DNA of 63,554 bases, counting the filler, from Hausera hauseri (Eukaryota), in the NCBI GenBank assembly GCA_046269625.1. It is 11 parts of 11 records of this genome, joined end to end, with 100 filler letters (N's around TTAATTAATTAA, not from the genome) between each part and the next. Parts side by side here need not be neighbours in the genome. Positions count along the whole stretch, not along the records: positions 16,896 to 28,268 come from JBJURY010106653.1; 10 more parts are not named here. One strand, given 5' to 3'. The notes beneath the pieces are model-generated. The model searched no databases. It saw only the letters and a program-made list of their open reading frames with translations, and was not told the DNA's origin. Position numbers and translations under genes: made by a program. Shown one piece after another: positions 1 to 63,554 of this stretch (positions within the stretch are counted from its first letter, which is position 1; every line of letters begins with the position of its first letter).

Positions 1-210
1 TGGATTAGAAATCCAACTCCATGTTCATGTTTATCATCTCTTCCGCTGTAATATAGTTTGTGTCCTTCCTCAGTGATGTATTCTCCAGAGTTTTTCCATC
101 GCACTTCACATAGTCCAAGAATGTTCCACCTGTATCTCTGCATCTCATATGTTAGTTCCTCCAGTTTTCCGTCACTGTTAAGTGTCCGCACATTCCATGT
201 TCCTATAACA
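1..210 (-). pseudogene. RTE-clade LINE, N-terminal APE endonuclease fragment
   Basis: Minus strand reads GTWNVRTLN..GKLEELTYEMQRYRWNILGLCEVRW...HKLYYSG...HEHGVGFLI, the typical RTE endonuclease start. Truncated by the window edge. Confidence 0.85.
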
Positions 211-261
211 ATGCACTATCAATTGATCAGGGGAATATTTAGTAGACGATCCAGAAAATAA

Positions 262-340
262 AATCTGTAGTGGTTCCATCGGGATTTGAACATCGTACTT
301 CTAGCACTCGAGGTAGAAGTTGGGACTACCGAGGCCCCCC
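262..340 (-). mobile_element. Degenerate tRNA-derived SINE head
   Basis: Minus strand has a B-box-like GTTCAAATCCC downstream of an A-box-like segment. Confidence 0.35.
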
Positions 341-1412
341 CTCCCCCAAAAAAAAAGTAATAAGACACTCTTAAAAACAATGAAGGTTGCAGCGAAAAAA
401 AAAATTCAGAATAACAAATACCATTTAAATAGATGGTAAATAATATATACGCAACTAATGCAAATATATTGTCAACATCTCAAGAAGATATGAATTCTTG
501 TCAAAAGAGTTACACAGATAGCACCAAATATAAAAAAATAGAGCTATAGTATTGACCAGAAAAATAATTAAAGAGTAATAACATTTATACTAAATTATTA
601 CAAAACAGCTACATTAGTTTGAGGAAAAGATAGTAAACATATTCAAGACTAATACACATATTTATGAGTTTTTCAAATGCAGCTCACATTTTCGTAACGA
701 ATTATTACCGTGCTAACGCTTTGTGAAAACAAGATACGTTCAGTTCATAAGAATAAACAACCCTACATTAGAAACTTGAAACAACTGTAAAATAATATAT
801 ACTAACTACATGTCAAGTTACTGGGTTGTATGGAGACAAGAACAAACATGTAATAAACAGGTTGATAGCAGTATTCTTTTTGGCGATAATGGTAACAAAA
901 TATTAATATTAGAGAAAACACCCTGCTTTAATTGATGCATGGTGAAATAAACAAGTTTATTGGTAACAAATATTGATAGATTATAACACGGAAACTTACT
1001 TGTTCATTTTCCAACAGTCTCCTTTCTTCCGCTTCTTTTTCGCTTACGTTCGGATATCTAGTCATCTTTGAGACTGGTGCTTTATCCATTTCACAGGGTT
1101 TCACAATGTTAACAACGAATTAATTATTGTAGTGATCACCCGCTAATGCTTGGTCACAAATGAGTTAACCCACTGCGCATGAACGATGCAAATAACAATC
1201 AAGAATGTTGAGGTATATTTATATACTGAAAATTTAAAATAAGCTCCTAAGAGCAACTGACCAATGAGTAACCCGCTAACGATATAGTCGCCATTGGTCG
1301 ACTTATTACTGGGCGGAGCTACTACGTGATTGACCAGTCCCAGTGACGCTAAGTCACCATTCTGCAGAATTATAGATCATTACAGGAGTGTTTATTCATT
1401 AACATATACTTG

Positions 1413-1680
1413 AAAAAATGTTAGTATTGAAAGTGTCACGAAAAAAAGAACTTATACTTTCAAATTTAATAAAAAAAAAAAAAAAAAAATACGTGCATCT
1501 TTTTCCCCTTCCTGTTCTTTTTTGGGGTTTTTTCTTTTTTTTTTTTTTTTGTTTTTATATAAAAAAAATGTTAATAATAAAAGTGTCACGAAAAGAAGAA
1601 CTTATACTTTCAAAACTACAATGAATAATACGTGCAACATTTTCCCCTTTCTTTTCTTTTTCGTTTTTTTTTTTTTTTTA
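1413..1680. repeat. ~150 bp tandem duplication with poly-A/poly-T runs
   Basis: aaaaaatgtta..aaagtgtcacgaaaa..gaacttatactttcaaa..tacgtgca..tttcccctt occurs twice. Confidence 0.75.
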
Positions 1681-1847
1681 TATACAAGGAGATACAATAG
1701 TTCATATATACATTTTGTTTCAAAACAAAATATCCTACACAAAACACACATTATAGAACACGAACACCAAATATCTGGGGAGAATTAAATAGACATTTTG
1801 AAATCCTGACCAACAGTCAGGCATGAATTAGAGGAGTTGACATAGTA

Positions 1848-4800
1848 GTGAAGGACATAAGGATCAGATCAGAATATATAACATATATGTTCCCTTCAAA
1901 AAAAAAGACACTGACAAATATGCATATCAAATGTAGCCATTGTATCATCACTGGTGATTTCAACAGTTACTCAGAAAGATGGGGATTCTTTGAGACTGAC
2001 AAGAGAGGAGAGGAAATGGATAAACATCTCTTTCTAATAAACAAAGCAGATGACAAACCCAGCTACTTTTCCAGAAAATGGCACGCCACTTCGACTCCCG
2101 ATGTAGCTTTCCCTACATGGGACATCATGCACAAATTGACCGACACGTGCACGAACAACTAGCAACAAGCTATCACAAACCACTGAAGTTAGTGCTGAAT
2201 ACGGAATATGTGTTGCTGGAACAAAAACCACTGTTCAAATGGAATTACGTTCGAGCAGGCAGGGACAAATATGCAGTGCTAACTAACAGATGCTGTGAGG
2301 CCATAAAAACATGAAACAACAAGCTGAAAACAATAGCTGAAAGCTTTAACAAAGCAACACTACAAGCAGCTGCTGAGCCCATTCCACGAGGGGCCAGGTG
2401 GAATTATAAACAATACTGAACAGAATATCTCTAAAATAAAGTAGCACACGCTAGAAACATAGCTGAGATAGAGCAGAAAACTGACGGAAACATTTCATTT
2501 AAAGCAGACTCCACAAAGTGCACAAAAGTACTACATCAGACAAAAAGAGAGTAAAGTAAAGTAAATAAAGTCCATTACACGCCTACATAAAGCGTCCAGG
2601 GAAATGTGAAGTTAGTGCCTACATCTTTCCTTGACACCGGCACATGATTGGGTTATGTTGTCAGCATGATTCCAGGCCGCCTTTACGTTCCCTGAGAATT
2701 TCTCTGGTACCTATTTGTGTGGCTGGGTGGGATCCTGTTGCCGCTTTAGTCCAAAAAAGTCAAAAGCCCACAGCTCGGATTGAACAAACGACCACACAAT
2801 CGGCAGGCGAACGCACTAACACTGCCACACCGCGCATCCTTAAAAGCGTTGTGGAAAGAAAAAACGGAAAATCTAAATCTACATAGGGAGGGGAACAAAC
2901 TATGGAAATTAGCAAGAGCACTGTACAATGAAGAATATCACACAAACAAATCACAATTAAACAGAATAATAACATACTCACAGGAAAAATAAATCTGCAA
3001 ATGTTCTCATGGAAAAATATGTACAAGCAAGCCACATCAGTGTAGCAGGAGACAGAAAGAAAACCGTTTATGAAGAAGAAAGCATGGTAAGACAATGAAT
3101 GTTCCAGGAGACACATGATGGCTAATCAAACTATGAATGAGATAGGAGAAGCACTCAGATTACTAAAAAAAAAAAATCACCAGAAAAGGATATAATTACA
3201 AATGAAATACTGCTAGATCTGGGCACACAGACACACACAAAATGTCATAGTAATCATAAATTGCAGTTGTAAAAGTAAAATTGTACCACTGATATGGAAA
3301 GAAGCTATATTGATACCCGTATTAAAGAAAGATAAGGATCCAGCAGCTCCAAACAATTATAGACCTATCAGCCTATTTAGCTGTGTATGAAAACTAACGG
3401 AGCGAATGATAAACAAAAGACTCGTGTTGCACCTGGAAGAGAAAGATCAGGCAATACAGATCCACTGAAGATAAGATTACCTACATAGAAGATGCCTTTC
3501 AAACCTGGAGGGATCATGAAAAAGCATTTGATAAAGTATGGGAGGATGGACTGAAAGTCAAACTGTGAGAAACAAGGTGTGTCTGAAAATGTACAAATGG
3601 ATCAGCCACTACCTAGAGAATATGAATTCCAGAGAACAAGTTCGCTGCCAAACTAGCAAGAAAATGACAATGGAGCAGAGTTTCCTTCTTAAGGGGCGTA
3701 CTGTCATCCACACGTTTCCTTGTGTTCATAGTGTGTCATAATGACATTACAGAAAAAATAATGTATCATAATGGCATTACAGAAAACACACCAGTCTGAT
3801 CACATTACTCCTTCGAATAAACAACAGAGCTGTGAAATAATGCTGAGTGGAAAATACCTGTGCCAGGAGGAGAATCCAAACTATCTAGGCATAACTTTTG
3901 CTCGCCGTCTAACATGCGAAGCCCAGATTGAAACGAACCAAAGACGAGCAAATGTACTCATGACGATCATGAAAAAATTTGCTGGCACAATATGGGGAGC
4001 AGACGAAGTTAAACTAAGGAAGTTATACTTCATTCGTGTGAGACAAGTCTTGGAGTATCGCACTGCAGCATTGGGCAACAGCAGGAAAAAACAAAACTCT
4101 AAAAGATCAACCGACTCCCAAATCAAGCAATGGGAACCAAGACAGGGAGCATGAAAACAACACTCATCAAGGAGCTTGAAAAGGCCACATTTCTTCAATC
4201 AATGGAGGATAGAAGAGACACCAGAGCCCTGCAACAGGCTGAAAAATTTCGAAGGCTATCTAACCATCCAATGCATCAAAGAATAACTGGTTTTGGAGAG
4301 GGAATGCTTAAGAAAGGAAATTTAGTAGATTCAGCCAAATCAAAGATAAAAACAGACCCACTTATTGCCATGCTGGCCACTAAACCAATCGAAGCAGGTA
4401 ACAGACTTACCACCTAGAGAAACGAATCTCGCAAGAATTGCGGAAAAATATTTCTGGAATTCAAAAGAAAGGCAGCCAGACTGAAAATCAACCAAAAGAA
4501 TAGCTGAAAAAATATATAGACGAACACTACCCAAACAGCTGCTGGACACATGGTTACACATATGAATTAACGGCAGATGCAGTAAATGATGTAAGTGGAT
4601 TAATTCTACTGGCATTACAAAATGGAGAACAGAAAAAATGTCAGTGGCAATTGGAAGAATATTAGGCAACTTTAGAGCAGAGGCAGTTGCCCTGAAAACG
4701 TCAGCAGAAGCACTGATGTCAGCGGCAAACACCAAAAGCCAAACAGTACTCTTAACAGATGCACTCTCTGTAATAAATGAAGAGCACTCTCTGTAATACC

Positions 4801-5342
4801 TGAAGAGCAAACAAAACAGAGAGCTGAGTGACCTAAGAGAAACTATCACCCAGCTCTGACAACAATTGAAAAAGTAATTGTGCAGTAGACAACATCCCAG
4901 GAAATGAAGAGGAAGACAGACTGTAAACGAAGGCAGTAAACTACCTCAGGATGTTACAAGTGCAACATATGAAGAGGCAAAGAGAATAATTAGGAGCAAA
5001 TGCAGAGAAAAGTGGGAAAAAGATCATCCAGGCTACAATAAAAATGACGCCAACCACCAGCTAAATATAAAAGAACAGGTGACTATATTTCGACTACGCA
5101 CAGGACACAACAGAGTGAGGTACCACATGTTCAATAGATGGAAGATAGACGGAGGATAGAACTATCGATTAATGTGACTGAAGCTATGAAATGCCCATTA
5201 AGCTTCTGTTGCCGTCCCCAGTGACTGTCCAAGACAAGCTGTATGAAGGAGCTGATTACCTCAAGATGACAACTGGTTTCTTAAAAAAAATTCAAGTTGA
5301 CGACTGAAGGCGTACGAAGAAGAAGAACGAGAAGAGGAAGAA
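1848..5342 (+). mobile_element. Decayed I-group (Ingi/Nimb-like) non-LTR retrotransposon: APE-RT-RNase H
   Basis: IITGDFNSYSERWG (APE); NYRPISL and AFDKVW (RT, ~3350-3545); YLGITF; RNase H motifs NFRAEAVAL, VLLTDALSV, IPGNE; C-terminal QVTIFRLRTGHNR; (GAA)n-like tail at ~5316-5342. Many stops and frameshifts. Confidence 0.85.
2550..2840 (-). mobile_element. tRNA-derived SINE inserted antisense in the LINE
   Basis: Minus strand: A-box-like TGGCAGTGTTAG, B-box GTTCAATCC, body, then a (TTTAC)n tail (gtaaagtaaagtaaa on the + strand at ~2550). It interrupts the LINE frame before WKEKTENLNL. Confidence 0.7.
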
Positions 5343-6183
5343 ACTCTGACAGAGAATTCGAAACGCGTATAAACACGTAAATGAGACCCTCTTCCCGCGT
5401 ACATGGAAGTAAATACCTGGTTGTTTCAGGGAATCAAGATAATCTCTCAGGGTTCATATTAAAGTTTGGTATGTTACAAGTCTCTTTTGCAACTGGAAAA
5501 CAAAAAAAAATCTGAGTATGCCGAAAAGCCAAAGCCTATGTTAAATTTGTTATACAATTTAAAAAAAAAACAATGTAGACTTCGTCCTTGTGACTGCTAA
5601 CAGGGAGATAGGCACATTTACAATAATGAACTGACGTGAAATAAGGATTGTTTATAAACTAAAAATAAATAAGTAAAGATTGTTTTTTTGCCGTTTGGGG
5701 GGTGGAGGTTGGGGGGGGGGGGTTTATTTCGTGATTATGTTTTGCTTGTTAATGACTTTTTTTTTATAGTTACGGTTTTTTGTTGTTATGTTTAATGTTT
5801 ATTTTTCTATGAAATAAAACATCAAGTGGGAAGCCAGTCGTTCAGTTAGCAAACTATGTAAAATAACATCCGCCCACCCACCTAACATTGTACATGAAGA
5901 TACGCTTTAAAACTGTGTTAATTATGAAATAACATTGACAAGTTGTGAAAGAAAACCGGATAAACTGAGGAGATAAGGTCAACACAAATGGCAATAAAAT
6001 CCGTTCCAAAATGTTTTTTCAATGGTATTAGGTATCGTATAGACAAAATGTCCACTTCGCCGTGTGGCTTTTTTCCCCGACAATATTGGATACCTTTCAC
6101 TGTGAAGTCAACAATGGAAGGTCTGACATTACCAAAGCCGTGCGCGGAGATTTCATTGCAATATCTTTATGTTGCTATTGTTC

Positions 6184-6283
6184 NNNNNNNNNNNNNNNNN
6201 NNNNNNNNNNNNNNNNNNNNNNNNNNNTTAATTAATTAANNNNNNNNNNNNNNNNNNNNNNNNNNNNNNNNNNNNNNNNNNNN
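6184..6283. other. Artificial contig linker (N-TTAATTAATTAA-N); also at 10519, 16796, 28269, 32660, 36759, 40961, 45562, 51066, 57238
   Basis: Ten identical 100 nt spacers with stops in all six frames. Confidence 0.99.
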
Positions 6284-7059
6284 AATATTACTTAGTTAAC
6301 AATACTATGTAAATTATTGCACAGCAACTAACTTTATTTCGTATTTAAAAAATTCACTTCAATCTCATTTGATGCATTTAATGGCTACTTACAATTATGC
6401 ATGCATTGAGTTTCTTGCTACCTGCATTATGTCACCAAACAACTGATACGAGATAATATTTATGGCAAAAAATGTGTAAAATCATTATAATTAAGGGGCG
6501 GCAAAACTTATGTTAGGTATAGTACTAACTTAATATGGTACTTAGGTATCATACTTTGATTTTCAAATTCGACCAAAGAAGCATGTAAGTTCCACAAGAC
6601 AAATTCATCACCAAAATATCAAGACTATGCGCCTGATGGAAAATGTAGGTAGAAGTGAGCACTCCACTGCACCTCTCTGATTGGTCGGAAAATTACCTTT
6701 CCCCACCTTTTTGACTATAACGATCATTTGACTAAAATTTTCGCACTACCCCCCGCCTCGGCCGAAAAGGAGGTCGAGCAATGGAATTCGGACTAAGAGA
6801 TATTGATATCACATGGGAAGGTGATCAAAAGTTATTAGAGGTGCGGCTTACAGAAATGTAAGGGAGAGGTGCTAGAACAGGAAGAAGCAAAACAGAAAAT
6901 GTGTCACGTATTACGCGAAACATTTTGCTAGCACTCAGAAAATGTGTACAAGGGATAAATCGATATTGGCGATTGTATTTTACATGATTGCAACGTTGTC
7001 ACACCATGGGAACATGGGGAAAAATCGATGGGGAAATTTCAGATGGGCAGAATTTCCCA

Positions 7060-7365
7060 TTACACAAGTCAGGTGGCGGTGGAGATGGATTGAGCAGGTC
7101 AACCCATCGATAGTTGAGCATTTCATATTATACCGCCTCACGATCAGACGATTGTAAGTGGGTGAAAAACGTCGATAAAAATCATCATCATCATTATTGT
7201 AAAAAGTCTGTTTTTGCTTGCAAAACCAGGCGGTGGTGGTGGAAATGGATTGGGCACGTAAGCAGCTCATCATTAGTTGAGCATTTCATTATAAAGCCCC
7301 TTGAAGATCAGACGACTGTAAGTCGGTGTGTGAAGAACGTCGTTAAAAATTATCATCATCATGAT
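7060..7365. repeat. Diverged ~165 bp tandem duplication downstream of the hexon
   Basis: caggtggcggtggagatggattg..tagttgagcatttcat..gatcagacga..tgtaagt..aacgtcg..aaaaat.atcatcatcat occurs twice. Confidence 0.7.
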
Positions 7366-7776
7366 TTTAACCGTTGTTTTAATCTGTTTTTGTTATTCAA
7401 AACTGATCGGTTCACTATACAAACCAAAAATAATAGCAATAAAATAATATGTTTCACAAAACAGAAAACATTTTTTCTTTTCACAAATGTGATTGTAATG
7501 TAAGCCACAATAAGCAGTAATATCAGCATAGTATAGTTATTGGATATTGATAATGAAGTCTATTATATTCAGCACGGTATGATGGTAATGATTGTCTTTC
7601 AATTTGAGAAACCAACGATGACGGATAGTAAAATACGAGCGGATCGAATATTCTGACGAAGGTCGGATGGACGTACACAGCAATCCAATGTTCGCCCTGC
7701 AACGATGAAGTGTGTGTAATATTAATAAAAAAATTACTTCATAGTAAGACGAAGTAGACGACATGGCGGATTTTAT

Positions 7777-8978
7777 TTATACAATGACGGTTCCGTTTTT
7801 CGTTATTTCAACCTCGGCATCAAATACACCGTAAATTTACATCACGGTAGATTGCTTCAACGTTCTAACAAAGTGAATCTCCAGTCCCAGGTTTCCCTGC
7901 TGAGGTAATTGAGTCTGTTCAACGTCATAATTCGGAGCTAGGACAAAGGTAAAGAACGGATAGATGGACTTGAATAAATCCATTGATATTCTGCTGTTGA
8001 CATTTTTGTTCAGCAAACCCATGTTGCGCACGATAGATTGCATATATGTGTAAACATAACCGCCAGCCTCGAACTCCTGCTTGTATGTCTCAACGAAATC
8101 CGCATTCTTGCCCAAAGTGACGTAATTTACATTTATATGGGTAAACGTTTTCGAATAGGTGATATAACTGGCCGTTTCTTGAGCAGTCATTTGAAATGTA
8201 ACGAGCACAAAATTCGACAATCGCATGTCGCCGAACAGTGCATCTTTGTAAAACGTAGTTGAACCTTTGGGTATGGTGTAAAAGACGAGTTCTGTGAGTT
8301 GTAATGGGTAATGGGCATTTTGTGTTTCCAAGCCCAATCAATGCCTCTTGAGAACAAATGGCTCTACCTTTACACGACGTACGTATAACCGTGCCTTGGT
8401 GATTTTCAGTATGACTTTGAGATTTGCAACTGAAGCTTTGAAACAAAAGATATTGTCGCTTCATTTGAGCCGAATCATGGCTTTAACACTAAGCATTAGG
8501 TATTTCGGCTGATCGAAAAAGTTAAAGTACAGCGATCCACCCATTGTAAGTACTTTTGATTCTGCCACCCATGCCGGACGGTCAAATGAGTCGTTTTCGT
8601 GCCTGTACTGTAATTCAGAGCCGTTTCAATGAGTGCTTTGATTTTGTATAGACTGGTGTTGCCTTCAATTTCGACGCTGTTTAAGTCCGTGAAGCCTCTT
8701 GGAATAGTGTGAGGACAAAGTAATTGGCCGGTGTAACAGTGTCTGTTGCAGCAAGAACCGTTGATGCCTCCTTTTTAACAATGCCTTTTTGCATACAGTA
8801 GCGTGCCATTCAAATCGAGGTATCCATTGTCCAATGCTATAATGTTAAATCGAGTGTCAAAATTATCGTCGGTTGAAACAAAATCAACGGGGTAGACTTC
8901 TAAAAATGTTACATTGTCAATAACAACTTGTCGGGCGACTTTGTCAAATATACACAATTAAGATTTTGCAGATGCCAT
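7777..8978 (-). pseudogene. Polinton/adintovirus major capsid protein (hexon-like double jelly roll), disrupted
   Basis: N-terminus MASAKS*LCIFDKVARQVVIDNVTFLEVYP...GYLDLNGTLLY and C-terminus GNLGLEIHFVRTLKQSTVM*IYGVFDAEVEITKNGTVIV match the adintovirus hexon pattern. About 400 codons, with stops and frameshifts. Confidence 0.85.
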
Positions 8979-8993
8979 TTGTTTATCAATCAA

Positions 8994-9349
8994 TCAATTG
9001 AAAATCTTACGACGACGACGTTTGTTTATAGTTGAAAAGCTAGCTGATCTACCACGTTTTCTCAAGCCACTACCAGCGAATTGTTTTTTAACTGATTCAA
9101 CGACTCCCGGTGCATAGCTTTTTATTTCTGACAAGGCGTGTTCCTTCAATGATGGTAAAATCGATTTTTTTTCATATAGTACATCCTGTACTGTTTTTGC
9201 TGCTACTGTCCAGTACGCTTCAACTCTAGAAATGCTAAAAATGCCAATGTGCGCAATCATCCAGAGCCATAATGTTTACCAAAGAAATACGGCAGTCCAA
9301 CGCATTGTTAGGCTTTACTATAAGTAGAAGCGATTTCAGATTCAATCAT
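8994..9349 (-). pseudogene. Basic core (pVII-like) protein of the Polinton/adintovirus capsid module
   Basis: Lies between penton and hexon. GLPYFFGKHYGSG near the N-terminus; Arg-rich C-terminus GSGLRKRGRS..KRRRRKIFN. Confidence 0.65.
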
Positions 9350-10396
9350 CTTTTTGGTTTCGACGGAAATGAAGAGTTAGAGAGGTTGTGGTACCGTATG
9401 GAAATTCAATATAGTAGCCCGCGTCACAACTGACATTCACTTCAACATTGCTTATAGATGGAGTTGACACAGGTAAGTACATCGGATTATTGAGCTTGAC
9501 ACTAACATTATCTCCAGAAGTATACCGGTTGCTTTCCGTGTAAATTGAACGGAGTAGTGGCACACGTACTCCACCCTCCAGAATCGGTTCAGTGACATTC
9601 GAGCCAATGTATATCTATTTCAGTGCATTTTTCAGCTTTGGTTTAACTGTTGCAACATGTGCCTTCGTACTCGCCTCGAACCGATGTTTTTCAGAACCCA
9701 ATGCCATGGTCAAAGTTTTATCCAACGAAATTTCAACCACATACTTATTCAATTCAAATGTTACGTAGCCATTTTTATCTAACGTGAAAGCCTTAAATAT
9801 ATCTTTGTACCTGTTAGATGAAAAGTGTCCACAGAGTACTGCTACATATTCACAATAGACATTATCGCCTATTGATACATCTGATGTAGACACCCTTTTT
9901 CCAGTAAGGGCAAATTTCACCGATGTGTCGTAAAATACTGGACTGAGTCTTGGTAAAACTTCATAATCACCAGAAACAATCGTACCATTGAGCTCTGTAT
10001 TTTTGAATCCAAATTTTTGTGCCATTTCATTGGACTCGAAACTGACAGTAAAGTCGCTTTTTGAATCAAACACTACTTTTCCCTGTAGAAGAAAAACACG
10101 GATTATACCTTCTTTTACGTCGCTATTTATATCTTTCTTACAAATGGAAGAGTTTCCGACAGAGAGTATATTATTAGTAAGTGTCAGACTACAGGAATGT
10201 GATTTCGTTTCAGTAGCAGTCTTGTTGTACGTTATTTTCATACTACTTTTCAGTGTCACCGGTGCATAGGGATAGTTATATTCCGTCAGTCAACCTCCCA
10301 TCGGCCGGATAAATCTAACGGATTGTCCCAATCCACAACATATTGACTGGCCCAATTGTCTAGACTAGTACTTTGTTTAGACATGAAAATACTCAT
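9342..10396 (-). pseudogene. Polinton/adintovirus minor capsid protein (penton-like), disrupted
   Basis: N-terminus DNWASQYVVDWDNPLDLSGRWEV; C-terminus PLLRSI..NNPMYLPVS..ISNVEVNVSCDAGYYIEFPYGTTTSLTLHFRR. Confidence 0.8.
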
Positions 10397-10429
10397 GATC
10401 CCGATGATGATGATGACGCAGTTTGTTTA

Positions 10430-10518
10430 TTATCGACGACAACGACGAAAATGTAGCATCAAATGTGTCTTGGCTCCAAACAGAAATTTAATGGGTTTCC
10501 AAAATTCGTCTACTATAT
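10430..10518 (-). CDS. C-terminal end of a second penton-like gene (partial)
   Basis: Reads IVDEFWKPIKFLFGAKTHLMLHFRRCR*, the same D..I.F..G.T...LHFRR terminus as the downstream penton. Confidence 0.6.
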
Positions 10519-10618
10519 NNNNNNNNNNNNNNNNNNNNNNNNNNNNNNNNNNNNNNNNNNNNTTAATTAATTAANNNNNNNNNNNNNNNNNNNNNNNNNN
10601 NNNNNNNNNNNNNNNNNN

Positions 10619-12490
10619 GAGAGAGACGTAGATGTTTTAAATGTTTTACTGTCAGAACTATGGCGGGTAACTCACGGTCAAATGTTGAATAACGGCTTTC
10701 AGGTTGTTTAAGTTTCCTAGAGTAAAATTCTAGTGATTCATCAACGCCATTGTATATTTGGTGTAATATCGCACCAGTTGCTGTGGTCAAAGCATCGGTG
10801 GTAAGTATAAGATTTGCGTTGGGCTTTGGATAGGCCAGTATTTCGACAGAATTTAGGCCATCGTGTAAGTAGTCAAACTTAGTGACTAAATCAGGAATCC
10901 AGTACACCAACTGCTTTTCTTTTCGGATGATAAATGTGCAAAAGGTGCTGTCAGCTCAGAACAATGGGGTACGTATTTGTGGATGAAGTGGAGTGTGCCT
11001 AAGAAACTTCTGATGTCCGTGGTAGTCGTTGGTAGAGTTATGTTCTTCAATTGTTGTAGTCGATCCGATTGTGGATAGTGGCCGTGAGGAGTGATGACGT
11101 GACCCAGGAAATTAACACGTTTTTGAAAGAAATGACATTTGGAGAAGTTGACTTGCAAACTGCTATGATGTAGTCTGTGAAAGTTAATACGAAGGTGTTC
11201 TTGATGCTGTTTAACAGGTGAAGAGGCAACTATTATGTCATCAATGCATGGATGAGCAAAATCAATGCCTGAGAGTACGGTATCAATGTGCCGTTGGAAA
11301 GTTTGAGAAGCTCTACGTAAACCAAATGGCATAAAGATATATTCGTAGAGGCCAAATGGAGTAATAATAGCAGTTTTTGGAATATTATCAGGTGCAACAG
11401 GAATTTGATGATATGCTTTATGCAAGTCAGTTGTGGAGTACGTGTTAGTGTTGGTAAGGCTGTGCAGGATGTCATTTATGAGCGGTAAAGGATAAGCATC
11501 CATGACTGTTAAATTATTTAACTGCCGATAATCACCGCATGGTATGTATGTGCCATCTTTCTTCCTTACAACATGTAAAGGCGAAGCCCATGGTGATTTG
11601 GATCGTCAGATAATGCCTGCCTTTTCGAGTTCATTGAACTCTGATTCAACAGCTTTTCGTCTGCGAGGTAAAAGTGGCCTTACCTTTTGTCTGATAGGTC
11701 TTTGGTATTCGGTGACTATGTGGTGATGTGTTGTAGAATGCGGTTTGAAATTGATGTCCTTCTTAAGAGTACGGAACAAAAAGTTTTAATGTAGGATTTA
11801 AGGTCAGAACCCAACGATAAGAATGACGAGGGCATATTATTGAAAGAGTCAGTGGCTGTAATTGATGTAGAATGACTGAATAATTCATTAACTACATTCG
11901 GTTCAGCCGATTGTTTCAAGATTGATTTGTTCCCACTTGACGATATTGAAAATATTGATGAATTGTTAAGTATGTTGTTATCAGCCGATGAACAGGATGT
12001 CAAATTGACATTTGAATGATCAGAGGAAGACAAAATGTCCGACTGGTCGTTTGATGAACATTTATTAGAATTTGCAACGAAGTTTCTGCGCAGGAGGCAT
12101 TTATGCTTGCAGTCGACTAACAAATCATATGCAGCCAAGAAATCGGACGCTATTGTAGGAGATCTGATGTTGGCTATGTGAAATTTCCAGGAGAATTTCC
12201 CTGGTAGGTTGGAGAATGTGAAGATCAGTTTTGTGGTACCTACAATGTTCAAAGGTTGACCACAGACAGTGAAGAGTGGAGGTGAGAAAACTGTGTTAGA
12301 TGTAGGAGAAAAAGACAAAGGAAGAAGTGAAAAAGCAGCTCCTGAATCTATAAGAAAGTCTATTTGTGATGTGGCTCCAAATAACATTTCAGCTTTTAAC
12401 AGAAAGACTGCAGAGGCGGTGTTGAAACGGTCAGAAGATTGAACGATATTGCTTGCACCAGAATATTCCGTAAAATCTGGCCGCATTACT
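10619..12490 (-). pseudogene. Ty3/gypsy pol: aspartic protease, RT, RNase H (disrupted, truncated)
   Basis: DFLIDSGAAFSLLP (protease); SPWASPLHVVRKKDG, CGDYRQLN, DAYPLP, DLHKAYHQIPV, MPFGL, CIDDII (RT); LTTDA..YSRKL..RYSTFDREL (RNase H). Confidence 0.92.
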
Positions 12491-13527
12491 AGTTTTTGAA
12501 GGATTTGGAGAAAGGAAAGAAGAGGAAGAAAAAGGAGGAGATTTATTCTTGTAGTGTTTGCAACCAGACACACATGATCTGGTCTGTGATTAATACTTGT
12601 TGTAGTAGATGCAAATAGGGTTGCCCACAGCATATCGTTTGCTGTAGAATCGACAACCCAAGAGGCACTTCCTTGCATCCCTTCGAAATCGCGTGTGATA
12701 GAAGCACGGCATGCACCCGCGAGGTGAAGTGGATCGAGTAAAGTGTCTTGAAGTGCTTCGCTCCCTTGAAGGTCTGGTGTTACTTCATCGAGGCCTATTA
12801 AGATTGTTTAGTTGGAAAGTAATGGCCGAAATTGATTGTTGTAACAAGTTAATTTGTTGTTGCATCATTTGCAATTGTTGAACGAAAATTTTGGTGTCTA
12901 TATTTTGCGTTTGTCTGCAATCGCAATTTGGAGAGAATTATTTGCGTAAAGGATTTTGAAAGACTTATCAGCCATTATGGCCAATTTTTCAATAGAGGTA
13001 GACTTGTTGACAACGGTAAGCAAGGCTCCGATTTAGAAGGGCAAAGATGACAGAAAATAACGGCGAATTAAGTCCGCGTTATTTGTAGGTGTTACTACTA
13101 AAGCGCTAAGCTGCATAATGGCCGTTTGGAGAAAATCGGATGGCTTTTGGTTTCCTATCGCATGATCGTTAAAGTATTTTCCTACAATGTGATCTACCGA
13201 AGGTTCGGTGATATATAGTACAGCCTTACAGAGTGCTTCGTATTGTGTCAATGATTGAAGCAGTTCGGAGATATTAATGATCTGCTACTTGACGTTGGCA
13301 GGCAGAAGTATCAAGACTATTGGCCCGCAAAAAGGAGTCAATGATGTTGTTGGATTTTAGCCGCTGTTAGTATAATTGGATCCATGGTTTGCTGGAGTTG
13401 TTTTTATCAAGAAACAAATCCACACAAGATAGATTTAACGAAGCTCCTGTTTGTTGACAGTTTTGTACACGATAGATATTGTATATATTTGTGGATTTAT
13501 AATCAGAGAAAGATTGATTTGAGTGCG
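12490..13527 (-). pseudogene. Ty3/gypsy gag (disrupted)
   Basis: LNLSCVDLFLDKNNSSKPW..KYFNDHAIGNQKPSDFLQ..NNADLIRRYFLSSLP aligns by eye with the gag at 20684-21600. Cys/His-rich C-terminal motifs. Confidence 0.8.
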
Positions 13528-13760
13528 ACCACCCCGAAGATAAAAATGGGGCATGAGGTGGATAAATGGACGCTCGTGGCATGCGAGAGACAAAAGGAAG
13601 TCGGAAAGATGAACAGTGACACATCGATATGTAAGATAGAAGTCAGAAGTGTTGAGTGAGGAGGACAGAGTTGCATAAGAACTGTGCCGTGTCGTTGAGT
13701 GAAGCTCTTATGGTTTTTGTTGATTATTGCTAAAGATCTGGAAAGAAAATTGCAGTGAAG
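13528..13760 (-). other. Ubiquitin-like domain ending LRGG, N-terminal to gag
   Basis: Frame of ORF 13708-14328 continued past one stop: ...DFYLTYRCVTVHLSDFLLSLACHERPFIHLMPHFYLRGG|RTQ. LRGG is at 13539-13528. Confidence 0.6.
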
Positions 13761-14399
13761 TGATCCCAGGGGAACGTTGAAATGCATGGGAGCTTGGGAG
13801 GTTTTCTTTTGTGTTAAAAAGTTTAGGCGTATAACCGGGAAAGCAGTGGCAAATATTGATTGTGATAAAATAATACCTACTTTTTGAACTTACAAACCCT
13901 CTAAAATTAAAATCGATGTTGGCTATTAAAGATGTATGTATGTCCAAAAATGGTGTCACTGGTGGGTGCAAATCAGTGAAAAAAATCTTACCCACCTGTC
14001 TGAATGTGGTTTTACTGAACGCCATGACAGTATTCTCATTATGTCCAAGCATTAACAATGGGATTTTAATACAAAATGATTGAGCTAAACAATTTTCACC
14101 GGCACCGAATGCTGTTGAATAGAAATTTGCACAGTGTGTCCTGATCTGCCTTTGTGGTAAAAGGATATTAGTATCTGCGATTTGGGAAGCCGTTCCTTGA
14201 GTTCGAAAACTCTTCGGATCGCTATTATCACTTTTGACTATCGCATCCTGGGATCTGATTTGAAACGTACAACTTTGATCGGGTGGTACAGTCTTCGATT
14301 TGTTTGTATACCGATTATTCCAGATCACAATAAATCCAGTTACTGGTGCCGTATTGACACTTGTATCACGAGATTTCTAGCCGATAGTTTTCGAAGAAT

Positions 14400-15175
14400 C
14401 TCGGCCTTTCTTGCTTTTCTTATCGTAAGCATTCGCGAAAAGAAAGGTAGTTTTATGGGCATTGAATCACGGATAGTTAGTTTTATCAATCCACGAATGA
14501 TCCTTGTACCAAATAAAGTTGCACCAGTTTTTTGTTTTTGGTGGTGAGTTCGCGTCAAACACTAGTTTAACCGGTTCCCTTTCGCTGATTTTACCTTGCT
14601 AACACCAGCCAATTTTTCGGGCAATGTGTACTTCATTTTTCGTTCTGTTTTTGTGAATCTTTCTGAAAGAGTGAAATTTGACAAGAGTTTCTCGATTGTC
14701 CAATGGAACCTTTTTAAATTTTCATAAATTTTGGCAGAAAGAATTTGTAACTGTGTAATGTCAGAAAAACAGCATTTTTGACACGTGCATTTGCTTCATC
14801 AATGAAATCATTTGGTTTATTTTGATCGTTTTGACAAGCATCAACTCTCTCAGACCATGCCTCTTTCAACTCATCCAAATCTAATAAAAATTCCCAAATC
14901 TCTTCGATGAACTTTTCCAATTAATCCAGATCTGGCTCAGGATTAGTTGAAATCTCTTTGCTCAACTGACTGTAGTCTCTTTCTTTTTTTGGAAAGTCCT
15001 TTCTCAAAACTTTTAATTTCTCATCAACGCCTCGAACGATGGATAAGGTCGTATTAGGTCGATCTTGCAAATCATTCAAAAATGCAACACTTTTATCTAA
15101 ATCCGCATCCAAATCTTCGAATCGCTTCAAAACATCATAGCTTGGACTCACTTTCTCTGTCAGTGTTTCGCCCAC
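14400..15175 (-). pseudogene. Fragment of a spectrin-repeat plus Ig (I-set) giant protein gene
   Basis: Spectrin-like helices VLKRFEDLDADLDKSVAFLNDL..LDELKEAWSER, followed by EREPVKLVFDANSPP..FIWYKD (Ig I-set pattern). Confidence 0.45.
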
Positions 15176-15179
15176 AAAT

Positions 15180-16795
15180 TAACCCGGTTTAGTCTCTGTT
15201 TATGTGCAGTTTGACATGGTTCATTGGCTGATTTTTTATCAATCAGAAATGGCAGGAAAAGATTCCGAATATTGCTCCAATATTGGTCACACCTACTCTT
15301 TATACTATTATGATCATTAATTAATCCTGAATTGTATTCATTTGACAAAATTCGCTTTCCAAAGAAACTATATTTATCTGCAGGAGAATTATCCAGTCCA
15401 CCATGATTCGTAATATTCCAGTGAATTCGCAAATTACGTTTTAAACAATCCACTAAGGTCCATTTCTGGTTAGGTACATCCTTTATTTCGTCAAAAATAG
15501 ACTTTTCTCTGTGATTTTCATTTAAGAAATATGTTGTGTATTTAAAAGGTAATACAACATTACTTGCAATGCATTCTGGTACAAATAGTTCAGACCCACT
15601 TTGTCCTTGTTTAATGACCGAACTAAAAAACAACAATGACAGAATGATGCTGATGTCAGCAATGCACTGTTTGTCGTACCAAAAATACAGTGACACTCGG
15701 ATAAGGTTATCCAATAAATTGTCATCTGTCTTCAAGTTCTCACGAATTTCTGACTTATGCTGTACAACTCTTAGCAATATCAAAACTGTACTGGAAGCAA
15801 AAATAATCATTCTAAAGCTGTCCAACAATTTGCCTTTTAAAACGTCGAGAATATAATGCAGTCCTCCATGAGAAATAAAATATGCGTCCATGTCTGGTAT
15901 TTGGAAAGATATAGCAATCTACTTCGCGGCTGACTTTCTTACACTTATATCCACAAAATCCGAAGTATAAAGGTCAATGACCTTTTGAAAGTTCGCATTT
16001 TCGGAATCTTGAACTTTAACTTGATTCGAGGAACACTGTCTGAAAAGACGATCCTTTTTGTTTTCGTTTGCAATTGTAACAAGAGTCTCGCTAACATTAC
16101 TGATTTTCACCTGGCAATTCCAGATGCCGTTCATTCTCAAAATTTGTTCTAATTTCTGACTTGCTTTTTTGCGGACCTCAGAATTCTGTTGCTGATTTCA
16201 TTCCTATTGTCACACTGCAGACGTTGGTTGATTGGTGTCATGGACTTCGTAAATATTACATTTATAATCTGTCGACAAATTTGACTATTACTATCGGCCA
16301 GTGCCTGGATAAACACTATATTGTTCCATGTAACTTCCATTATTCTTCGCCAATATAACGCGGACAATAAACATTGACTATCCGAAAGTTTACAAAATAA
16401 TGCAGAAGACGTTTCATTAATTTCCACCGTTTTACTGTAGACCCCATATGACAATCATTCTAAAATTTCTTGGTCGCAAGATGAAATTGATTTTCCTTTC
16501 ACTACCGGACAAGGGTTTCGATGACTCTTCAATAATTATATTACTTTTAACAATATCAAAAAGTTCAACAAAAACTGATTTGGAAAGATTGGAATTTTCT
16601 ATTTTGATCAAACGTTCCAAAATATGATCACACTTGATAAAGAGATCTTTATTTTTAAAAACTTCCGTTGAACATATCAGACTGAAGAAGTGTATAAAAT
16701 CTTTAATGAATCGCTGTCCGTATATATGATCGAGACAATCTAACGATTTCGATGTATTGGTAACACTAATTTCGGCGAATTTTATCGGTTCATTG
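15180..16795 (-). pseudogene. RTTN: Rotatin-like armadillo gene fragment, intronless, disrupted
   Basis: LYTSDFVDISVRKSAAK*IAI, LLRVV..LIRVSLYF..ISIILSLLFF and LRIHWNI..GGLDN resemble rotatin segments as I recall them (DVDLVLRKSAAEQLAV, LFRVSLIF, LRIAWNLSW). Confidence 0.65.
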
Positions 16796-16895
16796 NNNNN
16801 NNNNNNNNNNNNNNNNNNNNNNNNNNNNNNNNNNNNNNNTTAATTAATTAANNNNNNNNNNNNNNNNNNNNNNNNNNNNNNNNNNNNNNNNNNNN

Positions 16896-18150
16896 ATCAG
16901 ATTCAGTCAAGAATAGCAAAATTGAATAATATCAAAACCTATCGAAACATGTTTGATAATATTAATGATAAGATCGATAAATTTAAAAGACAAGATTACA
17001 TCTCTGCCACAATTAATTTAAGATGTGAATAATAAATCATGTTTGGTGGGTGATAATTTATACAGCATTAAAAGTTCTATTGCTGAAAAACAGGTTTTAC
17101 TGGACCGTGTTCAGAAATATAAAGATTATACTGGAGATTTTAATGATGTTGAATCTTGGATTTATGATAAATTGAAAATGGTTGGAACGAATGATTTTGG
17201 AGATGATACTGAAAAGAGCAAATATCAAAGATCGAAATATAATGATCAATTAGGAATTATAAAATGTGGTTAAGACAGTATTGATGAAATTAATCAAAAG
17301 GTAACGGAATTGTTACAAAGTCACAATCCAATTTCCGATGATGTACAAAAGGATAAATTAAACAAAGAATGGGCTCGATTATTGGATTTATCCGACGAGA
17401 AAATTCAAGATTTCGATCGAGTTGAAGAATTTCAAAAATTCAAAAATATGTGCGATGAAGTATCGGAATTGATGAATTTAAATAATATTTCTCTACCACC
17501 CACTGCTTGTAAGGATTCTACTGCTTTGCATTCTGTCGTTAAAAAATACGAGAATTTCGATAACGATTTGAAAACAATTCATAACAAAGTATTTAGAGCG
17601 AAAGAAGTCGGCCAAGAACTGATTAATAAATATCCTTTTGAATCCCAATAAATTCAGGAAGAAAATCATCGAATAATCGGTATGTGGTATGCATTACGAG
17701 AGTTTATAAACAGTAAATTGGCGGAATTAGAAGACACTGATCAATACTTGATTCGGTGTAATGAAATTCATCGTGTCAAAAAACTGTTCAATGACATTTA
17801 CGCTGAAATTAAAGCTGATCATCCTATTTTACTCTATTATTGCTGCCGGTGACCAATTGTCAAAGGCGAAAAATTATCGAAAGAAAATGGATGATAAGGA
17901 GGAATGTTTGCGAAAATTGGTGGCTTATAGTGAAGAACTGATTACTAGAAATACGTGTCAATTTGTTGACGAGATTCAATCAAGCATTGATAACGTTCTC
18001 ACTGAAAAGTCTCAACTCTGCGATAATTTGGACAATTGGATTGACAAATGTGAAGACATGCTAACTCAACAGAAAGTTTTAAAAGGTATCGATCAAATTA
18101 ATTCAAGCACCGTTTTACAAGAGGCAAAATTAAGCTGTTATTTAAAAATG
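16896..18150 (+). pseudogene. Spectrin-repeat gene fragments (intronless, with stops)
   Basis: FNDVESWIYDKL..DFGDD, KLNKEWARLLDLSDEK..EEFQKFKNMCDEVSELM, VVKKYENFDNDL: typical spectrin repeats. Confidence 0.8.
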
Positions 18151-18159
18151 ACCGATGAT

Positions 18160-19150
18160 AGAAACGAAGAGGTGATACAAGAAGTATTATCTGTAATGAT
18201 AAATTCCAATACCATGACAAGCGAAGAAATTTGTTTAATACTGGCTTCTAGGGATGATTTCCATATGAAAATCAGTAAACAGTATTTACGAGAATTTGGT
18301 TTCATAAATCAAGAAATTCTGAAAGCAATTAGACGTTTTATAGCGTACGTAAAATGTTCCGGTGAAAGTCAGGAACTTGAAAGGATCATTTATCATTTCA
18401 GTGAACGATATAATGAATGCAACAATAACATATCGGTCCAGACTTGTGAGAAAACTGCAATGACCCTTATTGGGGCGAATACCTACTGCACAACGATAAT
18501 GTATAACAGCGAGAAAAATGTGCCGAGTTCTTCAAATTTTTCGACAAGAAAACGATCCATTTCATGTATAAATCGCTAAAATAGGAGCCCTTTAATCTGA
18601 CGAAGGAAATGTTACAACAGGAAACAAAGAAAAGAGAGAGCAAATCAAATAAAGTTAATGTTGAAGACTCTAAACATTTTGACTCGGGATACATTAAGTT
18701 GAAGCTAGCTAAATCCTTTGAATCCTGGAAAGATTATTACATGTCTGTCGACAACTTAACGATGACTCTGTTCACTACACAAGATGCTGACGTATACTTG
18801 TCTAAGCCAAGACCACCCAATCAAGACAACGAAACATATAAAAAGAATTTTGTGAAAACCCATAAATTCATCAAACAGATATCCATTTATCATTCGGTTG
18901 CATTGACCATTTGGAAATACAAATATCATTTGAGGTTAACTTTAGAAGATTCAACGAAATTTCGTCCAACATTTTCTGCTGAAATTTCCAAGTTGACAAT
19001 CGAAGAGCAAATTGAACAACACAAAGCTCAGTATATTGAGTTTGACAAGATAAAAAAGTTTCTTCAATCTAAAGACAAAGGATCATGTAGTGATTTTAAA
19101 TATCTCAACAAACAGATTGAAAAATATGGGGTCTATAAACGTGTGATAAA
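18160..19150 (+). pseudogene. PSD/EFA6-like Sec7 plus PH/coiled-coil fragment
   Basis: Sec7: KQYLREFGF..ILKAIRRF..GESQELERIIYHFSERYNECN. PH: WKDYY..ISIYHSVA. KFRPTFSAEISKLTIEEQIEQHK resembles the PSD-family C-terminus. Confidence 0.75.
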
Positions 19151-19329
19151 AATCGATATGGATACACTGCATGAAAACAAATATCCACGTGAACTCAGAG
19201 AAAGTACAAGCTATTTATATTCATTGGAAAACAGTGGCAGTTATAACGGAAGCAACCCACAATTCAGTGATTTACTGGGTTTTCTACAAAACCATGCTAA
19301 TAATCTCCATCAAACGGAACTCTATTATC

Positions 19330-19945
19330 AACCGTTTTCGGATGTTGATTACGAAAATCTCACGATAGAATTTGAGAATTTGTGCAACATCTGTGATGAA
19401 AGAAAGACAACGCTGAGTGACAATTTGCAGTATTTGATATTTGACGGAGAATTGAAAGATACTGACATTCGCATCAGCACGAAATTGGCTTTTCTCAACA
19501 ACAATGTTCCAGGTTCCGACGAGCAGTCTTGTCAGAATCAGATAAGAAAAGTTGAAGATGCCAAACTTAACATTGACGCCGAAGGACCCTCGGTACAAAA
19601 TTTGAGACTGCATGCCGTTGAATTACCGACGAAATACCATGATATGGCGCTGAAATCGGTGAAAGACATCCAGTTAAAACTCGATTAGTCAATTGAACTG
19701 ATCAAATTGAAAGAGACTTCTGACGTCCCACCTTCTTTACTATCAGTTCATCAGAGAGACAGACGAATTACTTGGCTGGATAAGATACGAGAATACTCTA
19801 GAGATTGTAGATGATTATGGTAAAGATTAAGAGGACTGTCTGAACTTGCTTGAAAATTTTAATAAACAATATCAAATATTTTTAAGTAGCAGCAATAAAG
19901 TGACATCTATTAAAAACACAGCTAAACAACTTGTAGCCGATGTTG
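19330..19945 (+). pseudogene. Further spectrin-repeat fragments
   Basis: CDERKTTLSDNLQYLIFDGELKDTD..PGSDEQSCQNQIRK; YQFIRETDELLGWI; DDYGKD. Confidence 0.75.
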
Positions 19946-20469
19946 CTAAGTTACATTGGGTCACTTTGCCATCACCAAGTACGGATCGACTAAAGACCGA
20001 TTGCGATGTAATTAGTCAAACTGCTCAGGATATTGACTACCCGGTTATGCAAGTTTGGTCGTTGCATGCTATAGCTTTAACGGCAGATTTCGGAGTTTCA
20101 TCTTTTCTTTTACAATTTCCTCCATCGCAAACTGATATTCATGAATGCTTTGGTAAAGTTCTGAGTGCATTAATAAAAACTTTGGGATTTGAACTTCAAA
20201 GTAATTCTCTCACAATTATCAGTCTCAGAACGTCTTGGACAGCCAATCGTTTGATTTTGCAAGGACATCCTGATTCCCTAGTTCAAAGGTCGGTGAATTT
20301 GCTATATTCCTATTTCTTAACAATTCTTAAAATAACAACTAAAACAGTTAAATCACCGCATTCCGTATTTCTCAGCGTAGCTAATTCAGCCAAAAAGATT
20401 AGTTACTACAGAGCGGGGATTTTGGACGCGCCCGTGTTTTACGCATTGCGCTACACACCCGACATCTGA

Positions 20470-20683
20470 AAACTTCATTTTTTTAACTCTCGCTCGAAAA
20501 TAAACGCACGTACACATACTACATACATCAAACATCAATTATGGCACATTTGTTCGGGGCTCTACAACGAGATTCCGTCTTAGCTTTAATGGATTCTTTT
20601 TGCAGCAATACGATATTATCAACAGCTATACACGCTCATCTTTGAGACCTGTAATAACTACACATTACTGTTTGCTAGGCGGA
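20470..20683 (+). other. Ubiquitin-like domain ending LLGG, in frame with gag
   Basis: FRLSFNGFFLQQYDIINSYTRSSLRPVITTHYCLLGG|SDP resembles ubiquitin QRLIFAGKQL..TLSDY..TLHLVLRLRGG and SUMO IRFRFDG. The N-terminal half is in another frame. Confidence 0.65.
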
Positions 20684-21600
20684 TCTGACCCAAAAGCATC
20701 TTCTCAGGACAAACAAGATTTTGCTGACATTCCCATCATACATGTTCCGCTAAAGCAGTCGCCTTTAGTCCTACCTGCAGAATCCCCTTCGGTCAATTTC
20801 CCTTGTGTCGATTATTTTACAGATAAACAACACTCCAGTCGTACATGGCTGGAATTCCATGCGCAGTGGTTAAAATCGAATAAGATCACTGATCTTTTCT
20901 TCAAAGCCAATAGCCTATTAATACTTTTACCAGCCAACTTCAAGTCACTACTACCTAATCTTTCCGATATTTTTCAGACAGTAGACCCATACAAAACACT
21001 ATTCAACGCCATACTTAAACTCACCGAGCCTTCTCTGGATAACATTATCCAAAAATATTTCAATGAAAACACAATAGGCACACTAAAACCCTCTGAATTT
21101 TTACAAACATCCTTGACCCAATTAAGCAAGTTTGGAGTAAATCAAACCAACAATGCCGACTTATTGCGCAGATATTTCCTTCAATCATTACCGAAAAATA
21201 CGCGCTTTACTAACAGTAGTTGAAAATACCGCTAGGTTAGAAAAGTTAGCACAACTGGCTGATAAAAGTTACGATATACTAAATACACACCATATTCCTA
21301 TCGTCGCATCCACATTACAACCGCATATAACACCACCCAATGCTGAAATCTTAGCGCTGAATAATCATATAAACGCTTTCCGAGCTGAAAACACGGCAAT
21401 ACACCAAGCCATTTTTGCTCTAACTTTTAAAATGGGCAATTTATCCATGCCGCGACGAGATCGATTCAGACCTAATCACAGCCGCGCCTCATCGCAAAAT
21501 TCCAGATCCGCTAGGTCCCCTACTCGACTTATAGTGTGCTATTATCACAATAAATTCAAAAACCAATCCAGCAAATGTTGCTTGGGATGAAAATTCTATA
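20684..21600 (+). pseudogene. Ty3/gypsy gag (one frameshift near 21200)
   Basis: KPSEFLQ, LLRRYFLQSLP, LEKLAQLADK, C-terminal CYYHNKF...KC..G motif. Confidence 0.85.
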
Positions 21601-21959
21601 CACCAGCTGTAAGGTTTCATATTACAAAATATTAAAAGTTATATCTTTAAGAAAATTCAAAAGTTAAATCTCAAAATTTAACACAGACCTGTTCAGAAAA
21701 CAAAATTCAAAAATAAAATCACGAATTCATAACAAAATTTTTCAAATTCCTACAACACCACAAATTCAATCCAAATAAATTAAATACTAAAATTAAATCA
21801 TAAAATAAATCAGAATTACAAGTGCCAAAATAACCAGCACTTATAATAATAAAAATTAACAATCAAGATCTGTGGATTTAATCCATCTGTTTAAATCCAC
21901 AGACTAAAGATTGCACATTACTTTCCAAAAGATAAAAGAAAAAGCAAATAAACTCAAAC

Positions 21960-22531
21960 ATGTCAGCAGCACCAAAAACATTCAAACAGGTACAGATATC
22001 GACAGCCGCGAAACCAGACGAACCGATCGCCAAACATGGTTCAAAGGCCATCCCGGCCGATGCTACTACTCGAGCAAACGCCACGACAACATCATCGACT
22101 CCGGGGTATCGCATTCCAAAGATACCCCGACCGACACACGACGAACCAGGCAGTACCCCCGACCGCCGCGTCGCCTTACGGGAACAAAACCGATCGGAAG
22201 AACAACCACGCCCAATCCAGCGAGAAGCCGCCTCCCGCGGAAAACGCCGCCGCGACACAGACAAGCGAGTCCCGTACCGGTCCTACTCTGATTTTTTGAC
22301 GGTACGACAGCTCCTGCAAAGGAGCCACCTCGTACGACACTTGCTCGGGCTGGAGCGAGAGGATCCTTACTCTTTACCGGCAAGCAGGCTTTATCGGTTT
22401 TACCAGGACGGGGAAAACCGACGTCTCTTCGACTCGTCAGTTTTCCTGCCGGTATTCCTGAGACTGATGACGGCAACCGATTGCCTTTACGAATCCGTGG
22501 CCCCCTCGGAGAGCCGGTTAATTCCAACGCG
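21960..22531 (+). CDS. Orphan Pro/Arg-rich ORF with a long A-rich leader, interrupted by an LTR; probably ORF1 of another element
   Basis: 5' part of the 742 aa ORF. GC-rich, preceded by A-rich 21606-21959. Confidence 0.35.
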
Positions 22532-22863
22532 TGTAAGGACTTCTAGCCCTGAGATTCAGTCAAAGTCACGTCGCGCACGCCGATTGGATACGACATCCAG
22601 AAAGCAATCTCTTCCTGACTCGAGTTCGGATGACACTCCAATATGTGTACGTCGAAACCTCCGAGCCAACCAAGAGCTGTCCTCCACGGACGTATCATAC
22701 GCCTCGGTGGATTCAGTGGGTAATAAATTTGATGTGAATAAACGTTGTGACTCGTATGAGGTCATGTTATATCGTTTTTTCACGTTCATTTTTTGTTGCT
22801 GTTTTACGATTAAGATGTTTTTGCATAGAGTTAGAGACCCTAGAAAAGCAGAACCTCCTAGCA
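22532..22863 (+). repeat. Probable 5' LTR of the second gypsy element
   Basis: Starts TGTAAGG and ends CCTAGCA (imperfect inverted termini). Contains two AATAAA and is followed 3 nt later by PBS-like TGGTGGCAGC. Confidence 0.6.
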
Positions 22864-22865
22864 GA

Positions 22866-24188
22866 ATGGTGGCAGCAAATACGGCACACACGGCCCTTTC
22901 AAACAGAACCGTTCATATTGGTTCTGACATCTCGACAAACGCGGCCGTCGAAAATAATCCGGCTTCAAACACCCTCATCACTAAACGTGATGACACGCGA
23001 CCCGTCAACTACACGAACGATACCGAACAAATGCTAAACTATACTAGCACCAACATACACGATAACAATGCTAACTCGACTCACAAGTCCGGAAAAGCAA
23101 CAACCCCGAGAGAAATCCAATTTCTTGTGCGTGGCCTACACAACACGAGAGCACATCGCTTCTCGTCTAATATGTCCTTAAAGGCGATGCTACAACAGCT
23201 CGCGAGCTCATATCCGGACCACACTTTTTCACACAATGCAACACTGCTAGCCACTTCCAGATTAAAAGGAGGTGTTGACAACCTTACGCCTGACGTAAAA
23301 GCAGAAATTGCTTCAACAACACAGGCCAAACCACCCAATTTAGCATGCTCCACCTTCTTCATAGGTTCGGATGGAACGCCATTGAAGTGGTTTCATGTGT
23401 TTGAAACATGGGCTACTCAATGCAGCATCACTGGCCAACTAAACAAGGCCTTAACACTTATTCAGTACCTGCAGCTAACAACGCTTGCAGCCATAACGGA
23501 TCTGGACACGCTACTGTTAGATGAAAAACCGCTCGACAAGATGAAAGCAGCCATATGCAGAGCATATCTGCCATCCCAACAGGACCAGTTCAACTTGGTC
23601 TTCACCAAGCGACACACAGGGAATATGAAGCCGTCTGCTCTGCTTCACAAGTTACGCTCAAACTTGAGCAATGCTGAGTTAAACCTCCACACTAACCAGC
23701 ACATACTACAGTGCTACTTCCTAAGTAGTTTGCCCAATCAAATTCAAGCAGTATTGGTGCTATTACCGCCCGATACCACTTTCGACGATATGGCATCAAA
23801 AGCCGACAAAATATACGAGTGCACTAAAGGCACCGTAGAATCCGCACTGACGGAAAATACCCATTTCGTCACAACAACCCAGCAAAATCAGCTGGACACT
23901 ATCATTGCCGCATTGCAGGCACTTATAGCGCACAAGAATCCGCCAGCCAGAGACAAACCGTCATCTCAGCGCCAATCCCCCAAGAGAAAGAAAGGCAAAT
24001 TTTCCAACATTTGTTATTTCCACACACGATTTAGCGAATCCGCGTATAAATGTTACCATGGTTGTCAATTCGACAAGCCATCTGCAAACATAAAAATGCA
24101 AGACACTTGCATTTATCATGACCATTTCGGTCCAGATGCAAAAGTCTGTCGACCCGGCTGCAAATTTCACAAGCCATCAAAAAGCTAA
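22866..24188 (+). CDS. Intact Ty3/gypsy Gag with an N-terminal leader and ubiquitin-like domain (23115-23273, ends RLKGG)
   Basis: EIQFLVRGLHNT..SLKAMLQQLA..NATLLATSRLKGG|VDN, then gag motifs KWFHVFE, MKPSALLHKLR, FLSSLP, DDMASKADKI, and two C.(F/Y)H..F....C..GC.F repeats. Confidence 0.85.
   Translation: MVAANTAHTALSNRTVHIGSDISTNAAVENNPASNTLITKRDDTRPVNYTNDTEQMLNYTSTNIHDNNANSTHKSGKATTPREIQFLVRGLHNTRAHRFSSNMSLKAMLQQLASSYPDHTFSHNATLLATSRLKGGVDNLTPDVKAEIASTTQAKPPNLACSTFFIGSDGTPLKWFHVFETWATQCSITGQLNKALTLIQYLQLTTLAAITDLDTLLLDEKPLDKMKAAICRAYLPSQQDQFNLVFTKRHTGNMKPSALLHKLRSNLSNAELNLHTNQHILQCYFLSSLPNQIQAVLVLLPPDTTFDDMASKADKIYECTKGTVESALTENTHFVTTTQQNQLDTIIAALQALIAHKNPPARDKPSSQRQSPKRKKGKFSNICYFHTRFSESAYKCYHGCQFDKPSANIKMQDTCIYHDHFGPDAKVCRPGCKFHKPSKS
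22867..22876 (+). promoter_or_regulatory. Primer binding site-like motif TGGTGGCAGC
   Basis: Begins with TGG right after the LTR's CA end and overlaps the in-frame ATG at 22866. Confidence 0.5.
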
Positions 24189-24850
24189 ATGGGCCCAGAC
24201 GACCAACGGCACGTCGACTGGAAACCCAATCACCACAACTTCCGTATACAAATAGCAAACACATTGTCGACGCTATTTTCACCCTCGAGGCGGATCCACT
24301 ACACTCCAATATCTCGAAGCACCTAGATTTTTTAATCGACACTGGTGCAGCGTTATCGCTGATACCTAGCGCATACGCTAGACCTACGCTGGTCTCGCAT
24401 GCATTACTCAAAGCTGCCAATGGCACGCAAATGTCAACCACAGGTACACTGTACCTTTAATTTCACCTGCAAGGCCGACCATACGCTTGGTCATTCATGT
24501 TGGCCGATGTCATGCAATCAATCCTTGGTTCTGACTTCCTAGATCAGTACGATCTCACAGTTGATTGCCAAAATCAACAACTCACCAGAGGGAGCAATCC
24601 ACTACTTCCACCCGCATTCACACTAACTATAAACGCTGTCACGGATATCAAAATTACAAATCCCAGTGACATCGCTCTATTGCTGCAAGCGCAATACCCT
24701 AACCTGTTAAAACGCTCAGCACAACCAACACAGAAAGAGGTGAAAACATCGCACTTTCTCGTCACATCATGTGATCGACCGATTCGGCAACCCCGGAGGG
24801 AGCTTGACCCTGTCAAGAGAGCAGCTGCGGAAGCCGAATTTCGACACATT
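24175..24850 (+). pseudogene. Gypsy protease and start of pol (-1 frame relative to gag), interrupted before the RT core
   Basis: DFLIDTGAALSLIP, ILGSDFLDQYDLTVD, PIRQPRRELDP.KRAAAEAEF. One stop near 24458. Confidence 0.85.
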
Positions 24851-25302
24851 GAAGTGAGGGGCCAGAGGGTGGGGTCCAAAATGTCACACATTCTTTTTAG
24901 CCCCTCCTCGCATTCATTTATCCACTGGACCTGTTTGGGGGTGGTGAATTCATGCCAGGCCCCCACAAATTGGCCAAGGTCCTCACTCGTATAAGTAGCC
25001 CCGTCGTAAGGCAGAATCCAGACCCCCTGGAATTTTTCTATCTGGGCCAGGTAGGTCACAATTGAGTCCCTGACCCCCTCGCACCGGGCCAGGCTTTCTT
25101 GGGCCAGTCGAATTCGCTCCTGGGCCATTTCGTCCCCCCAGGCAGTCAAAATCGAGTCCCCCAGGATTTGGCGGAACTCATTTCCCAGGGTGGTCACACG
25201 TTCCAATTCGGCCCGGTAAATTTGTATATCTTGGGCCACCCTCTTTTCGGCCACGAGGTTGTACAATTCCAGCAATTTCAACGCGTAGGTTCTGTTTGCC
25301 AT
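24851..25302 (-). CDS. Orphan ORF of the CRESS-like insert (3' end runs into antisense gypsy sequence)
   Basis: MANRTYALKLLELYNL...DPTLWPLTS, ~150 codons, helical, divergent from rep. Confidence 0.55.
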
Positions 25303-25309
25303 CTATAAT

Positions 25310-25695
25310 TAGAAATAATTAAAAATATTAAGATTATTAATTAGTAATTAAGAAACTAAAAATATTAAGATTATTAATTAGTAATTAAGAAATTAAAAAT
25401 ATTAAGATTATTAATTATTAATTAAGAAATTAAAATTAAAATAATTAATATTAAAATAATTAATTTTAAAATAATTAATTTTAAAATAATTAATATTAAA
25501 AAAATTAATATTAAAAAAATTAATATTAAAATAATTAATATTAAAATAATTAATTTTAAAATAATTAATATTAAAATAATTAAGATAATTAAAAAGTAAT
25601 TAAAGTAATTAAATTAAATGAAAATAAATTAAGAGAAATAAGTAAAATATAATAATAATAATATTAATAATAATAATAATAATAAGAATAATAAG
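25310..25695. repeat. Extremely AT-rich tandem repeat block
   Basis: Three ~36 nt units (aaaatattaagattattaattagtaattaagaaa..), about nine 15-mers aataattaat(a/t)ttaa, then (aat)n. Confidence 0.9.
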
Positions 25696-26183
25696 TTTTG
25701 GGCTCGATTTTACTTTGAGCCAAATTATTTTTCAATATCGTGTACACTGGCCTATGTTAATTTACCGATGACCGATCGTATAGGGTCTCGGGTTTTCTTC
25801 ATGTAATGCAAAACACCGGTATCCAGATTTACATGTAAAGTCCGGTAACGTGGTCTAATTGCCAGCGGTCGCTTAATTGCCACTTGAGATTCACTGGCGC
25901 CGCTAATGTAATGAGTGAGCGTAAATATCGATCGATTGTGATTACACACAAACACGGTTGCTAAGCAACCTGTGTAGTGGATAGAAAATGTATTGCGCAC
26001 ACCTACTGGCTCAGTAGGTTTTTTTTCTGCCCCGGTTATTCTATATCTTCTAATTGAGCTAGCTCAAAAAGTAAATAAGAAGATAATCTGGCTAGAATTT
26101 AAATTTGATTCAAAATATATAAAGCCTAATTTTTTCAATATGGAAGCTTTCAATTTGGCTAAAATTATTAAATTGCCCCCCCT

Positions 26184-27495
26184 ATGATGAAGTCTGATGC
26201 GGAGTATATTTTTTTTATTTTTATTCGATTAATATTTTTTTTTCGACAGAACATCATACAAGAAGAATATAACGATAAGCAAAGAGAATGATATGCCTCT
26301 GTTTAAAAACACTGATTTCTCACCAGAAGTGTTTGAGGCTTTGCAAAGTAAATTTACAGAGCCTATCAAGGATTTGGCTATGCCCCCGCGTAATTATACG
26401 TTTCGCCACTGGATGCTGGTGCACAAGTTGGACGAAATGCAGAATGCGGAATATTATTTGGACACGTACCAGCGTTTGTATTTGAAGAAACGTTGGTACA
26501 TCCGTCTGCAAGAAGAAAGGGCACCGTCGGGGTTTCATCATATTCATATATTGATCTATACCCCGACGCCTAATAAGATCAGTACGATGTGGAATATTTT
26601 GGTTTCACATGTTTTGCCTTTTCGTGCTGATATTCAGAAAGTAATGAATTTAATTATTAATATTATTATTGTTATTTAGGTTTATCAGTATCATCATAAA
26701 GATACGTTTGACGGGGCGCTCATTGCGGCTTTCGGGAAGGAGCCGTTTAATGTTTGGCGTGAGAATACGTCAAAAAAAGTGATATATAAATTGTTCGATG
26801 AGGCCCCTACGCCTGAAGAAGCTTTGCAGACCATGAAGGAGTGCGATAGGTCGGAGTATATTACTCGCCATCGCTTATTAACTACGTATATTCGTAACAA
26901 GTTCCGAGAGAAATATGTTCCGCAGGAAAATCAAGAATTTTTGCTTCCTCCTATCCATTTTGATGTTGAGAAAGGTGTCAATTCCGCAGTTATTTTTGGC
27001 AGTGCCAATATAGGGAAAACTTCCTATGCATTGTCGCATGGGAAGAATCCCCTTATTCTCCATTCTATCCATGATTGCCCCACGGATTGGACTGGGGAAT
27101 ACGATATTATAATATTGGATGATGTTGGATTTCACGATACGGCTCCCGACCAATTTTTGAATATGATACAATGCAACCATGCGAACGATAATCGGTCGTT
27201 TAGGGGATTATATAAATCGGTAATGATCCCAAGCAAGGTGCCTTTGATAATGACCTATAATAATGAGCAGACATTTTGGCCTTACAAGATGGACTTGGTA
27301 CAGAAGGAGGCCTGTCTCAAAAGGTTGAAAGTGTACAATTGCGGTACAACGATGTTGTATAATGGCAAGGATGTCAGGAACAAGTTTTTGAAGGATAATG
27401 TTGTTAATGTGGAGGAAGAAATTCAAGCCAAGAGGATCAAGTTGAACATTCGTTTGAATCCCGTGACTCAGGCCTGGGAGGCGGCTGGCCAATGA
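26184..27495 (+). CDS. rep: HUH endonuclease-SF3 helicase Rep (CRESS type), spliced: exons 26184-26203, 26250-26640, 26680-27495
   Basis: Motif I-like HWMLVH, motif II EERAPSGFHHIHILI, motif III YQYHHKD, Walker A GSANIGKTS, Walker B IIILDD, motif C IMTYN, Arg finger LKRL. Removing two GT-AG introns (46 and 39 nt) gives one frame. TATA-like tatataaag at ~26116. Confidence 0.88.
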
Positions 27496-27573
27496 CATAC
27501 GTGCACGTGTGTTACTATAAATAGATTGTAATTTGTTTTAATATATCTTTAGTTGTTTAGTTTATTGTTTCTC

Positions 27574-28116
27574 ATGGATGAATTGTGTACTATTTTAAAT
27601 CAGTTGTATTTCCGAACGATTTCTTTGAATCGTTTTTGCTATAATGTTGCGCATCAAGTACCCACGGATAACTGGGAGGAATACCTTAATATTGTTCATG
27701 CTAACAATTTTGCCCAGGATGTTATGAATTTGTCTTATAATGCCATTCAAGCTTATGATAAAATTCTACAGCAGTTTCCAATTATTGAACCTCTATCTAG
27801 TCAGTGCAAATTTAATGAAATTCTTAGGGGAGATGCCGATATTGCTCTTGTTGCAGCCTGTGCTCAGGATATTTGTTCTGAATCTCATTTGACTAAGATG
27901 TCTTTGGATCCTAATGAAGTTAGTATGGCTAAAAAGAATCCGTGTTTTATCTGTTGTAAGCCCGACTCAAGTATACCTCATATTTTAAAGCGATTCAATC
28001 AAAATAAAATCCAGAGTTTCTCGGACCTTACGTCCTCACATCGGAAAGTGAGTAAAATTGAAAAAAATGAAATTTTTGATTTTTTGAAATTTTTGACCCC
28101 ACGGTTGCAAAACTGA
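27574..28116 (+). CDS. Orphan ORF downstream of rep
   Basis: 180 aa open frame from ATG 27574, TATAAA at ~27516, Cys cluster PCFICCK. Confidence 0.6.
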   Translation: MDELCTILNQLYFRTISLNRFCYNVAHQVPTDNWEEYLNIVHANNFAQDVMNLSYNAIQAYDKILQQFPIIEPLSSQCKFNEILRGDADIALVAACAQDICSESHLTKMSLDPNEVSMAKKNPCFICCKPDSSIPHILKRFNQNKIQSFSDLTSSHRKVSKIEKNEIFDFLKFLTPRLQN

Positions 28117-28131
28117 TCCAATGAAGCTTCA

Positions 28132-28268
28132 TTGCTGGACGCGCAATACCCTAACCTGTTGAAACACGCAGCACAACCAACACAGAAAGAGGTGAAAACA
28201 TCACACTTTCTCGTCACATCATGTGATCGACCGATTCGGCAACCCCGGAGGGAGCTTGATCCTGTCAA
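28132..28268 (+). repeat. Direct duplicate of gypsy pol segment 24679-24816
   Basis: ttgctg..gcgcaataccctaacctgtt..cagaaagaggtgaaaacatc..gggagcttga.cctgtcaa, with roughly 7-8 mismatches. Runs to the contig end. Confidence 0.95.
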
Positions 28269-28368
28269 NNNNNNNNNNNNNNNNNNNNNNNNNNNNNNNN
28301 NNNNNNNNNNNNTTAATTAATTAANNNNNNNNNNNNNNNNNNNNNNNNNNNNNNNNNNNNNNNNNNNN

Positions 28369-29638
28369 ATACAATTCTTTTTGGTTTGCATTTATACGAG
28401 GTAAGAATTGCACCGTTAGAAACAAAAAATCGAGATTGGAAAAGCTCGTCATTTTTCATAATTTGAATAATGTCAGGCAATTCCCTGCGATTATTTCTAA
28501 TTGTTCCCACTACACTAATGCCTTTAGTTGCTAATGAGTTAAGTAATTCCATACATGTAAAATAATTGTCACACGTTACATTATGGCCGTTATGTTCAAA
28601 TCCTTGGAGTAATGAATGAACGACAAACACAGGTAAAGGCTGGTTTGTAGGCCGTTCGTTATTAGCCCCCAAGTAAGGCAGACCATTACACACATATTTA
28701 GATTCCAGGTCAACCAACAAAAAATACTTTATCCCAAATTTGTCCGGTTTACTGGAGATGTATTGCGTGAATGGGCATCTACTCTTTGATGGGTATAACT
28801 GCTCATCCACTGTTAGGTTTTCTGATGGAACATACATTTTTTTACAATTTTCTATAAATGGATTCCATATACCCGATGCTAAAGCAAATCTATCACTTTC
28901 TAATGCTCTTGGTCGCTCAGATTTTATATCAAATCTAAGAAAATTCATGATTTCCAAAAATCTATCCCTTGGCATAGAGTTATGAAAAATGGGAGGACCC
29001 CACTGTGTAGACCACAGTTGAGACACAGGTGTATTTTTAGATAGCATCCCCCTCGCATAACACAAACCAATAAAAATTTCTAAATCTTTCAAGCTTACTT
29101 TCCAGTCTGTTAGTCCTCTAAATTTTGATTCCAGTTCCGTGCATTTCTGAATCAGCCGTAAAATGGTTTCATCAAAGAACAATTTGAATGCTGAATAACA
29201 AGTTCCGTCAATCCTTTTCGCAGCATAATTTGTCACACCAGATTGTTTACGTTGAATATTCTGCAAGCTTCTTCGTCCTGACAATTTTGTGTCACAGCAA
29301 ATTTCTTTCCATTTAGTTCCATCCTTCCCATTGAAGTAACGTTCAGTCGCACAATCATCTGGTATAAGTGATTGGTTGCCAGCTGCACAGTCGCTTCTGT
29401 CACTTTGATGTGCCATGAGGGTCGTACTGCAGCTAGCCTGACTAAAACCAACACGGTTGGAAAGTGGAGCAATGCTTTCGTCGGATTCCGTGCTTGTACT
29501 TGATTCCGTGTCACTGGATAGCTCAAAATCATCGCTGATTTCATCATTATCCGACTTATCAAAATCTGATAAGATCCTCTGCAATGCTTCCTGTGCTGTA
29601 ATACGCTTGGGTCGATTCATGATAATTACAAAGTACAA
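28369..29638 (-). CDS. piggyBac DDD transposase (open to the contig end)
   Basis: Acidic N-terminus, MPRDRF..FLRFD, LTVDEQL, KPDKFGIK, VTCDNYFT, VGTIRNNR. Confidence 0.95.
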
Positions 29639-29831
29639 AATTTACTACCTACACAAAATATAACAAACAATTGTATTTATATCAAAACCATAATATTTTA
29701 ATGTTTGGAAAAAATGTGTATTATTTTGTCATAACCAATCAAACATCAACAAATAATTTCCACTAAGTTTACATATTCATTCACATTGATAAACACAAGT
29801 TATTTCAAGGAATCCTGAAAAATATAGTAAG

Positions 29832-30044
29832 GAGTCAAAAATGACTCAGCCGTAGTTATAGGTAAAAAGCGTTAAATCTCCTACAGCTTAATGCGTGAAG
29901 GGGCATTAATTAAGTAATTTACTTCTCTATGTAATCTAAACAAAGTCACCACATATCAGATCCCTAACTTGAATAATTACTGATTTAAGAAATAAACAAC
30001 TTTTTAAATGAGTCAAAAATGACTCACCGTACTTCTAGTGTTAA
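29832..30044 (-). repeat. piggyBac 5' terminus with TTAA target site and duplicated palindromic sub-terminal motif
   Basis: TTAA at 30041-30044, end reads CACTAG on the minus strand, GAGTCAAAAATGACTCA at 29832 and 30010. Confidence 0.8.
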
Positions 30045-30149
30045 TGTTTTACAAGAGGCTGTTGGAAGATTCGGCTCTCCGAAATATTTAAAATTACAGT
30101 CATTGAAACCTATGCACTTATTTCAGTTGTTTCACAAATTCTAATACGA

Positions 30150-32350
30150 TGCGTCATGAGAAGTTTTAGAGTACAAATGATGCCTGCTCTGCTTTTGTGC
30201 AACAAGAAACTATTTATCGCTTGGTGTGAAGGATCTCCTGACAGAAGTAGGTTAGGAAAAGGGAATCTGTTCCTCTTTTTAAGCAGTAAAAATGTCCTTT
30301 CTTTGAGATTGATGTTGACCTTATTTTAGCATTAGGAGTATGTTTCTGGAAGATAAGCAAAAACGACTTGCTTGGTTTTTAGTGACTCTTCAAACCGTCT
30401 TGAAACTGGCATATGTTTTGTATCATCTTAATAATCATCTTCTATATTAGCTGATTCTACCAGTGTTAGGTGGGCAAATTTTGCTAACAAAAAATCATTG
30501 TTGCTATTTCTGCTGTTGAAATCATCATAATGATCCTCGGCTTCGAGACTCACAAGCCAGTGGGGCCCTAGCACATAAAAATTCCCGGATAGCACGGATC
30601 GACGATCAAATCTTTCAGAGTTGTTTTCTTTCTACTTCCGGATTATTATGCCAGTATGATCTGAGTTACCGTGGGCCCTCAATGTTCTGAGTCTGGTCTC
30701 TGTCACACCGAGACTACATTGCATGACAGTTATACTGCGGCAAACTCCAACAAAGGACACCCATTTCACTGCATCAGTCGTTGGCTCACTGGGCTTTCTG
30801 AACTGCCCTAACCTGCTACACAATACGATAGGACAAGTAGTCAGTCATATGATAGGTTCGGCCAGGGTCAACCCCCAATTAGGGTATAAGAGGAGACGAC
30901 AGAGCTCTCCTATTACTAAAAGAGGAGTCGGCGGAACTATGAAAAGGTATGATTACCTTGAGTGGTATACATAGAAGATGGGGGATCAGTTGTCTCGAGG
31001 TAAAGTGTCTGCCTTGTATGTGGTTTCTCCTGAATCCTCTAGTAATACATTCTTCTGATCTTTAGTGAGATCGGGAATCGTCTACCTTGTATTGCACATT
31101 AAAAACTCCACGGCATTTAAAAGTTAAAAAAAGAGGAGGCCTAACAGCCTCTGCTTAGGAAAAATGTCTAGTTAAAATTAACCAAGGCAAGAAAGGTCTT
31201 CGCCGATGCGACAGAGATTGTGACCTGAGCTGAGACCTCCCAGTATGGAGGAGAACGCAGGACCTATAGATTTTTCCATGTGAGAAGATGATGATCACTT
31301 TAATAAATAAATACAAAAACTGACATGAGTCATTTTAAACAACACGCTTTAGTGCTAGGAATCTCATCTAGTGGGCACATTTCATATAGTCATAAGAAGT
31401 ATAAATCCTTTAATCTCACGGCAGGAATCCCAGGTCTTTTTCCTTTTCACCTGCCAACAGAAAGATACTAACGTAAGAGGAACAACAAAGCGCTCCCTGC
31501 CGGGGGAATCTGGAGCAAATACGACTGTATCAGACATGGTCTCTGCGATGAAAGGTGGCCCACGGAGGCTAAAGAAAGCCGCCATTTTGTACCTGAATGA
31601 AAAGACTACTTGAAGCGTCGGTGGTGAAGGACATAATTAGTGCTCGGAAGAAAGTCCCTGAATTGAGACATCCATTGTTAGAGAATGTGAAAGTATATAG
31701 GGATGATGGGATAGTCAGAGCTGGTTTCCGAAGGATACAGGTGTGTTAAAATACGTGCAAGTTGGCAAGTTGAATGGGAGGAAGTGATTAAATCATTGAT
31801 GGCATGTGACTAGTCTGTGAAACATCCACAGTTTAAAAAAATGAATAGAAGATGTGGCAGAGATTTTTACTTCTGTTCATCTTAAATCCTGACACGCCTG
31901 TGTGGGATAATTTACATCCTCCATCCCTTTCCATGCACTTCGTTCAAAATTCTAGACCTTTAGTGGGTTTAAGAGTGAAACTTTTTTAAATGAATGCCAT
32001 TACAATTCATTGCCCCAGCATGTCTGTTTAACCTTATCAGACGGTCAGACTATGCATGTTATCAATGGGCTGATGTTATCAATGCTCCCATAGAGATAGC
32101 GGACAGATGGAAGATCTTACAAACCATGATATAGAACTGGAGAAAAGGGACTAAGATCGCCACACAGGACGTGCTAGACGAATCACCTGTCAGCACAGAA
32201 CATCACATGCTGGGAGAAATAGTGATACGGGGATCCGAACACCTATGTACCTGTCCGGAGTGCAGTAATGATTATCCAGCTCATTACTCATAACCTGAAG
32301 GTGGTAGTACATCATTACAGGGCGTGTCTTGAAATGGCCAGTTTAGTTTA
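30150..32350 (-). pseudogene. Heavily decayed LINE-like remnant (ORF1/APE traces)
   Basis: Only weak traces (PLLVIG..WG, NSDH); no long ORF. Confidence 0.3.
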
Positions 32351-33819
32351 GTCGAAGGGTCAGCATCTACGCACACGGATAGATCCATAAGTGATCCGTT
32401 CTCCTCCATTCTGGAGGATTTCAGCTCAGTGCGCTTACTCAGCTGCACCGGCGAGGACCCTGTAAGTTAATATATCTAACTTTTTTGTGCAGGAATTTTA
32501 ACCACATTTTTCCCTGGTAGCGGCCAAAGGCCTACTCTTTTTCGATTTCCAACTACCAAGGGATTTTTTACGTGCGAAACGTCCTCCGAGTTTATCGTCC
32601 ATCTCCGATAGGACTAGGCGTCGGTCTACCTACACATAGACCGGGGACAGCGTTATAGGNNNNNNNNNNNNNNNNNNNNNNNNNNNNNNNNNNNNNNNNN
32701 NNNTTAATTAATTAANNNNNNNNNNNNNNNNNNNNNNNNNNNNNNNNNNNNNNNNNNNNTGGTCTGTGAGCGTGTTCATGTTTTACAGCAGATTTTTATA
32801 TGTATTATGTTGAAATAAATAAAGAAGTTTGGGTCAAATGAAATTATTTGACCTGAAATTAAAATCCATGTGTTATGTTTATTACAATAAATATTAAATA
32901 AAAAGGTTATACATACTAAAATAAATACTGTAATATATTAAAATTAAAAATGAAACCTTTAGATGGGAAGCAACATTTGACTTTTAAGAAGGTGGAAGTT
33001 TTAGTTTTGATTCATTTGATAAAATTGTTTAAAATCTTACAGCACCAGAATACATAAATACTGTTACAGTCACAATCTAATATTTTCAATCTCTATTATG
33101 GATTTACAGTTTTCTCCTTGTGATGAAAACAATTTTTTCTTGTTCATTTTGTCTACAAATACTATTTGTTTTGATTCGGAGTCTTTTCAGTTTCATATTT
33201 GCGTTTCTTTGCAAAGCATGACGAAGTTATTTTTATACTATAATCGAAAATGCCCGTTCATCGTCAATGCTCAAAATCATGGGATGCTAAAGTCCTGTAT
33301 TTCACGTGGTGGACTTTGGCGCCCGAATGTCATACGTTTTTATGATTTGTACTGTTCCGTGGTATTTTCTCAAGAATGTTCACTGAAGAAATTAGACCTA
33401 CAGATTTTTAGACCACCAAAGATTCTTACGAAGACCATCCCGAGTTCGAAAATTTCTACTGGCGAAAAGCGCCAGAGATTATATAGACCTCCATGCTCTT
33501 GACGAACCCCAACCAGGAGACTTTGCGCGGATGAAAATCAGAACACTCCCAGTACGACAGAATCGAAGAAAATTACTAAAACGATTCGATGACTTCTGTC
33601 TACAGTGACGGGGATGTGAGATAACAATATTTAAATATTATATTATTTTTAAATAATACACCTTTTGGTACTGTGTTGAATCTTATCTTGTTTATTTAAG
33701 GCTTAGTATATTAATTCACGTTATATCACATGAAAAACTTACCAAGCTCAAGGTATTTTTAATTTGTGCACATCTTAATGGAATTCATCGGGTTCTTGGG
33801 TGGTTGCGGATTACATGTA

Positions 33820-34240
33820 AGTAGATAGAAGGGAGGACATGGCACCAACCCCCCGGGGGGGAAAGAGAACACGTCATCGGGAAAACTGGCGAATGAGATG
33901 AGGGCACGTCATCGCGGGAAGGAAAACTGGCCAATCAGACAACGACACGTCATCGGGGGAAGGAAAAAAATGAGGACACGTCATCGGGGAAGGAAAAAAT
34001 GAACACGTCATCGGGGGAAAGAAAACTGGCCAATCAGGGAACAGTAGAACAAAGGAATTTCTGGGGTAGATTGGGTTTCACTTCCCATCCCGGAACAAAG
34101 ACATTGTGGTTTCACTATTCCCACCCTTTTTTGTTTCAATTTTGGTTGAGAACAAAGCATTTTCTGGGGTAAATTGGGTTTCACTATTCCCACATACAAT
34201 TTGTTTTGCAAAGTTATCACTTGTGAAAAAATGTACACTA
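33820..34240 (+). repeat. Probable Polinton terminus/TIR
   Basis: AGTAGA at 33820, C6G7 palindrome ~30 nt inside, five (a/g)cacgtcatcg repeats, repeated ggtttcactattccc. PolB 3' end on the same contig. Confidence 0.55.
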
Positions 34241-34242
34241 TG

Positions 34243-34596
34243 ACAAAACATAAGACAAAACACAAGACAAAACATACGACAAAACACAAGATGAAACACA
34301 AGACAAAACACAAGACAAAACACAAGACAAAACACAAGATAAAACATAAGACAAAACATAAGACAAAACATAAGACAAAACACAAGATGAAACACAAGAC
34401 AAAACACAAGACAAAACATAAGACAAAACACAAGATGAAACACAAGACAAAACATAAGACAAAACACAGGACAAAACATAAGACAAAACACGAGACAAAA
34501 CACAACACAAAAGAGAAGATGAAACACAAGACAAAACACAACACAAAAGAGAAGATGAAACACAAGACAAAACATAAGACAAAACACAAGATGAAA
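34243..34596. repeat. 12 bp minisatellite (acaaaacaYaag), ~29 units
   Basis: Directly visible; variant unit atgaaacacaag. Confidence 0.95.
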
Positions 34597-34597
34597 A

Positions 34598-34826
34598 TGT
34601 CTCAACCAAATATCTTGTCATTTAAATGCTTTTTCAACTGTAGAATACTGTGGGAAAGTTGCATGTACAATTGAAGAACATACAAAAGAGCTCATATGCT
34701 TGCTATGTAATGAAGGTAGATACAGTAATGTGCGGCCATCTGGTTGTATGTCAGATATGTTCAAAGTATTGTCCGGAGTGTAAATGCGCTATAACTGAAA
34801 GTGTACATATTAATAAAAAGACATGA
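34598..34826 (+). pseudogene. IAP-type RING finger ORF, frameshifted
   Basis: ELICLLCNE / VDTVMCGHLVVCQICSKYCPECKCAI. Confidence 0.65.
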
Positions 34827-35090
34827 AAAACTTCAAATTGCTTTTGTTTAAATTTTATTGTCCACCATTGCTTTTGCTTTTGTTTCAATGTTGGTTAAAA
34901 AAATAGAATTTAATGAGCTACTTCGTCAACATACATAGTACCCCATCTTCAGTTAAAACGATAGATGGGTTGGAGACATAGCAGACAGTGTCCACTAGTC
35001 ACTGCACTAAACGTGAGTGCACTATGTGAAATGACTTTTCACTCATAAATTCCAAATATTTAGCCGAATATTAGGTGGATATTTAATAGA

Positions 35091-35245
35091 TCGACAAAAC
35101 ACAATTAGTCAAATGTTATATAGATATTTATTATATCGACAAAACACAATTAGTCAAATGTTATATGGATATTTATTAGGTGGACAAAACACAATTAGTC
35201 AAATGTTATATAGATATTTATTAGGTCGATAAAACACAATTAGCC
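35091..35245. repeat. 45 bp tandem repeat x3.5
   Basis: cgacaaaacacaattagtcaaatgttatatagatatttatta at 35092, 35137, 35182, 35227. Confidence 0.9.
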
Positions 35246-35489
35246 AAAATATTAAGTAAAAAAACATCAAGAAAGCAGTCAAATATTAGGTCGACAAAAC
35301 AGTTTTGTCAAATTGACAAAACTTATCCTCAGCCGAGGAGCTAACCAGCATTGCTGGTGAACTGACTGAAGTGACAATTCAGTCAGTTAATATATAAATC
35401 ACAGCCAATCATAATACGGCTGTCAATGTACTTACAAAATGTAAGTAGCTGACTGATGATAAATATATGTCACACGCAGTGTTATTTAG

Positions 35490-35970
35490 TTCTACGCGAG
35501 AAAAGTTTTTTTCCTTAGTAGCTAAAATTATTTTGAAAGTTCTATCTTGTGCAGAATTCAATTCTGCGTCGATTGGTATATGAATCAACTTCAGGAATTT
35601 TCCCTGTTGGTCTATAGCACAAAAATGTGCCAATTTTGCACTTTTTCTACAGTTTCTTATCGTCAAAATTTTTTCCTCATATACTAAAAACTTTTAATAG
35701 GTCTATCTTGTGCAGAATTTAATTTTGCGTCGACTTGTGTAAGAATCAACTTCATAGGATTTTTCCATGTTTTGCTATAGCACAAAAATATGCAAATTTT
35801 GCATATTTTATTACTTATACGCGAGAAATTTTTGTTTTAATACCTAAATTTTTTTGAAAGGTCTACCTTGTACAGAATTTAATTTGGTGTCGAATGATGT
35901 ATAGATCAACTTCATATGACTTTTGGCTGTTGTGCTATAGCACAAAAATGTCAATATTGCACTTTTTCTA
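35490..35970. repeat. ~165 bp diverged tandem repeat x3
   Basis: cta(t/c)cttgt(g/a)cagaatt.aatt..g.gtcga..gt.ta.gaatcaacttca..ctatagcacaaaaa occurs three times. Confidence 0.85.
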
Positions 35971-36263
35971 CTGGCACAGTCGTGGTTTCACTATTCCCAC
36001 CCCTGAGAACAAAGCTGGTGCCAACTGGGTTTCATTATTCCCACCCTTGAGAAAAAAGCTGGTGCCAACTGGGTTTCATTATTCTCACCCCTTTTTTGTT
36101 TAAATTTTGAACAAAGGGATTTCTGGCGCAGTCGTTGTTTCACTATTCGCACTTTGTTTAAATTTTGCAAAGTTGTTACTTGTGTCAAAAAATGTACACT
36201 ATGACAAAACATAAGACAAAACACAAGACAAAACACAAATATTTATTAATATAACAAATACAA

Positions 36264-36758
36264 TCAAATAGAATAATGTCCATAGGCGACACTTTTGTTT
36301 TTCGATATCCAGTGTCGTTTGTCATCGAATGGATCTAGTGCTTTCTTTTTTGTACTGATCGTCATCAGTTGATGGTTCTTGGTACCAATCCGTTCTTGAT
36401 AAACAATTGTCCCACATCCATTCTCATATGCTTGCAAGTAGTTGTCAAAGTGCAAATTCGTTTGCTTCAGATTGATGCCCTTGCATTTGAGCACTGGTTT
36501 GGATTGGGTTTTGAGGGCATATGATTTCGGCCGTAGGAAAATGGCTTCTTGATACTGAACGCTGCCCTTGCTCTCGTCTTTAAATTTGCCAATAACAGAA
36601 GCGAAACGAGTCGAGTACAGTGGATCACTTTTATCATAGTTAGACGTATCTAACTGCTCGTTTGCTATCATTGATGGTAACAGTTGGGATTGTAAGTCCA
36701 CACCACGGCATTCAATGAAGAAACTGTCAGTGTCACCAGCAACAATATTTAACTCGCA
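36264..36758 (-). CDS. Protein-primed family B DNA polymerase, C-terminal part (Polinton/adintovirus)
   Basis: IVAGDTDSFF, LDTSNY, IGKFKDE, FLRPKSYA, KCKGI, ALDPFDDKRH, AYGHY. Confidence 0.92.
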   Translation of the reverse strand, partial: CELNIVAGDTDSFFIECRGVDLQSQLLPSMIANEQLDTSNYDKSDPLYSTRFASVIGKFKDESKGSVQYQEAIFLRPKSYALKTQSKPVLKCKGINLKQTNLHFDNYLQAYENGCGTIVYQERIGTKNHQLMTISTKKKALDPFDDKRHWISKNKSVAYGHYSI

Positions 36759-36879
36759 NNNNNNNNNNNNNNNNNNNNNNNNNNNNNNNNNNNNNNNNNN
36801 NNTTAATTAATTAANNNNNNNNNNNNNNNNNNNNNNNNNNNNNNNNNNNNNNNNNNNNTTATATGGGGACTGCCAAGAA

Positions 36880-37080
36880 GATAAGAGGATCTAAACCCTG
36901 CAGATGATATAGTACTGCTGTCACACTAAACAGAAGTTAGCCAAAGCAGTGTGTCTACAAATCAATGCAGAGGAAAAAAATGTCATGACAATAAACGCTA
37001 AAAACATTAATGTCGATGGAAAAGAGCTAGAAGAAACGGGACAGTTCTAGTATTTTGGAAGTTATGTTACCAAGGATATG
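36880..37080 (+). pseudogene. RTE-type RT fragment
   Basis: ADDIVLLS, LQINA..NVM, INVDGKELEETGQF*YFGS. Confidence 0.6.
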
Positions 37081-37252
37081 CGACGTGTACTGTCATTGAA
37101 TCTCCACATTTCCTCGTTACTGATGCCCCAAGCCATCTGTGATTTGACTTCTTTCCAAGCCATTCACATACACAAACCAAGGCATCATCATCAAAAAAGT
37201 TCCAAAAGTTGAGGTACTGAGTGACAAACCGCTATTTTATCTGCCATTTTCT

Positions 37253-40200
37253 ATGGTTTATAGAGACTCTGTCAGTTCAAGAAAACGGTTAGTGTTTGAC
37301 GCCAGTTCTCATGAGGGAGGTGAACTGTCGCTTAATGAATGTCTTTACGCCGGTCTCAGCCTAAATCCCCTCATATTCAACATGCTAATATTTTTCCGTT
37401 TGAATACAGTGGTCGTCCTGGCAGACGTAGAAAAGGCGTTCCTGCAAATATCGTTGAATGAGAAGGATCGGAATGCAGTCCGGTTTCTATTCCCAAGTGC
37501 AAACCCAGGCACAAACGAACATTATATCATCCAAATCTTCAGATTTTGCCGCGTTCTTTTCGGAGTGAACGCTAGTCCCTTTTTGCTGTCCGCCACTATT
37601 AAGGAACACTTACAAAAGTTTCGAGAACTGTACCCCGCTACAATAGAAATGCTCGACAAATGTTTGTATGTAGACGACTTTGTAGGAGCCCTCGACAATG
37701 TTTCATCTGCCTTTCAGATGTCGAATGAAGCCAAGGAAATTATGGCAAATGCAGGAATGAACTTATGCAAGTGGAGTTCCAATAGCAAAGAACTAGTACA
37801 ATTATGGGAAGATAATGGGTTCAAAACCCATCCAATTCATTCAGAGAGCCATCCTCCTGACAAATTACACAGAGTCCTCGGTCTTCCGTGGAACGTTCAT
37901 CAAGATTACATCACGATAGATGGAAAAGATTTGCTCGAATTTAATGAGGCGGAAGTTATTACGAAAAGAGACGTACTGAGATCAGCGGGTAAATTGTACG
38001 ACGTACTTGGCCTTCTAACGCCATTCACAATAAGGCTTAAATGCCTCTTCCAAGAACTGTGGCTCAGGAAGTGTCCATGGGATGCGGAACTTCCAAGGGA
38101 CCTTCTTCGAACGCATACTCTGTGGAGGTCTGAATTATCCGAGATACCGAACCTGCAAGTTCATAGAAGGATCCTCGACTCCAACCTAGGTGATGCCAAC
38201 GAACTACAAATCCATGCCTTTTCAGATGCCAGTCAAAAGGCCTACGGAACTGCAGTGTATCTGCGTGTGAAGGACAGAGACAAAATCACAGTGAACCTGG
38301 TGGCTTCGAAAAGCCGTGTTGCCCCGTTAAAGAAACTGACTCTTCCGAAACTTGAACTGATGGGGGCATTGCTCACAGCCTGTCTTGTAAAGGAAGTAGA
38401 ATTAATTGTAAGACGAAAGGGGTCACCTACAGTCCATTTTTGGACTGATTCACAAGTTGCGTTATTTTGGATTAAGGGACCTCATCATAAGTGGAAACAA
38501 TTTGTTTCAAATCGAGTGAGAGAAATTCAGATGCTCAGCAATCCTGAAGCATGGTCTCATGTACCTGGAAAATTAAATATTGCAGACCTTGTAACCCGAG
38601 GGGTTAGTGCAGAAAGTCTTTTAAGAAACAAGGACTGGTGGTCAGGACCTGAATTCTTACACAATAATGTGGTCTCAATATTTGAGTGTAGTGACTCTAT
38701 TCCTGAAGAATCCTACATTCTAGAACTGAAAAAAGGGTCCTCTGTTGTAGGGGACTCATGTTTCGTTGTAGCCAATCAAAACGTCCTTTTTGATAATCAT
38801 CTTTTCAAAATTACTAATAATTTTTCTAAACTTGTGCGCATAGTTGCCTATGTTCTCAGATTTATCCACAATTGTAAAAATGTAAAAGCTAAGAAAGGCG
38901 GTTATTTGGAATGTCAGGAATTAGACAAATCAGAATACATTCTCTTAAAAAATGCCCAAATTGAATATTTAGAAGAGATTACCGCCTTGATAAAAGGTGA
39001 TAATGTGAAAGGCAGAAGTAAACTGTCTTCTCTTAATTGTTTTTTTGACGAAAATGGGTTAATTCGTGTTGGAGGACGAATAATCAACTCGAGTGTTAAT
39101 TACAATACTAAACATCCGGTTGTCCTCCCATCTAAACACCCTCTAACTCGCATGATTGTGCAGTATTTTCACTTGAAACATCTGCATGCAGGGCCCCAAG
39201 CCTTGTTGTATCTAATACGCTTACGATATTGGCCATTAAACGGTAGAAATTTATGCAGATCAGTGGTACACAACTGTGTCACCTGCACTAGGAACAAACC
39301 AATTCTAAAACAGCAATTGATGGGTCAATTACCCAGAGAACGCATAGAACCTTCTCCCCCCTTCACTGTAACAGGTATAGATTTTTGTGGACCTTTCCAT
39401 GTAAAGTTCAAAGGACAAAGGAAAGGAGTGTTGAACAAAGTGTATGTGGCAATTTATGTTTGTTTTTGCACTAAGGCCATACACCTGGATTTTGTAAGTG
39501 ACTTGCCTACCGCCGGACTTATTGCAAGCTTGAAAAGATTTTTTTTTTTTTCCAGGAGAGGTTAGGGCTTCCAAAATTTTCACTGACGAAATTTCGTAGG
39601 CGCGGATGCCGAACTGACACGACTTCTAAAAGTTGTAAATTCACCGGATGAACCTTTAGCTCAATATTTCACTGAGGAGAAAATTGATTGGCACTATAAC
39701 CCTCCAAGATCTCCCAACTTTGGAGGATTATACGAAGCCGGTGTAAAATCCTTCAAGTTTCATTTAAAACGCTTGGCAGGAAATTCTCATTTCACTCTTG
39801 AAGAACTCATAACGGTCTTAGCAGAAATTGAAGGAGTTTTAAACTCCAGACCGTTGACTCCGTTGTCAGCTGATTTTGATGATTTTGAAACCCTAACTCC
39901 AGGGCATTTCCTAATTGGCCGACCCATCACTTCCATCGCGGAACCCCAACTTGTAGATGTCAATGAAGGCAGACTCTGCAGGTGGGAAAGGGTCTCCAAG
40001 GCCTCTCAAAGAATTTGGAGACTCTGGAAAAGGGATTATTTAAATAACTTGCAAGAACGCCATAAATGGCAATTTAGTAAGAACAACGTTAAGGTGGGGA
40101 CCTTAGTCCTGGTAAGGGAAGAAAACTTACCAGGCACAAAGTGGCTAACAGGAAGAATAGATGAAATACTCGAAGGAGGTGATGGGAAGGTAAGAATAGT

Positions 40201-40273
40201 TACTGTACGCTTGCCACAAGGCAAGGTACTCAAAAGATCTGTAAGAAATATTTGTGTATTACCTGTGTATTAA
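37253..40273 (+). mobile_element. BEL/Pao LTR retrotransposon pol (RT-RNase H-integrase), frameshifted at the T-run near 39540
   Basis: RLVFDAS, ADVEKAFLQI, YVDD, FSDASQKAYG, SKSRVAP, WTDSQV, HLKHLHAG..CVTC, GIDFCGP, GGLYEAGVKS, LNSRPL, LTPGHFLIG. Confidence 0.95.
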
Positions 40274-40398
40274 TTATTGTTATTCTAGAATTAATTGTAT
40301 GTTTGAATTTTGATGCTAGTAACTATTATTGTGTAACTTTGTTTAAGTTTTCATTGTATTATTTCATATAATTTGAATATTGGATTTAAAATCCAATC

Positions 40399-40600
40399 GG
40401 CGGGGAGTGTTAAGTACCTGAGAGTTTTCTCAGTAGATGGCGCACGCCCTCCTCTTTTTTGCACTCTCTGATAGGTGGAGAGCACTTGGCAGCAAGACGG
40501 AAACGAAGGAGCATGTCCTTCAAGTCACTCGATACTCAAACCAATTTTTATTGTAAATAGTTGTAGCAATGTTATTTTACTTTTATTCTCTTGATTTGAC
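40399..40600 (+). repeat. Polypurine tract and start of the BEL 3' LTR
   Basis: GGCGGGGAG immediately followed by TGTTAAG at 40408. The LTR end is uncertain. Confidence 0.65.
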
Positions 40601-40780
40601 ATGAAGCATCAGAGATCTTCTCGAATTTTCTTTTTTTTCATCAAATTCTTTAGATTTTCCAAAATAATCAGCAAATTTTCCTGTGTTTCCAAACATGTTA
40701 TCACACCAACTTGTGAAATATTCGTAGCAATATTATTTCGCGATTTACAGGATGGGTTCTTGATTATTGCAAAGGATTAA

Positions 40781-40960
40781 ATGTTTCCCAAAGCTATTAA
40801 AGATAATAAAATCGAAACTGAATATAAATATTACAACATTGGTTACAGAACAAGAAAATATTTACACATCACGACTAAGAAATTTGAAGGATATTTTGAA
40901 CTAAAACATTTATTTGGATTTTTACAAAATTACAGCAGAATAATCCACAACACATATTTT
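40781..40960 (+). pseudogene. Possible Polinton-like major capsid protein fragment
   Basis: GYRTRK...FEGYFELKHLFGFLQNYSRII resembles the PL.HIFGF..Y.KI motif of Polinton-type capsids. Confidence 0.4.
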
Positions 40961-41499
40961 NNNNNNNNNNNNNNNNNNNNNNNNNNNNNNNNNNNNNNNN
41001 NNNNTTAATTAATTAANNNNNNNNNNNNNNNNNNNNNNNNNNNNNNNNNNNNNNNNNNNNACAGTTCAGACGAACAGTGTATACTTTAGCACTGACTGGC
41101 TTTAAAAATTACCATGGGGGAAAGGTGTGACTGCATCAAAGGAGTTACGTGGTCCCTTATTTCTTTCAAGAAGTTTAGACCAGAAGAAGACAGAGGTAAA
41201 CTGTTTCTTAATATAAGTAATATAATGAAATAATTTCAACGGAATTTTTTTCTTCTAGATACTCCCGTAAAAACTGTCCTTTGATCTATGGGTATGACAT
41301 TGTATAATTAATGTAATGTGCTAACACTTTGAAAAATGCCACGCCCCGCCACTGATGATCAGTACTTTCACGCGAGGACTGAAAATGTACATCACTAAAA
41401 ATAATGTTGTAAATGTATACAAACATCACAGAGATTTCTCGCAAACCCCGCAGTGGGTGGGAGGTGATGCCTACAATTCGAGGGAATAGAATTTCGGAA

Positions 41500-44342
41500 A
41501 ATGAGCAAAAGATTTGAGTTTTCGAATCTTGAATCTCTTTCAAGATTGGAGGGATTCAAGGATTCAGATGTCTCATCCCTAGTGAAAAAAAAAAAAAACT
41601 GCACACAGTTTTGAACAGTTTACCTTTAGTTTCCATGTGTTGCAGTATCCATTTAATCTTGTTACATTTTAAGCTTTTTTGCAGCTATATCATTGTTTCA
41701 TTTTGTTTGCCACATTACTAAATCATCAGCACAGAGAGCCTTTTCTGTTGTGTTTTCCAGCTGGATCATTTATATATATCAGGAAGAGATACAGTTCATA
41801 GGTGAACCTTGAGGTAACCCCTCTTCCAGGACTTCTTTATATGAGATTGCATCATTTAATTTTATCTGAATAGTTCTGTCTATCAGAAAAAATGTTATCC
41901 ATTTATACAATTTTCCATGTACACCCATATTAATCATCTTCATGAGTAGGCCTTTGCGCCAAACATGATCGTAAGCCTGCTGTAGATCTACAAATATGGC
42001 TACAGTGTGTTTGCTATTTTGAAAGCCATCTTGTATAAGTTGGGAAATTCTGAAAAGCTGGTCTTCTGTACAGTTGCCTCTTCTGAAGCCTGCTTGTTCT
42101 TGGCATAAGCTGTTTGATGATTCTAAATACCAGTAAAGCCTAGTATTAATCATCCTTTCTGCAACTTTGCCTATACACGACGTCAGGGAGACTGGACGGT
42201 AGTTTTTAGGCTCATCTGGTGTCTTATCTTTCTTCAATATGGGCATTATGAACGCGTTCCTCCATTCACTAGGTATCTGGCCACTTCTCCAGGTCATATT
42301 GACAAGTTTAAGGAGTGCTTCTCTTCCTGTCTTGCCAAGTTTCTTAATCATTTCATTATAAATTTTATCAGGTCCTGGGGCTTTGTTGTTTTTCAGCTTC
42401 TTGATGGCTTGGTTCAGTTCATGCAGATTAAAATCATCTTCAAAGATGGCAACATTTGCAATGTGGGCTCTTTCTAGCTTTCTCAATCCATTCAAACGTA
42501 TTTTGTCCTCACTGTTTAGTTTGCTTGCTCTATTTACTGATGCAAAGTAGCGGTTGAAGTGCTCTGCTTTTGTTTTGTCTGCAGCTAATCGTATCACTGT
42601 CAGCAATCAGTAGTTTTGGGTTAGTGCGTTGTCTCTCTCCTGTCATATTATGGAGCAATTTCCAACCTTTATTACCATCTTGTCGTAAGTCTAATTTGTT
42701 ACATATTTCTTGCCATTTCTCCTTTTTGGCCTTTTTGACTAAAAGTTTCACTTTGGCGCAATCTTTATTGTATTTAATTTTATTATCTAGAGACGATGAT
42801 TGTTAGAGTGCAGCTCTTGCCATCTTCCTTTCAGTGACTGCAGCTTGTATTTCAGCATTGCAGAAAGGACTGTGTTTCTTCCTACATCCTCTGGAAATAG
42901 CTTTAGTCGCAGAACTAAGAATGTCATTTTTCTATTATACATCCTCACGTCGCTGGTGTCTATCTGTGACAGCAGTTGGTCTGTCGTCTCCTGGTACAGC
43001 CTCCAGCCCGCCATGTTAAAATTCCATCTAGTCTGATGTTTGAACTGTATCTTCCAGGGTGTATAAAATGTAGTCAAGATAGGTCTGTGGTCACTCCCAA
43101 TGCCATCAAGCACCCCATGCAACTATAGGTTAAAAGAGCAGCTGAACAGATCGTCATATCAGGTCGGCTTAAAGAGAGGTGGGCTCTATGTAGTAGAGTT
43201 GGTGTTGATGTTGGATTTTGCAATGCAGCAAGGTTTGATGTCTGACAGAGCTCTTCAGTGTATCTTCCTGTGGCATTTAAGTCATGGTATCCCCACTGTG
43301 GTGAGTGTCCATTGAAATCGCCAGCTATGACAGTGTAACGATAGTCTGTTTCATAAAGTTCAGTTATATTGCATGTTGTTCTAGGGGGGCTATACACATT
43401 ATAGACGGTATACTTGTGTCCCCTATGCCAGACTGAAGCCTTCTGAGCATCAGTGGGTTCAGCTGTGCCTGCCTGTTTAACATCCCCTTGGATGTCATTT
43501 CTAATATATGTGATTATTCCTCTACAGTTTTTACATTTGCAGGCGTAGTTTGTGTATCCTGATATATGTATGTTAGCATTCTTATGAAGTGTTTCTTGAA
43601 GTACTGCTATATGTATTTGGTGTTCATACATAACCTTTGCCAGTTCTGTCTTCTTGTTCTTGATGCCACAAATGTTTATCTGTAATATGTTTAAGTGTTG
43701 TGATCCTTTCCCGACCCTTCTGCCACATTTCTTCTTCCGCCGAGACCTTTTTGATTTATATATTGACTGCGGTTGAAACTTTGAAGATCTTCCAGGCACT
43801 GATTTTTCGCACAGATTAGCCTGGTTGCCCACTAACTGGCGCGGACCTTGTTGATCGAGGCGACGTCCGAGCTCGCATGTATTTTCTTCTACTGTTGTCA
43901 TGGCATTGTTTACTGGGGTGTCTGTGGGTTATCTACCAACCCCAGGCTGAAATCTGGCATCTCTCATACCCCATCTCGTCTCATCGTAGAAGAGGGAGAC
44001 CACCTATCCCTCAAAGACGGCGCTACTGGTTATGCAGCCCCCCTCTCTCAGCCATGGAGTCCAGGCAGGATTCACATCTGCCCATTCCCCGCCACCCATT
44101 GTCTTCTGGCATGCTGTTCTAAACTATTTAGGCGTTAGGCCATTCAGCAACACAGCCATAGTATTAGACAACAGGATCGTCACGTCCTGGGCCAATTGTG
44201 TCTGTGCGAGCTACTCCACTATACTGAAAAGATGGCAAGCCGCAGTCTCCAGATTCCTCCTCGGGGATCTTGGTCTCCAAATATACCTTTGAGAAGTCTA
44301 GAGCAAGTGGGAGGTATCAGATTCCATCCCATCCACAGGGGG
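41500..44342 (-). mobile_element. Ingi/Nimb-like non-LTR retrotransposon: 5' UTR, APE and RT, frameshifted and 3'-truncated
   Basis: LNILQINICG..LQET, IAGDFNGHSPQWG, SDHRPI, KAPGPD, NYRPVSLTS, QAGFRRG, FVDLQQAYD, GLPQGS, ADDL. ORF starts at 43901; putative 5' end CCCTGTGG at ~44340. Confidence 0.9.
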
Positions 44343-45099
44343 TTCGTAAGAAGTAGTTGATAAGACAAGTATATGTAAATAGTGAAGAATCACACTCAAG
44401 TAAGAGTGTGGGTGGGATTGATGAGGTGCATAGCGTATACCACGCGCCGGTGGGTTCTGCACACTGCATCTTATAGGGGGACCACCTCCTCCCTTTTCCA
44501 GTTATACCGCTGGATACTCGGTCGCACCCAAAGCAACTTTACAAACACAGGGGCACCACAAGTAGGTGTGGCCTTGAATACATTAATGTAGGAAAGGCCA
44601 CATGTGAACTCACAGTGTGTACACTGGTGTCACTGCAGGGGTCGGAATGGCTAAGAGAAGTGCACAATAACATGACACTGATTACGAATAATTTATGTAA
44701 ATTGTGTCCCGTATTTGATGCTACTGTTGAACTATGGGGAGGGGGGTAGGCGTATGTAAGGGATAGTACCTCACGGTGAGAGGTAGCCACATCCCTATGG
44801 GCTGGTCCTGGATCCAAGTTTTGGTTCCCCCAATCCTGCCTAGCTCACATATTGCTCCATGTGTTTGCATATGTACGGCTGCGCCATCCCTCATGCAACA
44901 GCTTTGGCTGTGAGTGAATTAATTATAAGGATGTTCCACTTAGATAGTACCCACAGCTGCTGGTGGAAGAGACGGAAGATCGATTCGTTCGACAACGGCT
45001 GCAAAGGCAGGGGCTGGAACGGCCTAGCATCGGGCTAAGGGCACATCAGGGACAAATTTGGTAAGCGGCCAGGGCCTTTTAGAAAGAAATGACAAACTG

Positions 45100-45561
45100 C
45101 TGATCGAAAGACTAGTCATAATCATGCTAAGAAACTCGTGACAGCAAAGAACGATATAATATAAAGATCTGATGACCAAGCCAGATAGATCAATTAACTC
45201 TAAAAAGGGAACAGTTGCCAAAGATACTACCAGTAATTGTGATGACGGCCAAACGCCCGACAGTGTTACAAAGGAAATCATTGACACTGTCCTGAATGTA
45301 AATAAACCAAACACGGAAAAAAAACCCAAAATAGTGTCAATCGACAAAGCTAGTCGCCAACTCAAAATTACCATAGACAACGAAGAAATAGAGAATGTCT
45401 CAACTTTTGAATATCTGGGATCCACAGTATACAGCAATGGAGACTGCTCAATGGAAGTAAGAAGAAGATTGATCATAGCAATGCAGAGATCAACTGGTAT
45501 GTCATGACATGACACCAGCAACTCAATCAAAATAAAACTTCTGAGAACATGTATTTTCCAT
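45100..45561 (+). pseudogene. RTE-clade RT C-terminal fragment
   Basis: ITIDNEEIENVSTFEYLGS..NGDCSMEVRRRL..KIKLLRTCIF. Confidence 0.75.
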
Positions 45562-45661
45562 NNNNNNNNNNNNNNNNNNNNNNNNNNNNNNNNNNNNNNN
45601 NNNNNTTAATTAATTAANNNNNNNNNNNNNNNNNNNNNNNNNNNNNNNNNNNNNNNNNNNN

Positions 45662-45807
45662 AATGTGCAGAGCAACGGTGCCTAGCGGCAACGTTGCTAG
45701 GCACTCTATGGATCGATAGTGCTCGAGGTGCATTATCGATTGGCACATGTGCAATATCGATTCGCACACCCCCGGGGGTGGGGCAGAACCGCCATTTATA
45801 CACTACT
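45662..45807 (-). repeat. Polinton-type terminus (5'-AGTAGT), homologous to 58626-58790
   Basis: The reverse complement aligns over ~145 nt with 58626 onward; similarity stops at AGTAGT. Confidence 0.75.
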
Positions 45808-46899
45808 GAAGCCGTAACAAAGCATAAGTATTTATATTGAAATGTAACAACAAAGACACGCAAAATAAATTATATTGATTCACGAAAGCAAACGTAGAAA
45901 AATTGTATATATATATGATTAAAAATACAAATCTAATGAGGAAATTAATCCGTCGTTGTTGTTGCCGTTTTCGTCTCATATCATCTTTGATACATTGTAT
46001 GAATAGAGATCTGACAGTTAATTCAATATATTCCCGTCGGTTAACTATTCTGGTTTCTGCGAGCTCACACAAAATCTGAACATCACATGTCCAGTGAAAA
46101 CGTCGTCGGTCAATTTCTTAATCTCGCATACAGTGTACTGTTCCTTGTTATTTTAGTTCTTTTTGTTATAGCGTATAGAATAATTGTTTGTAAGGGAGTA
46201 AGGAGACTTTTTTTTTCAAGATCGACAAATATGTTGTCATATTTCAATTTATAGTATTTATAACTTAATATAAAAGATTTATTTTATTTCCCATTAAGAA
46301 GTGTATTGCGTCGCGCGCATACATGTGGAGCAGAAGCAACAACTTATTTGTCGGTCTTGAGAGAAAAAGAAGTCTTTTTATTTCCTTATAAACAATTATT
46401 CTAAACGCTACAACAAAAACAACTAAAATCACATGGAACAGTACATTGAAAGCAAGATTAAAAAATTGTCAGATGACATTTTGACTGGACATGTGTTTTA
46501 TATTCAGTTTCAGTGCCATCAGCAGATAGCTAAATATTATTCCGTTGGCACGAACTCATATTTGTGCTCAACTTGCGGTAGTATTTCGGCACCTTGTCCA
46601 TACCCCAACTTTTATGCGATGCACAAGCATCATCTTGGCCCGTTTATGCGTGCAAAGTAGATGATGGTTGTTCATTGCCACACATACCTGCGATACTGTA
46701 GTAGTAGAGTGCATGACGTTGATTGTTGCCATAGTATAATGGAGCAGTACAAAAGCGCCACAACGGTGCACGGTAAACGGGCCTAAATTTGTCCCGGTTG
46801 TTCTATAGTTGATGAAATCAACTATGAAAAATTTTATAACCAGGACAAGGACCACTTGAACCAGTTTCAGCGGTCCGAAAAGATAATAGTGATGGCGAC

Positions 46900-49800
46900 A
46901 AGAAAAACCAGTATCCCTCAACAATCAGGAAACGTCAGGCCTCAACAAGTCTTGACGACTTAATCCGAAACAGTACCGAACAGCAGCAACAGCAGGAGCA
47001 GATGCAACAGCAGGAATGTTCCATTACTGTTAAGTGCGATCTAAACAAACCGTACGTGGACGTGAAAGTAAGCATGTCGAGGACAACAACAGTACAGCTG
47101 AGGCATGTTCCGTCCAGTGTGTGCAGCCGGTTGGATTTAGAGGTGGAGAAATTCAAACTCAAAAACTGCAAAGTGCAATAGTATGCACTTGCAGAATATA
47201 AAAACTTTGAAGGTGGCAGGAAACAATGGTACCTGCCACATTGAGCTGTACCGTATTCGGAAGATTTTATTGCCGATGTAGGCGAAAAGTTGGATGAGAA
47301 AATTGCCAACTATACCGAAAGGGTAGTGGATGGTAAATTATACGAATTGTCACACTCGGCTTTATCATAACAAAGTCGAGTGACGTGGTATATTTGTCTG
47401 GACGATCATTCACACCGACACCTGCATCTCTAAAGCAGTCTCTGGCGGTAGTGAATATACAAAATACTGACGATGACGACGAATACTGTTTTCTGTACAT
47501 TATTCTGGCTGTATTGAAATAAAGCGAAGTGAGGAGATATCACGGAAATCATCTAAATCAGAACCGGCAGTATTATTCCGAATTGCAATATGATGAATTC
47601 TGGATGTCGATGAAACTAAAAACCATTCGGGCTTTTGAACGGCGTAATCCGACGCTGTCAATCAACGTTTTCCGGTATAATACAATAGTTGAAATACCAG
47701 AAGACGAAGAAATTTATAAGAACCCCCATGTGGACATAATTTATTGTAGTCGGAACCCGAATGGACGCTCGGTAAATTTGTTGCTGTTGGAGCAGGCCGA
47801 AAAATTTCATTACGTGGCAGTGACAAATCTGGATAGACCGTTGAACATGGATCATGACCAGTTCATCAAAAAGCGAATACGATGCAAATGGTGTCTTGTA
47901 TGTCTGCATGGATTCAGATTGGGAACAACGTGGGAGAAGTATGTCACGCTATAAAGGTAAAACGTATCAGGGACAAGAATGTACGTCATGCCCGTCAAAA
48001 AGGCGCTCAGATTCAGTTATTGGTCTAAAACTGACAGTGCGGCATATGTGGTTTATGCCAATATGGAAGCAATTCTACCACAGTACACTGTATACGATCA
48101 AATGCATGTTCTAATTGCCGTCAGTATGTTGCTAGTACCAATAAAAGCCGCCGCACAACCACTCTATTACGTTTTCCATTGTTGGAACTGTGTTTGTGAT
48201 TTCTAGCAGCAGTTGGAAACCATAGTGGAAAAGGAAATCGCGCCTTGGTATAGCAACAATTGCAATAAGCCATTGATTTACACAAACGAATATCAACCGT
48301 TGCCTTTCGCTGTCATCGATGAATGCTATGCATGCCACAAAATAATACCGTTTGATGCACAGGAACGGCTTGTACCGTATCACGACCATTTCACCGGTCG
48401 ATACTTGGGAGCAGCATGCAATTCATGCAATTTAGCAAGCCGAGTGCGACCATTTCTGCCGGTGCTCCTTCATAATTTCCAAGGTTGACTGTCACAATAT
48501 TCTCAAATGGGCCATTAACGGCTTTCCGCACTGGAACTGTCCATAATCCCAACGACAATGGAGAAATACCTATTGCTGTCGGTACGAGTAAACCGATTCC
48601 AGGTACGCTTCCTTGATTCACTGCAACTTCTCAGTGAATCATTGGCAAAGCAGGTAAAGGCTTCTGCAGATGTGCCAATAGCAGAGACGCAGTTCCTTGC
48701 ACACATTTCACGCAGCAAAAGCATATTTCCATATGAATTTTCAACATCATATGAGCTTCTCCGGACAGCACAAGAATTATCGCCGTGATGGACAGGTATG
48801 GCAGAAGATGAATATCGAAGAGCACAAGAATATTGGACAAAACTGGGCTGTAGAAACATGTTGGATTACATGCTCCAGTATCTTAAACTGGACGTGCACT
48901 TATTAACCGATGTGTTCGAAGCATTTCGGACCAAAGTGCTGGCGGAAGATAGGTTGGAGCTACTCAACTTTTACTCCATACCGGGCGTCAGCTCTAATTT
49001 CACTGGATCGAGACATTGACAGCTGCAAGACTCAGAAACGTACCGAATGTTGATGTTGGTATTCGCGGCGACACGACATTTGTCAACAATAATCAGGTCA
49101 GTGCTACCGATATTATATCACTGCTGTATATTGATATTAATAATCTGTTAGGCGGGGCGCTTTCGCAACCCTTGCCGTGCGATTCATTTGAATGGGTAGT
49201 TGACAATTAAGATCTGAATGACATAATGGTCAACCTACCATGAACAAACATGGCTGGCTCAATCGGATACCTGATGTAGGTCGATCTCGAGATACCAGAT
49301 GAGATGCATAATATTTTGGACCATTTACCGGTCGCCCCATTTAACCAATGCCCGCCAGGCTCAAAAGTGAAGAAACTGCCCATGACGCATGAACCGAAGC
49401 TGAATTACGTGCTCCACTGGCGTCTGCTACAGTTCTACATGCAGCTCGGTGTACGCGTCACACAGCTGCATCGTGCAATCCGATTTGCTCAGGTTCCTAT
49501 ATTGAAGGCGTATATAGATGGAAATTCGGATAAACGAGCCGCAGCTTTTACAAAGTTCGAAAAGGACTACTACAAGCTGAAAAACAATTCCATGTACTGA
49601 AAAACAGTGGAGAATCTAAAAAAGCGGCTGAATGTGCGCCTATGTAACTCCGAAAAGTAGCTGGTTACATATACCAGCAAGGCACAGTTTCGGTGGTCAA
49701 TGCACATTGTTGATGGATTGGTTGCGGTGCTGCTAAACATGTAATAAGTCCTTCTGGACCGGAAAAGTTACATCGGACAAGTGGTATTGGATCTGAGAAA

Positions 49801-50308
49801 GTTGCGGATGTATGAGCGTCAATAATGCGACTTGGCACGTTACCGGCAATATTCACATAATTGCCGGTGACACAGACAGTTTTTTGCTCCTGCTGAAAAA
49901 CGTCAATGGGGAACAGCTACTGCAACAAATGCAGTCAGGTAGATTACTGGACACGTCCAACTACTCACCAGATCATCCGTTATACAGCAGCGCGATCACC
50001 AAAAAATCGGCTGCTTCAAGGATGAAAGTGAAGGTCGTGTCAGTCTTCTGACGGACTGTGGACCGAAAATGCGAATAAAAGAAGTCCAGTTGAGATAGAC
50101 GGAAATCGGTCCCAGTGATTATCGCCGTATATATGAAGCAGCATCAGCAGCAGAAGGAGGACAATCAGTGCCTGTTGTGTCTCAAACGATCATCCGATCA
50201 ATTAAGTATCAGCTGCATACAATAACTAGTGCGAAAGTCGCTTTGTCATGTAACGGTGATAAGCGAAAGTGGGTGGGGCGAAATAAGAGTTGGGCGTATG
50301 GGCATTAG
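46900..50308 (+). pseudogene. Protein-primed PolB of a Polinton/adintovirus, full length but with many stops and frameshifts
   Basis: KGSGW, VVNIQNTD..YCF, HDHFTGRYLGAACNSCNL, FLDSLQLL, YLKLDVHLLTDVFE, YIDINNL, KLKNNSMY*KTVEN, IAGDTDSF, DKR..AYGH. Confidence 0.92.
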
Positions 50309-50614
50309 AGGTTGAACTAAACACGCTCAGTGGTGTCAGATCAGATAAGATACAGACAATTCAATCTGGTCTGGATATTGTGACAAATATTGACAATTAT
50401 CTTTTGTATATTGTTTTGTTTCAATGTTAATAAGGTTCTTTGTTCAGAGTCTTGTGTTTTGTTTTCGGTTACTTACTTAACCCATTATTATTAAGTAAGA
50501 TAGAAGTAAAAGTAAAACAATAACCTTATACAAGAAAACAAAATATGTAACAAGAATACATTTATTTATTGATAGGAGAAAAATTGAAATCACAAAACTC
50601 ACAAAGTAAGTCAG

Positions 50615-50869
50615 TTAAATTATATTAAACTTCCCCATTTTCCATATTGGGGATTTGACGCCACTCCTTTCCTTGAATCCTTTAAACTTCAGTGTCAGGT
50701 AGCCTTTAGTTCCTTCCGGTGGCAAAACTGCCTCTGCTCTATTTCCGCCATGTAAATTGACAATTTTTGCCATATTTCCTTTGAGAAAAATTGATGATGT
50801 ATCTCGGATATCGTTACTCAACACCAAATCACTGTCGACTTTTTTAATTGTGTTTTCCATTTTATCCAA
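50615..50869 (-). CDS. Hypothetical ORF convergent on PolB (element-associated)
   Basis: Open frame with coding-like composition; no recognisable motif. Confidence 0.3.
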   Translation of the reverse strand: MDKMENTIKKVDSDLVLSNDIRDTSSIFLKGNMAKIVNLHGGNRAEAVLPPEGTKGYLTLKFKGFKERSGVKSPIWKMGKFNII

Positions 50870-51384
50870 CTCATTGTTGTTGATCTCTTGTCACAAATAG
50901 ACCATATTTCACCCGCTTGATTTTGACCGTTTGCGTCAATGGCAATTGAATAGCGTTGCGCAGATAATCTAAGTTTTATCCATTATACAACTGGGAATTT
51001 CTGAGCGAATATTTGCAGTACGGCGGCTTTTTGAGAGACTCGCGGAACACTCACCTGCTGAATTGNNNNNNNNNNNNNNNNNNNNNNNNNNNNNNNNNNN
51101 NNNNNNNNNTTAATTAATTAANNNNNNNNNNNNNNNNNNNNNNNNNNNNNNNNNNNNNNNNNNNNGTTGCTAGTCGAGGCTTTCAATAGATGATTGTTCC
51201 TTACCAAGAAAAGTTCAGCTATCTTTGTAAAATCCCAACTTAATAGTCAATAAATCCCAAGTTTCTTTCTTCTCTCTAAATGGCATTCAGACAGGCACTG
51301 GATATAATATTCTACATTTCTCTACAGGCAAGCAAATTCTTTTGTCCTTTTTCTGAACATACAACAATTTGTGTCTCTCTCCAG

Positions 51385-51863
51385 AAGTGGCTACGATGAA
51401 GCTTTCATGGCACAGTTGGAGGGGAACCTGAATCCTTTCTTTCAGGCCATGTGCCGAGCTCAGACCCTGCAGATCCCTCACAAACGCAGCAGCATGGTGA
51501 GCCTGGACAGCATCCGCAGAGACCCCCGCTGGAGAGACCCCAACCTGCACGAGGTGATCGCCATGCTCCGGCACCCAATGGACCCCGTCAAGTCCAACGC
51601 CGCCGCCTACCTACAGCACCTCTGCTACGAGAATGACAAAATTAAGAAGGACGTCCGCCAGCTGAAGGGGATTCCCGTTCTGGTCAGCCTTTTGGATCAC
51701 CCCAAATCTGAAGTGCACCGCAAAGCCTGCGGCGCACTTCGGAACATCTCCTACGGCAAGGACAATGAAAACAAGGTGGCCATCAAGAACTGTGATGGCA
51801 TTCCGGCCCTCATCCGTCTGCTGAGGAAGACCAAAGACATGGAGGTCCGAGAACTCATCGCCG
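51385..51863 (+). CDS. arvcf: Internal exon of a vertebrate (teleost-like) ARVCF/p120-catenin family gene
   Basis: [64 protein letters not shown]. Acceptor ctctctccag, donor gtaag, GC3-rich codons. Confidence 0.85.
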
Positions 51864-52129
51864 GTAAGATGAACATTTCCCAATAAAATGAAACGTTTCG
51901 AGCTTTACATCATGCTACAATGTTATTAATCAAAAACATACCTAAAGTTTAACATACCTAAAGACTTACCTAAAGTTTTCAAAATATTAATTATTTACGA
52001 AGAGCTTGACCCTACTGTATCATACGTTTTTACGTAAAACTTTAACTGCAAAGTTTTCTGATGAAAATTAGTTACAGTTCGTCCAACAAAATTATCGTCA
52101 GTTACCAAAATAAACATTTTTCGGAATAA

Positions 52130-52630
52130 TTAATGTCTGTTGCACATTCCTTTGACAGGAAAAGGGGAAGTGGAAAGAAGCCCGTTTTAACAACAACCAA
52201 CAGCGGCACAAGTAAGCAAAAGTACCGTAGTTTCGACTCTGTCGGACTTTGGTATAAAGAAATGGAAGCCCCTAAGAAAATCACGGTTAACACCAGCACA
52301 AGTTTAAAAGAGACGGGAATTTTGGAAAACTTACAGGCATTTTATAGCGGAGAATTGGGGGCACGTGATTTTCTCTGATGAGAAAAAGTTTAACCTTTAT
52401 TGTAATGACAGTTACTTGAGGTTTTGGATAGGAGATGATGAAAAATTAAATGTGGATTGTATTAGTATGACCGAAAAATATTCTGTAAGTGTTATGATGT
52501 GGGTATGCTTTACTAGGAAGGGGGTTGGGCGTCTTCATTTGTGTGAGGGATCTGTAAATTCAGATGCATACATCAACATTCTGAATACTAGACTACTGCC
52601 ATCCGCATCTGATTTTTTAGTGGTCAGGAC
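52130..52630 (+). pseudogene. Tc1-family transposase remnant
   Basis: RKRGSGKKP, IFSDEKKFNL, SVMMWVCFTRKGVGRL..GSVNSDAYINIL..LLPS. Confidence 0.85.
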
Positions 52631-53659
52631 AAGAAACATTCCAAAACTGCAACAAACCAAATTGACGGCAATTTTACCACAACGTCAATTGATTTATTAA
52701 AAAGATTACTAAATCTTTAGAAAATTTTGATTTAGAATTTAAAATATTTTTAATTCCATTAAATGTACAAATAGTTTTCTGACGCGAGTAATGGCGATAA
52801 TGATTCCGGTAATTATGATCATCGTTTCTGTGGCAGCGATTTTCATTTAATACGCACGTCTCCGTAATATTGGATATTAATACTGCTTAAGAACTTAATG
52901 AGACTGGACAGGCGTTATCCGACACTTGAATGTGTTGTTTGTACTCGGTATCGGTTAACTGATTTAATACAATTACACTGTTTGTTGAATTTAGATTAAA
53001 AAATTTTGATGAGATCATTGTTAAATTAGTTTGGTATAAAAGTGTATTGAATTTCGCTGTTTTCATCAGTAATCTGGATTGTAACATTGGTCTTTGCAAC
53101 ACTAGTGGTCACATTCTTTGTTTGCCGTAACGGCTACTTTTGACCGACCGCCAACCAAACTCAGACTGGCAGGCGAAGGCTGGGACGAATGGCACACCGG
53201 TCCAGCGGCACCAAATGATAAACCGGTTGCCAAAGTGATGGTGACGCCCTTAATCGCGGCACAATGACGTACTTTTGTCAATACATTGTTTTAATTTCTC
53301 CGTTAAATCTTAATTCTGTTTATGCTTCATTATTACATCAAATCGATTTAAAAGTTTGTCAGTTTTTCATTTGAAGAAATGAAAAGTAAATATGTACATT
53401 CAGCTATTCAGTAAGTCTATTTCACCGATAGCTTTCGGGTTGATACTGTCCGATACATACAAATTTATCGCCCACTATTGGATCGGTTGCTAATGGTACA
53501 AGCAAAATCAAAACCAAGTTCTGTTCGCTTCACAACAAAAAAGCAAATCAAATACACACGACCTAGTTCCGAATAAATCTGCAAATTGAAACTGAAAAAA
53601 AATTCTTCAAAATGGAGAAACAAGATTCAAATTGTGATTTATTTTAAACAAAAAAAAAT

Positions 53660-54350
53660 TTACACTTTAAAATGATCGCTACATGCAGTGATCATCAAAT
53701 TAATGTCGTTGAGAATTCTATCGAAACAAATTAGCGTAGAAAATGACGGCGTCTTCATTCTGTATAATTTGGAGATCATGTGAGCAACGAATAAGGCGTC
53801 ATTCGATGAAAAAGAAACACGGGTAAACACGCACAACTCAATGAAGCGGTTCATCACAATGGCTTTTGCCGATTCGGCTGGCGTTTTACAACCATTTCGA
53901 TTTCACCGCATTCAGCCAATAATCCAGCATTTTCACGTGCTGTTTACTTCGTTTCTGTTCCTCTTTCAATCGCTCAAAGTATTAAACCGATCTACTTCTT
54001 TCGGTCGTAAGAATGAATTCATTCTCTGATCGTTTTCCGTTTGTCGAATCAGTGAACGTAAATAAGTCTCTTGTCGTTTGTAGGCGGCATCCGGAACAAT
54101 TAAATCGCTAGTCTGAAGCAGCCAGGAAGTGGTGTAGAAGGAAGAATTGAAATCATCCCAAATTTCCTGAGAAATACATGGGGCGACCTCAGAAACATAC
54201 TCCTCAACGGTTTCCTGGCAAGCATTAGAGAATAATTCTAGCTCTTGATTTTCTGATAAATCTGTAGTTTCCGCTTTCTTCAATTTGAATTTCTACTGGA
54301 CACGGTAATTAAAATTCGCCATGTTCAAGTTAAATGCCACATCGAGTGTC
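53660..54350 (-). pseudogene. THOC2: THO complex subunit 2-like fragment, intronless, disrupted
   Basis: IWDDFNSSFYTTSWLLQTSDLIVPDAAY and RFIELCVFTRVSFSSNDALF..KTPSFSTLICFDRILNDI resemble THOC2 as I recall it (VWDDISPQFYATFW, KFLQLCIFPRCIFSAIDA, KTPNFSTLLCYDRVFSDI). Confidence 0.75.
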
Positions 54351-54931
54351 ACTTTGAAATCATTGAATAATTCCGATATCGTTGTACTCGATTGTGCGAT
54401 TGGGTTTTCGGTTGATTGTCTCGAGATGCGGGAGCGGAATTGATGCTTAATTCTGGAAGACTAGAAGGAGAAATTGAAGTAGTATCCGTGGCTTTAAATT
54501 GCGCTTTATCGTTTTCTCTTGATAGAGACGAGTGATGCAAATTTCTGCTGATACCGTCATTGCCCAATTGATTTGATGGTAAGTTCGCAAAACATTTGTC
54601 GCTGGAATTTGTATCGAAAATCATGTTTCTGTTGGAAAATTGCGTGACTAAATCAAAGTGAAGATATTTGCCTTTTTCCGTGAATGTTGAAACAGCCGAC
54701 AAATTATTTTTAATTCTTTAAAGAAACGTTGATTCTGAGGTAGTTAAGGATTTTACTGGACTTTTATTTGAAATTATGCAATAGTAATGAGAAGGGAGTG
54801 AGATATTACCACCATCAAAATGCTTATAGTATTGAGAGATAGCAAAAAAGAGAGTGAGACAAAGGGGTAGAGACATAGAGAGATATTCGATAATCTTCTC
54901 GTCCAATCCGAGAGATTAAATTCTTAAAACG

Positions 54932-55056
54932 GAGAGTCGGACCCGACTGTGGTGCCCACAGCGGCCGGTGTCCTTTGGCCCATTTGGTTGGGCACGGCCG
55001 GGCGTCAGTTGCCCCCGCGTCGGGCCCATAGTCGGGCCCCGATATTCCGACTCTGA
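54932..55056. mobile_element. GC-rich MITE-like palindromic element
   Basis: agagtcgga..cccgactgtgg versus ccatagtcggg..tccgactct inverted ends in an AT-rich context. Confidence 0.5.
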
Positions 55057-55236
55057 CAAATTTCCTGGGCCATATACTCTCCAGTTACGATCACGCATCA
55101 GAACAGAGAGATGAAATTTTGTCAAAAATTAATACCGGAATCAAGGGTTCAAGTGTAGTTCAACAATCGTAGAGCAAAAGAAAGGCAGAAAATAAAGAGA
55201 GACCTATTGGAAATTTATCATCACAATTAACCAGTT

Positions 55237-57237
55237 ATGGGAACTCAAATTTGCGTTCATCTACCATATCAGCAGGAAGAATGTCCAACTTTTCTTTTAT
55301 GTTACAGTTTAACTTATTTAGTTTCTTCGGCGAGCCCTTCGATTGCAAATCTGGATAATGTACCGCCTGTTGTCCAAAATCTGTTGAATAATCCCCAATG
55401 TAGTACAACATCCATATTACATAATTTCGGCATTCCACAGAATTCTAGTTTTGATTTCAACTATCATGTAAATACTTCAACTCAGGTGCTTGTAAATAGT
55501 TATCCACAAAACACCGAATCAATCCAAACTATCACAAATTATTTATTTCCCAGGGAAGATGGTCCGATTTGTTCTAACTTCAGCTCTGCATCAATCGAAA
55601 ACGATCAAGAATCGAAATCGACTGGCCGTCAAGCAACCCATAATTGTTCAAATGATGAACAGTTACAAACTGCTATAAAACTGAAAGACGAGGAAATCGA
55701 ATCTCTTCAATACCAGCTACAACATGAATCCGCAAATTCCCAATCACTATTAAACGAACAAATAATCAACACTATTCAGTCTAAAAATCGTGAAATTTCA
55801 TCATTGAAAGAAGAACTGAACAGTCTTCAGAAAATTTATAATGAATTAGCTGATCAGTTGGATAGTGTTTCAGTGGATAAATATAGTGTTCACAAGAGAC
55901 GGGTGAAACGGTTGAATATTAATTAATTTCTGAAGGAACGTAATGAATATCGAAAAATCAAAGTAGACCACGGAATTCAGTTGTTCTGTGTTCTTTGTCA
56001 AAATGACGAACAAACCGACAACAGTGCTGCACGATTTACGACACGTAAATTTACCGGTATTGACGCAATGTACATGGAAATTGGAAGTATCAACCATTGG
56101 ACAAAGTTACGAGATACTTTGCTTCATCATTCCGATTTACACAAATTAAGCAAAAATACACCGGCCATTGAAAAAATCGTGAATGTAGCATTGTCCGTCG
56201 TAAAATCGAACTGTCATTCTGAGGATTTCTTCAATTGGTTAAGGGTTTTAAAAAGCCTTGGCGTTGATTTCGGCAATGAATGTTATCGAAATGTGGATTT
56301 CCATAAAATTCTATCGGGAATGCGATCGTTTTCCAAGAACATTTTGACGAAATATCTACAAACGCCATTGAAATGTTCGAGAAAAAAGCCGCATTTCAGT
56401 GTTGCGGTAGATTGGTTTGAATGTTATAATGAAACATTTCAAGTGATCTTTGTCATTCTGAATATCAGTGGTAACCGACGAGCCATTCCTATTGATTGTC
56501 AACTGGTGTCGTCGAATGATGTTGCCGACGAAAGTTTGGATTCCAACGTTAACGATCAAGCAAACATCTTTTTTAAATCATTACAAACCGAATTGCGCCT
56601 GATCGACGATGATTTCTGTCGAATAACGTACTTGTATACCAACACAAGATGTCCGGAATTGCATTTACGTCTTAAGAAACGACTACATATGTCCGACGAC
56701 AATTATTTTTTCAATTTATTTAACGATTCTGATTGGATTGATTCCAACGTTAAAGACGTTTTGCAGTCGTTGAACTTTTTCACGTTGTTTTTAAATCGTT
56801 GTTCGTACATTCGAACGAGATTTAAAAATGCGAAAAAATTAGATTTGCCGATAACATTGGAAAGTGGCGAAATAGGCGAACAGACGAACTGTTCGAAATC
56901 GCGGTTTTGTTCGAACCTGTTGAAAGAATTGAGATATTGCTTTAAAAACTATTCCACAGTACTTTCGTCAAATGTCAAAGGTGAACCGGTGACAACCGAC
57001 GAAATAAACGCCGAAACGGTTTATTCGGTTCGCGATAAAGATTTCGTGTGGGATTTTTGCGTGTTGAGCGACATTTTAACACCGATTACGGAAGTCATTG
57101 ACATTTTACAATCGGGAAATATTGCTCCATGGAAAGTTACAAAGTGGCTTCCGAAACTCTTTCGCATTCTCCAGGAAATGGAAGACAATCTGAAGATGAG
57201 TTTGTCGAAAGGCAATGCCCCGCCGTGTCACCTGTTT
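55237..57237 (+). CDS. hAT-like transposase-derived gene (coiled-coil N-part 55237-55926; core 55981 to the contig end)
   Basis: FCVLC..H..LH zinc-finger-like motif, KPHFSVAVD first catalytic strand, SRF, and DF...LSDILTPI..LQ helix typical of hAT-derived proteins. Confidence 0.5.
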
Positions 57238-57479
57238 NNNNNNNNNNNNNNNNNNNNNNNNNNNNNNNNNNNNNNNNNNNNTTAATTAATTAANNNNNNN
57301 NNNNNNNNNNNNNNNNNNNNNNNNNNNNNNNNNNNNNACATACTATCTATTGCAAATCCTGTTAAAATCAGCATCTTACGATATTTAGATGTACCATTTG
57401 TGAAATAGTAATTGAAAAATCTTCTATAATATACCTATAATAAACTTGATGTTACATAACTTAAAGTACGGTAATGTGG

Positions 57480-57745
57480 TAAAACAAAGTAATTTTTTAA
57501 AAAATATAGTACATTTCAGTATATTTCAGATCGTTAGAGCGATTGTCTTCAACAAGGTACATATGTTGTAAATATCCATACTGCTAGTCTGCCAGGTGAA
57601 CAAGCTATTGATGTACGATCGGAAATTATTTGAGTTTTCGACCCGCTTGGAATGTATTACCGTGATGCTTTGGTGTCAAAATTAGACCGAATGCCAATAC
57701 CGCACACTGTGGAAACTGTGGTAATGCATGGCTTACTGAACAATA
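57480..57745 (+). pseudogene. Adenain-like cysteine protease remnant (Polinton/adintovirus)
   Basis: YVVNIHTASLPGEQ..VFDPLG..HCG matches the IVN.D....PGEHW..FDS.G..CG pattern. Confidence 0.6.
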
Positions 57746-58625
57746 AAAAATGTGTGTTGGACTAATTGGTCAACGTAAAAAAATGTAATTAGTGTAATAA
57801 ATGTTTGTATATTTATGACTTTTGTGTTCTTATTTGATGTATCGTACTCTATTGTCAAAAAAAATATTTTTTACTATTAACGAATTTGTCAATTAAAACC
57901 ATGTAAAAATGACACATTAAAGGAAAACGTAGAACAATACAAAATTTATCTACGAAATATTGAATTTTTGTATCAGTCACTGTCCATTTCTTCATCTCTG
58001 TATATCCACACGTAAGTCTATATAACTTTACATATTCCTAGATATTTCTACATAGCTCAATATACAACTGAATGTCTCAATATAGCCATATACAAATTTT
58101 AACCTATGTATATTCCAAAAACGTGTCTAATTGAGGGGGAAGTTCAAAGCTGAGTTAGACAATCTGGAGGGGCTATTTTACAGGTTCTGTAGTGTTCCAT
58201 TTATTTAAAGAATCCACATCTTTATTATTTCATGCAATGTCTTCATATTGGATATATGAATATTTCTCAACAGATGGGCATCTAAAGAAGACTTTGGTTG
58301 TATTTCATGCATGGTTTGGACGCATTTCATGGTTTGGATTCATGCATACACGTCATATTCACAGATGCATTACTAAAACATCACCTTAGAAATTGACCCA
58401 TAATATTATTCATGACTAAATTTAATACTAAAGATGCGATTAGACATTGTACCTTATCCGTCTAATACTGGACTCATAACATCATTAAATGGGTAATATG
58501 TGGCTAAAATGTTGGTAATATGAGAAAATTATCGATACCATATGAGTAAAATACAGAAATATATGGGCAGTATTGGTAAATACTGGTCATATATAGGAAA
58601 TATATGGAGAAATACATGCCATATC

Positions 58626-59575
58626 AGTAGTGTAAAAATGGGAATTCTGGCCCACCTCCCGGGGGGTGTGCGCGTCGATAAATTGATCGTGCACATGTGC
58701 CAATCGAAAGTGCACAGGAAGCACTATCGATCGGTAGAGAGCTAGGCGACGGTGCCGCTAGACACCGTTGCTAAGGACACTTTTGCACATTTCACAAATC
58801 GATCGCTGCACAGTGCAGTATTGATCAAATTGATCGGGTCAAAGTGCTAGTCGATAGTGCACATCAGTGCGCATCGATTGGTGCACAATGCAAGCGTACA
58901 GCACATGTGCAACTGTACAAAAATCAATAATATCGGATTTCCTATATTCCCTATATTGATTATTGGGGCGCGGTACCAGGTGCAATTAGAAGCACACATG
59001 ATGCACTTTGTGTATGTGCAGTTAGAATTTAAATATGTTGATTGGTTTTCGAATAATTGCGAACTGGGCCAGACTTCCCATAGGCCTTTCCGGTATAAAT
59101 TTAAAATCAATAATATCAATATGGTGCATATACTGGCGGGTACAGTACTTGATGTACTATCGTTCAGATACTCGAGTCAAGTGTGCTCTTTGATACGGTT
59201 GCCAAGGCACTTTTTTACTTTTCACATTTTGGTCCCTCTGTAGCGTAGGATTGATGAAATCTATCGGGGTCAAGTGCAGGTAGATAGAGCACATCGAGAT
59301 GCACCTTCCTGTATACTGTGAAGTGCAAAAACACGTGTGCAAGTGTGCAAAAATCAATAATATGGGATTTCCGATATTTCCAATATTGATGATTAGGACA
59401 TGTAACCGGGTGGGATCGATTGGAAACATGGTGCAGTATATGAATGTGCAGTTAGAATTTAAATTTATCGAGACGATTGCGAATAATATCGATTTAAAGT
59501 GCAACTGAGGGAGAACCCGCATAGGTTTTTTAGGTCATAATGAAGCAAAAATCGATATTATAATTAGCGGGGACA
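58626..59575 (+). repeat. Polinton-type terminus (AGTAGT), hairpin-rich TIR and ~330 bp diverged direct repeat
   Basis: Homologous to the reverse complement of 45662-45807. Repeat copies at ~58820-59145 and ~59250-59575 share aaaatcaataatat.ggatttcc and atgtgcagttagaatttaaat. Confidence 0.75.
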
Positions 59576-60228
59576 GATAGGAAATCGAGTATGGCGATCT
59601 CGAATATCGAGTCAGATATTCGAAAATCGAATATTTTTGGCTCGAATATCGAACTATTCGAAAAATCTAACAGCGGGAATCAATTCATCATATTCGAAAA
59701 CCCCCTTATACATAAAAATTATTCCATGAAAATATACTATATAGGTATAAAATCAAAATTTTGAATTAAGCAAAATCAGCATTTAAAGCCCAGTGAAGCG
59801 GAAATCAATAACTTTATAAGCGGAACTGGATAGGATGTCATGTATTTTAAATCGGCATGTGGCATCAGGTATTCGAATTCGAGCTTAAAAGTCGAATACT
59901 TAGCTATTCAAACTCGAATATTCGGTAAAACATGCATTATTCGAAGAATTTAATGACGTCATTCGATTCCCCATATAGAAAAACCTTAAATTTGGTGCCG
60001 ACACGTATTTAATTTAATTGATGCATTAAAACAAAAGCTCATTAAATCCAATTAATAAACGAGGCAGTGCATGATGATATGGCAATATATTTCATTATTT
60101 CCAAAATCACTTCAAAGAATGGTGAGTTTTTTTAATTGTGCTCCTCAAATAATTGGCTGATTCTTAGATGTGCAAACTTTACAGTGAATGTTTGGCTCAA
60201 ATCCACAAGCCAAAAAATTGCCAGTGTT

Positions 60229-60780
60229 ATGAAGAAGTACTTTTACCATATGTACAACATGGTTCTGTATTATATAAGCCCTATATGTGAGGTAGTGTGC
60301 CAAACCAATTATGAAGACTTTTACAATGTCTATAAACAGCACTTGATTTCCTTCACCAAGTCGAAAAAACAAATATTCAGTACCAATATGCCAATAACGA
60401 CTTTAAAGGAAAATAGAGGGTGCAGTTCATATATGTATTGCACATGTGTAATACACAGCCTTCAGAATTGCCACAATGCCATGAGGAGCTATTATGGACA
60501 CAAATTTAATAGGATCATCTATTATATCCGCTCAGGATGTGAGGCTGTATGTGATGGAGAATACATACAATTTTATGAATATCACAAACATCATTTGACT
60601 GACTTCGCATCAAAGTCAAAGAAGCTCATCTTTAATGAATATAAGCCAGTTCCAACACAACCTGCGGCATCACGGCTTGTAGTACCACAGCCTGTAGTAC
60701 AACAGTCTGCAATACAGCCAGATGCAGGACTAAAACGCGCATCGGACGTATCAGGAGCATCAGGAGCAGCGGCTGCATAA
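60229..60780 (+). CDS. Hypothetical Polinton ORF with an internally duplicated Tyr/Cys/His domain
   Basis: YFYHMYNMVLYYISPICEVVC..FYNVYKQHLISFTKSKKQIF versus YYGHKFNRIIYYIRSGCEAVC..FYEYHKHHLTDFASKSKKLIF. Confidence 0.6.
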   Translation: MKKYFYHMYNMVLYYISPICEVVCQTNYEDFYNVYKQHLISFTKSKKQIFSTNMPITTLKENRGCSSYMYCTCVIHSLQNCHNAMRSYYGHKFNRIIYYIRSGCEAVCDGEYIQFYEYHKHHLTDFASKSKKLIFNEYKPVPTQPAASRLVVPQPVVQQSAIQPDAGLKRASDVSGASGAAAA

Positions 60781-60838
60781 AAGAGTCAAAGACAGTGGCC
60801 AGTTGATGCTGCAGCAATAAAGAAAAAATGCCGCATAT

Positions 60839-63554
60839 ATGTCATTGATGCAACTGATTAAACAACCATCAATGAGTTCCATGCAGTACACAAAAGAAGA
60901 AACAGAGGGGATTCTCCAGGATAACATAGCTGAGCTCAAGGTCATTAAGGCTAATATGAAACCTCAGGCCACATACGCCAATGTTGATGTCGAAGACTCC
61001 AAAAAGGCCTTCAAGACCAGAAATAGACCCATTTTTGAATCCACCAATATAGTAGAATGGCTGCATGAAGAGCATGCAAAGCTGATCCGTTAAGCCGATA
61101 AGAGTCAGGATAAGAAGAGCGGATGGACTCTGGCAACCATCAAGAGATTGCTTGTGTATGTTCACAAGTACTCTACAATTCAGGGCAGTTCTTATATTCA
61201 GCTTCCGGAATGGATCGCTAATAAATAGCATGTGTCAATGTCCATAATAATGAAAGCATGTGTTTCGTGTATGTAATTCTATCAAAACTCGTGCTTGATC
61301 AACATAATGCTTCACGAGTTTGGCAACATAAGGATGTGCAGCACAACTATGACTTCAAATGTATCACATTCCCTCCATCCTTAGATGAAATTAAGTTCTG
61401 TCGAATCAACATATCAACCAACATCTTTGGATTGGACGAGGAAGATAAATTCTATCCCCTTCAGATTTACGATACTGAATTTGAAGATCATAGGGGTCTG
61501 TTCCTACTAGATGATGGTGAAAATAGGCATTTCATCTGGATAAAGAATTTTGAACGTCTAGTCAGATCCAAAATTACGAAACATAAGGAAAGAATCGAAA
61601 TATGTAAGCGATGCTTTTCCCATTTCAGCAGCAATGAGGCCGTGGGCAAGCTTGCAGAGCATAAAATGTACTGCGGCAACAATTATTGTATCAGGCCAGA
61701 ATTTTCCAAGGAGGACTACATTGAATTCAAGGAGTTCGAGAAGAAGCTCAAGGTCCTAATTATCTTCTATTGTGACTTTGAAGCTATTCTCCGGCCAGTT
61801 CACAGCTGCACTCGCAGTCCTCAACATAGCAGCACAACGGCATACCAATATCATGAATTCTCATCGTATTGCATGTATGCCAAATGACTGGACAGTGAAC
61901 CATTTCTATTCAAGGGTCCAGGTGCAGCAGCACATTTCACGGAGACTTGAAGATATGGCTCATAAGCTTGAAAACATGCTTCAGCAGCACAAGGATAATA
62001 TGAGAATGTCATGGAAACAAGAAGAATGGTGCAAGGCAACAGCATGTTGCTTGTGCGACAAGTCCTTCACCAAGGAAAATTGGAAAGTTAAAGATCACTG
62101 TCATTTTACAAGTGCATATCGAGGGGCAGCATGCAACAACTACAATCTTCGCTGCAAAACATGCACATGTGCCTGCAGTGTTCCATAATCTCAGTGGCTA
62201 TGATTCCCATATCAGACCGAGAATTAGGCAACATTGATGGTAATATAGATTTGATCTCAGTGAGGAAAAATACATTATCTTTACGAAGCATGTTGGGAAA
62301 ATCCGACTTCACTTCATAGAGAGCTTTCATTTCATGTCGTCTTCACTGGACAGTTTAGTGAAGAACCTCCCTGCAGAAGAACTGAAGGAGACGAAGCGAT
62401 TCTTGTTCACTACCTTTGACCTTGTTAGAAGGGAATGCGTTTCCATATGACTAACTTCATGGGAAACACTGGATGAGACCTCCTTAGCAGACAAGAAGGA
62501 CTTTTGCAATATCGTGTCTGATTGTGATATCAGTGCTAACTACCAGCATTCCCAGAACGTCTGGAATGCATTCCAATGCCGAACATTAGGGGAATACAGC
62601 GACATATACCTCAAGACAGACATTCTGCTTCTAACAGATGTCTTTGAGAGTTTCAGGGATGTTAAGATGAAGAGCCATGCATTTGATCCGGCTCATTTCT
62701 TTGCGGCTCCGGTAATGAGTTGGGCAGCAATGCTGCGCTATACTGGTATTAGGCTGCAGATTATTAAGGATTACGATATGATTCTCATGATCGAGAGGCA
62801 TAAGAGGCGGAATATTCCAGGCCATTCACCGGTATAGTGAGGCTAACAACAAGTATATGGCTGAATGCGGCTCAACAAAGGAATCCTCATATCATACCTG
62901 GATGCCAACAACTTGTATGGATGGGCAATGAGCGCCCCATTGCCATATAACTTCAAATGGGTCGAGAATCCTGAAAACATCCCTATATTGGACCTAGATC
63001 CTACTGGAGATACGGGATACATACTGAAGTTGGATATGGAATATCCGGCTTCTATCCACATAATGCATCAACAGCTGCCTTTCCTCCTTGAGAGCAGCCC
63101 TCAGCCCTATGGAAAGCAGAGAAAACTGCTCTGTTATCTGGGTAATAAGGAGAGGTATGTGGTCCAGTACATCAATCTCCAGCAGGCAGTTAGACATAGA
63201 CTTCGTATTACCAAGATCCATACAGCCATCCAGTTCAGCCAGTCCATGTGGCTGCAGTCATACATAGAACTCAATACGAATCTGCGGACTAATGCCAAGA
63301 ATGGCTTTGTGAAAGACCAGTTCAAGCTTTACAACAACTCGGTCTTTGGCAAGACGATGGAAAATATCTGCAACAGGATCAACATTCAACTGGTCTCTGA
63401 GTGGAAGCGGGTAAAGAAACTCATTGACAAGCCTAACTTCCACAGCAGCATCATATATACGAAGAACTTGGTCAGCATCCATATTCTGAAAACAGCATTG
63501 GTATTCAACAAGCCCATATATGTGGTTATGGCAATATTGGATCTATCAAGGCCC
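60839..63554 (+). pseudogene. Protein-primed PolB of a Polinton/adintovirus, disrupted, runs off the window
   Basis: KSGWTL..GSSYIQLP, YCDFEA, DHCHFTSAYRGAACN, YLKTDILLLTDVFE, YLDANNLYGWAM, KLYNNSVFGKTMEN, NKPIY. Confidence 0.93.

Follow-up and report, generated by a model that had tools for sequence, protein, structure and literature searches.

The window analysed here, a stretch of 63,554 nucleotides from Hausera hauseri, consists of contigs joined by N-spacers, and the breaks at 10519-10618 and 16796-16895 flank a contig (10619-16795) with a decayed gypsy element in minus orientation. The element has a Ty3/gypsy-related reverse transcriptase (RT), and its gag lies upstream of protease and RT. 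Ahead of gag stands a diverged ubiquitin-like (Ubl) domain, which we refer to as case 1; two sibling cases lie elsewhere in the window. Read in the direction of the element, the contig holds the following features:

14680..16795 (−): decayed host-like frames, helical-repeat-like and coiled-coil-like, upstream of the element and of no firm family
14350..14361 (−): weak candidate remnant of a primer-binding site (PBS), read by eye against the PBS of relatives; not significant and near the depth boundary
13765..14376 (−): leader, open in the Ubl/gag frame and within the multi-copy element by contig depth
13528..13764 (−): diverged Ubl domain of 79 codons with one internal stop (13710-13708), identified by comparison with relatives, by profile and shuffles, and by a beta-grasp model
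13528..13539 (−): L-R-G-G tail, with a predicted deubiquitinase site after the second Gly, where cleavage would take place
13313..13527 (−): spacer and N-terminal stretch of gag, the gag match at 13441-13313 being in another frame
13317-12934 (−): gag, DUF7041-type capsid region in the LRGG frame, with stops, from alignments with P0001 and P0050
12898-12515 (−): coiled coil and Cys/His repeats, part of the gag at 12515..13317
11719..12807 (−): 5′ part of pol with an aspartic-protease motif, matching the proteases of 12 loci at 30-37%
10619..11605 (−): RT (PF00078; RT match 11605-10889), the contig ending before integrase

The RT matches PF00078 at E 6.5e-24 and shares 49-55% identity with the RT of 11 full-length loci, and the gag stands at 56% to that of case 2. 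With its stops and two frame changes, this copy is dead. In one public sequencing run the depth along the contig is in the thousands on gag-pol, about 190-230 over 13503-14326 and 10-52 beyond 14327, and the Ubl region is thus part of the repeated element and not of its flank. The host-like frames at 14680..16795 (−) could possibly be cargo of the long terminal repeat (LTR), and may bear a likeness to rotatin. For the frame at 14680-15178 no PDB match fell below E 0.075, the frame at 15163-15918 drew mixed helical-repeat families in an atlas search, which serve as leads only, and the upstream helical frame gave 0 matches in a word-based homologue search.

The preliminary description had noticed, in a frame missing from the ORF track, a peptide ending in LRGG about 30 codons before gag homology. 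This peptide is present on the minus strand. Its LRGG lies at 13539-13528 and its frame has a single stop, at 13710-13708; it is because of this stop that the frame is absent from the ATG-based ORF list; gag homology begins at 13441, 29 codons past the GG. Both siblings are on the next contig, in line with the earlier statement that they lie on a different one. Of the damage described, the stop upstream was found as reported, while the single frameshift downstream gave way to two frame changes: the gag stretch 13441-13313 is in another frame, and the LRGG frame resumes from about 13317. The proposed continuation of the LRGG frame into gag is borne out by the intact relative P0050, which aligns over 13800-12934 in one single frame and thereby places the Ubl in register with the capsid region, and in P0001, P0002/P0050, case 2 and case 3 the Ubl is likewise in frame with gag.

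The domain aligns with the Ubl of P0002 at 27/81 identities (33%, pairwise E 4e-6) in an alignment that spans the stop. Against a profile built from the Ubls of 29 relatives it scores 19.8 bits with the tail kept (best shuffle 19.7) and 12.2 bits with the tail removed (best shuffle 9.6), and in either form none of 1000 shuffles reaches its score; when 6330 six-frame slices of the window were scanned with the profile, the 12 best-scoring all lay on the three Ubl-gag cases. Over the 283 codons from 14376 to 13528 the Ubl frame has 1 stop and the two others have 9 and 21, and a frame with at most 1 stop arose in 0 of 2000 dinucleotide shuffles of this stretch. The domain has no Pfam match at E≤0.1 and does not reach the cut-off of PF00240. 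It carries Tyr at position 72 rather than Arg/Lys, and T, H and V at the positions aligned to the Ile44/Val70 patch and Lys48, so that the residues of a signalling ubiquitin are not found there. The stretch 13764-13528 (−) is a diverged Ubl domain that ends in LRGG and is in frame with the capsid region of gag.

A beta-grasp fold, which the preliminary description had proposed as a check, is predicted both for the case 1 domain and for P0001. The AlphaFold model of case 1 (pLDDT 76) has the order strand-strand-helix-strand-strand; its input was an alignment of 34 rows, 5 of them near-canonical ubiquitin, which may have pulled the predicted fold. The modestly scoring matches listed by Foldseek (E≥0.017, TM about 0.5-0.6) and VIA (Z≤6.8, rmsd 2.5 over 73 residues, best rows PB1 domains) are beta-grasp domains, namely PB1, NEDD8, ubiquitin, SUMO, ISG15 and UBX. 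In the model of the intact relative P0001, a leader of low confidence is followed by a beta-grasp domain at about residues 100-168, then by a spacer, again of low confidence, and the helical domains of Gag. Its Ubl compares with ubiquitin at a TM by target of up to 0.80 in Foldseek, and a capsid fold is absent among the 50 Foldseek matches listed for P0001, all of which are taken up by the Ubl.

The two sibling cases are on the plus strand:

20504..21587 (+): case 2, gypsy gag with a Ubl tail ending in LLGG at 20683, in the gag frame
21936..24185 (+): case 3, an open frame of 750 codons with a PBS-like site at 22867, a shortened Ubl ending in LKGG at 23279, and then gag

The same contig carries, at 26233-27492 (+), two adjacent frames with HxH-like and Walker-A-like motifs and no Pfam match at E≤0.01, which we take to resemble a rolling-circle Rep with helicase. 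On other contigs there are a DDE_Tnp_1_7 transposase (28370-29641), a BEL/Pao pol (37148-40270), a non-LTR endonuclease with RT (41782-43928) and a DNA polymerase B of the protein-primed type (62865-63554), as well as frames at 7840-8337 and 9618-10289 (−), which have no Pfam match and are presumably Polinton-type capsid pieces.

A phmmer scan with case 2 returned 48 proteins among 1.84 billion representatives, most of them matched via gag only. Where the gag anchor could be located, GG stands 15-49 residues before the gag core in 33 of 40 homologues, and 6 of the 7 lacking it have fewer than 60 residues ahead of the anchor; with at least 60 residues upstream, di-Gly precedes gag in 31/32 homologues compared with 9/162 background windows. 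PF00240 matches 11 of the 48 at E≤0.05, 3 of them above the cut-off, which is exceeded by P0033, P0043 and P0046 and by the metagenome loci L001, L003, L004 and L005. The Ubl is present in 17 of 18 such loci, the 18th being truncated at the contig start. These domains range from that of L004, identical to ubiquitin at 57 of 76 positions (75%), down to unrecognisable ones; members of one subclade share 50-84% identity in gag and 15-66% in the Ubl. The order RT-RNase H-integrase was found in 4/4 relatives whose full pol frames were scanned. Pfam assigns DUF7041 to most relatives, and the DUF7041 clusters found at 0.79 in an atlas search are a lead only. A word-based homologue search gave 0 matches for case 2 and, for one family alignment, 2 rows, both already known; no relatives were found in a viral contig collection. 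Intact relatives are widespread and encode leader, Ubl, GlyGly and Gag in one frame.

At the C-terminus of Gag (P0001, L001-L015 and 12700-12515 (−) of the window) two CxxH...C..GC repeats replace the usual CCHC knuckle; they are conserved family-wide and confidently modelled. P0039 and P0040 are gag relatives on long branches that cross the PBS and have no Ubl, and P0040 carries leucine-rich repeats behind a short gag part.

The frame begins far upstream of the Ubl. In circular loci a polypurine run followed by TGT marks the LTR start, and 340-690 bases downstream lies a TGGTGTCAGAAG site, a tRNA-type PBS that we take to be that of tRNA-Leu. The PBS was found in 13 of the 18 loci and the polypurine tract (PPT)/LTR start in 9, while case 1 has at most a weak remnant. 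Eight loci have both a PBS and an unbroken 5′ frame (L001, L003, L006, L007, L008, L009, L013 and L015), and in every one of them the PBS comes after the first ATG, in a frame open as far as the GG; in L005 and L012 it is broken between the region of the first ATG and the GG. The leaders of these 8 intact loci measure 126-267 codons at 20-31% GC and contain 0 stops; of the 16 other frames, 15 have 5-28. This wider anatomy, with a frame that begins in the LTR, crosses the PBS and often includes host-gene pieces, was not part of the preliminary description.

At the protein level, a four-residue trace of the PBS occurs in 14 of the 48 proteins, and in each of them it precedes Ubl or gag. P0039 and P0040 keep this trace and have no GG before gag; since they cross the PBS without a Ubl, as Ty1 also does, reading through the PBS does not require one. 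Leader length varies from 56 to 873 residues, and sequence is shared by 1 pair among 21 leaders. Within the window, cases 1 and 2 gave nothing convincing when searched for a PBS, and the remnant at 14350..14361 was not returned by motif searches of case 1. A PBS-like remnant of case 2 can be seen by eye near 19957 and is not significant. The regions upstream of cases 1-3 show no mutual similarity, and the case 1 leader (13765..14376) has zero Pfam matches.

Host-gene fragments were recognised at the protein level in 7 of the 21 leaders, all of which were searched with Pfam and 6 against the PDB, 4 of these positive: DIS3L and CNOT1 in P0002/P0050, STAG/SCC3 in P0007, ARP8 in P0011, HSP90 in P0018, H2A in P0025/P0063, 5'-nucleotidase in P0028 and LRRC47 in P0033. 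No host piece was detected in the other 14, and the leaders of P0008 and P0016 had no PDB match. In P0050 the DIS3L piece stops at residue 361-364, the PBS trace follows from 368, and the CNOT1 piece comes after it; judged by this four-residue peptide trace, host pieces would be located in the LTR. They may instead reflect insertion next to a host gene. In P0025/P0063 the H2A piece (residues 1-120) is in frame yet altered, as expected of a passenger, at positions that we presume to be normally invariant. Directly upstream of case 2 and on the same strand, 16896-19940 (+) holds, in decayed form, Sec7 and PH between two sets of spectrin repeats, possibly a mosaic of host mRNAs. Cases 1 and 2 are both preceded by host-like frames of the same orientation, with Pfam support only for the case 2 pieces; these decayed frames would fit a possible reading as cargo. 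The spectrin on the case 2 contig, together with the DIS3L and LRRC47 pieces of relatives, suggests animal hosts.

Buried core positions remain hydrophobic in the 39 diverged Ubls, of which 31 have R/K at position 72 and 36 have L/I at position 73, giving a family tail of [RK]-[LI]-x-G-G, in which conservation of the GG itself is circular because the GG served to cut the alignment rows. Ile44 is replaced by T/S/C in 31 of the 39 and position 70 is mostly polar, while 6 near-canonical rows keep Ile44 and Lys48. The tail around positions 72 and 73 is what a hydrolase reads, and the Ile44 patch is the receptor patch. From their sequences, the diverged Ubls would therefore seem to keep the former and lose the latter.

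The residue after the GG is Pro in none of 33 relatives; case 1 itself is frame-broken past this point. For statistics we used 31 hand-picked lineage representatives, with the spacers as residue background and the customary classes of small and primary destabilising residues. Because related elements are treated as independent and the representatives were chosen by hand, the resulting p values are too small: 0 Pro against a background of 13% (binomial p 0.016), 1 primary destabilising residue against 25% (p 0.001) and 24 small residues against 37% (p 5e-6). Deubiquitinases (DUBs) are described as cutting linear ubiquitin fusions ahead of any residue save Pro (PMC3692480). Selection for cleavage and for stability of the new N-terminus would be expected to produce the pattern seen after the GG, and this pattern forms the main, if indirect, support for cleavage. 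Taken together, the kept tail, the mostly lost Ile44 patch and the consistent avoidance of Pro after GG are as expected for deubiquitinase cleavage, by which Gag would be released.

A quick gag tree of 57 rows with midpoint root, from which rows shorter than 100 residues or without anchor had been dropped, places the near-canonical ubiquitins in one subclade only, nested among carriers of the diverged type. An aromatic-Leu-Thr/Ser motif is common to diverged Ubls across clades and absent from the near-canonical ubiquitins. The nested position and the missing motif therefore suggest that the Ubl was at least once replaced by fresh host ubiquitin, which we consider probable. Furthermore, L005 groups with L006 and L010, which carry diverged Ubls, at a support of 99/99, and repeated recapture of ubiquitin is suggested; since a single origin of the near-canonical ubiquitins is not rejected (AU p=0.068), we claim only one probable replacement.

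On balance we favour the interpretation that case 1 is the Ubl of a broken gypsy retrotransposon and that such a Ubl serves as a spacer which host DUBs cut after GlyGly, freeing Gag from an LTR-encoded, cargo-prone leader. Translation would start at the first ATG in the LTR, and the LTR end, the PBS and the sequence between PBS and gag would be translated as a disposable leader; a host ubiquitin C-terminal hydrolase would then cut after the GG and give Gag a fixed and stable N-terminus. Since Gag would be insulated by the cut, the element could tolerate host mRNA pieces, which may be acquired by template switching, provided that they leave the frame open. The Ubl itself would derive from host ubiquitin and drift with only fold and tail kept. 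More tentatively, and with rather less than even confidence, one might picture an old gypsy lineage that hands the first Gag cut to host DUBs, uses LTR and leader as an in-frame cargo bay in which captured and shuffled fragments of host mRNA are translated and then set free as chimeric proteins, and periodically renews the spacer from host ubiquitin.

The strongest alternative, although unlikely, is that the Ubl stays on Gag or is only partly cut and acts as a functional domain: an aid to folding or expression, a handle for trafficking/ESCRT or the proteasome, or a masking surface for the capsid. Lineages with as little as 15-40% identity between their Ubls still preserve the fold, some lineages (the 6 near-canonical rows) retain Ile44 and Lys48, and ubiquitin on Gag is reported to matter in retroviral budding (PMC3751857). 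An uncut domain would nevertheless have no reason to retain [RK]-[LI]-x-GG or to shun Pro and destabilising residues after the GG, and in most rows the Ile44 patch is lost. A somewhat smaller chance attaches to the idea that the fusion is cut and that the relevant product is the freed Ubl, acting as a virus-like variant of ubiquitin that is conjugated or jams host ubiquitin pathways. Cleavage would indeed yield a free GG end, near-canonical versions exist, and renewal by fresh ubiquitin fits a signalling role, yet the released Ubl would still bear an unconserved N-terminal leader of 56-873 residues, and its surface residues are not conserved family-wide. That translation of Gag begins at a downstream start or uses a spliced RNA, with Ubl and leader as a relic or a separate regulatory frame, is improbable: a Met directly follows the GG in 4 of 33 relatives and several database proteins are called from a Met just ahead of the gag core, but 29 of the 33 have no such Met, and leader and Ubl are open and in the gag frame despite AT-rich sequence. 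Finally, a chance LRGG in the decayed copy has almost nothing left in its favour, for although the motif alone is weak evidence, as it occurs 5 times across the six frames of the window, and the domain is without Pfam match in a frame broken on both sides, the P0002 match, the profile shuffles without the tail and the frame shared with the capsid region refute it.

Maturation of LTR retrotransposons is normally ascribed to the element's own protease. If host cleavage of the spacer is true, a host protease step would be added to this maturation, translation of an element's cis-acting RNA and of captured host sequence with no harm to Gag would be accounted for, and a route to new chimeric genes would be opened. 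The family also forms a natural series that starts at a ubiquitin of 75% identity and ends at Ubls that are hardly recognisable and have only fold and tail in common; it thus offers a test set for the minimal needs of DUBs.

The design appears to be an undescribed variant of gypsy elements, with a spacer that would be cleaved by the host. Full-text searches of the accessible literature turned up no natural LTR retrotransposon described as having ubiquitin fused to Gag, and the Troyka paper contains 0 occurrences of the word ubiquitin. The elements resemble Ty3/gypsy (Metaviridae) with a DUF7041-type Gag in having gag followed by pol in another frame with protease-RT-RNase H-integrase, and, in the relatives, a polypurine tract, an LTR starting with TGT, a tRNA-type PBS and a size of about 5-5.6 kb; they differ in that Gag is preceded in frame by a di-Gly-tailed Ubl and a leader that begins before the PBS. 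Ty1 likewise has its PBS inside the GAG reading frame, but is of the copia type and has no cargo leader, and the word ubiquitin has 0 occurrences in the review (PMC4974528). LTR elements are known to capture mRNAs by template switching, and in LTR-mediated retroposition host mRNA pieces, sometimes from two genes, are embedded in LTR elements; there, according to PMC5131818, a paper with 0 occurrences of the word ubiquitin, the retrocopy lies in discontinuous elements, whereas here the pieces share one open frame with an intact gag and the Ubl stands between them. Ubiquitin-ribosomal protein and polyubiquitin precursors, like the ubiquitin fusion technique, have a linear Ub-GG-X in which X is never Pro and a cotranslational cut is expected (PMC3692480); in contrast to these precursors, the Ubl here is internal behind a leader, has mostly lost the Ile44 patch and is encoded by a mobile element. 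In cytopathic BVDV, host ubiquitin and other host mRNA pieces are found in frame in the viral polyprotein, where cellular hydrolases set the downstream N-terminus and the captured ubiquitin serves as a hydrolase-cut signal that frees NS3 (PMC8310069). There the insertion is a sporadic and recent recombination, whereas in the elements described here it is a fixed, ancient and strongly diverged retrotransposon trait that stands before the capsid.

What the first reader, a model, noticed from the sequence alone, without database searches (positions are those of the whole stretch)
24679..28268. CRESS-DNA-virus-like element embedded in a gypsy pol and bracketed by a long direct duplication
Seen: a ~3.3 kb insert with an apparently intact Rep interrupts pol at ~24850. 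Gypsy sequence restarts about 170 bp earlier at 28132, in a copy with roughly 7-8 mismatches over 137 bp. That is far longer than any target-site duplication. Inference: capture by recombination or template switching between two related gypsy copies, or Rep-mediated integration, so a retrotransposon may be carrying ssDNA virus genes. The intact Rep beside diverged flanks suggests recent capture or selection.
Basis: partly seen in the sequence, partly recalled or inferred. Interest (0 to 1): 0.75.

Follow-up and report, generated by a model that had tools for sequence, protein, structure and literature searches.

The report
Virus replication gene between gypsy copies
A 3.2-kb virus-like stretch with a distant circular-ssDNA-virus replication gene (likely split by a short intron) sits between two differing copies of a host jumping gene, likely as patch DNA from a chromosome-break repair rather than as the jumping gene's cargo, which would make it a fresh example of a known kind of viral fossil.

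Summary
The sequence is as described, but the 'duplication' is misread. A 3.27-kb insert cuts a gypsy pol at 24854, and gypsy sequence restarts about 176-181 bp earlier (131/138 identical). The window is 11 linker-joined contigs and this one ends at 28268, so the repeat's true length is unknown. The two gypsy pieces look like separate members of a high-copy family, not a target-site duplication. The insert is composite: 3.19 kb of virus-like DNA plus 85-88 bp from inside a very high-copy host repeat. The viral part encodes a CRESS-type HUH+SF3 Rep with all motifs, at most 35% identical to any listed protein, and likely interrupted by a 39-nt intron. Two flanking ORFs run out of the viral part and have no relatives. 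There is no capsid gene and no canonical origin. Near-identical Rep DNA lies in three sequencing studies, each also holding the host repeats. Best reading (0.5): recent integration of a viral fragment during break repair templated from a sister gypsy. Transport by the gypsy is unlikely: copy A is dead and the intron is unspliced. No listed contig bridges either gypsy junction. An 18-nt subterminal inverted repeat keeps a Rep-transposon reading open (about 0.1).

The parts
16896..28268 (.). The contig that holds the finding (one of 11 joined by artificial linkers)
21936..24188 (+). Open frame ending in a gag-like region of gypsy copy A (weak DUF7041 match, E 0.052, below cut-off)
   Evidence: high summed depth in runs
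24122..24854 (+). pol remnant of gypsy copy A (protease, linker, first RT residues). It has an in-frame stop at 24458-24460 not shared by about 99% of family depth and is cut at 24854.
   Evidence: table 3
24674..24816 (+). Segment of copy A that recurs in copy B; it would reach 24854 if copy B stays colinear beyond the contig end
24855..28039 (.). Virus-like part of the insert (3,185 nt)
24869..24886 (-). 18-nt motif, inverted copy (16/18) of 28085-28102, 14 nt inside the left junction
24855..25302 (-). ORF divergent from Rep, about 150 aa inside the insert, with no stop of its own (runs on into gypsy antisense to 24574); 54% GC; no relatives found
25303..25692 (.). A+T block (5% GC) of 15-nt and 37-nt tandem repeats
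25697..25724 (+). Weak stem-loop with a non-canonical nonamer-like loop between the divergent genes; candidate origin only
26204..26249 (+). Second candidate short A+T-rich intron (46 nt, GT..AG) upstream of the Rep frame; untested
26293..27495 (+). CRESS-type Rep: HUH endonuclease (H83/H85, Y133xxK) and SF3 helicase (Walker A G236-T243, Walker B D276/D277, N323, R344); numbering of the X read-through P0001
26641..26679 (+). Likely 39-nt intron (GT..AG, 90% A+T) holding the in-frame TAG
27574..28116 (+). ORF3, 180 aa, predicted helical at low confidence; its last 25 codons and stop come from the host repeat; no confirmed relatives
28040..28127 (.). Inner fragment of a very high-copy host repeat that continues on both sides elsewhere in the genome
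   Evidence: tables 2 and 7
28119..28134 (.). 16-nt palindrome straddling the repeat/gypsy-B joint; absent from the continuation shown for the repeat family
28126..28268 (+). Gypsy copy B, cut off by the contig end (start uncertain, 28126-28141)

Best explanation
A 3.19-kb piece of an unclassified CRESS-type (circular ssDNA virus-like) replicon lies between two differing copies of a high-copy gypsy family and likely got there recently as filler in the repair of a DNA break in the dead copy A. Steps: (1, shown) copy A is cut at 24854, the viral piece follows, then 85-88 nt of a host repeat, then gypsy copy B restarting about 180 nt upstream. (2, inferred) One broken end was joined to viral DNA. 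(3, inferred) The other end copied about 180 nt from a non-allelic sister gypsy, which gives an instantly 5%-diverged 'duplication'. It then picked up the host-repeat piece and annealed to the viral DNA over a 3-nt overlap at 28040-28042; the palindrome at the repeat/gypsy joint would be a snap-back scar of end joining. (4, inferred) Longer forms of the replicon, episomal or integrated elsewhere, persist in the same host. The Rep would be a working nickase-helicase after splicing (predicted), but nothing shows that it made this insertion or that the gypsy moves it.
For: Rep identity: 247 proteins at E<=0.001, best 3.9e-17; all catalytic motifs kept; top fold matches are CRESS Reps. Intron: the two pieces, scored apart, sit on adjacent profile columns (first piece ends near 99-100, the Tyr of the second at 103). 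The His-Tyr spacing is 37 without the stretch and 50 with it, against 37-46 (10th-90th percentile) in 105 of 150 homologs. Two gypsy members: most laid family contigs in X1 are under 99% alike (14,656 of 17,315). Copy B has the family-majority letter at 3 of the 4 listed sites in the overlap where A departs. Youth: X1 contigs match the insert with 0 differences over 412, 1,444 and 403 nt; X2 with 1 difference and 1 gap in 589 nt and 1 in 233 nt; X3 with 0 in 229 nt. All three runs also hold the gypsy and the host repeat. Fragment: both flanking ORFs run out of the viral part without their own stop. An X1 contig ends exactly at 28042, the virus/repeat joint, which implies two continuations there (rough chance 0.005; inference from k=31 contig logic). 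X1 depth is about 35 on the insert against 5-8 on 16896-18415 (ratio 5.4).
Against: No listed contig bridges the left junction or the repeat/gypsy-B junction. X1 may be the source sample, so its identity is not independent; only X2 and X3 are, and they cover Rep pieces only. The tool warns that summed depth is no copy number, and host DNA at 19176-19935 also reads 31-33. Copy B shares A's minority letter at 1 of the 4 sites. The alternative continuation at 28043 was not shown. The repair path needs three joints. The 16/18 subterminal inverted repeat (0 of 1000 shuffles of the left 100 nt; 5 of 100 for the whole viral part) is not required by this model. The host is unidentified and no genome is held.
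Confidence: 0.5

Rival explanations
1. A circular, capsid-less Rep replicon of about 3.45 kb had already captured the host-repeat piece and about 180 nt of gypsy, like geminivirus-host hybrid minicircles. It integrated by one crossover into gypsy copy A, or is amplified as a tandem array or episome.
For: A single crossover gives exactly a long, imperfect direct repeat in the same orientation and register (offset 3,452 nt). X1 depth is flat and raised across the insert. Virus-host hybrid minicircles replicate in plants (PMC6293997, abstract seen).
Against: The X1 contig break exactly at the virus/repeat joint implies another continuation. No canonical nonamer origin was found. No go-back joint is among the 15 of 30 joints shown, though a circle closed through the gypsy piece need not show one.
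Confidence: 0.17
2. Library or assembly chimera: an abundant viral sequence was joined to host repeats by chimeric reads or graph simplification.
For: The window is a bin of short contigs. The contig stops 141 nt past one candidate joint and 128 nt past another, near the largest k of common assemblers (141 and 127, recalled). The insert is deeper than the left flank and no bridging contig is listed.
Against: The joints share only 2-5 nt, too little for a k-mer join. A chimera gives no reason for both flanks to be the same gypsy in register within 180 nt. The X1 break at 28042 implies that the window's own continuation is one of the branches (inference). Rep DNA occurs with the host repeats in two further studies.
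Confidence: 0.15
3. The insert is a rolling-circle transposon driven by a CRESS-derived Rep, with Helentron-like ends (subterminal inverted repeat plus 3' palindrome). The very high-copy host repeat would be its non-autonomous partner.
For: 16/18 inverted repeat near both ends, a palindrome 16 nt after the right copy and central tandem repeats resemble HINE/DINE-1 anatomy (PMC4067079, passages). Short host-type introns, no capsid, raised depth, near-identity across studies.
Against: The left motif is 14 nt from the junction (2-4 nt in HINEs). There is no T-run at the ends. The host repeat continues with a conserved sequence past the right junction and does not show the palindrome there (table 7). 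Both flanking ORFs are cut at the ends. Such transposition makes no 180-nt duplication. No second insertion site was seen.
Confidence: 0.1
4. One reading: capture by template switching between gypsy RNAs, so that a retrotransposon carries and spreads the viral genes.
For: Two gypsy members in register flank the insert. Retroelement-driven copying was proposed for circoviral inserts in carnivores, there with non-LTR elements (10.1101/207399, passages).
Against: Copy A is dead (stop in the protease region, RT cut). The sense-strand Rep intron is unspliced. The insert has divergent genes and intergenic DNA, unlike an mRNA copy. A third repeat is present. None of 54 loci with related Reps has gypsy gag or pol nearby.
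Confidence: 0.05

Closest known systems
Endogenous CRESS-DNA viral elements in eukaryote genomes (Liu et al. 2011, PMC3198968; passages seen)
   Same: Rep-only inserts, some inside host genes or transposons, in some invertebrates up to about sixty copies
   Different: Here the Rep is of an unplaced lineage, likely intron-bearing, with two orphan ORFs, and is flanked by two different copies of one gypsy in register plus a third repeat
Circoviral elements amplified within non-LTR retrotransposons in carnivores (Dennis et al., 10.1101/207399; passages seen)
   Same: Rep sequence flanked by retroelement DNA; retroelement-driven copying proposed
   Different: Here the host element is a dead LTR gypsy, the Rep is not circoviral, looks young, and keeps its intron
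Unclassified CRESS viruses such as Periparus ater CRESS-DNA-virus sp. (QTE03536.1)
   Same: HUH+SF3 Rep with the same motif set; best sequence and fold match
   Different: 31% identity over the matched stretch only, long branch; many relatives on small contigs show a NANTATTAC match (18 of 22) and Arg-rich capsid-like ORFs by eye, which the insert lacks
Geminivirus-host hybrid minicircles (PMC6293997; abstract seen)
   Same: Rep-dependent circles that join viral and host DNA; model for the first rival
   Different: Those are non-coding, helper-dependent and episomal in plants; this one is Rep-coding and seen only as a linear contig
Helentron/HINE/DINE-1 elements (PMC4067079) and Replitrons (PMC10288648); passages seen
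   Same: HUH enzyme; subterminal inverted repeat and 3' palindrome resemble Helentron ends
   Different: Helitron-type enzymes are Y2 Rep with an SF1B helicase and Replitrons lack a helicase; this protein is Y1 Rep with SF3, the viral layout

Membership tests
CRESS-DNA virus (Cressdnaviricota) | Rep with Y1 HUH endonuclease motifs I-III | tested here: met
   H83/H85 and Y133xxK aligned with 36 homologs; N-terminal piece hits a homolog profile at E 4e-9; mixed beta/alpha N-terminal domain in the model
CRESS-DNA virus (Cressdnaviricota) | Fused SF3 helicase (Walker A, B, motif C, Arg finger) | tested here: met
   G236, G241, K242, T243, N323 and R344 invariant, D276 and D277 nearly so; fold matches to CRESS Reps, AAV Rep and PCV2 ATPase
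CRESS-DNA virus (Cressdnaviricota) | Jelly-roll capsid gene | tested here: not met
   No match for either flanking ORF; ORF3 model all-helical but low confidence. A capsid may lie outside the captured piece.
CRESS-DNA virus (Cressdnaviricota) | Stem-loop origin with NANTATTAC-type nonamer | tested here: inconclusive
   Only a weak hairpin with a 5-of-9 match at 25697-25724
CRESS-DNA virus (Cressdnaviricota) | Circular single-stranded genome | not testable with these tools
   Only contigs available
Any named CRESS family or CRESSV1-6 group | Rep falls in the family clade | tested here: inconclusive
   Quick tree of 79 rows without named references: end branch 2.17, no small supported clade. Geminivirus-like central domain in 10 of 37 alignment members.
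Endogenous viral element | Covalently joined to host DNA in the germ line | tested here: inconclusive
   Joined in the contig; near-identical Rep with host repeats in 3 studies; no bridging contig listed
Gypsy element carrying a captured gene | Intact or mobilisable gypsy with both LTRs around the cargo | tested here: inconclusive
   No LTR pair found in the contig, which ends at 28268; copy A has a stop and a cut RT
Gypsy element carrying a captured gene | Signs of passage through RNA (sense introns lost) | tested here: not met
   The 39-nt intron is present in the window and in X1 and X2 contigs that cover it
Helitron/Helentron | Y2 Rep fused to an SF1B helicase | tested here: not met
   One Tyr motif and an SF3 helicase (definition)
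Helitron/Helentron | subTIRs 2-4 nt from the 5' end and 38-60 nt from the 3' end, 3' palindrome, insertion in TT or T-rich sites | tested here: inconclusive
   18-nt inverted repeat and palindrome present, but the left copy is 14 nt from the junction and there are no terminal T-runs
Replitron | Y1 Rep without helicase; short terminal direct repeats | tested here: not met
   Helicase present; best direct 18-nt match between the ends has 7 mismatches

The most novel reading that the evidence does not exclude
A CRESS-virus Rep with its SF3 helicase has become the engine of a new kind of animal rolling-circle transposon or integrating replicon: capsid-less, with host-type mini-introns and Helentron-like ends, present in a few near-identical copies, and mobilising the host's very high-copy repeat as its non-autonomous partner.
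Probability: 0.1. Interest if true: 0.8.

Novelty: new member of a known kind. Interest (0 to 1): 0.37.

Why it matters
On the best reading it adds one deep, host-linked CRESS lineage with short introns. It also shows how break repair can fake a long 'target duplication' out of two transposon copies, a useful caution for genome scans. Host assignment is rare for such Reps, so a confirmed junction would tie a lineage of unnamed Reps to an animal-type host. If the transposon reading held, it would be a further independent recruitment of an HUH enzyme into transposition, straight from a virus and with its helicase kept, which Liu et al. 2011 suggested as a possibility (passage seen).

Tried and rejected
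No whole genome is held, so copies could not be counted directly. Pfam, PHROGs and PDB sequence searches gave no significant match for the Rep. The word-indexed search gave 0 of 986 candidates. The Atlas gave no result for the Rep. For the minus ORF there was no usable Atlas hit; for ORF3 only unnamed clusters at 0.95 with low recognition and 161-164 shared features, a lead only. Locus scans with both ORFs and with the gypsy pol found no relatives in viral contigs. The ORF3 model was too poor to use (pLDDT 48; 0 matches at E<=0.001). The host-repeat motif had 0 exact matches in viral and metagenome contigs. Host identification through the Sec7 ORF failed (0 of 135 candidates), and the gypsy relative has no name. 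An alternative genetic code for the TAG was considered and rejected: the neighbouring host gene is broken by all three stop codons and by frameshifts, and the intron fits the profile. Rfam: one sub-threshold hit outside the insert. No RNA holder was listed, which is no evidence either way. A target-site duplication was rejected on length and divergence. An old duplication of copy A was judged less likely because the insert shows almost no divergence across runs. The careful tree did not finish; the quick tree is used. Earlier scan notes held no look-alike. Literature searches listed no paper on a CRESS Rep between two gypsy copies or on a CRESS-SF3 animal transposon; the library is partial, and no supplements were opened (those of PMC11463337 might place the best named hit in a group).
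Full report
SETTING. The window is not one sequence. It is 11 contigs joined by 100-nt N-TTAATTAATTAA-N linkers, and no genome is held. The finding lies at the right end of contig 16896-28268. Left of it are a broken spectrin/Sec7/PH-like gene, a gag-like remnant and gypsy copy A. The host looks like an animal by these domains, but it was not identified.

OBSERVATION. 24679-24816 recurs at 28131-28268 with 131 of 138 identical; from 24674/28126 it is 143 nt with 9 differences. An intact pol from an unnamed contig (P0160) is 82% identical over 117 aa and continues into RT where the window departs, which puts the left joint at about 24854. Copy B therefore restarts about 176-181 nt upstream. It is cut by the contig end, 141 nt after one candidate joint (28127) and 128 nt after another (28140). 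These lengths are near the largest k of common assemblers (recalled), so the seen length of the 'duplication' is likely an assembly limit.

THE TWO GYPSY PIECES. In run X1 the family is very deep, and 14,656 of 17,315 laid contigs are under 99% alike to the window (this count covers the whole contig, host repeat included). A 5% difference is thus ordinary between members. Of the 4 listed sites in the overlap where copy A departs from the majority, copy B has the majority letter at 3 and A's letter at 1 (only 40 of 873 variant rows were shown). Copy A has an in-frame stop at 24458-24460 that about 99% of the family depth lacks. I read A as a dead copy and B as a separate member. An old duplication with later drift cannot be excluded from these sites alone, but it fits poorly with the near-zero divergence of the insert.

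THE INSERT. 24855-28039 is virus-like. 28040-28124/28127 is an inner piece of a host repeat with by far the highest depth, whose loose ends show conserved continuations on both sides in all three runs. The main frame (26293-27495) has one in-frame TAG. Pfam, PHROGs, PDB sequences and the word-indexed search found nothing significant. The full HMMER scan with the second piece found 247 proteins at E<=0.001, 28 at 1e-10 and none at 1e-30, with listed identities of 23-35%. I aligned 36 of the 150 listed: HUH, YxxK, Walker A/B, motif C and the Arg finger are all kept. 16 of 37 rows match Viral_Rep and 10 Gemini_AL1_M. The best hit's cluster holds a named Periparus ater CRESS-DNA-virus Rep; none of the other 19 clusters looked up has a name. 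The model (pLDDT 78) matches CRESS Reps first, then parvovirus, redondovirus and PCV2 replication proteins. A quick helicase-side tree of 79 of 137 candidate rows, without named references, leaves the Rep on a long branch (2.17) with no small supported clade.

THE INTRON. 26641-26679 is a 39-nt GT..AG stretch, 90% A+T, ending in the TAG. Against a profile of 134 of the 150 homologs (query left out), the two pieces scored apart fall on adjacent columns. The His-Tyr spacing is 37 without the stretch and 50 with it, against a median of 39 and a 10-90% range of 37-46 in the 105 homologs where the pattern was found. Splicing is inferred; no RNA run was listed. A second candidate intron lies at 26204-26249. 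The flanking ORFs (minus strand 25302-24855; plus strand from 27574) both leave the viral part without a stop and have no confirmed relatives. Neither looks like a capsid. No canonical nonamer hairpin was found, whereas 18 of 22 related IMG/VR loci hold a NANTATTAC match. None of 54 loci with related Reps has the gypsy or the orphan ORFs nearby.

IS IT REAL? Three runs of three studies hold the stretch (shares 0.85, 0.22, 0.07), and all three were laid. X1, possibly the source, matches the insert with 0 differences over 412, 1,444 and 403 nt at depth 29-32. X2 has 589 nt (1 difference, 1 gap) and 233 nt (1 difference); X3 has 229 nt (0 differences). All hold the gypsy and the host repeat. X1 depth on the insert is 5.4 times that of 16896-18415 by bins, and 8-9 times by the closest contig. 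But summed depth is no copy number, and host DNA at 19176-19935 also reads 31-33. No listed contig bridges a gypsy joint (24 pieces shown of about 18,500). One X1 contig ends exactly at 28042, where the 3-nt overlap of virus and repeat ends. By contig logic that means two continuations there, one presumably the window's (rough chance 0.005). This is indirect support for that joint and for a longer form of the replicon in the same sample.

MECHANISM. Chance does not explain two flanks from one gypsy family, in register within 180 nt. Two routes do. (a) Break repair in copy A, with one end extended on a sister copy, a host-repeat piece picked up, and annealing to viral DNA over short overlaps; the palindrome at 28119-28134 would be a snap-back scar (mechanism names from my own knowledge). 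(b) One crossover of a circle that already held the repeat and the gypsy piece. The branch at 28042 favours (a): 0.5 against 0.17. A chimera gets 0.15. Carriage by the gypsy gets 0.05: copy A is dead and a sense-strand intron would likely be lost in an RNA passage. One feature is unexplained: an 18-nt inverted repeat (16/18) at 24869-24886 and 28085-28102. It is the only other match in the window at up to 3 mismatches and was reached by 0 of 1000 shuffles of the left 100 nt and 5 of 100 shuffles of the viral part; it was found after looking, so the test is post hoc. With the palindrome and the central tandem repeats it recalls Helentron/HINE ends. But spacing, T-runs and the repeat's continuation do not fit, so the Rep-transposon reading gets 0.1.

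KNOWN WORK. Liu et al. 2011 (PMC3198968, passages) report Rep inserts in host genes and transposons, up to about sixty copies in two arthropods, and a geminivirus-like transposon in truffle. Dennis et al. (10.1101/207399, passages) propose retroelement-driven copying of circoviral inserts. Catoni et al. (PMC6293997, abstract) show virus-host minicircles. Replitron and Helentron definitions are from passages. Passages of PMC6668415, PMC8780604, PMC6186406 and PMC11463337 gave no way to assign a family. PMC10193959 was seen as a listing only. No supplements were opened. Ten searches listed no report of this arrangement. One earlier scan note (e1-7632710) describes a CRESS Rep inside a LINE in another genome; I did not check it.

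VERDICT. It works like an endogenous CRESS fragment. It carries a true CRESS-type Rep of an unplaced lineage, but it is not shown to be a complete virus, a member of a named family, a Helitron, a Replitron or gypsy cargo. New member of a known kind; interest 0.37.

Noticed in passing
window 1-63554: The window is 11 contigs of 4-11 kb joined by N44-TTAATTAATTAA-N44 linkers. It holds animal-type genes and transposons (armadillo-repeat exon, Bel/Pao, LINE RT, DDE_Tnp_1_7 transposase), so it looks like a mixed bin.
   Followed up: partly
window 16896-20469: A spectrin-repeat/Sec7/PH-like gene with an unusual domain order, broken by stops and frameshifts; X1 holds diverged copies of it.
   Followed up: partly
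window 20504-21590: A second gag-like remnant (by eye) directly upstream of gypsy copy A, also high in summed depth.
   Followed up: no
window 10629-13236 (-): A related gypsy on another contig, 59% identical in pol to P0160, next to another broken host gene; it may come from the same host.
   Followed up: partly
window 26390-27176 in runs X1, X2: Signs of a second, diverged Rep: an X1 contig at depth 42 matching both sides of 26462-26563, and an X2 contig with 28 differences over 26975-27176.
   Followed up: no
window 28040-28127: The host repeat has by far the highest summed depth in all three runs (1.8 million in X1's bin) yet no exact match of its motif in IMG/VR or JGI contigs; its family is unidentified.
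   Followed up: partly
L026:9605-11976 and L041:9827-10648 (one 58-kb contig): A large gene-dense contig with three ORFs of this Rep family that group together in the tree; by recall this resembles Rep capture by large DNA viruses such as avipoxviruses.
   Followed up: no
L033:2635-5304; L045:961-3393; L054:3354-4559: Related Reps in other odd settings: a partial tandem duplicate, a Rep in two pieces about 1.5 kb apart, and a Rep beside a helicase-like ORF.
   Followed up: no
window 36264-36806, 47523-47954, 61225-62837, 7837-8337: ORFs that by recall resemble Polinton/adintovirus polymerase B and capsid pieces; Pfam gave no match for the four sent.
   Followed up: no
window 27528-27552 and 25303-25305 (-): A further 25-nt GT..AG A+T-rich stretch before ORF3, and an AG directly before the minus ORF's ATG at the edge of the A+T block, which may be an expanded intron.
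   Followed up: no
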